A stretch of 64,000 bases of DNA from Tubulanus polymorphus (GCF_964204645.1 NC_134034.1:7824962-7888961); one strand, 5' to 3'. Positions 1 through 64,000 are shown, numbered from the stretch's first letter. Translations and numbers: made by a program. Notes: a model not told the origin generated them from the sequence alone.

Positions 1-1125
1 TAGACTGTTAAAATGATAAATTGTTAGACTGTTAAAATGATAAATTGTTTGACTGTTGAAATGTTAAATTGTTTGACTGTTAAAATTATAAATTGTAAGA
101 CTGTTAAAATGTTAAATTGTTAGACTGTTAAAATGATAAATTGATTGACTGTTGAAATGTTAAATTGTGAGACTGTTGAAAAGTTAAATTGTTAGACTGT
201 TAAAATGATAAATTGTTAGACTGTTAAAATGATAAATTGTTTGACTGTTGAAATGTTAAATTGTTAGACTGTTAAAATGTTAAATTGTTAGACTGTTAAA
301 CTGTTAAATTTTTAGACTGTTAAAATGTTAAATTGTTAGACTGTTGAAATGTTAAATTGTAAGACTGTTAAAATGATAAATTGTTAGACTTTTAAACTGT
401 TAGACTGTTAAACTGTCAAATTGTTAGACTGTTAAAATGATAAATTGTTAAACTGTTAAAATGATAAATTGTTACACTGTCAAATGATAAATTGTTAGAC
501 TGTTAAATTGTTAGACTGTTAAAATGATAAATTGTTAGACTGTTAAACTGTTAAATTGTAAGACTGTTAAAATGATAAATTGTTAGACTTTTAAACTGTT
601 AGACTGTTAAACTGTCAAATTGTTAGACTGTTAAAATGATAAATTGTTAAACTGTTAAAATGATAAATTGTTACACTGTCAAAATGATAAATTGTTAGAC
701 TGTTAAATTGTTAGACTGTTAAAATGATAAATTGTTACACTGTCAAAATGATAAATTGTTAGACTGTTAAATTGTTTGACTGTTAAAATGTTAAATTGTT
801 AGACTGTTAAAATGATAAATTGTTAGATTGTTAGACTGTGAAAATGATAAATTGTTGGACTGTTAAACTGTTAAATTGTTAGACTGTTAAAATGTTAAAT
901 TGTTAGACTGTTAAAATGTTAAATTGTTAGACTGTTAAAATGATAAATTGTTAGATTGTCAAAATGATAAATTGTTAGACAGTTAAAATTGTAAATTGTT
1001 AGACTGTTAAAATGTTAAATTGTTAGACTGTTGAAATGATAAATTGTTAAGACTGTTAAAATGTTAAATTGCTAGACTGTTGAAATGTTAAATTGTTAGA
1101 CTGTTGAAATGTTAAATTGTTTGGC
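1..1125. repeat. 24-bp tandem repeat array (unit ~TTAGACTGTTAAAATGATAAATTG), runs off the window start
   Basis: Directly visible tandem units with occasional shortened variants; same family as the arrays at 59787-60262 and 62282-62757. Confidence 0.95.
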
Positions 1126-1247
1126 TGTAAATTCAATTGTTATTTGATATAATCATTTAAAAGTTTGATGTTTTTCAAATGATTATAGCATATTAAATTA
1201 AAAACTAGCTAATATTCATAATTTTTTTAATTTTTTCCGTAAATAAA

Positions 1248-1362
1248 TGGATGGTTTCATTCCAACTGGAAAAAGTGATATAAAACATTATTTACTTGCT
1301 GGAGGTTTAATATTGGCTGCGCTATACTTTTATTATGAAAGTATCAGTAAGGATTTGATAAT
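1248..1362 (+). pseudogene. Truncated homolog of the satellite 72-aa membrane protein (MDGFIPTGKSDIKHYLLAGGLILAALYFYYES)
   Basis: Near-identical N-terminus to ORF 60281-60499; broken at a junction with the inverted neighbour. Confidence 0.8.
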
Positions 1363-1608
1363 ATTTTTTTATGTTTTCATCTAAATTACCTTTTCAATTT
1401 AAAACTTTAAATTATCTAAAGTATCGATAAGTTCAGTAATGAAATATGTTTCATTTAATAATATTTGATTAATTACAGTATTATTATCAATTTTATATTG
1501 TCTTGCATACACTAAATTTTTTGCTGAGATATAATTCTTAATGTTAAATAGTGAATAAAATTCATTAAATTCTTTTATTTCAATTTTCAATTCAATTTCT
1601 TCTTTCAT
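1362..1608 (-). pseudogene. Truncated homolog of the satellite 216-aa zinc-finger protein
   Basis: IKNYISAKNLVYARQYKIDN..NETYFITELIDT aligns with IKNYISATNLVSARYYKIDN..NETYLITELVDT of 59086-59736. Confidence 0.8.
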
Positions 1609-2141
1609 TTATACAGCCAAATTTTTAATAAAATGTATTTTCTAGGTTATTTATATCTTAAAATCGAAATTATTTTACTCACACTTTACTCACACTTTTA
1701 ATATTGAAAATCTAAATTATTTTACTCACACTTTACTCACACTTTTAATATTGAAAATATTGTTATTTCTACTCCTTCTGATAATATAATATTTGATAAA
1801 TATTCATATCTTACAACTGGATTTGTAGTTGTATTCATTTTGATTGGGTGTAGTTGGTATAAAAAATCAAATAAAATTTTTGATATTAATAATTCTGAAA
1901 CTACTGCTATTAAAAATGAAAATACTTCTGAAATTCCAAAATTCACAATAAGAAAAATGGATTAATATTTTAGAAAAAAAGCAAAATAAATAATTTTTTT
2001 TTAATTAATTGAATATCTCACTACTTTTGTCTATCATACACGGAGCAATTGAATTGTCCAGATAAGTCATTTCGGATTCTTGATATTCATTTTTTTATTT
2101 TTTTTTATTATTTTATTTCTTATTTTTTTAATCAACAACTT

Positions 2142-2449
2142 CTAAATCATGTCGTCTTCATTTTTCCCATGGTAAATTATTTTAAATCCCTCTAAATCTT
2201 TTAATTCCTCTGTACTCAATGCAACCCATTTATCGGGTAAAAATACTTTAAATTCTCGCGTTATACTAACATTACAGTAACTTAAATTTGCTGAAATTTT
2301 ATCTCCATATTTAGTTTTTATCTTTTCTAATTTCAATATTTTGTGTTCAATTTCTTTTGTAACATCGACTAACTTTTTTATTTCAAATTGTTTTTTGTTG
2401 GTTTTATTCTGTTATTTATTGTTGCTAAGAATGCTTTTTTATCTCCCAT
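2142..2449 (-). pseudogene. Diverged homolog of Maverick ORF2 (small basic protein)
   Basis: TKYGDKI..FKVFLPDKW..LSTEELKDL..YHGKNE matches NKYGDKL..FRTYLPDRF..LSSEDLEEL..YKGKNE. Confidence 0.7.
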
Positions 2450-2539
2450 TTATTATGGGGAAAAATTACTTGTGGTGATGAGTGGTGTGTCGTACTCTCG
2501 TACTCTGGTATGAAACCCACATTTTCCAATTACTCATGT

Positions 2540-2966
2540 AAACAAGGCAACGCATTATTTACGATTCTCCTTCGTAAAAAGTGGACCACGAAGATGATCG
2601 AGATTCAACTAGATTTTTTTGGCTCAGTGATCCAACTGATCCGGAGAGTAAATTTGATACCTACAGATTTAAGCGCGTTCTGTTCGGAGCAACATGTTCT
2701 CCGTTCATGTTAAATTGTACGTTGATCTACCATTTAAAACACTTTGGTGGAGAATTATCAGACTATTTTCTACGCGATATATATGTTGACAATGTCAGTA
2801 CTAGTATGCAATCTTCTACTGAGAGGCTAGATCATTGAAAAGCACGGCTAATTTCAATTTTCGTAGCTGGTCTTCTAACTCTTCAGAATTGTGTCAGCTA
2901 GCTAGTTAAGAACGTGTTTTGGAAGGTTCTAGAATAATAAAGAATTTAGGTCTCATGTGGCATTTG
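2540..2966 (+). mobile_element. BEL/Pao LTR-retrotransposon reverse transcriptase fragment
   Basis: DRDSTRFFW..YRFKRVLFGATCSPFML..IYVDNV motif set typical of Pao RT; interrupted by the Maverick A terminus at 2967. Confidence 0.85.
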
Positions 2967-3336
2967 AGTAATAGGGGTAATAGGCTTTCAAGCCAAAGGT
3001 CGAACGGTCGAGCTCATTAAAAAACAAAATATTAAAAGTAATTTAAAACTATAATATATTTTCATAGCCGTGTGCATTTCATATTATAACTAAATATTTA
3101 TTCTAAGATATTAATAATTTTAATTTTAAAAGCATATTGCTCCGCGACCAATTGATTTATTACAATACACAAATTCATATAATCAAATATATTTTAATAA
3201 TTATAATTATTCTATTATTCAACTGAAATGCACACGGCTATGAAAATATATTATAGTTTTAAATTACTTTTAATATTTGTTTTTAATGAACTCGACCATT
3301 CAACCTTTAGCTTGAAAGCCTATTACCCCTATTACT
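2967..3336. repeat. Terminal inverted repeat/hairpin of copy A (arms ~2967-3080 and ~3222-3336)
   Basis: AGTAATAGGGGTAATAGGCTTTC...GTGTGCATTTCA is reverse-complementary to TGAAATGCACAC...GCCTATTACCCCTATTACT. Confidence 0.9.
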
Positions 3337-3569
3337 CTTAAAATAATCATATACATGAATAACATTTAAATTGACAGATTATTCAATATAAAAGTGTAAG
3401 CTCTTATAGAATAGATATATAGATATATTTACAACATTATTTCAATATTCATATTTGTATGAGTTAGACTTTTAAACATTAAAAGTGTTAGTAAAGTGTG
3501 ATTGAAATAATACATGATATAAATCATTGAACTTCTAAAATCAATTTTTAAAAAAAATTTAGTATTAAA

Positions 3570-6500
3570 ATGGAAGCAAATAAGTACTACTGTTCAACAT
3601 GTAATATCAATATAGATAAATCCCAAAAAGCAAGACACAATAAAACTAAAACACATTTAGAGAATAAATTGAAACTAGAATATAAAGATGATATATTAGA
3701 AACTAAATTAGAAGAATTAAAGAATGAAAAAGAAACATACAAATGTGATACATGTAATCAATCATTCAGTGATAAAAGATATTATAATGAACATTTAAAA
3801 TCTAAAAGTCATATTAGAAATATGAATAATGATATTTTAGGTGAAGATTATTTTGATAAAGATAATGATAAGAAACAGAAGACAATTAAAAACATTAAAA
3901 AAAATTAAACAATAAAAGACCATACATGGAAGATGTAAGAAAATATATTAATTCATTAGATAATAAAAAAGATATAGAGATAACCGAAGCATTTAAAAGT
4001 GATATTGGCCCAGCAGCTATCGAGTTTAAATTTCATAAAGGTAAAACATTAGAAGAAAATAAAAAACATTTAGAAAATATGAAAGAAATACAATAATAAT
4101 AGATGTTGAATACCCTAAAATTAGTATATCAGTTAAAGTAAAGTTTATAAAATCTGAAGATTAACCAATATATAATATTAATTCTCATTCACAACATATT
4201 ATATATTAACAACATATAGATGATAAATTAGATAAATGTTATAATGAAGTAAAAACTAAAATAGAAGAGAAATATTTTGAAGGATCTGGTTTAATATTTG
4301 ATGAAATAATATTTATGACTTTACATGTTTATAACACAAAATATTATAAGTTAACTAAATCAAAACCAATTGATGAAAATAATGTATCATATTATAAAGA
4401 ACCAGATATTGAAGCATCACGTTATGTTAAACTACCATTTAAAACTAATGCTGTTATAAATGTACAAAATGAAGATGATAAATGTTTTGCTGTTAGAAAT
4501 GTACAAAATGAAGATGATAACTGTTTTCTATGGGCTATAATTAGTTGCTTACACCAAGTTGAAGATTATAAACAACATAGTTTTAGATTAACTCATTATA
4601 AACCATTTGAAAATAATTATAAGATAGATAAGTATCCTGTTATAATTAAAAACATCCCAAAAATAGAAAGAGATAATAATATAAAGATAAATGTATTTGA
4701 TTTAATCAAATTACCAAATACAAAAGGTAACAATATAAAACATTATACATTAGAACCTTTATATCTATCAAAAGATTATGATTCAAATGATGTTATAGAT
4801 ATATTATATTATGAGAATCATTGTATGTGGATTAAACAAATAGATTTATTCTTTAGAACAGAAAGTGATCACCATAATAAAATATATCTATGTAGAAAAT
4901 GTTTACATAAATTCAGTAATGAAAGTACACTATTAAATCATAAACAATTATGTGAAAATCATGATTATTGTAAATTAGTTTTACCAAATGAAAAGGATAA
5001 AATATTAGAATTCCAAAAATATGATTACAAAAATAAAGTTCCATTTGTTATATATAGAGATTTTGAATCATTAAATAAGGAACTAACTGATCAAGATAGA
5101 AAAGAAATATATTATAAAAGAAAGAAATTAAATTCTAATGAAAATAATTTTTCAGATGAACCACCAAAAACAAATACAATTAAAAAGATTCATCAATCAG
5201 CTGCAGCTTTCGGGTTATATATTAAATCTGATTATCCAGAACTAATTGAAAGTGAATATTATCATTATAGAATGAAAATGTTATCAATCATTTTTGTGAC
5301 TTATTAATTGAATATGAAATAAAATTTAATGAAAAGTTAAATAAAAATATAGAAATTATAATGACAGAAGAAGATAAAGAAGCATTTGAGTTTGCAGATA
5401 AATGTTATTATTGTGAAAAGATATTTAATTATAAAGATAAAAAAGTAAGAGACCATAATCATTTGAATGGAAAGTTTAGAGGCGCTGCGCATGAAAATTG
5501 TAACTTACAAGCTAAGAAAATTAACTTTGTACCAGTTATATTTCATAATCTATCAGGATATGATGCACATTTATTCATCAAACAGTTATGTTATAAAATA
5601 GAAGGAATTAATAATGAAATAGAAAGATTAAATTCAAATAGATCAAAAGATAAAATACCAACTTATAAATTTAAAATGTTAGCTAAAACATCTGAGAATT
5701 ATATATCATTCCAATTTGGGTGCCTAAGATTTATAAACTCATATAGATTTTTAGGTAGTTCATTAGATAACTTATGAAAATCATTAGTTGATGATGAATT
5801 GAAAATATTAAAACAACACTATCCAAATAATGATGATTTTCAATTAATGAGATATAAAGGCGCAATTCCATATTCTTTCTATAAAAATCATAATGATTTC
5901 AATATAACTGAATTATTGAAAGAACAATTCTATGATGAATTAAAAAATGAATATGTTAAAGATGAAGTATATAATAGAACATTGAATATTTGGAATCATT
6001 TTGGAATGAAAAATCATGGACAATTAGTAGATTCATATCTAAAATCAGATGTATTATTATTAACCGATATATTCGATTTGATTCTTGTCATTGTTATTCA
6101 TTGATCCTTGTCATTGTTATTCAAGTCCAGGATTAACATGGGATTGTGGATTAAAATTTACAGATATAAAAATGGATTTGTTAACAAATATAGATCAATT
6201 ACTATTATTTGAAAAATCTATAAGAGGAGGAGTTTCAGGTGTATTAGGCGATAGATATTTCAATGTAAATGATAACCCTGGATATAAGTTATTATATAAA
6301 GATGCAAATAATTTGTATGGTTGGGCAATGATGGAACCACAACCTTATGGAGTATTTGAAATTAGTGAAGTTTTACAACATGAAAATAATGATACATTTG
6401 ATTGGAAGAAAATGATTCTAGATATTGCAGATGATTCAGATACTGGTTACTTCTTTGTTGTAGATTTAGAATATCCTGAACATATTAAATTTAAATCTAG

Positions 6501-7636
6501 AAATCTAGCATACTGTCCAGAACATAAAACTGTAACTCATGAAGAATTATCAAATTACCAAAAAAGAATTAAACCCGAAAATCATATTCATACAGAAAAG
6601 TTAATGGTAACTCAAGAAGATAAATATAATTATGTAGTACATTATAGAATGTTAAAGTTTTATCTAAAACAAGGAATGATCCTAAAAAAAAGTACATAGA
6701 TATATTTCATTTAGTCAATCTAAGTGGTTAGAAAAATATATAGATTTTAACACCAAACAGAGAACTGAAGCTAAAACTGATTTCGAGAAAGATTTCTTCA
6801 AGTTAATGAATAATGCATTCTATGGTAAGACTTGTGAAAATATTAGAAATAGAAATGATATTGAGTTAGTAAGTAATGGCAAAAGGATAAGGCATTTACA
6901 AACATATCCTAAATTTATAGGTAACAAAATATTTGATGAAAATTTAGCTGCAGTTAAAATGAGAAGAACATCAATGAAATTTAATAAACCAATCTATGTT
7001 GGCGCTTCAGTTTTAGAATTATCAAAATTACTAATGTATGAATTCTATTATAATGTATTACAACCACTTTTTGGAGAAAAACATATAGAAATCTTATATT
7101 TTGATACTGACAGTTACATATTAAAGATAAAAACTAATAACATGACAGATGATTTAAAAACATTAAAACATCATTTTGATTTCAGTAACTATCCTAAAAA
7201 TCATGAATTGTTTAGCAATGATAATAAAAAAGTTCCTGGTAAATTCAAAGATGAATTAGGTGGTGAAAAAATGATTGAATTCATCGGTATAAGATCTAAA
7301 ATGTATTCATATAAAACTAAAGAACATGAAGCTAAAAAGTTAAAAGGAATAACAAAAAGCGTTGTTGAAAAAAATATTCATTTCAAAGATTACATCAATT
7401 GTATATTCAATGAAGAAGTAAGAAAACATTAGATGAAATGTATATGATCTGAAGATCATGAAATGTTTATTGAAGAAATTGAAAAGATAAGTCTAAACCC
7501 ATTTGATGATAAAAGATATATTTTAGATGATGGAATTCATACAGTTGCTTATGGTTGTAATTTAGATGAATACTTAAAATTTAAAAGAGAAGAAACAAAA
7601 GAGAAGGAAATAATGAATAGGATTATAACGTGTTAA
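3570..7636 (+). pseudogene. pPolB: Protein-primed DNA polymerase B, copy A, intein-free allele (frameshifted)
   Basis: N-terminal C2H2 fingers, EndoVII-like RDHxHxxGxxRGxAHxxCN, FHNLSGYD exonuclease, DANNLYG, KLMNNAFYGK, YFDTDS motifs across ORFs 3570-7432. Confidence 0.95.
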
Positions 7637-7666
7637 TCAAATTTTAATAAAAAATATGTTATTAAA

Positions 7667-8020
7667 ATGGAGAGTAAACAAACACACAGTGAGAACAACA
7701 AATTATTTCTAGATAGAATAAAAGATACTTCAAATATCAAATCAGTAGATTATAAATTTAAGAAGTTAAAAGAATTAATAATCCATAAGAAATATCTAAT
7801 TACAAATATTGATAGAGTTACTAACAAATATGGAGATAAATTAGTTATACACTTAGAATATGAAGGATTAAAAGGAAATACATATAAATTCAGAACATAT
7901 TAACCAGATAGATTTCATAGATTATCAAGTGAAGATCTAGAAGAATTATGTTCTGGTGATTTCTATTTCGTATACAAAGGTAAGAATGAAAAGGGGCACC
8001 ATAAAATAGATTTCGAATAA
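7667..8020 (+). pseudogene. Maverick ORF2, 117-aa basic protein of unknown function (internal stop)
   Basis: Collinear with intact copy 16289-16642. Confidence 0.8.
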
Positions 8021-8034
8021 AATATGTAAAATAA

Positions 8035-8790
8035 ATGGTAGAATTAAAAGAATACAGAATATTTGTTGATTTTAGAAAACTTACAAATTATAAATCTCAT
8101 AATTTACTAGTTCAATTAGAAAGGGAATATAAAAATTGTGTAGATTTAAAATTAGTAAATATAAGTTTATGTAATTCTTTTTACAATATATCGAATAAAA
8201 CTATTGAAGATAATACTTTTTTTAATTCATATTAGAAATGTAAATAAATGGTTTAATCTAATTTTAAAACCAGGATTATATAATTTAGAACCATTAGCTC
8301 AAGAAATTAATAGAAGAGCACGGTTGAAAATTAGAAGAGATGATAAATTTTTAATTAGATTTATAAAAAGTGATAGCACAAACAAAATTAAAATAAAGTT
8401 ATATGATGAAAGTCAACATGCATTTATGGTAAAAAAACCTATAGCTAAACTGTTAGGAATTGTACCAGATACTGTTACAGGAAACGTAGATGGCAATTCA
8501 TATTTAATGACTTTTACGCACTTTTATATTTATTGCAATTTAATTGATCCTACAAAAACATTTGAAGCAACTAAAGATACAATTTGTAACTCTGGTATAT
8601 TAAATATTTTACCATTAAAAATGTTAAACAATTTGGAACGCAAATAAATTATAATTTAGCTGAATGTGATTTTAAACCTTGTATTCCTCAATTTAATAAT
8701 TTTAAATTAGAAATAAGAAATCACAATGGATATTTAATTGATTTAAATAACTTTCCTGTGATATATGAATTAGTTATAAGATGTAGAGAG
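8035..8790 (+). pseudogene. Minor capsid (penton) protein, copy A
   Basis: NSFYNIS..GLYNL..FYIYCNLI..LEIRNHNGYLIDLN pattern and ~250-aa size typical of Polinton single-jelly-roll mCP; frameshifts. Confidence 0.7.
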
Positions 8791-8801
8791 TCATTATATA
8801 A

Positions 8802-9062
8802 ATGAATATAACTGTTGGACCGAGTATATGTTTTGGGTTTGATTTTAAACGTGAGAAAGAAATGAAATTTAACATTAATGATGTAATTACACATATTAAA
8901 AATATTGCATTTTCTAATGAAACAACATTTGAGTATAAAACAACAATAGATAAAGAAACTTTAAATGTAGAAAAGATTACTAATTTAATTAGAGAATCTT
9001 TAAGATTTTATGAATTAGATGAAGATTTTATCATAGATGATATTAAAAAAAATAATAATTGA
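8802..9062 (+). CDS. Small conserved Maverick protein, unknown function (reading frame probably extended before a frameshift)
   Basis: Homologs at 17441 and 43145; TAAATG start. Confidence 0.6.
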   Translation: MNITVGPSICFGFDFKREKEMKFNINDVITHIKNIAFSNETTFEYKTTIDKETLNVEKITNLIRESLRFYELDEDFIIDDIKKNNN

Positions 9063-9159
9063 AATATATACAAATGAAACTAGTAATGAAATAAATGTTG
9101 AATTAATCATCACTAAGATAACTAAATATTTTGAAGATAGTAATTTTTTTGATAAATAA

Positions 9160-9381
9160 ATGAGTGATAATAAGTGGATAATAACTGGATTATATAATGG
9201 AGCATTACTATCAGTTGGAACTGTTGGTTATTCAATGGTATTAAAAAAATTATTCAAAATGGGAAGTGTTAATGTTGATAGATTTGATATCAATGATATC
9301 TTAAAATTAACATTAGCAGTTACTTTATCTAATTTAACTATTAATTATTTGGAAAAACAAAAATATATTCCTCCCATATAA
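9160..9381 (+). CDS. 73-aa predicted membrane protein
   Basis: Two hydrophobic segments; frameshifted homologs at ~17783 and ~43503. Confidence 0.7.
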   Translation: MSDNKWIITGLYNGALLSVGTVGYSMVLKKLFKMGSVNVDRFDINDILKLTLAVTLSNLTINYLEKQKYIPPI

Positions 9382-9405
9382 ATGCGTAATTATCTTACTA
9401 AATAA

Positions 9406-9828
9406 ATGGCTTCTGCAGTTATAACTATTATAGGATCGGCAATTGTTAACGCTCTAGCATTTACTGGTGGTGGTTATTTATTTAAGCATATTGATAAAAA
9501 TGGATCATTAACAGAACAAAAAAGGCATAACTTAGCATTAGAAAAATACAATAAAGCAGCAGAAGAATAAAGAGAAAAGAGGCAAAACTATATGGATTAT
9601 ATTGACAAAGAATTATATGATCAGAAGATTTCACATAGAGATTTTCAATCAGTTGATGATGCAATGACTTTATATAACGCGGTAACCAATAAAGAAAAAT
9701 TACATCTATACAAACCTAAATTATCAGATTATTATACCCCAAGTAAAGAACAACAGAAATATGAAATAATATGGATTTTAGGTGGAACTGTTATTGTTAT
9801 ATTTGTAGCATATAGATTTACTAATTAG
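9406..9828 (+). pseudogene. ~140-aa protein with N-terminal hydrophobic helix, coiled coil and C-terminal TM (MASAVITI..NALAFTGGGYLF)
   Basis: Homologous to 43745-44160 and 18018-18433; one premature stop. Confidence 0.7.
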
Positions 9829-9847
9829 TAATTTTTTTTCTAAATAA

Positions 9848-10280
9848 ATGGAAGATAAAGTTGATAATATTGATATTATTCCTCATGATATAAATAAAAC
9901 TAAATTAAAATATATTAAGAAAAACAATATTAGAATTTGAAAATGATTTAAAAGTTAAAAAGAAAAGATATTTAAAAAGTAAAATTATATATTATTTGAT
10001 TATAAGTGGTTCGGTTACAATTAGTTCTGTAATAACATTTCTAGCAATATTTTCACCATTAACACCTTTAGCTATATCAATTGGTGTATTAGGATTAAGT
10101 TCAAGTGTTTTAACTGGTATAAGTTCAAAATTAGATATAAAAAGTAAAAAAGAAAAAACTAAAACTAATATAAAAGAAATTAATCAATTAAGAAATACAC
10201 TAGATTATATAATAAGTTTAAATGGCCATATAACAGTTGAAGAACCAGATAAATTATTAAAAGAATTAGTTAATTATTAA
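9848..10280 (+). pseudogene. ~143-aa protein with hydrophobic hairpin flanked by coiled coils
   Basis: Homologs at 18453 and 44181; frameshift near 9915. Confidence 0.7.
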
Positions 10281-10296
10281 TTTTTTAATCATATAA

Positions 10297-11255
10297 ATGG
10301 CAGATAGTTTTCCAAAAGCTTTCCAATATAATAAATCAATCAAATATAATATTCCAGCAATAGATTTTAATAAAGATATTTCATATAGAAATGAAGTTTT
10401 AAATTCATTAATTGATTTATATATTTATGTTACTGAAAGTAATAATTTTCATGTAAAGATGGAAAATATATTTCATGTGTATACAATTAATTTCAAAAAT
10501 TTAAATGAGGCAAAACAATGGTTATTAAAATCTAATATGAAGTATTGGCAGAACCAATTAAATTTTGCTGTTTATTGCGCAACAACAGGATGTGGAATTA
10601 GTTGGAATGATCATTTAAACAAACCAAGTTTACCATTGATGTTATCACTTTTTAGATTTCATACATATTTTCAAATAAAATTAATATTAGATGAATTAGA
10701 ATGTCCTTTACCAGGTTCAAAATATTTTAAAGAATTGAATAATAATATTGATTTTTCTAAGTTTTATAAAATATGTAATAAATTTAATATTAATTCAAAT
10801 AAAGATTTTAGATCAAAAATTGGAACAATGGGTGGATTAGGAATATTATATACTAAAGAATTTAGAAAAATAATGACAAATTCAGATATAAGAACACTAA
10901 ATTGGAATGAATTATCAAAATATTATAATAATATACAACAACAAAACAATAATGGTTGGGTTAATTTCATTTTAGAAAATAGTGAAGGTTTTACTAAAGC
11001 TGGAATACAAAGAATAAATCAATCTATTAGAACTTATTTGATATGTATTCTAGGTGCACAAGTTGAAACAGATCCCCAATAATTGGAAATGATAACACTT
11101 CATTCGATGCGCAGAAACAATTCAAAGTATTATTTGAAGATTCCATTCATAATGATAAAAATAGATCGATTCCGGAAAACATTGTAAGATATCAAAATTA
11201 TTTAGATAAATCACATATTAGATTAAATTATTGTATAGGCCCTAATCTATTAATC
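10297..11255 (+). pseudogene. Conserved ~400-450-aa Maverick protein (WQNQLNFAVYCATTGCG motif), truncated at the A/B junction
   Basis: Homologs in B (~18884-20270), C (44630-45850) and D (35578-36750). Confidence 0.75.
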
Positions 11256-11259
11256 ATAA

Positions 11260-14200
11260 AGAATAAATTGAAATTAGAATATGAAGATGATATATTAGAA
11301 ACTAAATTAGATGAATTAAAGAATGAAAAAGAAACATACAAATGTGATACATGTAATCAATCATCAGTGATAAAAGATATTATAATGAACATTTAAAATC
11401 TAAAAGTCATATTAGAAATATGAATAATGATATTTTAGGTGAGGCTTATTTTGATAATGACAATGTTAAGAAATATAAGACAATTAAAAGAATAAGAAAT
11501 AAATTAAACAATAAAAGACCATACATGGAAGATGTAAGAAATTATATTAATTCATTAGATAATAAAAAACATATAGAGATAACCGAAGCATTTAAAAGTG
11601 ATATTGGTCCAGCAGCTATTGAGTTTAAATTTTATAAAGGAAAAACAGAAGAAAATAAAAAACATTTAGAAAATATGAAAAATATTATAAAAATAATAAC
11701 TGATGTTGAATACCCTAAAATTTGTATATCAGTTAAAGTAAAGTTTATAAAATCTGAAGATAAACCAATATATAATATGAATTCTCATTCACAACATATT
11801 ATATCTAAACAACATATAGATGATAAATTAGATAAATGTTATAATGAAGTAAAAACTAAAATAGAAGAGAAATATTTTGAAGGATCAGGTTTAATATTTG
11901 ATGAGATAATATTTATGACTTTACATGTTTATAACACAAAATATAATAAGTTAACTAAATCGAAACCAATTGATGAAAATAATGTATCATATTATAAAGA
12001 ACCAGATATTGAAGCATCGAGTTGTATTAAACTACCATTTAAAACTAATGCTGTAATAAATGTACAAAATTTTGATGATAAATGTTTTCTATGGGCAATT
12101 ATAAGTTGCTTACATCCAACAGAAGATAATACACATAGTTTTAGATTAACTCATTATAAACCATTTGAAAATAATTATAAGATAGATAAGTATCCTGTTA
12201 TAATTAAAAACATCCCAAAAATAGAAAGAGATAATAATATAAAGATAAATGTATTTGATTTAATCAAATTGCCAAATACAAAAGGTAACAATATAAAACA
12301 TTATACATTAGAACCTTTATATCTATCAAAAGATTGTGATTCAAATGGTGTTATAGATATATCATATTATGAGAATCATTATATGCGGATTAAAAGAATT
12401 GATTTACTTTTTAAATAAGAAAATGATTTTGATAATAAAATATATCTATGTAGAAAATGTTTACATAAATTCAGAACTGAAAGTGCATTATTAAATCATA
12501 AACAATTATGTGAAAATCATGATTATTGTAAATTAGTTTTACCAAATGAAAAGGATAAAATATTAGAATTCAAAAAATATGATTACAAAAATAAAGTACC
12601 ATTTGTAATATATGGAGATTTTGAATCATTAAATAAAGAACTAACTAATCAAGATAGAACAGAAATATATTATAAAAGAAAGAAATTAAATTCTAATGAA
12701 AATGATTTTTCAAATGAACCACCAAAAACAAATGCTATTAAAAAGATTCATCAATCAGCTGCAGCATTCGGGTTATATATTAAATCTGATTATCCAGAAC
12801 TAATTAAAAGTGAATATTATCATTATAGAAATGAAAATGTTATCAATCATTTTTGTGACTTATTAATTGAATATGAAATAAGATTTAGTAAATTATTGAG
12901 TACAAATATAGAAATTATAATGACAGAAGAAGATAAAGAAGCATTTGAGTTTGCAGATAAATGTTATTATTGTGAAAAGATATTTAATTATAAAGATAAA
13001 AAAGTAAGAGACCATGATCATTTGAATGGAAAGTTTAGAGGTGCTGCACATGAGAATTGTAACTTACAAGCTAAGAAAATTAACTTTGTACCAGTTATAT
13101 TTCATAATCTATCAGGATATGATGCACATTTATTTATCAAACAGTTATGCCATAAAATAGAAGAAATTAATAATGAAATAGAAAGATTAAATTCAAATAG
13201 ATCAAAAGATAAAATACCAACTTATAAATTTAAAATGTTAGCTAGAACATCTGAGAATTATATATCATTCCAATTTGGTTGCCTAAGATTTATAGATTCA
13301 TATAGATTTTTAAATAGTTCATTAGATAACTTATCAAAATCATTAGTTGATGATGAATTAAGAATATTAAAGCAACACTACCCAAATAATGATGATTTTC
13401 AATTAATGAGATATAAAGGCGCAATTCCATATTCATTTTATAAATCACATAATGATTTTAATATAACTGAATTATTTAAAGAACAATTCTATGATGAATT
13501 AAAAAATGAATATGTTAAAGATGGAGTTTTTGAAAGAACGATTAATATATGGAATCATTTTAGAATAAAAAGCCATGGTAAATTAGTAGATTTGTATCTA
13601 AAATCTGATGTTTTATTATTAACTGATATATTTGAAAGGTTTAGAGATGTAAACCTAAAATATTTCAATATTGATCCTTGTCATTGTTATTCATCACCAG
13701 GTTTAACATGGGATTGTGGTTTAAAATTTACAGATATAAAAATGGATTTGTTAACAAATATAGATCAATTATTATTATTTGAAAAATCTATAAGAGGAGG
13801 AGTTTCAGGTGTATTAGGGGATAGATATTTCAATGTAAATGATAACCCCGGATATAAGTTATTATATATAGATGCAAATAATTTGTATGGTTGGGCAATG
13901 ATGGAACCACAACCTTATGGAGTATTTGAAATAAGTGAAGTTTCACAACATGAAAATAATGATAAATTTGATTGGAAGAAAAGAATCCTAGATATTGCAG
14001 ATGATTCAGATACTGGTTACTTCTTTGTTGTAGATTTAGAATATCCTGAACATATTAAATTTAAATCTAGAAATCTAGCATACTGTCCAGAACATAAAAC
14101 TGTTACTCATGAAGAACTATCAAATTATCAAAAAAGAATTAAACCCGAAAATCATATTCATACAAAAAAGTTAATGGTAACTCAAGAAGATAAATATGAT

Positions 14201-16259
14201 TATGTAGTACATTATAGAATGTTAAAGTTTTATCTAAAACAAGGAATGATCTTAAAAAAGTACATAGTTATATTTCATTCAGTCAATCTAAGTGGTTTGA
14301 AAAATATATAGATTTTAACACCAAACAGAGAACTGAAGCTAAAACTGATTTCGAAAAAGATTTCTTCAAGTTAATGAATAATGCATTCTATGGTAAGACT
14401 TGTGAAAATATTAAAAATAGAAATGATATTGAGTTAGTTAGTAATGGTAAAAGGATAAGGCATTTACAATCATATCCTAAGTTTTTAGGTAACAGAATAT
14501 TTGATGAAAATTTAGCTGCAGTTAAAATGAGAAGAACTTCTATGAAATTTAATAAACCAATTTATGATGGAGCATCAGTTTTAGAAATATCAAAATTACT
14601 AATGTATGAATTCTATTATAATGTATTACAACCACTTTTTGGAGAAAAACATATAGAAATATTATATTTTGGTTCTGTTACAGCTGACACCCCAATATTT
14701 TTAAAATATAATAATAAAATTTAATTAGAAGAATTTCAGAAATAATTCCAAAACAAAATGAACTTTATATTTCGTATGGTGAAAAAGAATTAATACAAAT
14801 AAATGGATTAATGGATGTTTGGACAAAAAATGGATGGGTGAAATTAAAGAATATAATTAGACATAAAACGAATAAGAAAATCTATAGAGTTAGAACTAAA
14901 TTAGGATTTGTTGATGTTACTGAAGATCATAGTTTAATTAAACAAAATGGTGATGAAATAAAACCAACTGATATAAAAATTGGAGATGAATTATTAAATA
15001 AAAGATTTTACCCAAGAATGAATCATATGTCATTTGATAAAATAATTGATAATATTTATAATATAGAACCCGAAACATAGAAGAAAAAGAATATTTTATC
15101 AAAGGATTTTTTAAGGGTGATGGTTCAGCAGGTGTGTATAAATATGTTACTGGAACTAAATGTTATTGGTATTTATGCAATCAAGATTTGAAATTATTAG
15201 AAAGAATTAAAAAATACTGTGAACAAGTTTATTCACATAAAACATTTAGAATCGGGGATTATATGAAATCATCACAATGTTATAGAATACATGTGAATAA
15301 TACTAAAGATTTTGCAATTAAATATAATGATGAATTCTATATTCATGCAATAGTGAAAAGTAATACTTCAACAAAAGAAAAGATAGTTCCAGATTATGTA
15401 ATAAATGCAAAATATGATTTAAGAAAATGGATTCATTGGATTTTATGCTGTAGATGGTTCAAAAAACTATACAAAACAGAAAACTATATCTTTGGCACAA
15501 AAAGGAAAAGTTGCTATATCAGGATTAAATACATTATGCAATTCATTAGGATTTAATATGTTAGTTAATATTAGAAAGGATAAACTAAATGTATTTCAAT
15601 TAACGCATGTAGAAAATGAAATAACTGAAGAAGCTAGAGATTTATTTGAAATAACCAAATCCAACAGACTATGTTTATGATTTAACAACTGAACATTTAA
15701 TTGTGGATTTCCATTAATCATAAAAAATACAGATTCTTACATATTAAAGATAAAAACTAATAACATAACAGATGATTTAAAAACATTAAAACATCACTTT
15801 GATTTCAGTAATTATCCTAAAGATCATGAATTGTTTAGCAATGATAATAAAAAAGTTCCCGGTAAATTCAAAGATGAATTAGGTGGTGAAGAAATGATTG
15901 AATTCATAGGTATTAGATCTAAAATGTATTCATATAAAACTAAAGAACATGGAGCTAAAAAGTTAAAAGGAATAACCAAAAGTGTAATAGAAAAGAATAT
16001 TCATTTCAAAGATTACATCAATTGTATATTCAATGAAGAAGTTAGAAAACATAAGATGAGATGTTTAAGATCTGAGTACCACGAAATGCTTATTGAAGAG
16101 ATAGAGAAGATAAGTTTAAACCCTTTTGATGATAAAAGATATATTCTGGATGATGGAATTCATACAGTTGCTTATGGTTGTAATTTAGATGAATACTTAA
16201 AATTTAAAAGAGAAGAAACAAAAGAGAACGAGATAATGAAAACAATTCTAACGTGTTAA
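11260..16259 (+). pseudogene. pPolB: Protein-primed DNA polymerase B, copy B, intein-containing allele
   Basis: Same motifs as copy A; stops and frameshifts; 1055-bp insertion in motif C. Confidence 0.95.
14674..15728 (+). mobile_element. Intein with LAGLIDADG homing endonuclease at the pol-c site (degenerate)
   Basis: Block A SVTADTPIF, block B VDVTEDHSL, blocks C/E KGFFKGDGS and IGFYAVDGS, block F DYVYDLTTE, block G LIIKN followed by +1 Thr of TDS; absent from copies A and C. Confidence 0.93.
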
Positions 16260-16288
16260 TAAAATTTTAATAAAAATATGTATTATAA

Positions 16289-16642
16289 ATGGAGAGTAAA
16301 CGAGCAAACAGTGAGAACAACAAGTCATTTCTAGATAGAATAAAAGATACTTCAAATGTCAAATCAGTAGATTATAAATTTAAGAAGTTAAAAGAATTAA
16401 TAATCCATAAGAAATATCTAATTACAAATATTGATACAGTTACTAACAAATATGGAGATAAATTAGTTATCCACTTAGAATATGAAGGATTAAAAGGAAA
16501 TACATATAAATTCAGAACATATTTACCAGATAGATTTCATAGATTATCAAGTGAAGATCTAGAAGAATTATGTTCTGGAGATTTCTATTTCGTATACAAA
16601 GGTAAGAATGAAAAAGGGCACCATGAAATAGATTTCGAATAA
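16289..16642 (+). CDS. Maverick ORF2, 117 aa, intact; unknown function (possible nucleic-acid-binding protein)
   Basis: Intact ORF conserved in all four copies and in the window-start element. Confidence 0.8.
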   Translation: MESKRANSENNKSFLDRIKDTSNVKSVDYKFKKLKELIIHKKYLITNIDTVTNKYGDKLVIHLEYEGLKGNTYKFRTYLPDRFHRLSSEDLEELCSGDFYFVYKGKNEKGHHEIDFE

Positions 16643-16659
16643 GAAAATATGTAAAATAA

Positions 16660-17423
16660 ATGGTAGAATTAAAAGAATACAGAATATTTGTTGATTCTAG
16701 AAGGCTTACAAATTATAAATCTCATAATTTACTAGTACAATTAGATAGAGAATTCAAGAATTGTGTTGATTTAAAATTAGTTAATATAAGTTTATGTAAT
16801 TCTTTTTACAATATATCGAATAAAACTATTGAACATAGAGCCTTTTTAGTTTTTAATAGACAAATAGATTCATGGGTCTATATATATTTAAAACCGAGGT
16901 TATATAATTTAGATACATTAGCACAAGAAATTAATAGAAAAGCCTGGCACAAATTAGGTAGTAGTTATGGGTTTAGTATTAGATTTTTAAAAAGTGATAG
17001 TTCTGATAGAATAAAGATAAGGTTGTCTAATAGTGAAAAAACATAAATTTATGGTAAAAAAAACCTATAGCTAAACTGTTAGGAATTCTTCCAGATAAAT
17101 CTTTTACAAATATTGATGCTGTTACACTAAACTTAATACCTTACACACACTTTTATATTTATTGCAATTTAATCGATCCTACAAAAACATTCGAAGCAAC
17201 TAAAGATATAACTAGTTATTCTGGTTTACTAAACATTTTGCCATTGAAGAATGTTAAAGAATTTGGAACACAAATAAATTATAATTTAACAGAATGTGAT
17301 TTCAAACCATGCATTCCTCGTTTTGATAATTTTAGATTAGAAATTAGAAATCACAATGGATACTTAATTGATTTAAATAATTTCCCTGTAATTTATGAAT
17401 TAGTTATAAGATGTAGAGAGTAA
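16660..17423 (+). pseudogene. Minor capsid (penton) protein, copy B
   Basis: Homolog of 8035-8790 with a different central region. Confidence 0.7.
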
Positions 17424-17440
17424 TTTTTTTCACTATATAA

Positions 17441-18884
17441 ATGAATATAACTGTTGGAACGAGTATATGTTTTGGGTTTGATTTTAAACATGGTAAAGAA
17501 ATGAGAATTAAACTAAATGATGTAATTACTGATATAAAAAGTAAATCATTTAACAATGCATCAATGATTGATAAAGAAAATTATAATATAGAAAAAGTAA
17601 TTGATTTAATTAAATCCCCTTAAGAATATTATGGATTAAATGAAGATGGAATTATTGATGATAATAAAAATATATTAACCAAAATATATGATAATCATAA
17701 AATAGTAATGAAATAAATGTTGAATTAATCATAAATAAGTTAACTAAATATTTTGATGATAGTAATTTTTTTTGATAAATAAATGAGTGATAATAAGTGG
17801 ATAATAACTGGATTATATAATGGAGCATTACTATCAGTTGGAACTGTTGGTTATTCAATGGTATTAAAAAATGGGAAGTGTTAATGTTGATAGATTTGAT
17901 ATCAATGATATTTTAAAATTAACATTAGCAGTTACTTTATCTAATTTAACTATTGATTATTTAGAAAAACAAAAATATATTCCTCCCATATAAATGCGTA
18001 ATTATTTTACTAAATAAATGGCTTCTGCAATTATAACTATTATAGGATCGGCAATTGTTAACGCTTTAGCATTTACTGGTGGTGGTTATTTATTTAAGCA
18101 TATTGATAAAAATAGTTCATTAGGATAACAAAGAAGACATAACTCAGCATGAGAGAAATACAATAAAGCAGCAGAAGAATATAGAGAAAAAAGACAAAAC
18201 TATATGGATTATATTAACAAAGAATTATATGATGAGAAGATTTCACATAGAGATTTTCAATCAGTTGATGATGCAATGAGTTTATATAACGTGGTAACCA
18301 AAAATTACATCTACATAAACCTACAATATCAGATTATTATACACCAAGTAATGAACAGAAGAAATATGAAATAATATGGATTTTAGGCGGAACTGTTATT
18401 GTTATATTTGTAGCGTATAGATTTACTAATTAGTAATTTTTTTTCTAAAAAAATGGATGATAAAGTTGATAATATTGATATTATTCCTCATGATATAAAT
18501 AAAACTAAATTGAAAATATATTTAGAAAAACAAATATTAGAATTTGAAAATGATTTAAAAGTTAAAAAGAATAAATATTTAAAAAGTAAAATTATATATT
18601 ATTTTATTATCAGTGGTTCGGTTACAATTAGTTCTGTAATAACATTTTTAGCAATATTCAGTCCATTAACACCTTTAGCTATATCAATTGGCGTACTAGG
18701 ATTAAGTTCAAGTGTTTTAACTGGTATAAGTTCAAAATTGAATATAAAAAGTAATAAAGAAAAAATTAAAACTAATATAAAAGAAATTAATAAATAAAAA
18801 AATACACTAGATTATATAATAAGTTTAAATGGTCATATAACAGTTGATGAACAAGGTAAATTATTAAAAGAATTAATAAATTAG
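17441..18884 (+). pseudogene. Block of four small genes (three hydrophobic), copy B, all disrupted
   Basis: Collinear with 8802-10280. Confidence 0.7.
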
Positions 18885-20270
18885 ATAGTTTTCCAAAAGC
18901 TTTCCAATATAATAAATCAATTAAATATAATATTCCTGCAATAGATTTTAATAAAGATATTACATATAGAAATGAAGTTTTAGATTCATTAACTAATTTT
19001 GAAATTTATGTTACTGAAACTAATAATTTTAATGCAAAGATGGAAAATATATTTCATGTATATTTAATTAATTTTAAAAAATTGAAAGATGAAAAACAAT
19101 GGTTATTAAAATCTAAAATAAGTATTCGCAGAACCAATTAAATTTTGCTGTTTATTGTGCAACAACAGGTTGTGGAATTAGTTGGAATGATCAGTTGAAT
19201 AATTCTAAATATAAATTAATTCAAAGTTTATTTAGATTTCATACATACTTTCAAATCAGAATAATATTAAATGAATTAGAGTGTGCTTTACCAGGATCTA
19301 GATATTTTAAAGAATTATATAATAATATTAATTTATCAAAGTTTTATAAAATTTGCAATGAATTTAATATAGATATCAATAATTCTGATTTTAGAACAAA
19401 AATTGGAACAATAAGATCACTTCCTTGCCCTGAAAATGTTGCAGCATATTGTACACTTCCCATACCATCCAATAGCTTTTATAATATCTATAATAATAAA
19501 TTAGGTTATGGTAAAATAGAAACAAAGGATTTAGAAACATTAAATTTCAATAAATTACCGAAATTTTATGATCATTTAAAACAAGAAAACAATAATGGTT
19601 GGGTTTATTTCATTTTAGAAAATAATGAAGGTTTTACAAAATCAGGTATACAAAGAATAAATCAATCTATTAGAACATATTTGATATGAATTCTAGGATC
19701 ACAGGTTGAAACAAGATCCCCAATAATTGGAAATTTAAATACATCATTTGATACACAGAAACAATTCAAAGTATTATTTGAAGATTCAATTCGTAATGAT
19801 AAAAATAGATCGATTCCAGAAAACATTGTAAGATATCAAAATTATTTAGATAAATCTCATGTAAGACTAAATTATTGTATAGGCCCTAATCTATTAATTA
19901 TTTCTAATGATTTAGTATTAAAGATGGGAAATATAATTGGTTATAATAATCTAATTAAAACTGCAACAATAAATAATTCATTTGGATTAAATGATATAAA
20001 TAAAAAGATTATTCCTGCTCCAAAATTAATGGAAGGTGAAAAAAATAAAAAACATATTCAATCAACATACTAATAATAATAAACTAATAATATTAAATTA
20101 AATAATGATTCTAAAATAAAAGATTACAATACATCAGAAGATATAAAAACTGATAATATTCAACATGAAATAATTAAACTAAATGATGATAATAAATCCC
20201 ATGAAAATACTAAATTAGTTATAACTTGTATAGGAATTGTAATCGGAGGAATATTATATTTTAAATTTTA
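18884..20270 (+). pseudogene. Conserved CATTGCG-motif protein with C-terminal TM, copy B
   Basis: Homology to 10297 and 44785 ORFs; ends LVITCIGIVIGGILYFKF. Confidence 0.7.
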
Positions 20271-20286
20271 ATTTTTAATTATGTAA

Positions 20287-21890
20287 ATGGCAGAAGGTGG
20301 AGAAGCTTATGAAATGATAGGCAAGGGAAATAATAATGAAGGATAGATTGATGATGAACCGCAACCCAATTTAAATGAAACTAATATTGATAATGATGAT
20401 GAATCAGCATATAATTCTAATTTAGTAGATAGTGGTTCTAAAGCCGCATCAATAGAGGAATATATTAGAGGAGCTAAATCGAGAATAAATCCTGAAAATT
20501 AAAATCAAGGTTTATCAAGACAAGATTTAGAAAATAACGAATTTATGTATAAATTCAAATATGCATTTGAAAATTCTTGATATAATATAAATGACAGAGG
20601 CGCCAGACTTTTAGTACAAGAATTAAAGTTTTTAGATGGTGAATATTATTATCATTTGAAAGATGATTATTATATTAATATCACTTATAAAAATCAAAAT
20701 ATAATATTAACAGAATCAACTTTGAGAAAATTAGAAACATTTAGAATTAAAAGAATAAGTAATAGTAATGAACTAGAAGATGTAACACAAGAAGAAATAA
20801 ATAGAAAAGAATTCAAACAAGGAATTAATGAGTTATTTGACAAAATCTATGATAATTTAGAACCAGAAATGGAAGAGGATGGAGATCGATTAGATAAATT
20901 AAGATCTTCAACACCCGAAACATCGAGAAGAGATATTCAACAAATTGATAATTATTCAAATCAATTACAATTAGGAAAACATTTTGATAGCATGTTAGAT
21001 GCAGTTCACTCATTTGACGAAGAGATGAATAGTATTTTAGATACGCCCGGTACTGAAACTGGAATAAATCGAATACAATCTTTACTAGAAAAAAGATTAC
21101 TTGATTTAACTGATAATGAATTAGAAGCATTTCCTGAACAAGCACGTAGAGAAATTAAAGGTATGCAAGAATCAGCTGGTGAAATTGCTAATATTAATAT
21201 GAGATTATCTAAAATAACCATGTTAGAAAAAGATTTAACTAATGCAAATGAAGAATTAAAACATTTAGAATTAAATAGAGATCTTCAATTAATCGAGGAA
21301 GCTGATTATGAAAGCAGAAAGTTAGCTTTAGAAAAAGAAATAGATGATTTAAAATATAACAAAGAATTACAGGAAAAAGAAAGAGATACATTATTAAAAT
21401 CATATGATCTTAATCATATTAAAAAATTAAAAGTTATTTTTAAAGATTTGTTGATAAAACCAGATTCTAAAATATCATTAAAAGATAGAATAAGATTATT
21501 ATTTAAGTTAGAAGGAATAACAATTCTTTCAATTCTAACAGCTGTAACTATGTTATTTACAACAATTGGTTTAGCAATATCAAATTCTTTGAAATCTACT
21601 CCTACTCCCAATAAAGCAGATAAACCCCCAGATGATAATTCTATACAAGATAAAGTTAAAGATGGTTTAAAGAAATTAGCAAAATATTTATGGGAACTAT
21701 CTAAAAATCTGCTGCAGCTTTACCCGGAGTTATTGCGTCAATTGTTTGTTTTATATTGAAATCTGCAGGAAATATTCTTAACTTTGCTGCTGAACATATT
21801 ATTTTATTTTTAATTACAGTTGTAAGTGCTATTATTTTTGGGTTAGTAAATATGATATCAAAAATATCAAGTAAACATGATAAAAAATAA
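20287..21890 (+). pseudogene. ~530-aa acidic/coiled-coil protein with C-terminal hydrophobic helices
   Basis: ORF 20656-21759 plus flanks; GITILSILTAVTMLFTTIGLAI and AALPGxIASIV segments; homologs in C and D. Confidence 0.7.
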
Positions 21891-21916
21891 ATAATTAATT
21901 TTTTTTTGTTAAATAA

Positions 21917-22799
21917 ATGAGTGGGAGTTATATCAATCCTTCTAAGAATCATAGAATATCTCATGCTATTAAAGCAGAAAGATCACATCATATAATTACT
22001 CATAACTAGTAAATACCATCCAAATAGTATTTATTTATCAACCGATATAAAAGTAACCGGTAATAATAATAATTATGTTGTTGATAATGTTGGAAGATAT
22101 TTGATTAGAAAATTAACAATAAAGATCGGTCCAGAAACAGTTTTCTCATTAGATGATTATAATTTATTTATGCATTATAAAGATTTATGGTTAACTAAAG
22201 AAAATAGAAATAATATGATATTTCAAGGCATCCAATCAGAAAACCAAAGTAAATTAAGATCAGAAGCGCATAATGCAATATTAACTAATGCTATAGATAA
22301 ATTGATAAAAAGTATATATGGAAGCAAATATAAAATTCCATTAGACTTTGAATTGATAAATAATAATGCACCTTTATATAAATACGCAATTCAAGTCGCA
22401 ATAAATGTTGATAATTATTATAATCCTGAAATAACAAAAGTAGAAATAACTATCGAAGGAATAGCAAATAAAATATTTTGCCAAGGAATGAGAATGATAG
22501 ATCAATGGCCAGAAATTAGAAAACATTTTATGAATGAAAAAGTAAAATCATCTGAAAATTGTAATATTAATCAAATTGATTATTATACCGGTAATAAATA
22601 TGCACTATGGTTAGATTTTAGAACAACAGAGGATAATTCATTACATGGTTCTGGAAAAAAACTACAGAACACTAAAGATGGAATACAATTATTCATGACA
22701 AAGAATAAAGGAATCAAAAATTTTAAAATGCACATGTATGTTATATCTGACGCGCAATTAATTATTGTAAATTCTCAATTAAATAGTGTTATGTATTAG
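21917..22799 (+). pseudogene. Major capsid protein (double jelly roll), copy B, two internal deletions
   Basis: Homolog of 47338-48603 with segments missing near 22005 and 22395. Confidence 0.7.
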
Positions 22800-22831
22800 A
22801 ATTTTAACTTTAATAAAAATTTATATAATAA

Positions 22832-23712
22832 ATGGAAGGAGGTTAAGTATATAAACATATTCCATACATCGATACACATGAAAATAATGATGGTTTATAT
22901 TATGTAATACCTTGTAATATAGCTTTGAGATAGCTTTGATATTTGATCCTATTTTCAGAATTTATAAAACTAAACTAATAGAAATCGATAATAATAAAAG
23001 TGGTGTTGTTGATAATTTAAGTAATGTAATTGATAATAATGTAATACCTTCTACATCTAATAATGCAATACCTTCTACATCTAATAATGTAATACCTTCT
23101 ACATCTAATAATGTAATACCTTCTACATCTAATAATGTAATACCTTCTACATCTAATAATGAAATAATATTAAATATTAGTGAAAATAGAAATTATTGTG
23201 ATCATTGTAAAGGTGAATTTTCAAACGCTCCATCAAATTGGAATAAACATATGAATACAAAGGTACATATTACTAATGTAATAGAACGTGTTGGTTTAAG
23301 AGAATTTATAGAACACCCATTTATATATGTTACAAAGTTTGTTTCAAATAAAAAAGTAAATGGTAAAGAATTATATGAAGATTTATTATTAGCAACACCT
23401 ATTAAAGATGAATTAGATTTAACCGATGCTAATAAAATATTAGGATCAAACATTGTAAATGAAATATTAGGAGCAAACACTTAGAAAGATGATAATGAAA
23501 ATATAGTTACAGATATTGATAATAAAGATTCTATGAAACATAAAGTAGAAAATAATGATAAATTTGATTGGATGAATAAGCATAACAATGAAACAACTAT
23601 TGATGATGCGGTAAAAGGGGTGAAGAATAAGCATAAAAGTAATGAAGAATTTGAAGAAGATTCGGTAGAGAGTTTGAATAAATTGTTGGGGTATGATAGT
23701 GAAAGTGATTAA
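22832..23712 (+). pseudogene. Zinc-finger protein with NNVIPSTS repeats, copy B
   Basis: CDHC..HMNTKVH finger; five 24-bp repeats; homolog of 48636-49418. Confidence 0.7.
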
Positions 23713-24072
23713 AATATTAATTATATTTAACACAAATAATAATATTAGTTGAAAATTTTATAAAATCATAGTAAATAAAAAAGGGGGTTTTAAGTATTTG
23801 AGGTATCTAATACATATCTAATATATATTATTTGAAAATACCTTAAATTATATTTCTTTTAAAATTTATATTGAAACCTCAGTAATAATAAATAACCTTT
23901 ATTATTTTCAAACTTATTCATATATTAGTTGAAAAAATAAAAATAAATTGGTTGAAAATTGTATAAATAATAGATATTTTAAAAAAGGGGGTTTTAAGTA
24001 TTTAAGGTATCTAATAGGCTATCAGGTATTAGGGTATCTAATAGGGTATCTAATACATAGGTATACAAATAG

Positions 24073-24684
24073 TTATTTTATAAATTTATATTCATAAGGA
24101 AATTGTAGTCTCAGTAATAATTTTGAACCATTATTATTCTTTAATTTATTCATATATTCATCATGTAATTCAGTAGGTATAATTTGATTTTCTTCCAATG
24201 ATTGTCGCATAGATTTTTTATCTTTGTTATAAAATAAAACTAGAAATCTTATATTCTCCCTAAAGTCTTTAACAATTGAATTATATTTTTGATTTAAAAC
24301 CCATGTTGTTATCCCAAAATGTCTCCCAGAGAAACCTAAATAACACAACTCACTTTCTCTCACTTTTGAATCATGTAAATTTGCACAATCATCTATAATG
24401 AATAATGCATTTGATCCTTTATAAGTATCAATTGCTATTTCTATACAATTATCTTAATTGTCGTTTACTGTTTTAGGATCTAATATAATAAACTTTTTCA
24501 TCTTAACTATATCTCTATTATATGTTTTATTCATTTCATAAGTAGGACAGAATAATATTATATTATCAAAATGATTCTTATAAATACTTTCTAACAAATC
24601 TAATATGAAATGTGTTTTACCACAATTGGTTACCCCAGTAACTAACATATTATGCGGTTCAAATATAAATAAATCTTTATTCAT
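24073..24684 (-). pseudogene. A32/FtsK-HerA-like genome packaging ATPase, copy B
   Basis: Walker A GVTNCGKT, Walker B FIIDD, GRHFGI..NQ..R.N motifs; one internal stop. Confidence 0.9.
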
Positions 24685-24850
24685 TTATTCTTTTAATTTT
24701 ACTAGATAAAATCCATTCATTAAATTTATAATCATATCCTTTATATTTCACCAAAGAATACTTTTTTCCTTTAAGAGTTTTTGTTTTAAATACTTTTTCT
24801 ATTTTGTATTCTATTTCATCTGGATTTGGTACAAGTGATAATTCTTGTTT
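24677..24850 (-). pseudogene. Integrase C-terminal chromodomain remnant (rest of gene deleted)
   Basis: Matches the 3' end of 50210-50749; then jumps directly to the upstream gene. Confidence 0.85.
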
Positions 24851-24859
24851 TAATAATTC

Positions 24860-25301
24860 TATGACTTTACGATTTGACTTATTTTCTGGTATGATAGGTT
24901 TATCATCATTGGAATCATCTTTATCATCAGATTTGAATTTTGATTTATATATTACACCGGATAATATAATAATTGTGATTAACCCAATTGTAATATATAA
25001 GTAATTATTATTCCCAGCATCAGAAGAATTAGATGGATTATTATTTAATAATAATAATAATAATTTATTTTCGTAAACCAGTTACGAGGTATCCAGTGCA
25101 AGCCAACAGGCTGTACATAAAATTAAGGCGCTGGAACCTTGTGCAGAATTTGAATCAATATCAGATAAAGTCTGTGATTCATTTATATCAGTTAATTTCT
25201 TTTTCTTAGCTTTTTTTTAATTCTGAAGATCTTTTACCTAATTCTCTTGCCCATTTAATTTGTTTCTCGGATCTAGGCTTCTTCTTAACACCATCACTCA
25301 T
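24860..25301 (-). pseudogene. Basic N-terminus, single-TM protein (homolog of 28952-29311 and 51350-51703)
   Basis: Sequence homology; interrupted by the retroposon tail. Confidence 0.7.
25047..25147 (-). mobile_element. Short 5'-truncated LINE/SINE 3' tail inserted in a Maverick gene
   Basis: Absent from copy C at the same site; minus strand ends AATAAA+(TTA)n; small stem-loop AGCC-AACA-GGCT; possible ATTT TSD. Confidence 0.7.
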
Positions 25302-25310
25302 TTATTTTAG

Positions 25311-25901
25311 TTAATTTTTGTTCTGATTCCTTTCTGTTTCACCGTTTGGTTGTAGTTCATCTGTTTCGTTCTTACCTGATATATATTCCATAGGCTTGAT
25401 ATTCGAAAATGTTATGACGCCAGTAGAAATTAATGTCATAACCGATCCTAATTGAAATGAAGCATATCTGACCCATTTTTGTAATTTAGTCATAACTAAA
25501 TAGTCATTTTTCAAATCACTATATATATCATTTTCATCATCAATTGGTATTAACTGGTTACATAACTTAGAATAACATTTGACAATACCATCTGAAAGAG
25601 AATCAATTATTCTAGCTAATCTAGTTTCTTCATAAATCTTAAAATATTTTATTACTTTATCTGGTTTCATAGCATCTAATTCTTGAAAAGTAATAGTCTT
25701 AGTTAAAAATTGTTTACACTTTCCGCTAGCAATCAATAGTTCAAGATGGTGTTTACAATATAAGTAGTATTCATAATCTATATTACAATTAACTTGAATA
25801 TTATTTTCAATTTTGGTTGGAATATCCTTAATATCACTAATACCTAAATCATCTAATGTTTTTTCAATATCAATACTATTCTTACTCGATTTCTTTGACA
25901 T
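25311..25901 (-). CDS. 196-aa conserved Maverick protein, unknown function
   Basis: Intact ORF, homolog 51696-52298. Confidence 0.75.
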   Translation of the reverse strand: MSKKSSKNSIDIEKTLDDLGISDIKDIPTKIENNIQVNCNIDYEYYLYCKHHLELLIASGKCKQFLTKTITFQELDAMKPDKVIKYFKIYEETRLARIIDSLSDGIVKCYSKLCNQLIPIDDENDIYSDLKNDYLVMTKLQKWVRYASFQLGSVMTLISTGVITFSNIKPMEYISGKNETDELQPNGETERNQNKN

Positions 25902-26159
25902 TTATATTAGAGAAATTTAATAAGAAAAATATTATAAGTATTATAAAATGATACCAGTATCTCTTTAGATTAATACTAGCTTAGTTAAAGGTAAAGAATT
26001 TTAGTATTAGTTATTGTTTTTTTAGTATTTTTTATTTGTGATATAAAGTATTCTTTTTTGAAAAGAAAATATTAAAAAAACAATAACTAATACTAGCTAG
26101 TTGAAGATATGTAATTTTTAATACTTTTTATTTAAAATCTATTATTCTTTAACCACTCA

Positions 26160-26814
26160 TTAAAGATTCAACGTATTGTTCATTATTTGGATCATTGTTC
26201 CATTGATCAATAAATTTCTTTGCCTTTGTTAACTGTTCTAAATATAACTGTAAATCTAGTTTATTAGATTTGATTTTATTTTCCTTCTTTTCTAAAGGTC
26301 TTTAATTCTTCCAACCCCAAATTAGTTTTTTATTGTATTCATCATTCATGTTAAATTTAGATATTGGTAACGTATGATCAATATGAAAGTATTCACCATA
26401 ATTATCTATATTCATTTTATCGTCGAATTTATATATTATCCATGATATGAAAAATTCATCTGAACAACCCAATAAATTAGATAGTGTTTCTGAATGTGTT
26501 TCTTTGTTGAATAATTTTGTTAATCTAGTCCTTAAACATTGTTACAATCTAAAATTAAGATCTGTTTGATATCTTCCTCTCATATATTCTGCCATATAAT
26601 AATTATAATGTTCTATATTATCTTCTCGATATTGTTTGGTATATAGTTTAGTGCAAGTTTTACAACAATATTGAAAACCATCTTTGCTAATCTTACGCTC
26701 ACTAAATTCTGTTAATGATTTATCTAATTCACATTTAGAACACTTCTTGTAATATATATTTATAACACCAGCGTTATTTGTAATATTGATAGTTTGTGGT
26801 TGTTCTGGTTCCAT
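26160..26814 (-). pseudogene. HNH endonuclease-like protein with N-terminal CxxC..CxxC finger, copy B
   Basis: KKCSKC..CKTC; FHIDHTLP..NLRPL...EN..KSNK; internal stop. Confidence 0.75.
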
Positions 26815-26865
26815 TTATTATACATATTTTTTACTAAATTGAACATAACACTTACCTCTCAACGC

Positions 26866-27165
26866 GTCCCGCCACGTGTGAGTCCCACCACGTGTGAGTC
26901 CCACCACGCGTGAGTCCCGCCTATTCATACTACTCAACAGTGGGGAAAACCCAGCTGCGTGTTGAGACTTGTAAATTATTAGGCTTGTGATTGGCTAGTG
27001 TAATAGGGAATACTCAACTGTGATTGGCTAGAGTAATACTCAACTGTGATTGGATAGATTAATAGTAAAATACTCAACTGTGATTGGCTGGAAATACTCA
27101 ACTGTGATTGGCTGGAAATACTCAACTGTGATTGGCTAGAGTAGTACTCAACTGTGATTGGCTAA
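26866..27165 (-). promoter_or_regulatory. Subterminal array: 16-bp CACGTG-type repeats plus seven CCAAT boxes upstream of the HNH gene
   Basis: GTCCCACCACGTGTGA-like unit x~3.5 (two perfect CACGTG); TACTCAACTGTGATTGGCT-like repeats; regulatory role is inferred. Confidence 0.5.
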
Positions 27166-27260
27166 TGTAGTTTTCTAGATGTGTGGTTCTAGAATCAACA
27201 TGTAATACGCAATACTCAACGTGTTGAGGCTTGTAAATTATGAGAATTGTGATGAGATAG

Positions 27261-27454
27261 AGTAATAGGGGTTTAGTTGTTTCATATCAAAGGTTGAGAG
27301 GTTGATAAATTTTCCAAATGTTAAAATAATAATAATTTCTATTTGAATTAGGAGTGTACGCGACTAATTCAAGTAGAAATTATTGTTATTTTCACATTTG
27401 GAAAATTTCTCGACCTCTCGACCTTTGGTATGAAACAACTAAACCCCTATTACT
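27261..27454. repeat. Right-terminal hairpin of copy B (~90-bp imperfect arms)
   Basis: AGTAATAGGGGTTTAGTTGTTTCATA... mirrored by ...TATGAAACAACTAAACCCCTATTACT. Confidence 0.9.
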
Positions 27455-27863
27455 GACGTACACTATCCCAGAAGCCGTCGATACAATAAAATCGTGCCGT
27501 GAAAGAAATCCGTCGACCATTGTCTATCATGTTGGATCTTATGATATTCGTAATAGTGGAAATGCAGAAACATGCATAGGTAAAATGATAGATCTGGTGA
27601 ATTGTACAAAAAACAGATATCCGGACTCGAAAATTGTTATTTCACATGTACCTCCGCGATTCGATGATATCGGCTTGGACGTTGAAGGAAGACTTCTGAA
27701 CGCAACAATTGACTCACTTGCGCGAAATGATCCTAACACTCTGACGGTTAGGCATCACAATCTCAACAACCGGCGCTTCTACAGAGATTCTATTCACCTG
27801 AGTAGATCCGACGGAATCAAGCTCTTCGCGAGAAACTTAGCCAGAGTCGTCAGAAAATCCTAG
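27455..27863 (+). pseudogene. LINE ORF1 C-terminal SGNH esterase-like domain
   Basis: IVYHVGSYDI and RDSIHLS motifs directly upstream of an APE domain, as in CR1/L2-group LINEs. Confidence 0.75.
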
Positions 27864-27916
27864 GGACAATATAACCTAGCTCGAGGAATTTAGGTATCAG
27901 TGTTATTTAATCCATA

Positions 27917-28850
27917 ATGCTCAATATTTGCCACTGGAATATCCAGGGCTTGGGCAATGACTTCGTCAATAAGGCTAAGGATGACTTGTTTAGAAAGCAA
28001 ATAGTACCATATGATATAATTTGTGTAACAGAATCCTATACTAGTATAAATGACTGTGATAAGTATGACTTACCTGGATTTGGTATGGTACACTCATCCA
28101 GAATCAAAAGTAATAATACCCATCGGGCATTTGGAGGTATAGTTGTGTATATCAGGAACTCTGTGAAAAACTGTATTAAAGTAGTGGAAAATCCCTCATC
28201 TGAAATCATCTGGTTCAAAGTCAATAAAGGCCATGATAGAAAACCCATGTATCTGGCATTCTGTTATCTAAGCCCTCTTAATTCGACCTATGGTGCGAAA
28301 CATTCAGACGAAAACTTTCAACTCCTGGAAAAAAGCTGCACCAAGTACTCCAGTCTTGGAGATGTCATGTTAGTGGGGGATTTTAATGCCCGCACATCAG
28401 TTCAAGATGAAAACTTTCAGCTTGATTCATCCGATTTTGAATTCATACCAAATATTGACAACCTATGTAATCAAAAAAGTGTAACGGGTGTTCCTGGTCG
28501 TAGAAATAAGGATAAATATAACAACAAAATGGGCCAAAACATCATTGAGATGTGTAAGTCCCTTAACATGTTTATTTTAAATGGTAGAGCACCTCGAGAT
28601 CCACTTGGTGAATTTACTTGCCACCAGTATAATGGCAGCAGTACAGTAGATCTGGGGATTGTAAATGCAGGATTGTATCGATATATCAATTATTTCTATG
28701 TTCATAAAGCCTGTCAGAACTGTCAGATCACTGTCCGATCGGAATTGGTATTGATATCCATACGCCCAAAACTGAGTACCAAATTAAGTAAATTCAAATT
28801 AAGCATAAGGCCACTGGAGAATAAGCAATAAGCGGAATAATGACATTAAT
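27917..28850 (+). mobile_element. LINE ORF2 apurinic-type endonuclease domain (CR1/L2 group), RT missing
   Basis: HWNIQGL, VTES, GGIVVY, LVGDFNART, TVDLG, and frameshifted LSDHCPI. Confidence 0.88.
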
Positions 28851-28951
28851 TTCTACTGGCGTTATAACATTTTCTAATATCAAACCTATAGAGTATAAAG
28901 ATAAAAATAAATCAGAAGATATTGAAACAGAACACAAATTAACTAAAATAA

Positions 28952-29311
28952 ATGAGTGATGATATTAAGAAGAAGCCTAGATCTGAAAAACAAGTACAGT
29001 GGGCAAAGGAGTTGGGGAAAAGATCTTCAGAATTGAAAAGAGCTAAGAAAAAGAAATTAACTGATATAAATGAATCACAGAAATTATCTGATATTAATTC
29101 GAATGATAACCCATCTAATTATTCGAATACTGGAAGAAATAATTACTTATATATTACAATTGGATTAATCACAGTAATTATATTCTCTGGTGTAATGTAT
29201 AAATCTAAATCTAATAACAATAATGATGATAATGATAAACCTATTATACCAGATAATAAGTCAAATGATAAAGTCATTGAAAATAAACCAAGATTATTAT
29301 TAATGGATTAA
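28952..29311 (+). CDS. 119-aa basic single-TM protein
   Basis: Intact ORF; YLYITIGLITVIIFSGVMY helix. Confidence 0.7.
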   Translation: MSDDIKKKPRSEKQVQWAKELGKRSSELKRAKKKKLTDINESQKLSDINSNDNPSNYSNTGRNNYLYITIGLITVIIFSGVMYKSKSNNNNDDNDKPIIPDNKSNDKVIENKPRLLLMD

Positions 29312-29317
29312 AATCAG

Positions 29318-30981
29318 ATGAAAAAAGAACAATATTTAAGAGATTTATATTATAACCCAGAGAGTGAAGTATCATATTCTAGTGTTACAGAATTATGGGA
29401 TAAAATAAAATTTAATAATGAAAATATAAAATATAGTGAATTAAGATTATGGTTACAAAATCAACCAACATATCAAATCCATAAGAAAATGGATAAAAAT
29501 TATTTAACAAGAAAAGTTATGGTTTCATATATTGATCACTAATGGCAAGCAGATTTAATTGATATGAAAAACTTAGAAGAATACAATAAACAATATTTTT
29601 GGATATTTAATGTTATAGATATATTCAGTAGATACGCATGTAGTATACCAATCAAGAAAAAAACTGGTTTAGAAGTTACTAATGCTTTTAAAAATATATT
29701 TAAAGAAGCTATCCCAGATAAGATACAATTTGATGAAGGTTAAGAATTATATAAGAAACATATAAAAAAATTATTATCTGATAACGATGTAGAGTATTTT
29801 TCAACACACTTGGATAAAAATGCATCTATTATAGAAAGATTTAATAAAACATTGAAAACTAGAATGTGGAAATATTTTACTGCTAATGGAACATATTAAT
29901 AAATCGATGATTTAGTGAAATGTTATAATGATTCTAAACATAGTTCTATAAATATGAAACCAATAAATGCTAGAAAAGAAGATAATTCAGAAGTTGTTTG
30001 GAATAATTTATATGGTGCATTTGTTACACATGATTTTGGAGAACCTAAATTTAAAATTGGACAACATGTTAGAATATCTAAATATAGAAAAACATTTTAT
30101 AAAGGTTAAACCCCAAATTTATAACCAACTGTGGTAAAACATATTTTGTATTAGATTTGTTAGAAACTATTTATAAAAATCATTTTGATTATATGATATT
30201 ATTCTGTCCTACTTATGAAATGAATAAAGCATATAATAGGGATATAGTTAAGATGAAAAGGTTTATTATATTAGATCCTTAAACAGTAAAAGAAAATTTA
30301 GATAATTGTATAAAAATTGCATTAGATATTTATAAAGGATCAAATACATTATTCATTATAGGTGATTGTTTACGATGTAGAGTATTTTTCAACACACTTG
30401 GATAAAAATGCATCTATTATAGAAAGATTTAATAAAACATTGAAAACTAGAATGTGGAAATATTTTACTGCTAATGGAACATATTAATATATCGATGATT
30501 TAGTGAAATGTTATAATGATTCTAAACATAGTTCTATAAATATGAAACCAATAAATGCTAGAAAAGAAGATAATTCAGAAGTTGTTTGGAATAATTTATA
30601 TGGTGCATTTGTTACACATGATTTTGGAGAACCTAAATTTAAAATTGGACAACATGTTAGAATATCTAAATATAGAAAAACATTTTAAAAAGGTTAAACC
30701 CCAAATTTTACAGAAGAAATATTGAAGATTAAAAAGATAATATTAACTAAACCATTTGTTTATAAATTAGAAGATTTAAAAGATGAAGAAATATTAGGTA
30801 TTTTTATGAACGAGAATTATCAATTGTACCTAATCCAGATGAAATAGAATACACAATAGAAAAAGTATTAAAAACAAAAACTCTTTAAGGAAAAAAGTAT
30901 TCTTTGGTGAAATATAAAGGGTACGATGATAAATTTAATGAATGGATTTTATCTAGTAAAATTAAAGGAATAAATGAATAA
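29318..30981 (+). pseudogene. Retroviral-type DDE integrase with chromodomain, copy D, with internal duplication
   Basis: WQADLIDM, IDIFSRY, QFDEGKE, IIERFNKTLK, LVKYKGY..NEWI. Confidence 0.9.
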
Positions 30982-31585
30982 AGATTTATTTATATTTGAG
31001 TCACATACTATGTTAGTTACTGGAGTAACCAACTGTGGTAAAACATATTTTGTATTAGATTTGTTAGAAACTATTTATAAAAATCATTTTGATTATATGA
31101 TATTATTCTGTCCTACTTATGAAATGAATAAAACATATAATAGGGATATAGTTAAGATGAAAAGGTTTATTATATTAGATCCTTAAACAGTAAAAGAAAA
31201 TTTAGATAATTGTATAAAAATTGCATTAGATATTTATAAAGGATCAAATACATTATTCATTATAGGTGATTGTGCAAATTTGCATGATTCAAAAGTAGGA
31301 GAAAGTGATTTGTGCTATTTAGCTTTCTCTGGTAGATATATTGGGATAACAACATGGGTTTTAAATCAAAAATATAATTCAATTGTTAAAGACTTTACGG
31401 AGAATATAAGATTTTTAGTTTTATTCGACGATAAAGATAGAAAATCTATGCAACAATCTCTGGAAGAAAATCAAATTATACCTACTGAATTACATGATGA
31501 ATATATGAATAAATTAAAGAATAATAAAGGTTCAAAATTACTTCTGAGACTACAATTTCCATATGAATATAAATTTATAAAATAA
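30974..31585 (+). pseudogene. Packaging ATPase, copy D
   Basis: GVTNCGKT Walker A; internal stop. Confidence 0.9.
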
Positions 31586-31924
31586 AATCATAATTTAAGC
31601 ATTTATGTATAAGATACGTATTAGATACCTTAATACGTAAAAGATACGTATTAGATACCTTAATACTTAAATTCCCCCTTTTTGAAATAAATATTATTTA
31701 TTTTAATTTTTCAACTAATATATTTTTATATTTTCAACTAATATATGAATAGGTTTGAAAATAATAATGTAAGTTATAACATATGTCAATTAATACATAT
31801 CAGATACATAAATACTTAAATACGTATTAAATACCTTAATACGTATTAAATACGTATTAGATACCTTAATACTTAAAACCCCCTTTTTATTAACTGTTAT
31901 TTTATACCATTTTCAACTAATATA

Positions 31925-32785
31925 TTATGTGAGTTTGTAATAATAAACATCATTTTCATCAGCATCCTCCAATTCATCATCAGACTCTAACATTTCATTC
32001 AACCTATCTATCGGATCATCATAAGTTTCTTCATTATAATCCGTTTTCATCCTATCTACCGCATCATTAATAGTTACTACTTTACGTTTCGTCCAGTCTG
32101 TTTCTATATTTCCTGCTTTCAGTTTCATATAATCTTCATTATCAATATGCTTTCCTGTAACTATATTTTCCTTATCTTCTTTCTTAGTGTTTGGCCTTAA
32201 TATTTTATTTACAATGTTTGATCCTAATATTTTATTAGCATCAGTTAAATCTAATTCATCTATACTGAGTTCAGGTTCCTTTGATAAAAATTCGCCTAAT
32301 AAATCTTTATATAAATCTTCACCATTTACTTTTTTATTTGAAACAAACTTTGTAACATATCTAAATGGGTGTTCTATAAACTCTCTTAAACTAACACGTT
32401 TTATAACATTAGTAATATGTACAGTTGTATTCATATGGTTATTCGAATTTGATGGGCTGTTTAAAAATTCACCTTTACAATAACCACAATAACTTCTTTT
32501 TTCACTATAATTTAAAATTATTTCATTATTACATGTAGAATGTAAAACATTATCAGATGTAGAAGGTAAAACATTATCAGATGTAGAAGGAATAACATTA
32601 TTATCAATTTCATTTCTTAAATTATCAACAACGGCACTTTTATTATTATCTATTTTACTCATTCTATATTTGAATTGATTAAAGTATTGTCCAAAATACT
32701 CACTGTATTCATCATAAGGTATTATATAATATATATCTGATATCATTTCACTTGGACTTTGTATTTCATATATTCCTCCTTCCAT
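31925..32785 (-). CDS. 286-aa zinc-finger protein with PSTS repeats, copy D
   Basis: Intact ORF; core homologous to 48636-49418, different termini. Confidence 0.75.
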   Translation of the reverse strand: MEGGIYEIQSPSEMISDIYYIIPYDEYSEYFGQYFNQFKYRMSKIDNNKSAVVDNLRNEIDNNVIPSTSDNVLPSTSDNVLHSTCNNEIILNYSEKRSYCGYCKGEFLNSPSNSNNHMNTTVHITNVIKRVSLREFIEHPFRYVTKFVSNKKVNGEDLYKDLLGEFLSKEPELSIDELDLTDANKILGSNIVNKILRPNTKKEDKENIVTGKHIDNEDYMKLKAGNIETDWTKRKVVTINDAVDRMKTDYNEETYDDPIDRLNEMLESDDELEDADENDVYYYKLT

Positions 32786-32817
32786 TTATTATAAAAAGTT
32801 TTATTAGAATTAAAATT

Positions 32818-34062
32818 CTAATACATAACACTATTCAATTGAGAATTTATGATATTTAATTGCGCGTCAGATATAAGATAAATGTGCATTTTATAATTTA
32901 AACCTCCTTTTTTCTTTTTCATGAATAATTGTATTCCATCTTTAGTGGTCTGTCATTTCTTCCCAGAACCATGTAATAAGTTATCCTCTGTTGTTCTAAA
33001 ATCTAACCATAGTGCATATTTATTACCGTTATAATAATCTATTTGATTAATATTACAATTTTCAGATGATTTTACTTTTTCATTCATAAAATATTTTCTA
33101 ATTTCTGGCCACTGATCAATAATTCTCATTCCCTGGCAAAATATCTCATTTGCTATGCCTTCAATTGTTATTTCTACTTTTGATATTTCCGGATTATAAT
33201 AATTATCAACATTTATTGCGCCATGAGAATATGTTGCAATTGTAAAAAATATTAATACGCTTTTAATAGATCTTCTTGGGAAGTTAATATTCTCATAGAT
33301 TATTTCATCATTTCCATTAATAGTTACAGTTTTAAATTTATCAATATAATCATATAATAATGAAAATCCTTAATTATATTGAGTGTGAATTGTGCTCGCA
33401 ATATTTTCATCAGTTACTGTATCATATTCTAAACATATATTCGATAATTTATAACCCATATCTTTAACAACGCTAGATAATACAATTTCATTAACAGGAG
33501 CAAATGTTATTTCGAATATAATGTCTTCTTGTATACCATATTTATATAAAGGCGCATTATTATTTATCAATTCAAAATCTAATGGAACTTTATATTTGCT
33601 TCAATAAATCTTTTTTTTCAAATTTTCTGCGGCTCGAGTTACTATTGCGTCATTAGCTCCTGATCTTAATTTATTATGGTTTTTTGATTGGATGCATTGA
33701 AATATCATATTATTTCCATTTTCTTTAACCATAAATCTTTATAATGCATAAATAAATTATAATCCTCTAATGAAAAAATAACCACCGGACCGATCTTTAC
33801 AATTAATTTGATATACAAATATCTCCCAACATTATCTACAACATAATTATTATTATTACCAGTTACATTTATATCAGCCGATAGATAGATACTATTTGGA
33901 ACATAAAAAGTATTTTGATTTTATCTCGCGGGATCTAACATATAAAGTTTCATCAGGATTAATATTAGAAGGATTATGGGTAATAATATGATGAGATCTC
34001 TCTGCTTTAATAGCATTAGATATTCTAGAATTCTTAGAAGGATTTATATAACTACCACTCAT
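32818..34062 (-). pseudogene. Major capsid protein, copy D
   Basis: Homolog of 47338-48603. Confidence 0.7.
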
Positions 34063-34082
34063 TTATTTAACAAAAAATTATT

Positions 34083-35556
34083 ATTTATTTTTTATCATAT
34101 TCACTTACCCAAAAATAACAGCAATAATAGCACTTACAACTGTAATTAAAAATAAGATAATATGTTCAGCAGCAAAGTTAAGAATATTTCCAGCAGATCT
34201 CAAAACAAAACGAACAATTGATGCAATAATTCCGGGTAAAGCTGCAGCAGATTTTTTAGATAGTTCCCATAAATATTTTGCTAATTTCTTTGAACCATCT
34301 TAAACTTTATCTTGTATAGAATTATTATTATTCGGTGGTTTTTCCCGGTGGTTTAGGACTTGGTGTAGATTTTAATGAATTTGATATTGCTAAACCAATT
34401 GTTGTAAATATCATAGTTACATCTGTTAGAATTGAAAGAATTGTGATACCTTCTAATTTAAATAATAATTTCATTCTATCTTTTATTGATATTTCAGAAT
34501 TTGGTTTTATCAGCAAATTTTTAAAAATAACTTTTATTCTATTAATATTATAATCATATGATTTTAATAATGATTTAATCTCTTCTTTCTGAAATTCTAT
34601 GTTATATTAAATATCATCTTTTTCTTTTTCTAATTAAGCATTTCTTTTTATAAATTCAATTTCTTCAATAACTTTATTATCTCTATCTAATTCTAATTGT
34701 TCTATTTCTTTAATTTTATCAGTTCCATCTTTTTCTAAAGTTCTAATTTTAAAATCTCTTATACTTTTATCATGCGCAATTTTATCAGATGCAAGTCTTA
34801 TACTAATAATTTCTCTAATTGCTTTATCAGAAAAAATATTTAAATCTTCTAATTCTTGATCTGTTGCATCTATTAATCCTTTCGGTAAAAGTTTTTTAAT
34901 GGAACTTTATTTGATTTAAGTTTACTAGTTTTGGAAGTTATATTCTCTTGAGAGGTTGTTTCTGTTTCTAAATTATTATTGATTATTTAAAATAATTCAT
35001 TAATTCTTTGTTTAAATACTCTTTTATTTTGATTTATTCATGTGTCGGTAACATTTTCTATTCCATTACTATTACTTATTTTTTTAATTCTAGATGGTTC
35101 TAAATTACTCAAAGTTGATTCTACTAATATTTGTTTTGCTTTTTATAAGTGATATTAATATAATAATCATCTTTCAAATGATAATAATATTCCCCATCTA
35201 AAGAATTAATTCTTTCAATTCTTGTACTAAAAGTCTAGCACCTTTATTATTTATGTTATATCCAGATCTTTCAAATATAGGTTTGAAATGATAAATATAT
35301 TCAATATATTCTAAATTTTGTTTTACTAAATCTGGATTTTCATTTTCAGCATTTATTCCCGATCTAGTTTTTTTTTATCAAACTCGTCTGTTGATGGGCT
35401 TTTAGAGCCACTATCTGCTAAATTAGAATTATACGCTGATCCATCATCATTATCAATATTAGTTTCATTAAAATCAGGTTGTGGTTCATCATTATATCCA
35501 TCATTATTATTTCCCATTTCTCCCATTTCATAAGCGTCTCCACCTTCTACTTCCAT
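34083..35556 (-). pseudogene. Coiled-coil/hydrophobic C-terminus protein, copy D
   Basis: ORF pieces 35353-35556 and 34328-34516 homologous to B and C. Confidence 0.7.
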
Positions 35557-35577
35557 TTATATCTTATAAAAATTAAA

Positions 35578-36750
35578 ATTTAAAATATAATATTCCTCCA
35601 ATTACAATTCCTATACATATAAGTTATAGCGTTTGTCCGCGTATGTTCGGTTTCAAAGCTGAATCATATTTGACGTTTACACAGTGCTAGCATAATAGGT
35701 TCGAATCTGTCAATGCATTTTATTCTATGTATCGATATTTCAATTTACTACAATTCCCATCTTTCTGAATGGCTTTGCAGAAAACCTGTCATCGCTGCTT
35801 GGCAGCTATATTTGTTTTAATCATTTCATGCTGAATAATATCAGTTTTAATATTTTCTGATGTATTGTAATCTTTTATTTTAGAATCATTATTAAATTTA
35901 TTATTCTTAGTTTTAGTTTCTGTTGATTGAATATGTTTTTTAATTTTCTCACCTTCCATTAGTTTTGGAGCAGTGATGATTCCTTTAATTATGTCATTTA
36001 ATCCAAATGAATTATTTATTATTGCAGTTTTAATCAAACTATTATAACCAATTATATTCCCCATCTTTAATACTAAATGATTAGATATAATTAATAAATT
36101 TGGACCTATACAATAATCTAATCTTACATGAGATTTATCTAAATAATTTTGGTACCTGACTATATTTTCTGGAATCGATCTATTTTTATCATTATGAATA
36201 GAATCTTCAAATAAAACTTTAAATTGTTTCTGCGCGTAAAATGAAGTATTATCATTTCCAATTATTGGGGATCTTGTTTCAACTTGAGCGCCTAGAATCC
36301 AAATTAAATATATTCTAATAGATTGATTTATTCTTTGTATACCTGATTTTGTAAAACCTTCACTATTTTCTAAAATGAAATTAATCCAACCATTATTATT
36401 ATCAATTTTATAATTATGATAAGCTCCAATTCTATGCATATAATCAATTCTTTTTTTCATACTGTTCACCATGTAATGTACCATGCGCTCTAGAATCGGA
36501 ATTAATATTTATATTAAATTCATTACATATTTTGTAAAACTTAGATAGATTAATATTATTATCCAATTCTTTAAAATATTTCGATCCAGGTAAAGGGCAT
36601 TCTAATTCGTTTAATATAATTCTAATTTGAAAATATGTGTGAAATCTAAATATTGTATGAATGGATTTTAAATCAGAATAATTTGAATTTTTATCTAAGT
36701 TATTAAGATGATTGTTCTAACTTATACCACATCCTGTTGTTGCACAATCT
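35578..36750 (-). pseudogene. CATTGCG-motif protein, copy D (5' end deleted; foreign ~185-bp insert near the 3' end)
   Basis: ORF 35789-36484 homologous to 44785-45786. Confidence 0.7.
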
Positions 36751-37171
36751 ATATTGTAGATAAAGTAAAACATTTGTTTACCATAAATTTATTTTGTTCA
36801 GTAGATAACTTTATTCTTATTTTATTACAACGATCAATTTTGATAAATTTAATTCCAAATTCATCAGTACTCCCGATTTTCAACCGAGCTCTTCTTTTAA
36901 TTTCCTGCGCTAATGATTCTAAATTATATATTCCTGGTTTTAAAAATAGATGAAAGCATTTATTTTTATTTCTCATATAAATTGCAAAACCTCTATGTTC
37001 GAAAGTTTTATCCGATATATTATGAAAAGAATTACATAAACTTACATTTATTAATTTTAAATCTACACAATTTTTAAATTCTCTATCTAATTGTACTAGT
37101 AAATTATGAGATTTAGAATTTAATAGTTTTCTAAAATCAACATATATTCTATATTCTTTCAATTCTACCAT
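36749..37171 (-). pseudogene. Minor capsid N-terminal half, copy D, fused by deletion to a downstream gene
   Basis: MVELKEYRIYVD.. homology; the intervening small genes are missing. Confidence 0.7.
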
Positions 37172-37192
37172 TTATTTTACATACTTTTTCAT

Positions 37193-37488
37193 ATTATTCG
37201 AAATCTGTATCATGGTGCCATTTTTCATTCTTGCCCTTATATGTGAAATAGAAATCACCAGAACATAATTCTTCTAAATCTTTACTTGATAATCTATGAA
37301 ATCTATCTGGTAAATATGTTCTGAATTTGTATTTATTTCCTTTTAACCTTCATATTCTAAGTGAATTACTAATCTATCTCCATATTTGTTAGCAGCTGTA
37401 TCAATATTTGTAATTAAATATTTCTTATGAATTGTTAATTCTGTTAACTTTTTGAATTCATAATCTACTGATTTGACACTTGTAGTAT
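37193..37488 (-). pseudogene. ORF2, copy D, truncated by the left end of copy C
   Basis: Homology to 16289-16642. Confidence 0.75.
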
Positions 37489-37513
37489 ATTTTGCTCCAC
37501 TTCGCTACCGCTC

Positions 37514-37924
37514 CGCTCCGCGACCAATTGATTTATTTACAATACACAAATTCATATAATAAAATATATTTAAATAATAATAATTATTCTATTATTCAAC
37601 TGAAATACACACGGTTATGAAAATATATTATAGTTTTAAATTACCTTTAATATTTGTTTTTAATGAACTCGACCGTTCAACCTTTAACCTGAAAGCCCAT
37701 TACCCCTATTACTCTTAAAATAATCATATACATGAATAACATTTAAATTGACAGATTATTCAATATAAAAGTGTAAGCTTTTATAGAATAGATATATAGA
37801 TATATTTACAACATTATTTCAATATTCATATTTGTATGAGTTAGATGTTTAAACATTAAAAGTGTAAGTAAAGTGTGATTGAAATAATACATGATATAAA
37901 TCATTGAACTTCTAGAATCAATTT
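37514..37924. repeat. Left TIR of copy C
   Basis: Reverse complement of 55342-55726; matches 3139-3545 of copy A. Confidence 0.92.
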
Positions 37925-37945
37925 TAAAAAAAATTTGATATTAAA

Positions 37946-40900
37946 ATGAAAGCAAATAAGTACTACTGTCCAACATGTAATATCAATATAGATAAATCCC
38001 AAAAAGCAGGACACAATAAAACTAAAACACATTTAGAGAATAAATTGAAACTAGAATATAAAGATGATATATTAGAAACTAAATTAGATGAATTAAAAAA
38101 TGAAAAAGAAACATACACATGTGATACATGTAATCAATCATTCAGTGATAAAAGATATTATAAAGAACATTTAAAATCTAAAAGTCATATTAGAAATAAG
38201 AATAATGATATTTTAGGTGAAGATTATTTTGATAAAGATGATGATAAGAAACAGAAGACAATTAAAAGCATAAAAAATAAATCAAACAATAAAAGACCAA
38301 ACATGGAAGATGTAAGAAAATATATTAATTCATTAGATAATAAAAAAGATATAGAGATAACCGAAGCATTTAAAAGTGATATTGGTCCAGCAGCTATTGA
38401 GTTTAAATTTCATAAAGGAAAAACAGAAGAAAATAAAAAACATTTAGAAAATATGAAAGAAATAATAAAAATAATAACTGATGTTGAATATCCTAAAATA
38501 AGTATTTCATCAAAAATTAAATTCATAAAATCTGAAGATAAACCAATATATGATATAAATTCTCATTCACAACATATTATATCTAAACAACATATAGATG
38601 ATAAATTAGATAAATGTTATAATGAAGTAAAAACTAAAATAGAAGAGAAATATTTTGAAGGATCTGGTTTAATATTTGATGAAATAATATTTATGACTTT
38701 ACATGTTTATTACACAAAATATAATAAGTTAACTAAATCAAAAACAAATTGATGAAAATAATGTATCATATTATAAAGAACCAGATATTGAAGCATCGAG
38801 TTATATTAAACTACCATTTAAAACTAATGCTGTAATAAATGTACAAAATGAAGATGATAAATGTTTTCTATGGACTATAATAAGTTGTTTACATCCTGCA
38901 ACTTAGAATATTTGTAGATTAACTCATTATAAACCATTTGAAAATAATTATAAGATAGATAAGTATCCTGTTATAATTAAAAACATCCCAAAAATAGAAA
39001 GAGATAATAATATAAAGATAAATGTATTTGATTTAATCAAATTGCCAAATACAAAAGGCAACAATATAAAACATTATACATTAGAACCTTTATACCTATC
39101 AAAAGATTATGATTCAAATGATGTTATAGATATACTATATTATGAGAATCATTATATGTGGATTAAACAAATCGATTTATTTTTTAAATCAGAAAATGAT
39201 CACCATAAAATATATCTTTGTAGAAAATGTTTACATAGATTCAGTAATGAAAGTACATTATTAAATCATAAACAATTATGTGAAAATCATGATTATTGTA
39301 AATTAGTTTTACCAAATGAAAAGGATAAAATATTAGAATTCAAAAAATATGATTACAAAAATAAAGTACCATTTGTAATATATGGAGATTTCGAATCATT
39401 AAATAAAGAATTAACTGATCAAGATAGAAAAGAAATATATTATAAAAGAAAGAAATTAAATTCTAATGAAAATGATTTTTCAGATGAACCACCAAAAACA
39501 AATACTATTAAAAAGATTCATCAATCAGCTGCTGCTTTCGGGTTATATATTAAATCTGATTATCCAGAACTAATTGAAAGTGAATATTATAATTACAGAA
39601 ATGAAAATGTTATCAATCATTTTTGTGACTTATTAATTGAATATGAAATAAGATTTAGTAAATTTTTGAATACAAATATAGAAATTATAATGACAGAAGA
39701 AGATAAAGAAGCATTTGCGTTTGCAGATAAATGTTATTATTGTGAAAAGATATTTAATTTTAGAGATAAAAAAGTAAGAGACCATGATCATTTAAACGGA
39801 AAGTTTAGAGGCGCTGCACATGAGAATTGTAACTTACAAGCTAAGAAAATTAACTTTGTACCAGTTATATTTCATAATCTATCAGGATATGATGCACATT
39901 TATTCATCAAACAGTTATGCCATAAAATAGAAGAAATTAATAATGAAATAGAAAGATTAAATTAAAATAGATCAAAAGATAAAATACCAACTTATAAATT
40001 TAGAATGTTAGCTAAAACATCTGAGAATTATATATCATTCCAATTTGGTTGCCTAAGATTTATAGATTCATATAGATTTTTAAATAGTTCATTAGATAAC
40101 TTATCAAAATCATTAGTTGATGATGAATTAAAGATATTAAAAGAATATTACCCAAATAATGATGATTTTCAATTAATGAGATATAAAGGAGCAATTCCAT
40201 ATTCATTTTATAAATCACATAATGAATTCAATATAACTGAATTATTGAAAGAAAAATTAATTCTATGATGAATTAAAAAATGAATATGTTAAAGATGAAG
40301 TATATAATAGAACATTGAATATTTGGAATCATTTCAAAATTGAAAATCACGGGCAATTAGTAGATTTATATCTAAAATCAGATGTATTATTATTAACCGA
40401 TATATTCGAAAGGTTTAGAGATGTAAACCTAAAATATTTTAACATTGATCCTTGTCATTGTTATTCATCACCAGGTTTAACATGGGATTGTGGATTAAAA
40501 TTTACAGATATAAAAATGGATTTGTTAACAAATATAGATCAATTACTATTATTTGAAAAATCTATAAGAGGAGGAGTTTCAGGTGTATTAGGTGATAGAT
40601 TTTCAATGTAAATGATAACCCTGGATATAAGTTATTATATATAGATGCAAATAATTTGTATGGTTGGGCAATGATGGAACCACAACCTTATGGAGTATTT
40701 GAAATAAGTGAAGTTTTACAACATGAAAATAATGATAAATTTGATTGGAAGAAAAGAATCCTAGATATTGCAGATGATTCAGATACTGGTTACTTCTTTG
40801 TTGTAGATTTAGAATATCCTGAAGATAAAAAATTTAAATCTAGAAATCTAGCTTACTGTCCCGAACATAAAACAGTAACTTATGAAGAATTATCAAATTA

Positions 40901-41968
40901 CCAAAAAAGAATTAAACCCGAAAATCATATTCATACAGAAAAGTTAATGGTAACTCAAGAAGATAAATATAATTATGTAGTACATTATAGAATGTTAAAG
41001 TTTTATTAGAATCAAGGAATGGTTCTAAAAAAAGTACATAGATATATTTCATTCAGTCAATCTAAGTGGTTAGAAAAATATATAGATTTTAACACCAAAC
41101 AGAGAACTGAAGCTAAAACTGATTTCGAAAAAGATTTTTTTAAACTAATGAACAATGCATTCTATGGTAAGACTTGTGAAAATATTAGAAATAGAAATGA
41201 TATTGAGTTAGTTAGTAATGGTAAAAGAATTAAACATTTACAATCATATCCTAAATTTATAGGTAACAGAATATTTGATGAAAATTTAGCTGCAGTTAAG
41301 ATGAGAAGAACATCAATGAAATTTGATAAACCAATCTATGTTGGCGCTTCAGTTTTAGAATTATCAAAATTACTAATGTATGAATTCTATTATAATGTAT
41401 CACAACCACTTTTTGGAGAAAAACATATAGAAATATTATATTTTGCTACTGACAGCATAACATAACTGATAACATAACTGATGATTTAAAAACATTAAAA
41501 CATCATTTTGATTTTAGTAACTATCCTAAAGATCATGAATTGTTTAGCAATGATAATAAAAAAGTTCCCGGTAAATTCAAAGATGAATTAGGCGGTGAAG
41601 AAATGATTGAATTCATTGGTATTAGGTCTAAAATGTATTCATATAAAACTAAAGAACATGAAGCTAAAAAGTTAAAAGGAATGACCAAAAGTGTAGTAGA
41701 AAAGAATATTCATTTCGAAGATTACATCAATTGTATATTCAATGAAGAAGTTAGAAAACATAAGATGAGATGTTTAAGATCTGAAGATCATGAAATGTTT
41801 ATTGAAGAAATTGAAAAGATAAGTCTAAACCCATTTGATGATAAAAGATATATTTTAGATGATGGAATTCATACAGTTGCATATGGTTGTAATTTAGATG
41901 AATACTTGAAATTTAAAAGAGAAGAAACAAAAGAGAACGAGATAATGAAAAGAATTCTAACGTGTTAA
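37946..41968 (+). pseudogene. pPolB: Protein-primed DNA polymerase B, copy C (no intein; indel scar at motif C)
   Basis: Same motif set; multiple frameshifts. Confidence 0.95.
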
Positions 41969-41997
41969 TCAAATTTTAATAAAAATATCTATTATAA

Positions 41998-42350
41998 ATG
42001 GAGAGTAAACAAACACACAGTGAGAACAACAAATTATTTCTAGATAGAATAAAAGATACTACAAATGTAAAATCTGTAGATTATAAATTCAAAAAGTTAA
42101 CAGAATTAACAATTCATAAGAAATATCTAATTACAAATATTGATACAGTTACTAATAACTATTGAAATAAATTAGTTATACACTTAGAATATGAAGGATT
42201 AAAAGGAAATACATATAAATTCAGAACATATTTACCAGATAGATTTCATACATTATCAAGTGAAGACTTAGAATAATTATGTTCTGGTGATTTCTATTTC
42301 GTATACAAAGGTAAGAATGAAAAAGGGCACCATGAAATAGATTTCGAATA
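41998..42350 (+). pseudogene. ORF2, copy C
   Basis: Homology; internal stops. Confidence 0.75.
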
Positions 42351-42369
42351 AAAAAAATATGTAAAATAA

Positions 42370-43127
42370 ATGGTAGAATTAAAAGAATACAGAATATTTG
42401 TTGATTCTAGAAGGCTTACAAATTATAAATCACATAATTTACTAGTACAATTAGATAGAGAATTCAAGAATGGTGTAGATTTAAAATTAGTAAATATAAG
42501 TTTATGTAATTCTTTTTACAATATATCGAATAAAACTATTGAAGATAATACTGATTTAATTCATATTAGAAATGTAGATAAATGGTTTCATCTAATTTTA
42601 AAACCAGGATTATATAATTTAGAAACATTAGCTCAAGAAATTAGTAGAAGAGCACGGTTGAAAATTAGAAGAGATGATAAATTTTTAATTAGATTTTTAA
42701 AAAATGATAGCACAAATAAAATTAAAATAAAGTTACATGATGAAAGTCAACATGCATTTATGGTAAAAAAAACCTATAGCTAAACTGTTAGGAATTGTAC
42801 CAGATACCGTTACAGGAAACGTAGATGGTAATTCAAATATAATACCTTTTACACACTTTTATATTTATTGCAATTTAATTGATCCTACAAAAACTTTCGA
42901 AGCAACTAAAGAAACAATTTGTAGTTCTCGTATACTAAATATTTTACCGCTAAAAATGTTAAACAATTTGGAACGCAAATAAATTATAATTTAGCTGAAT
43001 GTGATTTTAAACCTTGCATTCCTAAATGTAATAATTTTAAATTAGAAATAAGAACTTATAATGGTTATTTAATTGATTTGAATAATTTCCTGTAATTTAT
43101 GAATTAGTTATAAGATGTAGAGAGTAA
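42370..43127 (+). pseudogene. Minor capsid protein, copy C
   Basis: Closely matches copy A. Confidence 0.7.
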
Positions 43128-43144
43128 TTGTTTTCACTATATAA

Positions 43145-44613
43145 ATGAATATAACTGTTGGGCCGAGCATATGTTTTGGATTTGATTTTAAACGTGAGAA
43201 AGAAATGAAATTTAACATTAATGATGTAATTACACATATAAAAAATATCACATTTTCTAATGAAACAACATTTGAGTATGAAACAACAATAAATAAAGAA
43301 ACTTTAAATGTAGAAAATATTACTAATTTGATTATAGAATCTTTAAGATTTTATGAATTAGATGAAGATTTTATCATAGATGATATTAAAAAAAATAATA
43401 ATTGAAATATATACAAATGAAACTAGTAATGAAATAAATGTTGAAATAATCATCACTAAGATAACTAAATATTTTGATGATAATAATTTTTTTGATAAAT
43501 AAATGAGTGATAATAAGTGGATAATAACTGGATTATATAATGGCGCATTACTATCAGTTGGAACTGTTGGTTATTCAATGGTATTAAAAAAGTATTTAAA
43601 ATGGGAAGTGTTAATGTTGATAGATTTGATATAAATGATATTTTAAAATTAACATTAGCAGTTACTTTATCTAATTTAATTGATTATTTAGAAAAACAAA
43701 AATATATTCCTCCCATATAAATGCATAATTATTTTACTACATAAATGGCTTCTGCAGTTATAACTATTATAGGATCAGCAATTGTTAACGCTTTAGCATT
43801 TACTGGTGGCGGTTATTTATTTAAGCATATTGATAAAAATGGATCATTAACAGAACAAAAAAGACATAACTTAGCATTAGAGAAATACAATAAAGCAGCA
43901 GAAGAATATAGAGAAAAGAGACAAAACTATATGGATTATATTAACAAGGAATTATATGATCAGAAGATTTCACATAGAGATTTTCAATCAGTTGATGATG
44001 CAATGAGTTTATATAACGCGGTAACCAATAAAGAAAAATTACATCTACATAAACCTACAATATCAGATTATTATACCCCAAGTTATGAACAGAAGAAATA
44101 ATTTGGATTTTAGGTGGAACTGTTATTGTTATATTTGTTGCTTATAAGTTTACTAATTAGTAATTTTTTTTGCTAAATAAATGGATGATAAAGTTGATAA
44201 TATTGATATTATTCCTCAGGATATCAGTAAAACTAAATTAAAAATATATTTAGAACAACAAATATTAGAATTTGAAAGTGACTTAAAAGTTAAAAAAAAA
44301 ATATTTAAAAAGTAAAATTATATATTATTTGATTATAAGTGGTTCGGTTACAATTAGTTCTGTAATAACATTTCTAGCAATATTCAGTCCATTAACACCT
44401 TTAGCTATATCAATTGGTGTGTTAGGATTAAGTTCAAGTGTTTTAACTGGTATAAGTTCAAAATTAAATATAAAAAGTAATAATGAAAAAATTTACACTA
44501 ATATAAAAGAAATTAATAAATTAAAGAATACACTAGATTATATAATAAGTTTAAATGGTCATATAACAGATGAAGAACAAGATAAATTATTAAAAGAATT
44601 AGTTAAATATTAA
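43145..44613 (+). pseudogene. Block of four small genes (43145, 43503, 43745, 44181), three hydrophobic
   Basis: Collinear with A and B. Confidence 0.7.
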
Positions 44614-44629
44614 TTTTTTAATTATATAA

Positions 44630-45850
44630 ATGGGGTTTCCAAAAGCTTTCCAATATAATAAATCAATTAAATATAATATTCCTGCAATAGATTTTAAAAA
44701 ATATATTACATAAAAAATGTAGTTTTAAATTCATTAACTAATTTAGAAATTTATGTTACTGAATCACAGTTTTTTATTTCTAAAATGGAAAATATATTTA
44801 GTACATATGAAGTTACTTTTACTCGAGATGAATATCATATACATAAAGTAAAATCTAATATGAAATATTGGCAGAACCAATTAGATTTTGCCGTTTATTG
44901 TGCAACAACAGGTTGTGGAATAAGTTGGAATGATCATTTAAATAACTTAGATAAAAATTTGAAGTATTCTGATTTAAAATTAATTCACACAATATTAAGA
45001 TTTCACACATATTTTCAAATCAGAATAATATTAAATGAATTAGAATGTCCTTTACCCGGATCTAAATATTTTAAAGAATTAGACAATAATATTAATCTAT
45101 CTAAGTTTTATAAAATATGTAATGAATTTAATATAATTATTAATTCCGATTTTAGAGCGCATGGTCAATTGCAAGGTGTTGGTGAAGAGTATGAAATAAA
45201 AAGAATTGATTATATGCATAGAATTGGAGCTTATCATAATTATAAAATTGATAATAATAATGGTTGGGTTAATTTCATTTTAGAAAATAGTGAAGGTTTT
45301 ACTAAAGCTGGAATACAAAGAATAAATCAATCTATTAGAACTTATTTGATATGTATTTTAGGTGCTCAAGTTGAAACAAGATCACCAATAGTTAGAAATG
45401 ATAACACTTCATTCGATGCACAGAAACAATTCAAAGTATTATTTGAAGATTCCATTCATAATGATAAAAATAGATCGATTCCAGAAAACATTGTAAGATA
45501 TCAAAATTATTTAGATAAATCACATATTAGATTAAATTATTGTATAGGCCCTAATCTATTTATTATTTCTAATGATTTAGTATTAAAGATGGGAAACATA
45601 ATTGGTTATAATAATCTAATTGAAACTGCAACAATTAATAATTCATTTGGATTAAATGATATAAATAATAAGATTATTACTGCTCCAAAATTAATGGAAG
45701 GTGAAAAAAATAAAAAACATATTCAATCAACAGAAACTAAAACTAAAAATATGAAATTAAATAATGATTCTAAAATTAAAGATTAGAATACATCAGAAAT
45801 TATTAAAACTGATAATATTCAACATGATATAATTAAAACTGATAATGATA
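44630..45850 (+). pseudogene. CATTGCG-motif protein, copy C
   Basis: ORF 44785-45786 plus flanks. Confidence 0.75.
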
Positions 45851-45884
45851 ATAAATCCCATAAAAATGTGGAGAAGATATTCCA

Positions 45885-47318
45885 TTGGAAGGCATGGGAA
45901 ATAATAATGAAGGATATATTGATGATGAACCGCAACCCAATTTAAATGAAACTAATATTGATGATGATAATGAATCAGCATATAATTCTAATTTAGCAGA
46001 TAGTGGTTCTAAAGCCCCATCAACTGAGGATTATATTAGAAGAACTAGATCGAGAATAAATCCTGAAAATGAAATTCCAGGTTTATCAAAGGAAGATATA
46101 GAAAATAACTAATTTATATATAAGTTTCAAGATGTATTTGAAAGATCTGGATATAATATAAATTACAGAGGTGCCAGATATTTAGTAGAAGATTTAAAGT
46201 TTTTAGATGGTGAATATTATTATTAATTGAAAGATGATTATTATATTAATATCACTAATCAAAGGACAAGACTACCTAAAATATTAGCGGTCTAGATAAA
46301 ATATTAGATAGGTCTAGATAAAATTAAGAGAATAAGTATTAGTAATGAAATAACTGATGTTACACAAGAAGAAAGAGATGATAATATAAGAGTATTTAGT
46401 CAAAGAATTGATGACTTATTTAAAATAATCGATGATAATCCAGAAACAGAAACAACTTCTGAACAGAATATAACTTCCAAAACTAGTAAACCTAATTCAA
46501 GAGAAGTTCAAACTGAAAAACTTTTACCGAATGGATTACTTGATGCAACAGATCAAGAATTAGAAGATTTAGATATATTTTCTGATAAAGCAATAAGAGA
46601 AATTATTAGTATAAGACTTGCATCTGATGAAATTGCGCATGATAAAAGTATAAGAGATTTTAAAATTAGAACTTTAGAAAAAGAATTAACTGATAAAAAT
46701 AAAGAAATAGAACGATTAAAGTCTGATTTAGATCATCAATAACTTGATGAAATAGAATATAAGGAAAAAGAATTACGTTTAGAAAAAGAAAAAGATGATT
46801 CAGAATATAACATAGAATTACAAAAAGAAGAAATTAAATTATTATTAAAATCATATGATTATAATATTAATAGATTAAAAGATGTTTTTAAAAGATATCT
46901 AATAAAACCAAATTCTAAAATATCATTGAAAGATAGAATAAAATTATTATTTAAGTTTGAAGGAATAACAATTCTTTCAATTCTAACAGCTGTAACTATG
47001 TTATTTACAACAATTGGTTTAGCTATATCAAATTCACTGAAATCTACTCCTACTCCCAATAAACCGGATAAACCCCCAGATAATAATTCTATACAAGATA
47101 AAATTAAAGATGGTTTAAAGAAATTAGCAAAATATTTATGGGAACTATCTAAAAAATCTGCTGCAGCATTACCCGGAATTATTGCATCAATTGTTGGTTT
47201 TACATTGAAATCTGCAGGAAACATTATTAACTTTGCTGCTGAACATATTATTTTATTTTTAATTACAGTTGTAAGTGCTATTATTTTTGGGTTAGTAAAA
47301 ATGATAAAAAATAAATAA
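45885..47318 (+). pseudogene. Coiled-coil/hydrophobic C-terminus protein, copy C
   Basis: ORFs 45885-46112 and 46926-47318. Confidence 0.7.
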
Positions 47319-47337
47319 TTATTTTTTTGTTAAATAA

Positions 47338-48603
47338 ATGAGTGGGAGTTATATCAATCCTTCTAAGAATCATAGAATATCTAATGCTATTAAAGCAGAA
47401 AGATCACATCACATAATTACTCATAACCCTTCTAATATTAATCCCGATGAAACTTAATATGGAATTCCTAGATTAACACAAAATACTTTTTATGTTCCAA
47501 ATAGTATTTATTTATCAGCCGATATAAAAGTAACCGGTAATAATAATAATTATGTTGTTGATAATGTTGGAAGATATTTGATTAAAAAATTAACTATAAA
47601 GATTGGTCCAGAAACAGTTTTCTCATTAGATGATTATAATTTATTTATGCATTATAAAGATTTATGGTTAACTAAAGAAAACAGAAATAATATGATGTTT
47701 CAAGGAATCCAATCAGAAAACCAAAATAAATTAAGATCAGAAGCACATAATGCAATATTAACTAATGCTATAGATAAATTGATAAAAAGTATATATGGAA
47801 GCAAATATAAAATTCCATTAGACTTTGAATTGATAAATAATAATGCACCTTTATATAAATATGCAATTCAAGAAGACGTTATATTTGAGATAACATTTGC
47901 TCCTGTAAATGAAATCGTAATATCTAGCGTTAATAAAGATATGAGTTATAAATTATCGAATATATGTTTAGAATATGATACAGTGATACAGTAACCGATG
48001 AAAATATTATAATAGTATAGTGAAAGTATAATTCAAACTAAATACAATCAAGGATTTTCATTATTATATGATTATATTGATAAATTTAAAACCGTAACTA
48101 TTAATGCAAATGATGAAATTATTAATGAGAATATTAACTTCCCAAGAAGATCTATTAAAGGTGTATTAATATTTTTTACCATTGCAACATATACTAATGG
48201 CGCAATAAATGTTGTTAATTATTATAATCCTGAAATAACAAAAGTAGAAATAACTATCGAAGGAATAGCAAATAAAATATTTTGTCAAGGAATGAGAATG
48301 ATTGATCAGTGGCCAGAAATTAGAAAACATTTTATGAATGAAAAAGTAAAATCATCTAAAAATTGTAATATTAATCAAATTGATTATTATACCGGTTATA
48401 AATATGCATTATGGTTAGATTTTAGAACAACAGAGGATAATTCATTACATGGTTCTGGAAAAAAACTACAGAACACTAAAGATGGAATACAATTATTCAT
48501 GACAAAGAATAAAGGAATCAAAAATTTTAAAATGCACATTTATATTATATCTGACGCGCAATAAAATATTGTAAATTCTCAATTGAATAGTGTTATGTAT
48601 TAA
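47338..48603 (+). pseudogene. Major capsid protein (double jelly roll), copy C
   Basis: ~420 codons, beta-rich; ITHNPSNI..NVGRYLIKKLTIKI..NICLEYD..ALWLDFRT..LHGSG pattern recalled from invertebrate Polinton MCPs; position next to the ATPase. Confidence 0.72.
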
Positions 48604-48635
48604 AATTTTAACTTTAATAAAAATATATATAATAA

Positions 48636-49418
48636 ATGGAAGGTGGTAAAGTATATAAACGTATTCCATACATCGATACACATGAAAATAATGATGGTTT
48701 ATATTATGTAATACCTTGTAATATAGCTTTGATATTTGATCCTATTTTCAAAATTTATAAAACTAAACTAATAGAAATCGATAATAATAAAAGTGGTGTT
48801 GTTGATAATTTAAGTAATGTAATTGATAATAATGTAATACCTTCTACATCTAATAATGTAATACCTTCTACATCTAATAATGTAATACCTTCTACATCTA
48901 ATAATGAAATAATATTAAATGTTAGAGAAAATAGAAATTATTGTGGATATTGTAAAAGTGAATTTTCAAACGCTACATCAAATTGGAATAAACATATGAA
49001 TACAAGGGTACATATAAATAATGTTATAGAACGTGTTGGTTTAAAAGAATTTATAGAACACCCATTTAGATATGTTACAAAGTTTGTTTCACATCAAAAA
49101 GTAAATGGTGAAAAAATATATGAAGATTTATTATTAGCAACACCTAATAAAGATGAATTAGATCTAACCGATGCTAATAAAATATTAGAATCAAACACTG
49201 TAAATGAAATATTAGGAGCAAACACTAATAAAGATTCTATGAAACATAAAGTAGAAAATAATGATAAATTTGATTGGATGAATAAGCATAACAATGAAAC
49301 AACTATTGATGATGCGGTAAAAAGGGTGAAGAATAAGTGTAAAAATAATGAAGAATTAGAAGAAGATTCGGTGGAGAAATTGAATAGATTGTTAGGGTCT
49401 GATAGTGAAAGTGATTAA
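48636..49418 (+). CDS. 260-aa zinc-finger protein with NNVIPSTS repeats
   Basis: Intact ORF; CGYC..HMNTRVH. Confidence 0.75.
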   Translation: MEGGKVYKRIPYIDTHENNDGLYYVIPCNIALIFDPIFKIYKTKLIEIDNNKSGVVDNLSNVIDNNVIPSTSNNVIPSTSNNVIPSTSNNEIILNVRENRNYCGYCKSEFSNATSNWNKHMNTRVHINNVIERVGLKEFIEHPFRYVTKFVSHQKVNGEKIYEDLLLATPNKDELDLTDANKILESNTVNEILGANTNKDSMKHKVENNDKFDWMNKHNNETTIDDAVKRVKNKCKNNEELEEDSVEKLNRLLGSDSESD

Positions 49419-49419
49419 A

Positions 49420-49609
49420 ATATTAATTATATTTAACTCAAATAATAATATTGGTTGAAAATTGTATAAAATAATAGTAAATAAAAAAGGGGGTTTTAAG
49501 TATTTAAGGTATCTAATAGGGATCTAATAGCGTATCAATTAGGGTATCTAATAGGGCATCAGGTATTAGGGTATCTAATAGGGTATCTAATACATAGATA
49601 TACAAATAG
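49420..49609. terminator. Conserved spacer between convergent gene blocks with GGTATCTAATA repeats (putative terminator or cis element)
   Basis: Same motifs at 23713-24072 and 31586-31924; function inferred from position only. Confidence 0.4.
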
Positions 49610-50217
49610 TTATTTTATAAATTTATATTCATAGGGAAATTGTAGTCTCAGTCATAATTTTGAACCTTTATTATTCTTTAATTTATTCATATATTCATCA
49701 TGTAATTCAGTAGGTATAATTTGATTTTCTTCCAATGATTGTTGCATAGATTTTCTATCTTTGTTATAAAATAAAACTAGAAATCTTATATTCTCCCTAA
49801 AGTCTTTAACAATTGAATTATATTTTTGATTTAAAACCCATGTTGTTATCCCAAAATGTCTCCCAGAGCTAGATGACATAACTCACTTTCTCTAACTTTT
49901 GAATCATGTAAATTTGCGCTATCATCTATAATGAATAATGTATTTGATCCTTTATAAGTATCAATTGCTATTTTTATACAATTATCTAAATTTTCTTTTA
50001 CTGTTTTAGGATCTAATATAATAAACTTTTTTATCTTAACTATATCTCTATTATATGTTTTATTCATTTCATAAGTAGGACAAACTAATGTAATATTATC
50101 AAAATGATTCTTATAAATAGTTTCTAACAAATCTAATATGAAATGTCTTTTACCACAATTGGTAACTCCAGTTATTAACATATCATGCGGTTCAAATATA
50201 AATAAATCTTTATTCAT
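49610..50217 (-). pseudogene. Packaging ATPase, copy C
   Basis: GVTNCGK, FIIDD, GRHFGI; frameshift. Confidence 0.9.
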
Positions 50218-51328
50218 TTATTCTTTTAATTTTACTAGATAAAATCCATTCATTAAATTTATCATCATATCCTTTATATTTCACCAAAGAATACTTTTTT
50301 CCTTTAAGAGTTTTTGTTTTCAATACTCCTTCTATTTTGTATTCTATTTCATCTGGATTTGGTACAAGTGATAATTCTTGTTCATAGAAATAACCTAATA
50401 TTTCTTCATCTTTTAGATCTTCTAGTTTATAACCAAAAGGTTTAGTTAATATTATCTTTTTAATCTTGAATATTTCTTCTGTAAAATTTGGAGTATAACC
50501 TTTATAAAATGTTTTTCTATATTTAGATATTCTTACGTGTTGTCCAATTTTGAATCTAGGTTCACCGAAATCATGTGTAACAAATACTCCATATAAATTA
50601 TTCCAAACTATTTCCGAATTATCTTCTTTTCTAGCTTGTATAGGTTTCATATTTATAGAACTATGTTTAGAATTATTATAACCTTTCACTAAATCATCTA
50701 ACACATCGATATATTTATATGTTTCATTAGCAGTAAAATATTTCCCCATTCTAGTTTTTTATTTTTATTAAATCTTTCTATAATAGATGCTTTTTTATCT
50801 GAATGTGTTGAAAAATATTTTACATCGTTATCAGATAATAGTTTTTTAAAATGTTTGTTATAGAATTCCTTACCTTCATCAAATTGTATCTTATCTGGAA
50901 TAGCTTCTTTAAATATTGATTTAAAAGCATTTGTTACTTCTTTTCCAGTTTTATTTTTGATTGTAAATTGACCATGCGTATCTACTGAATATGTCAATAA
51001 CATTCAATATCCAGAAATATCCTTTGTTGTATTCCTATAAGTTCTTCATGTCAATTAAATCAGCTTGCCATTGTTGATCGATATATGAAACCATAACTTT
51101 TCTTGTTAAATAAGTTTTATCTATTTTCTTTTGGATTTGATATGTTGGTTGATTTTGTAACCATGATTTCAATTCACTTTATTTTATTCCACCATGTGGG
51201 TGCCGTACGGCGCCATCACCATTTTCATTATCAGATTTAATTTTATTCCATAATTCTGAAACGTTAGAATATGATACTTCACTTTCTGGGTTATAATATA
51301 AATCTCTTAAATATTGTTCTTTTTTCAT
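50210..51328 (-). pseudogene. Retroviral-type DDE integrase with C-terminal chromodomain, copy C
   Basis: WQADLIDM, PDKIQFDEGKEF, ASIIERFN; EYKIEGVL..YSLVKYKGYDDKFNEWI. Confidence 0.92.
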
Positions 51329-51349
51329 CTTATTTTAATCCATTAATAA

Positions 51350-51703
51350 TTATTTAGATTTAGTTCCAATGGTTTTATGATTTGACTTATTTTCTGGTAT
51401 GATAGGTTTATTGTCATTGGAATCATATTTATCATCAGATTTGAATTTTGATTTATAAATTACACCAGATAATATAATAACTGTTACTAATCCAATTGTA
51501 ATATATAAGTAATTATTACTTCCAGCATTAGAAGAATTAGATGGATTATTATTTGAATCAATATCAGATAAAGTCTGTGATTCATTTATATCAGTTAATT
51601 TCTTTTTCTTAGCTTTTTTTAATTCTGAAGATCTTTTACCTAATTCTCTTGCCCATTTAATTTGTTTCTCGGATCTAGCCTTTTTCTTAACTCCATCACT
51701 CAT
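51350..51703 (-). CDS. 117-aa basic single-TM protein
   Basis: Homolog of 28952-29311. Confidence 0.7.
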   Translation of the reverse strand: MSDGVKKKARSEKQIKWARELGKRSSELKKAKKKKLTDINESQTLSDIDSNNNPSNSSNAGSNNYLYITIGLVTVIILSGVIYKSKFKSDDKYDSNDNKPIIPENKSNHKTIGTKSK

Positions 51704-52298
51704 TTATTTTAGTTAATTTTTGTTCTGATTCATTTTCTGTTTCACTGTTTGGTTGTAGTACATCTGTTTCGTTCTTACCTGATTTATATTCCATAGGTTT
51801 GATGTTCGAAAATGTTATGACACCAGTAGAAATTAATGTCATAACCGATCCTAATTGAAATGAAGCGTAACCAACCCATTTTTGTAATTCAGTCATAACT
51901 AAGTAGTCATTTTTCAAATCACTATATAATTTATTTTCATCATCAATTGGTATTAACTGGTTACATAACTTAGAATAACATTTGACAATACCATCTGAAA
52001 TAGAATCATTTATTCTAGCTAATCTAGCTTCTTCATAAATCTTAAAATATTTTATTACTTTATCGGGTTTCATAGCATCTAATTCTTGAAAAGTAATTAT
52101 TTTCCCGATAAACTGATTACATTTCCCGCCAGCAATTAATAATTCTAGATGGTGTTTACAATATAAATAGTATTCATAATCAATATTACAATTAACTTGA
52201 GCACAATTAGTTACAACTGTATCTTTATTATCACTTATACCCAAATCATCTAATGTTTTTTCAATATCAATACTATTCTTACTCGATTTCTTTGACAT
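51696..52298 (-). CDS. 200-aa conserved Maverick protein
   Basis: Intact; homolog of 25311-25901. Confidence 0.75.
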   Translation of the reverse strand: MSKKSSKNSIDIEKTLDDLGISDNKDTVVTNCAQVNCNIDYEYYLYCKHHLELLIAGGKCNQFIGKIITFQELDAMKPDKVIKYFKIYEEARLARINDSISDGIVKCYSKLCNQLIPIDDENKLYSDLKNDYLVMTELQKWVGYASFQLGSVMTLISTGVITFSNIKPMEYKSGKNETDVLQPNSETENESEQKLTKINE

Positions 52299-52610
52299 TT
52301 ATATTAGAGAAATTTAATAAGAAAAAAAATATAAGTATTATAAAATGATACCAGTATCTCTTTAGATTAATACTAGCTTAGTTAAAGGTAAAGAATTTTA
52401 GTATTAGTTATTGTTTTTTTAGTATTTTTTATTTGTGATATAAAGTATTCTCTTTTGAAAAGAATTGTAAAAGAAAATATCAAAAATTAAAATAGAAATA
52501 ATGGCTAGTTGAAGTTATTGTTTTTTTATTATATTTTATTTGAATTCTATTTGATATCTCAATACTTTTGTTTATCTATTAGGAGCAGTAATTATAACTG
52601 TCCAGATAAG

Positions 52611-52826
52611 TCATTTCGGATCCTTGATATCAAATTCCTCAACATATTGTTCATTATTTGGATCATTGTTCCATTGATCAATAAATTTCTTTGCCTTTGT
52701 TAACTGTTCTAAATATAACTGTAAATCTAGTTTATTAGATTTTATTTTATTTTCTTTCTTTTCAAGAGGTCTCAAATTTTTCAAATTCCAAATAAGTTTT
52801 TTATTGTATTCATCATTCCATTCCAT
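52611..52826 (-). pseudogene. Extra HNH-gene C-terminal fragment
   Basis: KKLIWNLKNLRPLEKKEN..FIDQWNNDPNNEQYVE matches the copy B allele. Confidence 0.7.
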
Positions 52827-53038
52827 TTATAAATCAAATTTTTAATAAAATTGATTAATATTTTAGAATCCTCTTCCATTTCTTCGACTAACGTCATCCT
52901 TTTTCATTCCTCGCTGCTTTTGATAAGTCATTTCGGATCCTCGATAATAAATCCTCAACTGAAAATCAATTCAACGAAACGACTGGTGGAAATATTATTT
53001 CATAAACACATATATTTATTATACAAATTTTAGCGAGC

Positions 53039-53365
53039 GATAATAGAACAATGGAGAACAATAGAAATGCGGTCCAATCGGACCGGTTATTGCGCAATAC
53101 ACAGTTAACAGTAAATCAAACATAGAAATGTAACCAATCAATATTGAGCAGCTGTTTCCGTCAACAACGATCAATAATAGAACAATGAAGAACAATAGAA
53201 AAGCGTTTCAATCGGACCGGTTATTGCGCAATACTTAGTTAACAGTAAACAATCAATACAGAACAACCGCCGCCATTAACAACGATCAATAGTAGAACAA
53301 TGGAGAACAATAGAAAAGCGGTTCAATCGGACCGGTTATTGCGCTATACACAGTTAACAGTAATC
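53039..53365. repeat. Three ~115-135-bp tandem repeats rich in AACAAT and ATTGCGCAAT-type motifs
   Basis: TAGAACAATGGAGAACAATAGAAA..AATCGGACCGGTTATTGCGC..AGTTAACAGTAA x3. Confidence 0.85.
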
Positions 53366-53444
53366 AATACAATATTAAAACAGATATATACAATCGAGAT
53401 TACATTTTTGATATCTATATTACAAAGACCTTCAGTGTTATAAT

Positions 53445-53910
53445 TTATAATTTTGTCCAGAATTCTTTTATTACTGGATTGTTTCCAATCATTTCTTCAA
53501 TTTCTGGTAAATATCTGACTACTTCACTAAATGCTAATCCTAATATTTTGAATTTTTCATATTTTAGTAATCTACCTACTCTTCTCAGTTTTCTTTCAAA
53601 ACCGGCACTGATATCTCCACTCATTTTCTTAGTTTTCGATTCTTTGAGTCCCAACAGCAATTTAAGTCGCGTTGCTGGTAATTTTGGTAATTGTAGTTCG
53701 CGCGGTAATTGTTTATTATGCATTACATCACTCAGAATTTTCACCATTTCTTGATGATAATCCAAATGTTCTTGTAATTTTGTGAAGTTTGTTCGTCAAT
53801 TACGAGAGTTTTATCCTCCATTTCGATTGATTCCTGAGTTTCACTATCCAGCAGCATTAGTTCCTTTTCCGATGGTTGGCTTAGAATTTCTGGTCGATCT
53901 CTGTATTCCA
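53445..53910 (-). other. Cargo ORF of unknown function (106-aa ORF, probably extended upstream across a frameshift)
   Basis: Protein-like composition; no homolog in the other copies. Confidence 0.4.
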
Positions 53911-54665
53911 TTTTAATCTAAAAGATGTTGTGAAAATGAATTACTGTACTTAAATATGTTTAAAGGTTTCCCTACTTCATAATATATGTACTTACATTTA
54001 GATTTAGAACTGTAAACTGTGTTTTGAGAGAGAACATCCAATACGTACTATGTATGTGAAAGTTGATTTCTAACTGCCGACGTGGCGCACGTTCAACCAA
54101 ACTAATTACTTCTGCATGTTTGCCTGGATTGTAACAGATGTTCCTTTGTGATGTAATTGATTAATCCTTTTCAACTGAAATAGCACATTCGATCAATATT
54201 CAAATGAGGTGCGCCCCATTCAACTGAATATGAAATACGGCACAGATGTTTTTGTAAACAACCTAATACAATTACATATAGGCGGTTTGACATAGATCGA
54301 GAGTAACCGGTTTTCTAAGATCTACCATCAATGTTGTGTCCAAATTTCATCGAAATCGGATAAAAATTGATGATTTTCAAAAAATTTGAAATGTCTCTAA
54401 AATTTTTAATCTTGGCCATATCTCTACAAAAAAAGATCGCTAGCATCAGATTTTCATTCCCACTATGACTAGATTATTTAAAATTAGTTTAGAACTTGAT
54501 ATGAAAACTTTTATGAATTTGTCAAATTGTACTGTGTGTGACCTGCTTTTCTGTTGTGAGCCAACCTCGCTCACTCTAAACATTTTAAACAAGATACTGT
54601 AAAAGTGGGACGGCCAATCTCAAGTGTTTGCCACCCGGTTAACTAGCATCCATACTCCTCGGCCT

Positions 54666-55319
54666 TTAAGCTTCAACGTATTTTTCATTATGTGTTGAAT
54701 TCCATAATTCAACAAATGTCTTTGCTTTATCCAGTTGATCTAAATATAACTGTAAATCTAGTTTATTAGATTTAATTATATTTTCTTTCTTTTCTAAAGG
54801 CCTTAAATTTTTCCAGTTCCATATTAGCTTCTTATTATAATCATCACTCATGTCAAATTTAGAAATCGGCAACACGTGATCAATATGAAAGTATTCACCA
54901 TAATTATCTATATTCATTTTATCATCGAATTGATATATTATCCATGATTTAAGAAATTCATCTGAACAACCCAATAAATTAGATAGTGTTTCTGAATGTG
55001 TTTCTTTGTTGAATTATTGTGTTAATCTAGATCTTAAGCATTGTTTTAATCTAAAATTAAGATCTGTTTGATATATTTCTCTCATATATTCTGCCATATA
55101 ATAATTATAATGTTCTATATTATCTTCTCCATATTGTTTGGTATATAGTTTAGTACAAGTTTTACAGCAATATTGAAAACCATCTTTGCTAATCTTACGC
55201 TTATTAAATTCTGTTATAGCTAATTTATCTAATTCACATTTAGAACACTTCTTGTAGTATATGTTTATGACACCAGTGTTATTTGTAATATTTATAGTTT
55301 GTGGTTGTTCTGATTCCAT
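54666..55319 (-). pseudogene. HNH endonuclease-like protein, copy C
   Basis: CSKC..CKTC finger and FHIDHVLP..NLRPLEKKEN..KSNK. Confidence 0.75.
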
Positions 55320-55341
55320 TTATTATACATATTTTTTTACT

Positions 55342-55726
55342 AAATTGATTTTAGAAGTTCAATGATTTATATCATGTATTATTTCAATCACACTTTACTA
55401 ACACTTTTAATGTTTAAAAATCTAACTCACACAAATATGAATATTGAAATAATGTTGTAAATATATACTTTTATATTGAATAATCTGTCAATTTAAATGT
55501 TATTCATGTATATGATTATTTTAAGAGTAATAGGGGTAATGGGCTTTCAGGTGAAAGGTCGAACGGTCGAGTTCATTAAAAGCAAAACATTGAAAGTAAT
55601 TTAAAACTATAATATATTTTCATAACCGTGTGTATTTCAGTTGAATGATAGAATAATTATTATTATTAAAATATATTTGATTATATGAATTTGTGTATTG
55701 TAAATAAATCAATTGGTCGCGGAGCG
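55342..55726. repeat. Right TIR of copy C
   Basis: Reverse complement of the left TIR with a small internal deletion. Confidence 0.92.
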
Positions 55727-56330
55727 TCAAACTCGATAAACACTTCAAGCGACACAACGAACGATCCCCAAAATATTGATTTGTCGCGGGTGACAAAACC
55801 AAATTAATGAATTGTCGTGGGCAATAAAACCAAAATAATGAATTGTCGCGGGCGACAAAATCAAAATTATTGTTTTGGCGCGTTATTTTAGTTTTGTCGT
55901 TTTGTCATAATGTCGCCCTCATTTGCATATTCGTGTTTTTTTACGCATGGTCCTCATCAGCCACCACACTAAAGCCTTAAGGTCGCATAAAACTCGATAA
56001 ACACTTAGAGCGACACAGCGAATGTTCTCCTTTCCCCCACAGCGAACGCTTAACCTAGTAGAGGCTACTAGCCTATGTAGGCCTATGTATATGCGTAGGC
56101 CTAACATCCGGACAGATTGGTCGTAGGCCTATTGAATAACAACCCACCTAAATATCGTAAATTTTGTTTTGAAGTTCAATCCAATGAGTCCGTTAATAAA
56201 CGCAACAATTATACTCTGTTTGCTTGAGACAGTAAAGCTCAATACCGGTAGGCCTAAAGCCGCGTCAAACTCGATAAACACTTCAAGCGACACAACGAAC
56301 GATCCCCTTTCCCCCACAGCGAACGCTTAC
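55727..56330. repeat. Local repeats: AACTCGATAAACACTT..GCGACAC x3 (~55729, ~55991, ~56268) and ~31-bp tandem x3 (55780-55870)
   Basis: Directly visible. Confidence 0.7.
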
Positions 56331-56473
56331 TCCGAATGTCAAGTGTGAGTCCAGCATACGGAAAGGATTGTGTTATATACTTGTATTTAGTAAATACCTT
56401 GTGCATTTGACAATGATAGGTATGTACTGTAGGAAATATAGAGTATTGATGGTATTGATATGTTGAAGCCCGC

Positions 56474-57195
56474 GGGTCTGACTATTTCAGATGGCTGGGA
56501 GTCACCTTCATTTCGGTCAACGAATTATACATTTAGACTTCACCTACTATGTAACGTAGCCCAATACACTGGGTTCGAATCCCGTAAATCGTTCCACGAA
56601 CTCGGTCCTTCAGCGCAATTCGTTCAAACAAAATTCCCATTTTTTGTCTGAATGAAATTCAAATTAATGACCAATAGAAACTTATTTCCAATCAGGAGAT
56701 CGGCTATCCAAAAGGAAATTCCTTAAAAAGTCCTCCCAAATTACATTTAACTTGAAGAAAAATATAAACTAAAACCATGAACATATATGTACCATACAAA
56801 CTTTTTTATTTCACAAATTTCTTAATTTGAATAAACACCACCTTGTTCTGATATAAATCAACTTCCACAATTTTAAAATTTGAATATACATGTACATAGT
56901 TCTGATTGACTTAAAAAAATTTGATTACAACACGGCCTTACAGCATTTTAATAGTGCATACGGTGCAGATGATGTTAGGTGACAATGAGTACAATATGGT
57001 GAATATTACAAGTCATTGATATACAAATATGGTGATTGTCAAACATTTCTCTACAACGATCGGTTTAATAAGATATAAAAAATTATTATGTGTAAAAAGT
57101 TAAAAAGCAAACCAAAATGGGCAAATTAGCTCACCTGTCGCCGAAGTGTGCAGAAAATAAATGTTATCAAATTACCTACCTCCAATTATTGTATA

Positions 57196-57265
<70 letters not shown>

Positions 57266-58236
57266 AATGAGTCCTCACACTTACAATGGACAAAAATTTT
57301 CCACAACTTTAAATGTTCCTATATTCAAATAATTAGCATATTTTTTATGTGGACTAATCGACACCACATTTGTGCTGTGTAATGATCCCAATAACCTTTA
57401 TCAAAAATACATCATATACATGTTATATGGAGTATTAGACAAAAACATTAAGTCAAAAAGCAGTAAGTGAAAGAGAAAAAAGCATGTTGCACCCCCACCA
57501 AAAATATGTTTTCGTATTAAGTCCATTCAAGTCAAGCATTTATAAAATTAAAATTACAACCAGAAAATTATAGTTTAAGTAGGCTAGGCCAAGCAAAACT
57601 GGCAGCTTGTCAAAGCGGCATCATGGGGGGGGGGGGGCGATGAAGCATCTGTCCCCATAATTTTGGTTACGAACAAATCTTTGTAATGATCACCATTATA
57701 TTGCGATTTCGCTGAAATGAAATGAAGTGGTTTGCCCCAATAATATCTGTAATTCCGGTGACGCGCGCCTGCATGTATTAGCCTATAGGCATACGATCAT
57801 ATCGAAAAAACAGTACAGGAAGGCTTATTCGTACTGGTGTATATATGCTGTTTGCGAGGCCATATGTCAACACGACACAACACTCATCAGCTTATAAGAT
57901 ATTATACTGTACTATAGGCCTAGATAGATAGAACAGAAAACAATTAACAAGACTAGAGTCAGAGAGACATTAAAATTACGGTAAAAGATAAACATACCAC
58001 CACTATATTCAGAGAACTTTTCCTTTACCAGACGCACCACTTAGTTCTTGACTTCAATTCGTGTTCATTGATGAGTGCTGACACCACCATAAAATCATGA
58101 CAATCATGACAAGAACAAGACGGATCGGAAGATGAAGTTGAATCGTCCGCCATTTTAGGTACGTAGGCAAAGTCTAAATGTATAATTTGCAGACCGAAAT
58201 GAAGGTGACTCCCAGCCATCTGAAATAGTCAGACCC
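56474..58236. mobile_element. Non-autonomous Mutator (MULE)-like DNA transposon
   Basis: 45-bp perfect TIR starting GGGTCTGAC (imperfect to ~75 bp); 9-bp TSD GAAGCCCGC at 56465-56473 and 58237-58245; no transposase. Confidence 0.85.
57198..57262. repeat. (TA)n microsatellite
   Basis: Directly visible. Confidence 0.98.
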
Positions 58237-59085
58237 GAAGCCCGCGGCCGAATAAAGTAATATATTCTTTTATTTTGATACCTCGTCGACATAACAGCTT
58301 TTCTCCGCTATATCTCTTCGGCGTGTTTCGTTTAGGCCTACGACTCCCCGGTACACTTAAGTTTATCTTAGTAAATAAACGGTTAATTTGATAAAGAAAA
58401 ATATGTATTGCTAAACTAACTGCTTGGCGCCCGCAGCCAAATCACTGGTAGTAATAAATTAATTTGTACTCGATTTGATTCTCATGATGAGGTGAAACTC
58501 GCAGCTGATCCCCAGAACGACGATGTAGTGACACACGTCGATTCGTCGATGTTTACGGCTCGACAGTGCTTTTAAAATGTAAAGTAATTAATTTCCTGTA
58601 TATCGGTGTCACAGAGCCGACGGCGTCCCCTGTATGATGAGCTGACGTTGACCGCGTAACACCGAACGTCAGGCTCAGGCTCTACAAGACGCCAACACTC
58701 CTCGGGTGACAGGTCACGTATCTCCTCCAAGCGGTCCTGGGTTCTTCGCTCCTGCTACCTACTAGTAATAGGGGTAATAGGCTTTCATACCAAAGGTCGA
58801 AAGGTCGAGCCCGAGAAATTTTCCAAAATGTTAAAATAACAACAATTTCTACTTGAATTAGTCGCAAAACTCATAAAAATGAAAAATAAATTCTCACACA
58901 CTCGAATTTATTTTCCATTTTCTACTCACTAGAAGAAAGTGTGAGTAAAGTGTGAATGAAATGGTTTATATTTTAAACATATTTCAATATTTATATTTGT
59001 ATGAGTTAGATTTTTAAACATTAAAAGTGTGAGTAAAGTGTGAGTGAAATAATTCATATTTAAAACAGTGAATATTTATATTTGA

Positions 59086-59736
59086 ATGAGTTTTAATAAA
59101 AATTTTGTTATAAAAATGAAGAAAGAAGAAGAAGAACCCAACTTTAAAATCGAAATCAATGAAACCAATAAATCATTTTCACAGTTTTACATTAAAAATT
59201 ATATTTCAGCAACAAATTTAGTGTCCGCAAGGTATTATAAAATCGATAATATTACTATGATTAATCAATTATCATCAAATGAAACATATTTAATTACTGA
59301 ACTAGTAGATACTTTTGATAATGGCGTTAAAAATCCTAAAATATTCAATACAGTTTTAAATTTTAAAGGAACTTTAGATGAAAACATAATTAATATTCTT
59401 AAAACTCCTTTCAATGAAAGGAATGATGATATAATACTTTCAAAAGATTACAATGATTTGATTAACTTAAGAATTGAAAAAAGACAATTATATTATTTCA
59501 ATTTTGATAATAAACAAATTATCTATAATGAAAATTCATCAAATATTGGAATTCAATGTGAATTAGATAATGAAAAATCATTTAAAGATATTGCAGTTCA
59601 ATGTAATTTAGATGATGAATTTAGAAAATTCAATCCTAATGAAAAAGTGCATTGTTATTGCGGAGGTAAATATTTAAAATCACATAAATCAAAGCATTAT
59701 GAAACAATTAAACATAAAAACTGGTGTAAAGAGTAA
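59086..59736 (+). CDS. 216-aa protein with C-terminal CxC..H..H zinc finger (real start may be 59116)
   Basis: Intact in both arms; VHCYCGGKY..HKSKHYETIKH; diverged homolog at 1399-1608. Confidence 0.75.
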   Translation: MSFNKNFVIKMKKEEEEPNFKIEINETNKSFSQFYIKNYISATNLVSARYYKIDNITMINQLSSNETYLITELVDTFDNGVKNPKIFNTVLNFKGTLDENIINILKTPFNERNDDIILSKDYNDLINLRIEKRQLYYFNFDNKQIIYNENSSNIGIQCELDNEKSFKDIAVQCNLDDEFRKFNPNEKVHCYCGGKYLKSHKSKHYETIKHKNWCKE

Positions 59737-59786
59737 CAATTCTACATTATAATTATTGAATTGAGTTAAATGATTTAAATATCTAA

Positions 59787-60262
59787 TAGACTGTTGAAAT
59801 GATAAATTGTTTAACAGTTGAAATGTTAAATTGTTTGACAGTTGAAATGTTAAATTGTTTGACAGTTGAAATGATAAATTGTTTAACAGTTGAAATGATA
59901 AATTGTTTAACAGTTGAAATGATAAATTGTTTGACAGTTGAAATAATAAATTGTTTGACAGTTGAAATGATAAATTGTTCGACAGTTGAAATGATAAATT
60001 GTTTAACAGTTGAAATGATAAATTGTTTAACAGTTGAAATGATAAATTGTTTGACAGTTGAAATAATAAATTGTTTGACAGTTGAAATGATAAATTGTTC
60101 GACTGTTGAAATGATAAGACAGTTGAAATGATAAATTGTTCAACAGTTGAAATGATAAATTGTTTAACAGTTGAAATGATAAATTGTTTAACAGTTGAAA
60201 TGTTAAATTGTTTAACAGTTGAAATGTTAAATTGTTTAACAGTTGAAATGATAAGACAGCTG
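59787..60262. repeat. 24-bp tandem array (ACAGTTGAAATGATAAATTGTTT[A/G])
   Basis: Directly visible; mirrored at 62282-62757. Confidence 0.95.
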
Positions 60263-60280
60263 AAATTTTCTCCTAAATAA

Positions 60281-60499
60281 ATGGATGGTTTCATCCCAAC
60301 TGGGAAAAGTGATTTGAAACATTATCTTGTAGCAGGAGGATTAATATTGGCGGCATTATACTTTTACTATGAAAATATTTCAAAAGATTTGATGAATGAA
60401 AATAATAAATTGAGTAAAAAATTAAAGAAGTTAAATGGAAACAATCACAGAAATAGAAAGAATAAAAAAGTTAATTTAGAAAATGATTTAGAGGATTAA
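60281..60499 (+). CDS. 72-aa single-TM protein with basic tail
   Basis: Intact; TAAATG start; homolog at 1248. Confidence 0.7.
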   Translation: MDGFIPTGKSDLKHYLVAGGLILAALYFYYENISKDLMNENNKLSKKLKKLNGNNHRNRKNKKVNLENDLED

Positions 60500-60525
60500 A
60501 ACAGCATCTTTTAATTTCATATATT

Positions 60526-60840
60526 TTGACTATAAAAATGAGTGAAAATATATTAAACTTATTACATCTAATATATAAAAATCAACAGAATATTAAATCG
60601 ATTATTATGCTTACAGGTTTATTTTCATTCTCAGTTTATACTATAAAACAGTTGTTAGAATTCTATGATTGCTGTAAAATTAGATACACTGAATTAATAG
60701 AAAATATGAATTATATTTCAGATAGATTGAATAATATTAAATGCTGTGAAATATGCAATAAAAGATATAAAAATAAAAAGAGTTTGAGAAATCACATGTA
60801 TAGTCATGAATTAGATGAGAAATTATATGAATCAAAATAA
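60526..60840 (+). CDS. ~100-aa protein with hydrophobic segment and C2H2 zinc finger (ATG at 60538)
   Basis: CEICNKRYKNKKSLRNHMYSH is a canonical C2H2 finger. Confidence 0.72.
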   Translation: MTIKMSENILNLLHLIYKNQQNIKSIIMLTGLFSFSVYTIKQLLEFYDCCKIRYTELIENMNYISDRLNNIKCCEICNKRYKNKKSLRNHMYSHELDEKLYESK

Positions 60841-60902
60841 GAAATCGACTGTTAAATTAGCTGAAAATATAAAATATATTAGTTGAAATGTATTGTATAC
60901 TA

Positions 60903-60963
60903 ATGGATGAGTGGATGAGTTGGATGAGTTGGATGAATTGGAAGAGTGGAAGAGTGGATGAGT
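60903..60963. repeat. 8-9-bp TGGATGA(G/A)T repeats (also 61335-61443 and the mirror at 61581-61641)
   Basis: Directly visible. Confidence 0.85.
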
Positions 60964-61703
60964 GTAACAGAAGTAATTTATGTTTTAATTCATTCAAGTA
61001 TGATATTGTAAATTCTTTACACTTAACTAGGATAATACAAGAGTGATATTAGTTAGTTGGCTTATTCAATAAGAGAAACAATGGAATAATACATGAGTGA
61101 TACTAACAGTTAAAGTTATTGAATTTCTTGTTAAATCTATTTGAATTCTAGTCAATTCTTGTTAACCAATAGGGCGAATAGAAATCAAATAGATTTGAAT
61201 AAAAAAACAATAAGTTACATCAGTTAGAACCTTTATTATTTTTTAATTACTTCTGAGACTACAATTTCCATATGAATATAAATTTATAAAATAAAATCCT
61301 AATTCAAAATATTATAGAATTCACTGTATACTAATGGATGAGTGGATGAATTGGATGAATTGGATAGAATTCACTGTATACTAATGGATGAGTGGATGAA
61401 TTGGATGAATTGGATGAATTGGATGAGTGGATGAATGGATGAGTGTAATAATATATATTCCATTGTTTCTCTTATTGAATAAGCCAACTAACTAATATCA
61501 CTCTTGTATTATCCTAGTTAAGTGTAAAGAATTTACAATATCATACTTGAATGAATTAAAACATAAATTACTTCTGTTACACTCATCCACTCTTCCACTC
61601 TTCCAATTCATCCAACTCATCCAACTCATCCACTCATCCATTAGTATACAATACATTTCAACTAATATATTTTATATTTCCAGCTAATTTAACAGTCGAT
61701 TTC

Positions 61704-62018
61704 TTATTTTGATTCATATAATTTCTCATCTAATTCATGACTATACATGTGATTTCTCAAACTCTTTTTATTTTTATATCTTTTATTGCATATTTCACAG
61801 CATTTAATATTATTCAATCTATCTGAAATATAATTCATATTTTCTATTAATTCAGTGTATCTAATTTTACAGCAATCATAGAATTCTAACAACTGTTTTA
61901 TAGTATAAACTGAGAATGAAAATAAACCTGTAAGCATAATAATCGATTTAATATTCTGTTGATTTTTATATATTAGATGTAATAAGTTTAATATATTTTC
62001 ACTCATTTTTATAGTCAA
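61704..62018 (-). CDS. Mirror copy of the C2H2 protein
   Basis: Identical translation to 60526-60840. Confidence 0.72.
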   Translation of the reverse strand: MTIKMSENILNLLHLIYKNQQNIKSIIMLTGLFSFSVYTIKQLLEFYDCCKIRYTELIENMNYISDRLNNIKCCEICNKRYKNKKSLRNHMYSHELDEKLYESK

Positions 62019-62044
62019 AATATATGAAATTAAAAGATGCTGTT

Positions 62045-62263
62045 TTAATCCTCTAAATCATTTTCTAAATTAACTTTTTTATTCTTTCTATTTCTGTGAT
62101 TGTTTCCATTTAACTTCTTTAATTTTTTACTCAATTTATTATTTTCATTCATCAAATCTTTTGAAATATTTTCATAGTAAAAGTATAATGCCGCCAATAT
62201 TAATCCTCCTGCTACAAGATAATGTTTCAAATCACTTTTCCCAGTTGGGATGAAACCATCCAT
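62045..62263 (-). CDS. Mirror copy of the 72-aa TM protein
   Basis: Identical translation to 60281-60499. Confidence 0.7.
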   Translation of the reverse strand: MDGFIPTGKSDLKHYLVAGGLILAALYFYYENISKDLMNENNKLSKKLKKLNGNNHRNRKNKKVNLENDLED

Positions 62264-62281
62264 TTATTTAGGAGAAAATTT

Positions 62282-62757
62282 CAGCTGTCTTATCATTTCA
62301 ACTGTTAAACAATTTAACATTTCAACTGTTAAACAATTTAACATTTCAACTGTTAAACAATTTATCATTTCAACTGTTAAACAATTTATCATTTCAACTG
62401 TTAAACAATTTATCATTTCAACTGTCTTATCATTTCAACAGTCGAACAATTTATCATTTCAACTGTCAAACAATTTATTATTTCAACTGTCAAACAATTT
62501 ATCATTTCAACTGTTAAACAATTTATCATTTCAACTGTTAAACAATTTATCATTTCAACTGTCGAACAATTTATCATTTCAACTGTCAAACAATTTATTA
62601 TTTCAACTGTCAAACAATTTATCATTTCAACTGTTAAACAATTTATCATTTCAACTGTTAAACAATTTATCATTTCAACTGTCAAACAATTTAACATTTC
62701 AACTGTCAAACAATTTAACATTTCAACTGTTAAACAATTTATCATTTCAACAGTCTA
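62282..62757. repeat. 24-bp tandem array, mirror copy
   Basis: Reverse complement of 59787-60262. Confidence 0.95.
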
Positions 62758-62807
62758 TTAGATATTTAAATCATTTAACTCAATTCAATAATTATAATGT
62801 AGAATTG

Positions 62808-63458
62808 TTACTCTTTACACCAGTTTTTATGTTTAATTGTTTCATAATGCTTTGATTTATGTGATTTTAAATATTTACCTCCGCAATAACAATGCACTTT
62901 TTCATTAGGATTGAATTTTCTAAATTCATCATCTAAATTACATTGAACTGCAATATCTTTAAATGATTTTTCATTATCTAATTCACATTGAATTCCAATA
63001 TTTGATGAATTTTCATTATAGATAATTTGTTTATTATCAAAATTGAAATAATATAATTGTCTTTTTTCAATTCTTAAGTTAATCAAATCATTGTAATCTT
63101 TTGAAAGTATTATATCATCATTTCTTTCATTGAAAGGAGTTTTAAGAATATTAATTATGTTTTCATCTAAAGTTCCTTTAAAATTTAAAACTGTATTGAA
63201 TATTTTAGGATTTTTAACGCCATTATCAAAAGTATCTACTAGTTCAGTAATTAAATATGTTTCATTTGATGATAATTGATTAATCATAGTAATATTATCG
63301 ATTTTATAATACCTTGCGGACACTAAATTTGTTGCTGAAATATAATTTTTAATGTAAAACTGTGAAAATGATTTATTGGTTTCATTGATTTCGATTTTAA
63401 AGTTGGGTTCTTCTTCTTCTTTCTTCATTTTTATAACAAAATTTTTATTAAAACTCAT
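62808..63458 (-). CDS. Mirror copy of the 216-aa zinc-finger protein
   Basis: Identical translation to 59086-59736. Confidence 0.75.
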   Translation of the reverse strand: MSFNKNFVIKMKKEEEEPNFKIEINETNKSFSQFYIKNYISATNLVSARYYKIDNITMINQLSSNETYLITELVDTFDNGVKNPKIFNTVLNFKGTLDENIINILKTPFNERNDDIILSKDYNDLINLRIEKRQLYYFNFDNKQIIYNENSSNIGIQCELDNEKSFKDIAVQCNLDDEFRKFNPNEKVHCYCGGKYLKSHKSKHYETIKHKNWCKE

Positions 63459-64000
63459 TCAAATATAAATATTCACTGTTTTAAATATGAATTATTTCAC
63501 TCACACTTTACTCACACTTTTAATGTTTAAAAATCTAACTCATACAAATATAAATATTGAAATATGTTTAAAATATAAACCATTTCACTCACACTTTACT
63601 CACACTTTCTTCTAGTGAGTAGAAAATGGAAAATAAATTCGAGTGTGTGAGAATTTATTTTTCATTTTTATGAGTTTTGCGACTAATTCAAGTAGAAATT
63701 GTTGTTATTTTAACATTTTGGAAAATTTCTCGGGCTCGACCTTTCGACCTTTGGTATGAAAGCCTATTACCCCTATTACTCCTACTACAGTGTCTGCACC
63801 AATGGGCCGGGACAAGCTGCGGGAAGCTATATCAAAACGACGAGGGGTGGATTATGGGTGTCCTCAATTGACGAGTAACAGCACCCAAATTAAACAATGA
63901 ATACCGAATAAAGTATATGATGATATCGCTTTATTTTACGAAAAACTACCTTTCCATTCCGGTTTCTTTCCAAAACGGAAGCGTGTTCACAAAAATTACA

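Follow-up and report, generated by a model that had tools for sequence, protein, structure and literature searches.

A decayed pol-c intein in a Polinton DNA polymerase and the clade of Polinton-polymerase inteins to which it belongs

Introduction

The locus studied here raises the question of whether a 1055-bp insertion in the catalytic motif of a Polinton protein-primed DNA polymerase (pPolB) is an intein and, if so, how an intein came to reside in such a polymerase. A passage in Ogata et al. (2005; PMC549080) places the intein of the Mimivirus PolB at residues 1053-1403 and defines its insertion site as the pol-c allele. Inteins of invertebrate iridoviruses are counted among the NCLDV inteins in a portion of PMC5784728. 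Inteins are stated to be absent from metazoan genomes in passages of PMC8529194 and PMC5784728, where this absence serves as the rationale for the use of intein inhibitors as antimicrobials. In Polintons, HNH and VSR inserts have been reported in nematode pPolBs by Jeong et al. (10.1101/2023.08.22.554363), where the word intein is absent, and a single sentence in a portion of Krupovic et al. (PMC11161782) suggests that the endonuclease inserts in pPolB are results of intein invasions.

Full-text searches of the literature turned up no Hint-LAGLIDADG intein described from a Polinton polymerase; supplements, Repbase, InBase and subscription journals could hold an annotation of one. Inteins are not mentioned in PMC8502044, PMC13215967 and 10.64898/2026.10.13.758929 and are mentioned only in general in PMC12220804 and PMC13768754, and the words Polinton, Maverick, animal and metazoa do not occur in the text of PMC10710043. 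The clade of Polinton-polymerase inteins described below is apparently undescribed.

Results

The Polinton elements of the window

The window, i.e., the whole stretch of 64,000 nucleotides that was analyzed, is a nest of Polinton copies, in which the pPolB genes A, B and C share 92-94% DNA identity over their 5' parts. All three are on the plus strand. Copies A (3582-7633) and C (37949-41968) are broken, empty alleles identified by alignment. Copy B consists of an N-extein (11357-14673; profile match and alignment) and of a C-extein that begins with TDS (15729-16259; alignment). The N-extein contains an Endonuclease VII (HNH) insert, is interrupted by a stop near 12416 and by a frame break near 14250, and has Gly at position -1 of motif C. 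The window pPolB matches PF03175 weakly, its HNH insert is separate from the putative intein, and it probably belongs to the "Beta" class as set out in a portion of PMC8502044.

In addition to pPolB, element B encodes a major capsid protein (21996-22799, plus strand), identified by a weak match to Pfam Capsid_N that is below the cut-off, and, on the minus strand, an A32-like packaging ATPase (24073-24636; profile match below the Pfam cut-off) and a chromodomain (24677-25081; profile match) that is likely the tail of an integrase. The integrase core was not found in element B, and the chromodomain alone was kept. An rve integrase was identified by profile match on the minus strand of element C (50243-51139), and a second one lies at 29474-30948 in an inverted copy, D; in both copies a chromodomain accompanies it. 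The pPolB, the A32 ATPase and the jelly-roll capsid protein of Polintons/Mavericks are present, and the integrase is found in the sister elements C and D. No adenain-like protease was matched in the window by a motif scan or by tblastn with the ORFs of the Polinton loci L164 and L171, at both of which the pPolB site is empty; the protease may be too diverged or lost. Element C (37514-55726, plus strand) is about 18.2 kb long and is bounded by inverted repeats of ~430 bp (37514-37945 and 55319-55726; 89% identity), and no clear 6-bp target duplication was found at its ends.

The surroundings are composite. Elements A and B are fused internally at 11257, such that A ends inside a downstream gene and B begins inside the 5' part of pPolB. 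Copy D (28840-37493) is a fourth Polinton copy, inverted and partial, with remnants of integrase, ATPase and capsid genes, without pPolB, and with 79-89% identity to the others. A LINE fragment with an ORF1-like frame and an APE endonuclease (27336-28831, plus strand; profile match) lies at the right end of element B and is preceded by short tandem repeats. A 5-kb palindrome at 58764-63780 has 2325-bp arms that are 99.8% identical and a 367-bp spacer; it carries small ORFs and a 24-bp tandem array resembling that at 1-1142, and its stretch 58967-59128 resembles a Polinton terminal repeat. It is possibly a fold-back Polinton derivative. About 1.8 kb at 56450-58237 are skipped by many reads, which indicates an insertion inside a high-copy repeat.

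The insertion in pPolB copy B

Alignment of the three copies places an exact insertion of 1055 bp at 14674-15728 of copy B, between YFG and TDS, while the insert is missing from copy A, with YFD|TDS at 7105|7106, and from copy C, with YFA|TDS at 41447|41448. This bears out what had been reported from the sequence alone in an earlier note on this DNA, including the empty state of A and C and the change of YFD to YFG. The site is pol-c, YxD|TDS, in motif C of the Polinton pPolB.

The insert comprises ~350 codons on the plus strand and was translated as six pieces, which are separated by five frame breaks near 14720, 15077, 15431, 15655-15666 and 15694. Intein blocks A, B, C, D, E, H, F and G are all present and readily aligned with those of relatives, and every motif quoted in the earlier note was found in the six-frame translation. 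Translation and block alignment identified block A with its Ser1 nucleophile (SVTADTPIFL; 14674-14703), block B with TxxH (GFVDVTEDHSL; 14904-14936), the first LAGLIDADG motif in block C (YFIKGFFKGDGS; 15092-15127), which also has a profile match, the second LAGLIDADG motif in block E (GFYAVDGS; 15438-15461) and block F (DYVYDLTTE; 15667-15693). Block G, identified by alignment, is of a short form that ends in Lys-Asn and is followed by Thr at +1 (FNCGFPLIIKN; 15696-15728). In the block alignment, both the insert and its relatives show the pair of dodecapeptide motifs, with an acidic catalytic residue in each. The residues of class-1 inteins are likewise present, i.e., the N-terminal Ser, TxxH in block B, Asp in block F, the terminal Asn and Thr at +1. 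The penultimate His, a frequent but dispensable feature of such inteins, is absent from the insert, in which the residue is Lys, as it is in Mimivirus; the related inteins P0104, P0111 and P0112 have His. A Lys-Asn end had been regarded as unusual, which it is not: it terminates 118 of the 168 inteins extracted in this study, and His-Asn terminates 41.

Matches to Hint and LAGLIDADG profiles, to which the earlier note had looked as a check, do exist, but those of the window pieces are all under the curated cut-offs (Intein_splicing, E 0.0015; LAGLIDADG_3, E 0.0009; TIGR01445, E 0.00025 for one piece). The GC content of the intein equals that of the extein (0.24) and is uninformative. An Rfam search found no match. 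Spliceosomal and group I introns were ruled out, as the insert is protein-coding throughout and has intein termini.

From its sequence, the insert can be identified as a decayed class-1 pol-c intein with a two-motif LAGLIDADG endonuclease. An open frame continuous with both exteins, which is found in relatives, is interrupted five times in this copy, which therefore appears as a decayed member of an intein family and is predicted to be dead, capable of neither splicing nor cutting. The density of frame breaks in the intein (5 in ~350 codons) is about nine times that in the extein (2 in ~1300 codons; binomial P about 0.006). A mosaic copy, error-prone repair in the course of homing or amplification of a dead subfamily could account for this excess.

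Reads from the same species label

Four runs that share this species label and come from two studies cover the whole insert. Both junction types are present in read runs of the two studies, which ruled out an assembly artifact. Among the raw reads of run X5, from another sample, 241 cross the filled 5' junction and 224 the empty joint, and the depth is ~215-250 over the 5' half of the intein and 410-730 over the exteins; together, the junction counts and the depth ratio put the filled share of family copies at roughly 40-50% in X5. The number of filled copies would be several to tens, and no clearly single-copy stretch that could calibrate copy number was found in the window. Runs X6 and X7 contain next to nothing of 52000-59200.

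The Gly of the window copy at -1 occurs in 0 of the 241 filled-junction reads of X5, and the state of this copy at two of the frame breaks is found in only about a fifth of the reads (40/180 and 47/228). Over the last 170 bases of the intein, the read depth is ~20, with loose read ends, compared to ~230 in the 5' part. The fall in depth and the loose ends suggest that most filled copies likely have a diverged 3' part of the intein and that at least two intein variants exist. Reads from other samples are mostly diverged at 15430-15726, which suggests a second intein variant or a mosaic copy.

Intact relatives in other pPolBs

The BLAST comparison of the window intein, read through with X at the breaks, gave 61.5% identity over 356 columns (E 5e-143) to the intact intein of P0003, 45-47% to the inteins of P0010 and of the P0104 family and 37% to that of Mimivirus; among the inteins of RNA-primed PolBs, none exceeded 40%. 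The P0003 and Mimivirus matches are well above what chance would give. The earlier identification of a real pol-c LAGLIDADG intein inside a Polinton pPolB is thus supported by the blocks, the site and the P0003 match. Whole intein-bearing pPolBs with an open frame are P0003 (1693 aa), P0010 (1603), P0104 (1537), P0111 (1504) and P0112 (1509). Partial proteins with a pPolB N-extein and an intein are P0002, P0007, P0009, P0011/P0099, P0012, P0273 and P0418, and the fragments P0001, P0260, P0268 and P0270 are nearest to pPolB inteins; the P0270 fragment starts with Cys rather than Ser. P0104 passes the Pfam cut-offs for Intein_splicing (PF14890), Hom_end and LAGLIDADG_3 and also the cut-off for TIGR01445, while P0003, P0010 and P0111 are below the cut-offs for PF14890 and TIGR01445. 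The 28 invariant columns over 51 aligned inteins include S1, T84, H87, D151 (nearly invariant), D261, D336 and N354.

An AlphaFold2 model of the P0003 intein, which was built from the 51-row alignment, has a pLDDT of 93.6 and a pTM of 0.92. Its best PDB matches are TliVMA (E 6e-18), PI-PkoII, PI-PfuI and PI-SceI, with E values ranging to 6e-11, and I-DmoI is also matched; its best named viral matches are NCLDV polymerases. The model predicts a Hint fold with an inserted endonuclease for this intact relative, as distinct from the window copy.

For phylogenetic analyses, 168 inteins were extracted from 242 proteins. In the SH-aLRT tree, in which 81 of the 168 rows were kept after clustering, the pPolB inteins form one clade (10/10 rows, SH-aLRT 100, stem 0.51), and a clade was again recovered with 6/6 rows (support 100/100). 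The exteins of the intein-bearing pPolBs are only 25-61% identical to that of the window. Given that the closest relatives of the window intein are inteins of other pPolBs, the sequences point to a lineage that is long resident in Polintons rather than a one-off, and to a jump that did not take place in the window element.

A search of viral contigs with whole P0003 found no relative. Scanning viral, metagenome and prokaryote contigs revealed NCLDV-type and archaeal inteins, the two empty-site Polinton loci L164 and L171 and one 4.2-kb pPolB contig, L056, which has a frame-broken or partial intein and offers no context; no intact filled copy in genomic context was found among these contigs. 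Inteins of the same sequence family are also found at other sites, in type II topoisomerase-like proteins (P0004/P0101, P0018 and P0044).

Relationship to giant-virus inteins

Over aligned columns, the pPolB inteins are 42-49% identical to the Mimivirus intein, while the polymerase domains are 22-28% identical. This difference argues that the intein crossed between RNA-primed and protein-primed polymerases. Of 375 proteins, 305 have exteins that match the Mimivirus PolB best, and many loci are on giant-virus contigs; virus names are attached only to the relatives of Mimivirus and to Mimiviridae sp. ChoanoV1, and the other rows are "NCLDV-type" by the best match of their exteins.

Two trees were rooted on archaeal pol-c inteins, a quick tree with 47 of 71 NCLDV-type rows (315-470 aa) and 10 of 21 archaeal rows, and a careful tree with 41 hand-picked rows. 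In both, the pPolB clade is placed inside the NCLDV-type inteins, and this placement is subtended by starred branches (96 and 95 in the quick tree; 97/98 in the careful tree). In the careful tree, the pPolB clade is the sister (83/91) of a group with ChoanoV1; as this group, which has a short block G, was chosen after the first tree had been seen, its support is not an independent test. Block G is one residue shorter in the pPolB inteins and in the ChoanoV1 group, and among 158 non-pPolB inteins, 32 have the short form and 121 the longer one. An iridovirus donor, an idea that came from P0005, was dropped, as P0005 is not near the pPolB clade in three trees.

These results favor a direction from NCLDVs to Polintons. 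The opposite direction, from Polintons to NCLDV PolBs, or an unsampled donor for both, appears rather unlikely. The approximately unbiased (AU) tests allow a pPolB clade that is sister to all NCLDV inteins: for NCLDV monophyly with the pPolB clade outside, p is 0.566 with the quick tree, for which the constrained tree is 3.6 lnL better, and 0.182 with the careful tree. Moreover, the archaeal root is on long branches, and the stem of the pPolB clade is long (0.44-0.51 across trees). Against such an origin are the placement of the clade within NCLDVs in both rooted trees, the restriction of the shared short block G to one NCLDV subgroup and the far greater number and diversity of NCLDV inteins in every search. 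Thus, of the proposal that an NCLDV PolB intein moved into a Polinton, the relationship stands, since the nearest non-Polinton relatives are NCLDV PolB inteins, while the AU tests leave the direction favored rather than fixed. The description of the Mimivirus intein on which that proposal drew was right: the intein has 351 aa, an SVTGDTPI start, a DVTEDHSL block B and an MIVKN|TDS end.

The host of the window DNA

Independently of its origin, the intein could be real and the DNA non-animal, from a fungus, a protist or a symbiont contig, in which case nothing would follow for animal genomes; indeed, of the three Atlas clusters that best match the window pPolB, one is commonest in Mucoromycota. 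However, the best pPolB cluster is commonest in Arthropoda, and the five named relatives among 120 are from ants and a wasp (34-36% identity). The LINE fragment is the chief pointer to an animal: the clusters of its endonuclease are 100% eukaryotic and commonest in Mollusca. The element is surrounded by nested Polintons, the LINE, a microsatellite and repeats of high copy number that recur in other runs with the same species label. A non-animal source is therefore unlikely, and the sequence relationships make an invertebrate animal very probably the host of the window DNA.

Filled and empty alleles

Filled alleles are rare among the closest full-length relatives of the window extein (2 of 120), and the three closest relatives of the copy B extein (87% at best) are all empty. 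On an extein tree in which 12 of 38 rows are filled, at least 8 changes between filled and empty are required, of which 7 are forced by starred branches, and 27 of 500 label shuffles were as clustered; the empty rows are the 26 of 111 usable rows that were kept as empty alleles, so labelled by a BLAST test.

The P0104 cluster has 136 members, and the 15 listed, on contigs of 57 kb to 1.0 Mb, include seven filled alleles, five empty alleles and three fragments. For the 12 filled and empty members among the 136, compared at the protein level, identity is 99.2% among the filled exteins and 97.0% between these and the empty alleles, and all 10 fixed differences between filled and empty are at -7 to +44 of the site, among 1193 columns. 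The empty alleles of the family also vary most around -7 to +44. In the protein sequences, this footprint is likely one of homing, whether by co-conversion from a foreign donor or by survival of cut-resistant empty sites, and recombination between two sub-lineages could mimic it. Empty alleles P0223-P0228 of this cluster differ at the target (YFD|TDAM, YGD|TDAM and YTD|CDSM), and these variants might be cut-resistant alleles. In the window itself, copies B and A differ at 4 of the first 9 bases of the C-extein, all synonymous, against a background of ~6.5% (P about 0.002), but this sign of co-conversion is weakened by 104 X5 reads that join the empty site at a position fitting the B-type flank.

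Homing between filled and empty Polinton copies is likely what maintains the clade, judging from these sequences. The alternative is that the intein was inherited vertically from a remote pPolB ancestor, that empty alleles arose only through repeated precise loss and that homing has played no recent part. In its favor, 118 of the 120 nearest full-length relatives are empty, some of the empty reads may carry the filled-type flank, and among the Beta-like pPolBs, the intein and extein subclades broadly match, with roughly parallel identities for intein and extein of 63/61, 51/47 and 41/47, which would fit vertical descent with losses as well as homing. A comparison of intein and extein trees, which the earlier note had called for, thus gave discordance across the divide between pPolBs and NCLDVs and broad congruence among Beta-like pPolBs; at the latter level, part of what that note had named as refuting its view is observed. 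Vertical inheritance is quite improbable nevertheless, given that the fixed differences of the P0104 family are clustered at the site, that both endonuclease motifs are kept in 5/5 intact pPolB inteins aligned and that, in comparisons with P0010 and Mimivirus, conservation of the intein is about double that of the polymerase. The exception to the matching subclades is P0010, which has a strong PF03175 match and a VSR-like motif: its identity to the others is 23-26% in the polymerase domain and 42-49% in the intein. This difference suggests that the intein likely jumped between two large pPolB groups.

The literal scenario of the earlier note, in which the intein passed once, and fairly recently, from a giant virus to the window element and was then endogenized, has the Mimivirus-like size, start and end in its favor. 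It is very improbable, because far closer inteins (62% and 45-47% identity, compared to at most 40% for giant viruses) reside in other pPolBs whose exteins have diverged widely, and because these inteins form one clade on a long stem.

Discussion

Our preferred reading, to which we give a probability of about 0.75, is that the window insert is a decayed intein of one clade of Polinton-pPolB inteins, which came once and long ago from a Mimiviridae-type PolB and has been maintained by homing.

The mechanisms of class-1 intein splicing and of endonuclease homing are textbook knowledge, and they suggest how such a lineage could persist. An intact pPolB, such as P0003, P0104 and others, would be translated as a precursor of ~1500-1700 aa in which the catalytic D-T-D motif is split. 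As predicted from the conserved residues and the fold, excision of the intein would rely on Ser1, the Thr and His of block B, the terminal Asn and the Thr at +1, and would make the motif whole again. The P0104 footprint is consistent with the next two steps, in which the freed endonuclease would cut the empty sites of other copies and these would then be converted by repair templated on a filled copy, with a short flank carried along. The founding jump would have brought giant-virus and Polinton DNA together in one cell, i.e., by co-infection, and was probably guided by little beyond the conserved codons of motif C. It would be old, and its host need not have been an animal. As P0010 suggests, the intein likely moved once more at a later time, from one of the two large groups of pPolBs to the other.

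Comparison with known systems shows what is shared and what is not. The Mimivirus PolB intein has in common with that of the window the motif-C site, a length of about 350 residues (351 in Mimivirus), Ser1, block B, a Lys-Asn terminus followed by Thr and two LAGLIDADG motifs. It differs in having a longer block G and in residing in the RNA-primed PolB of a free giant virus, whereas the window intein, a member of a separate clade, interrupts the protein-primed polymerase of an integrated element. The NCLDV inteins of the ChoanoV1 subgroup (P0210, P0070, P0127 and relatives) have the same short block G, in most cases FNTGFPLIVKN, and form the sister group of the pPolB clade in the careful tree; they differ in their NCLDV-type PolB exteins, in a BLAST identity of at most about 40% and in that the sister relationship has moderate support. 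Archaeal pol-c inteins, of which 21 came from GTDB genomes and to which PI-PkoII is a relative of solved structure, have the same YxD|TDS site, a Ser start, an Asn end and a similar fold, while they differ in their greater length (381-456 aa), in the His-Asn end and in their distant sequence, and they served as the outgroup here.

The HNH and VSR inserts reported earlier are also endonucleases in Polinton polymerases, but, in the available portion of their description, they are elsewhere in the protein and no splicing domain is described for them. The window pPolB has both kinds, i.e., an HNH insert and a separate Hint-LAGLIDADG intein at the catalytic motif. Iridovirus inteins and the endogenized giant-virus genes of algae and protists, as presented in portions of PMC5784728 and PMC10710043, are alike in being inteins of animal viruses or of nuclear DNA; they differ in that they are in NCLDV genes, and those portions contain no Polinton or animal-chromosome case.

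The family would be an exception to the stated absence of inteins from metazoans, though in a viral gene rather than a host gene. It would also extend the hosts of pol-c inteins to protein-primed polymerases and to Polintons, and would mark past contact between Polintons and giant viruses as well as between two Polinton polymerase lineages. Given that a frameshift or a failure of splicing would kill the polymerase, the intact state of P0104 in many near-identical copies suggests that the gene is translated and spliced, and this intactness bears on the question of how active Polintons are. The filled and empty alleles that are 97% identical make homing among dispersed nuclear copies directly testable. 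A wider reading, which in our estimate falls somewhat short of an even chance, is that of an active homing intein in animal germlines, which would be derived from giant viruses, splice from Polinton polymerases, cut and convert dispersed empty copies, select for altered targets and have jumped between major polymerase lineages. If this is true, the intein would amount to a gene drive of natural origin that acts across transposon copies, and would preserve a fossil record of Polintons and Mimiviridae having shared a cell.
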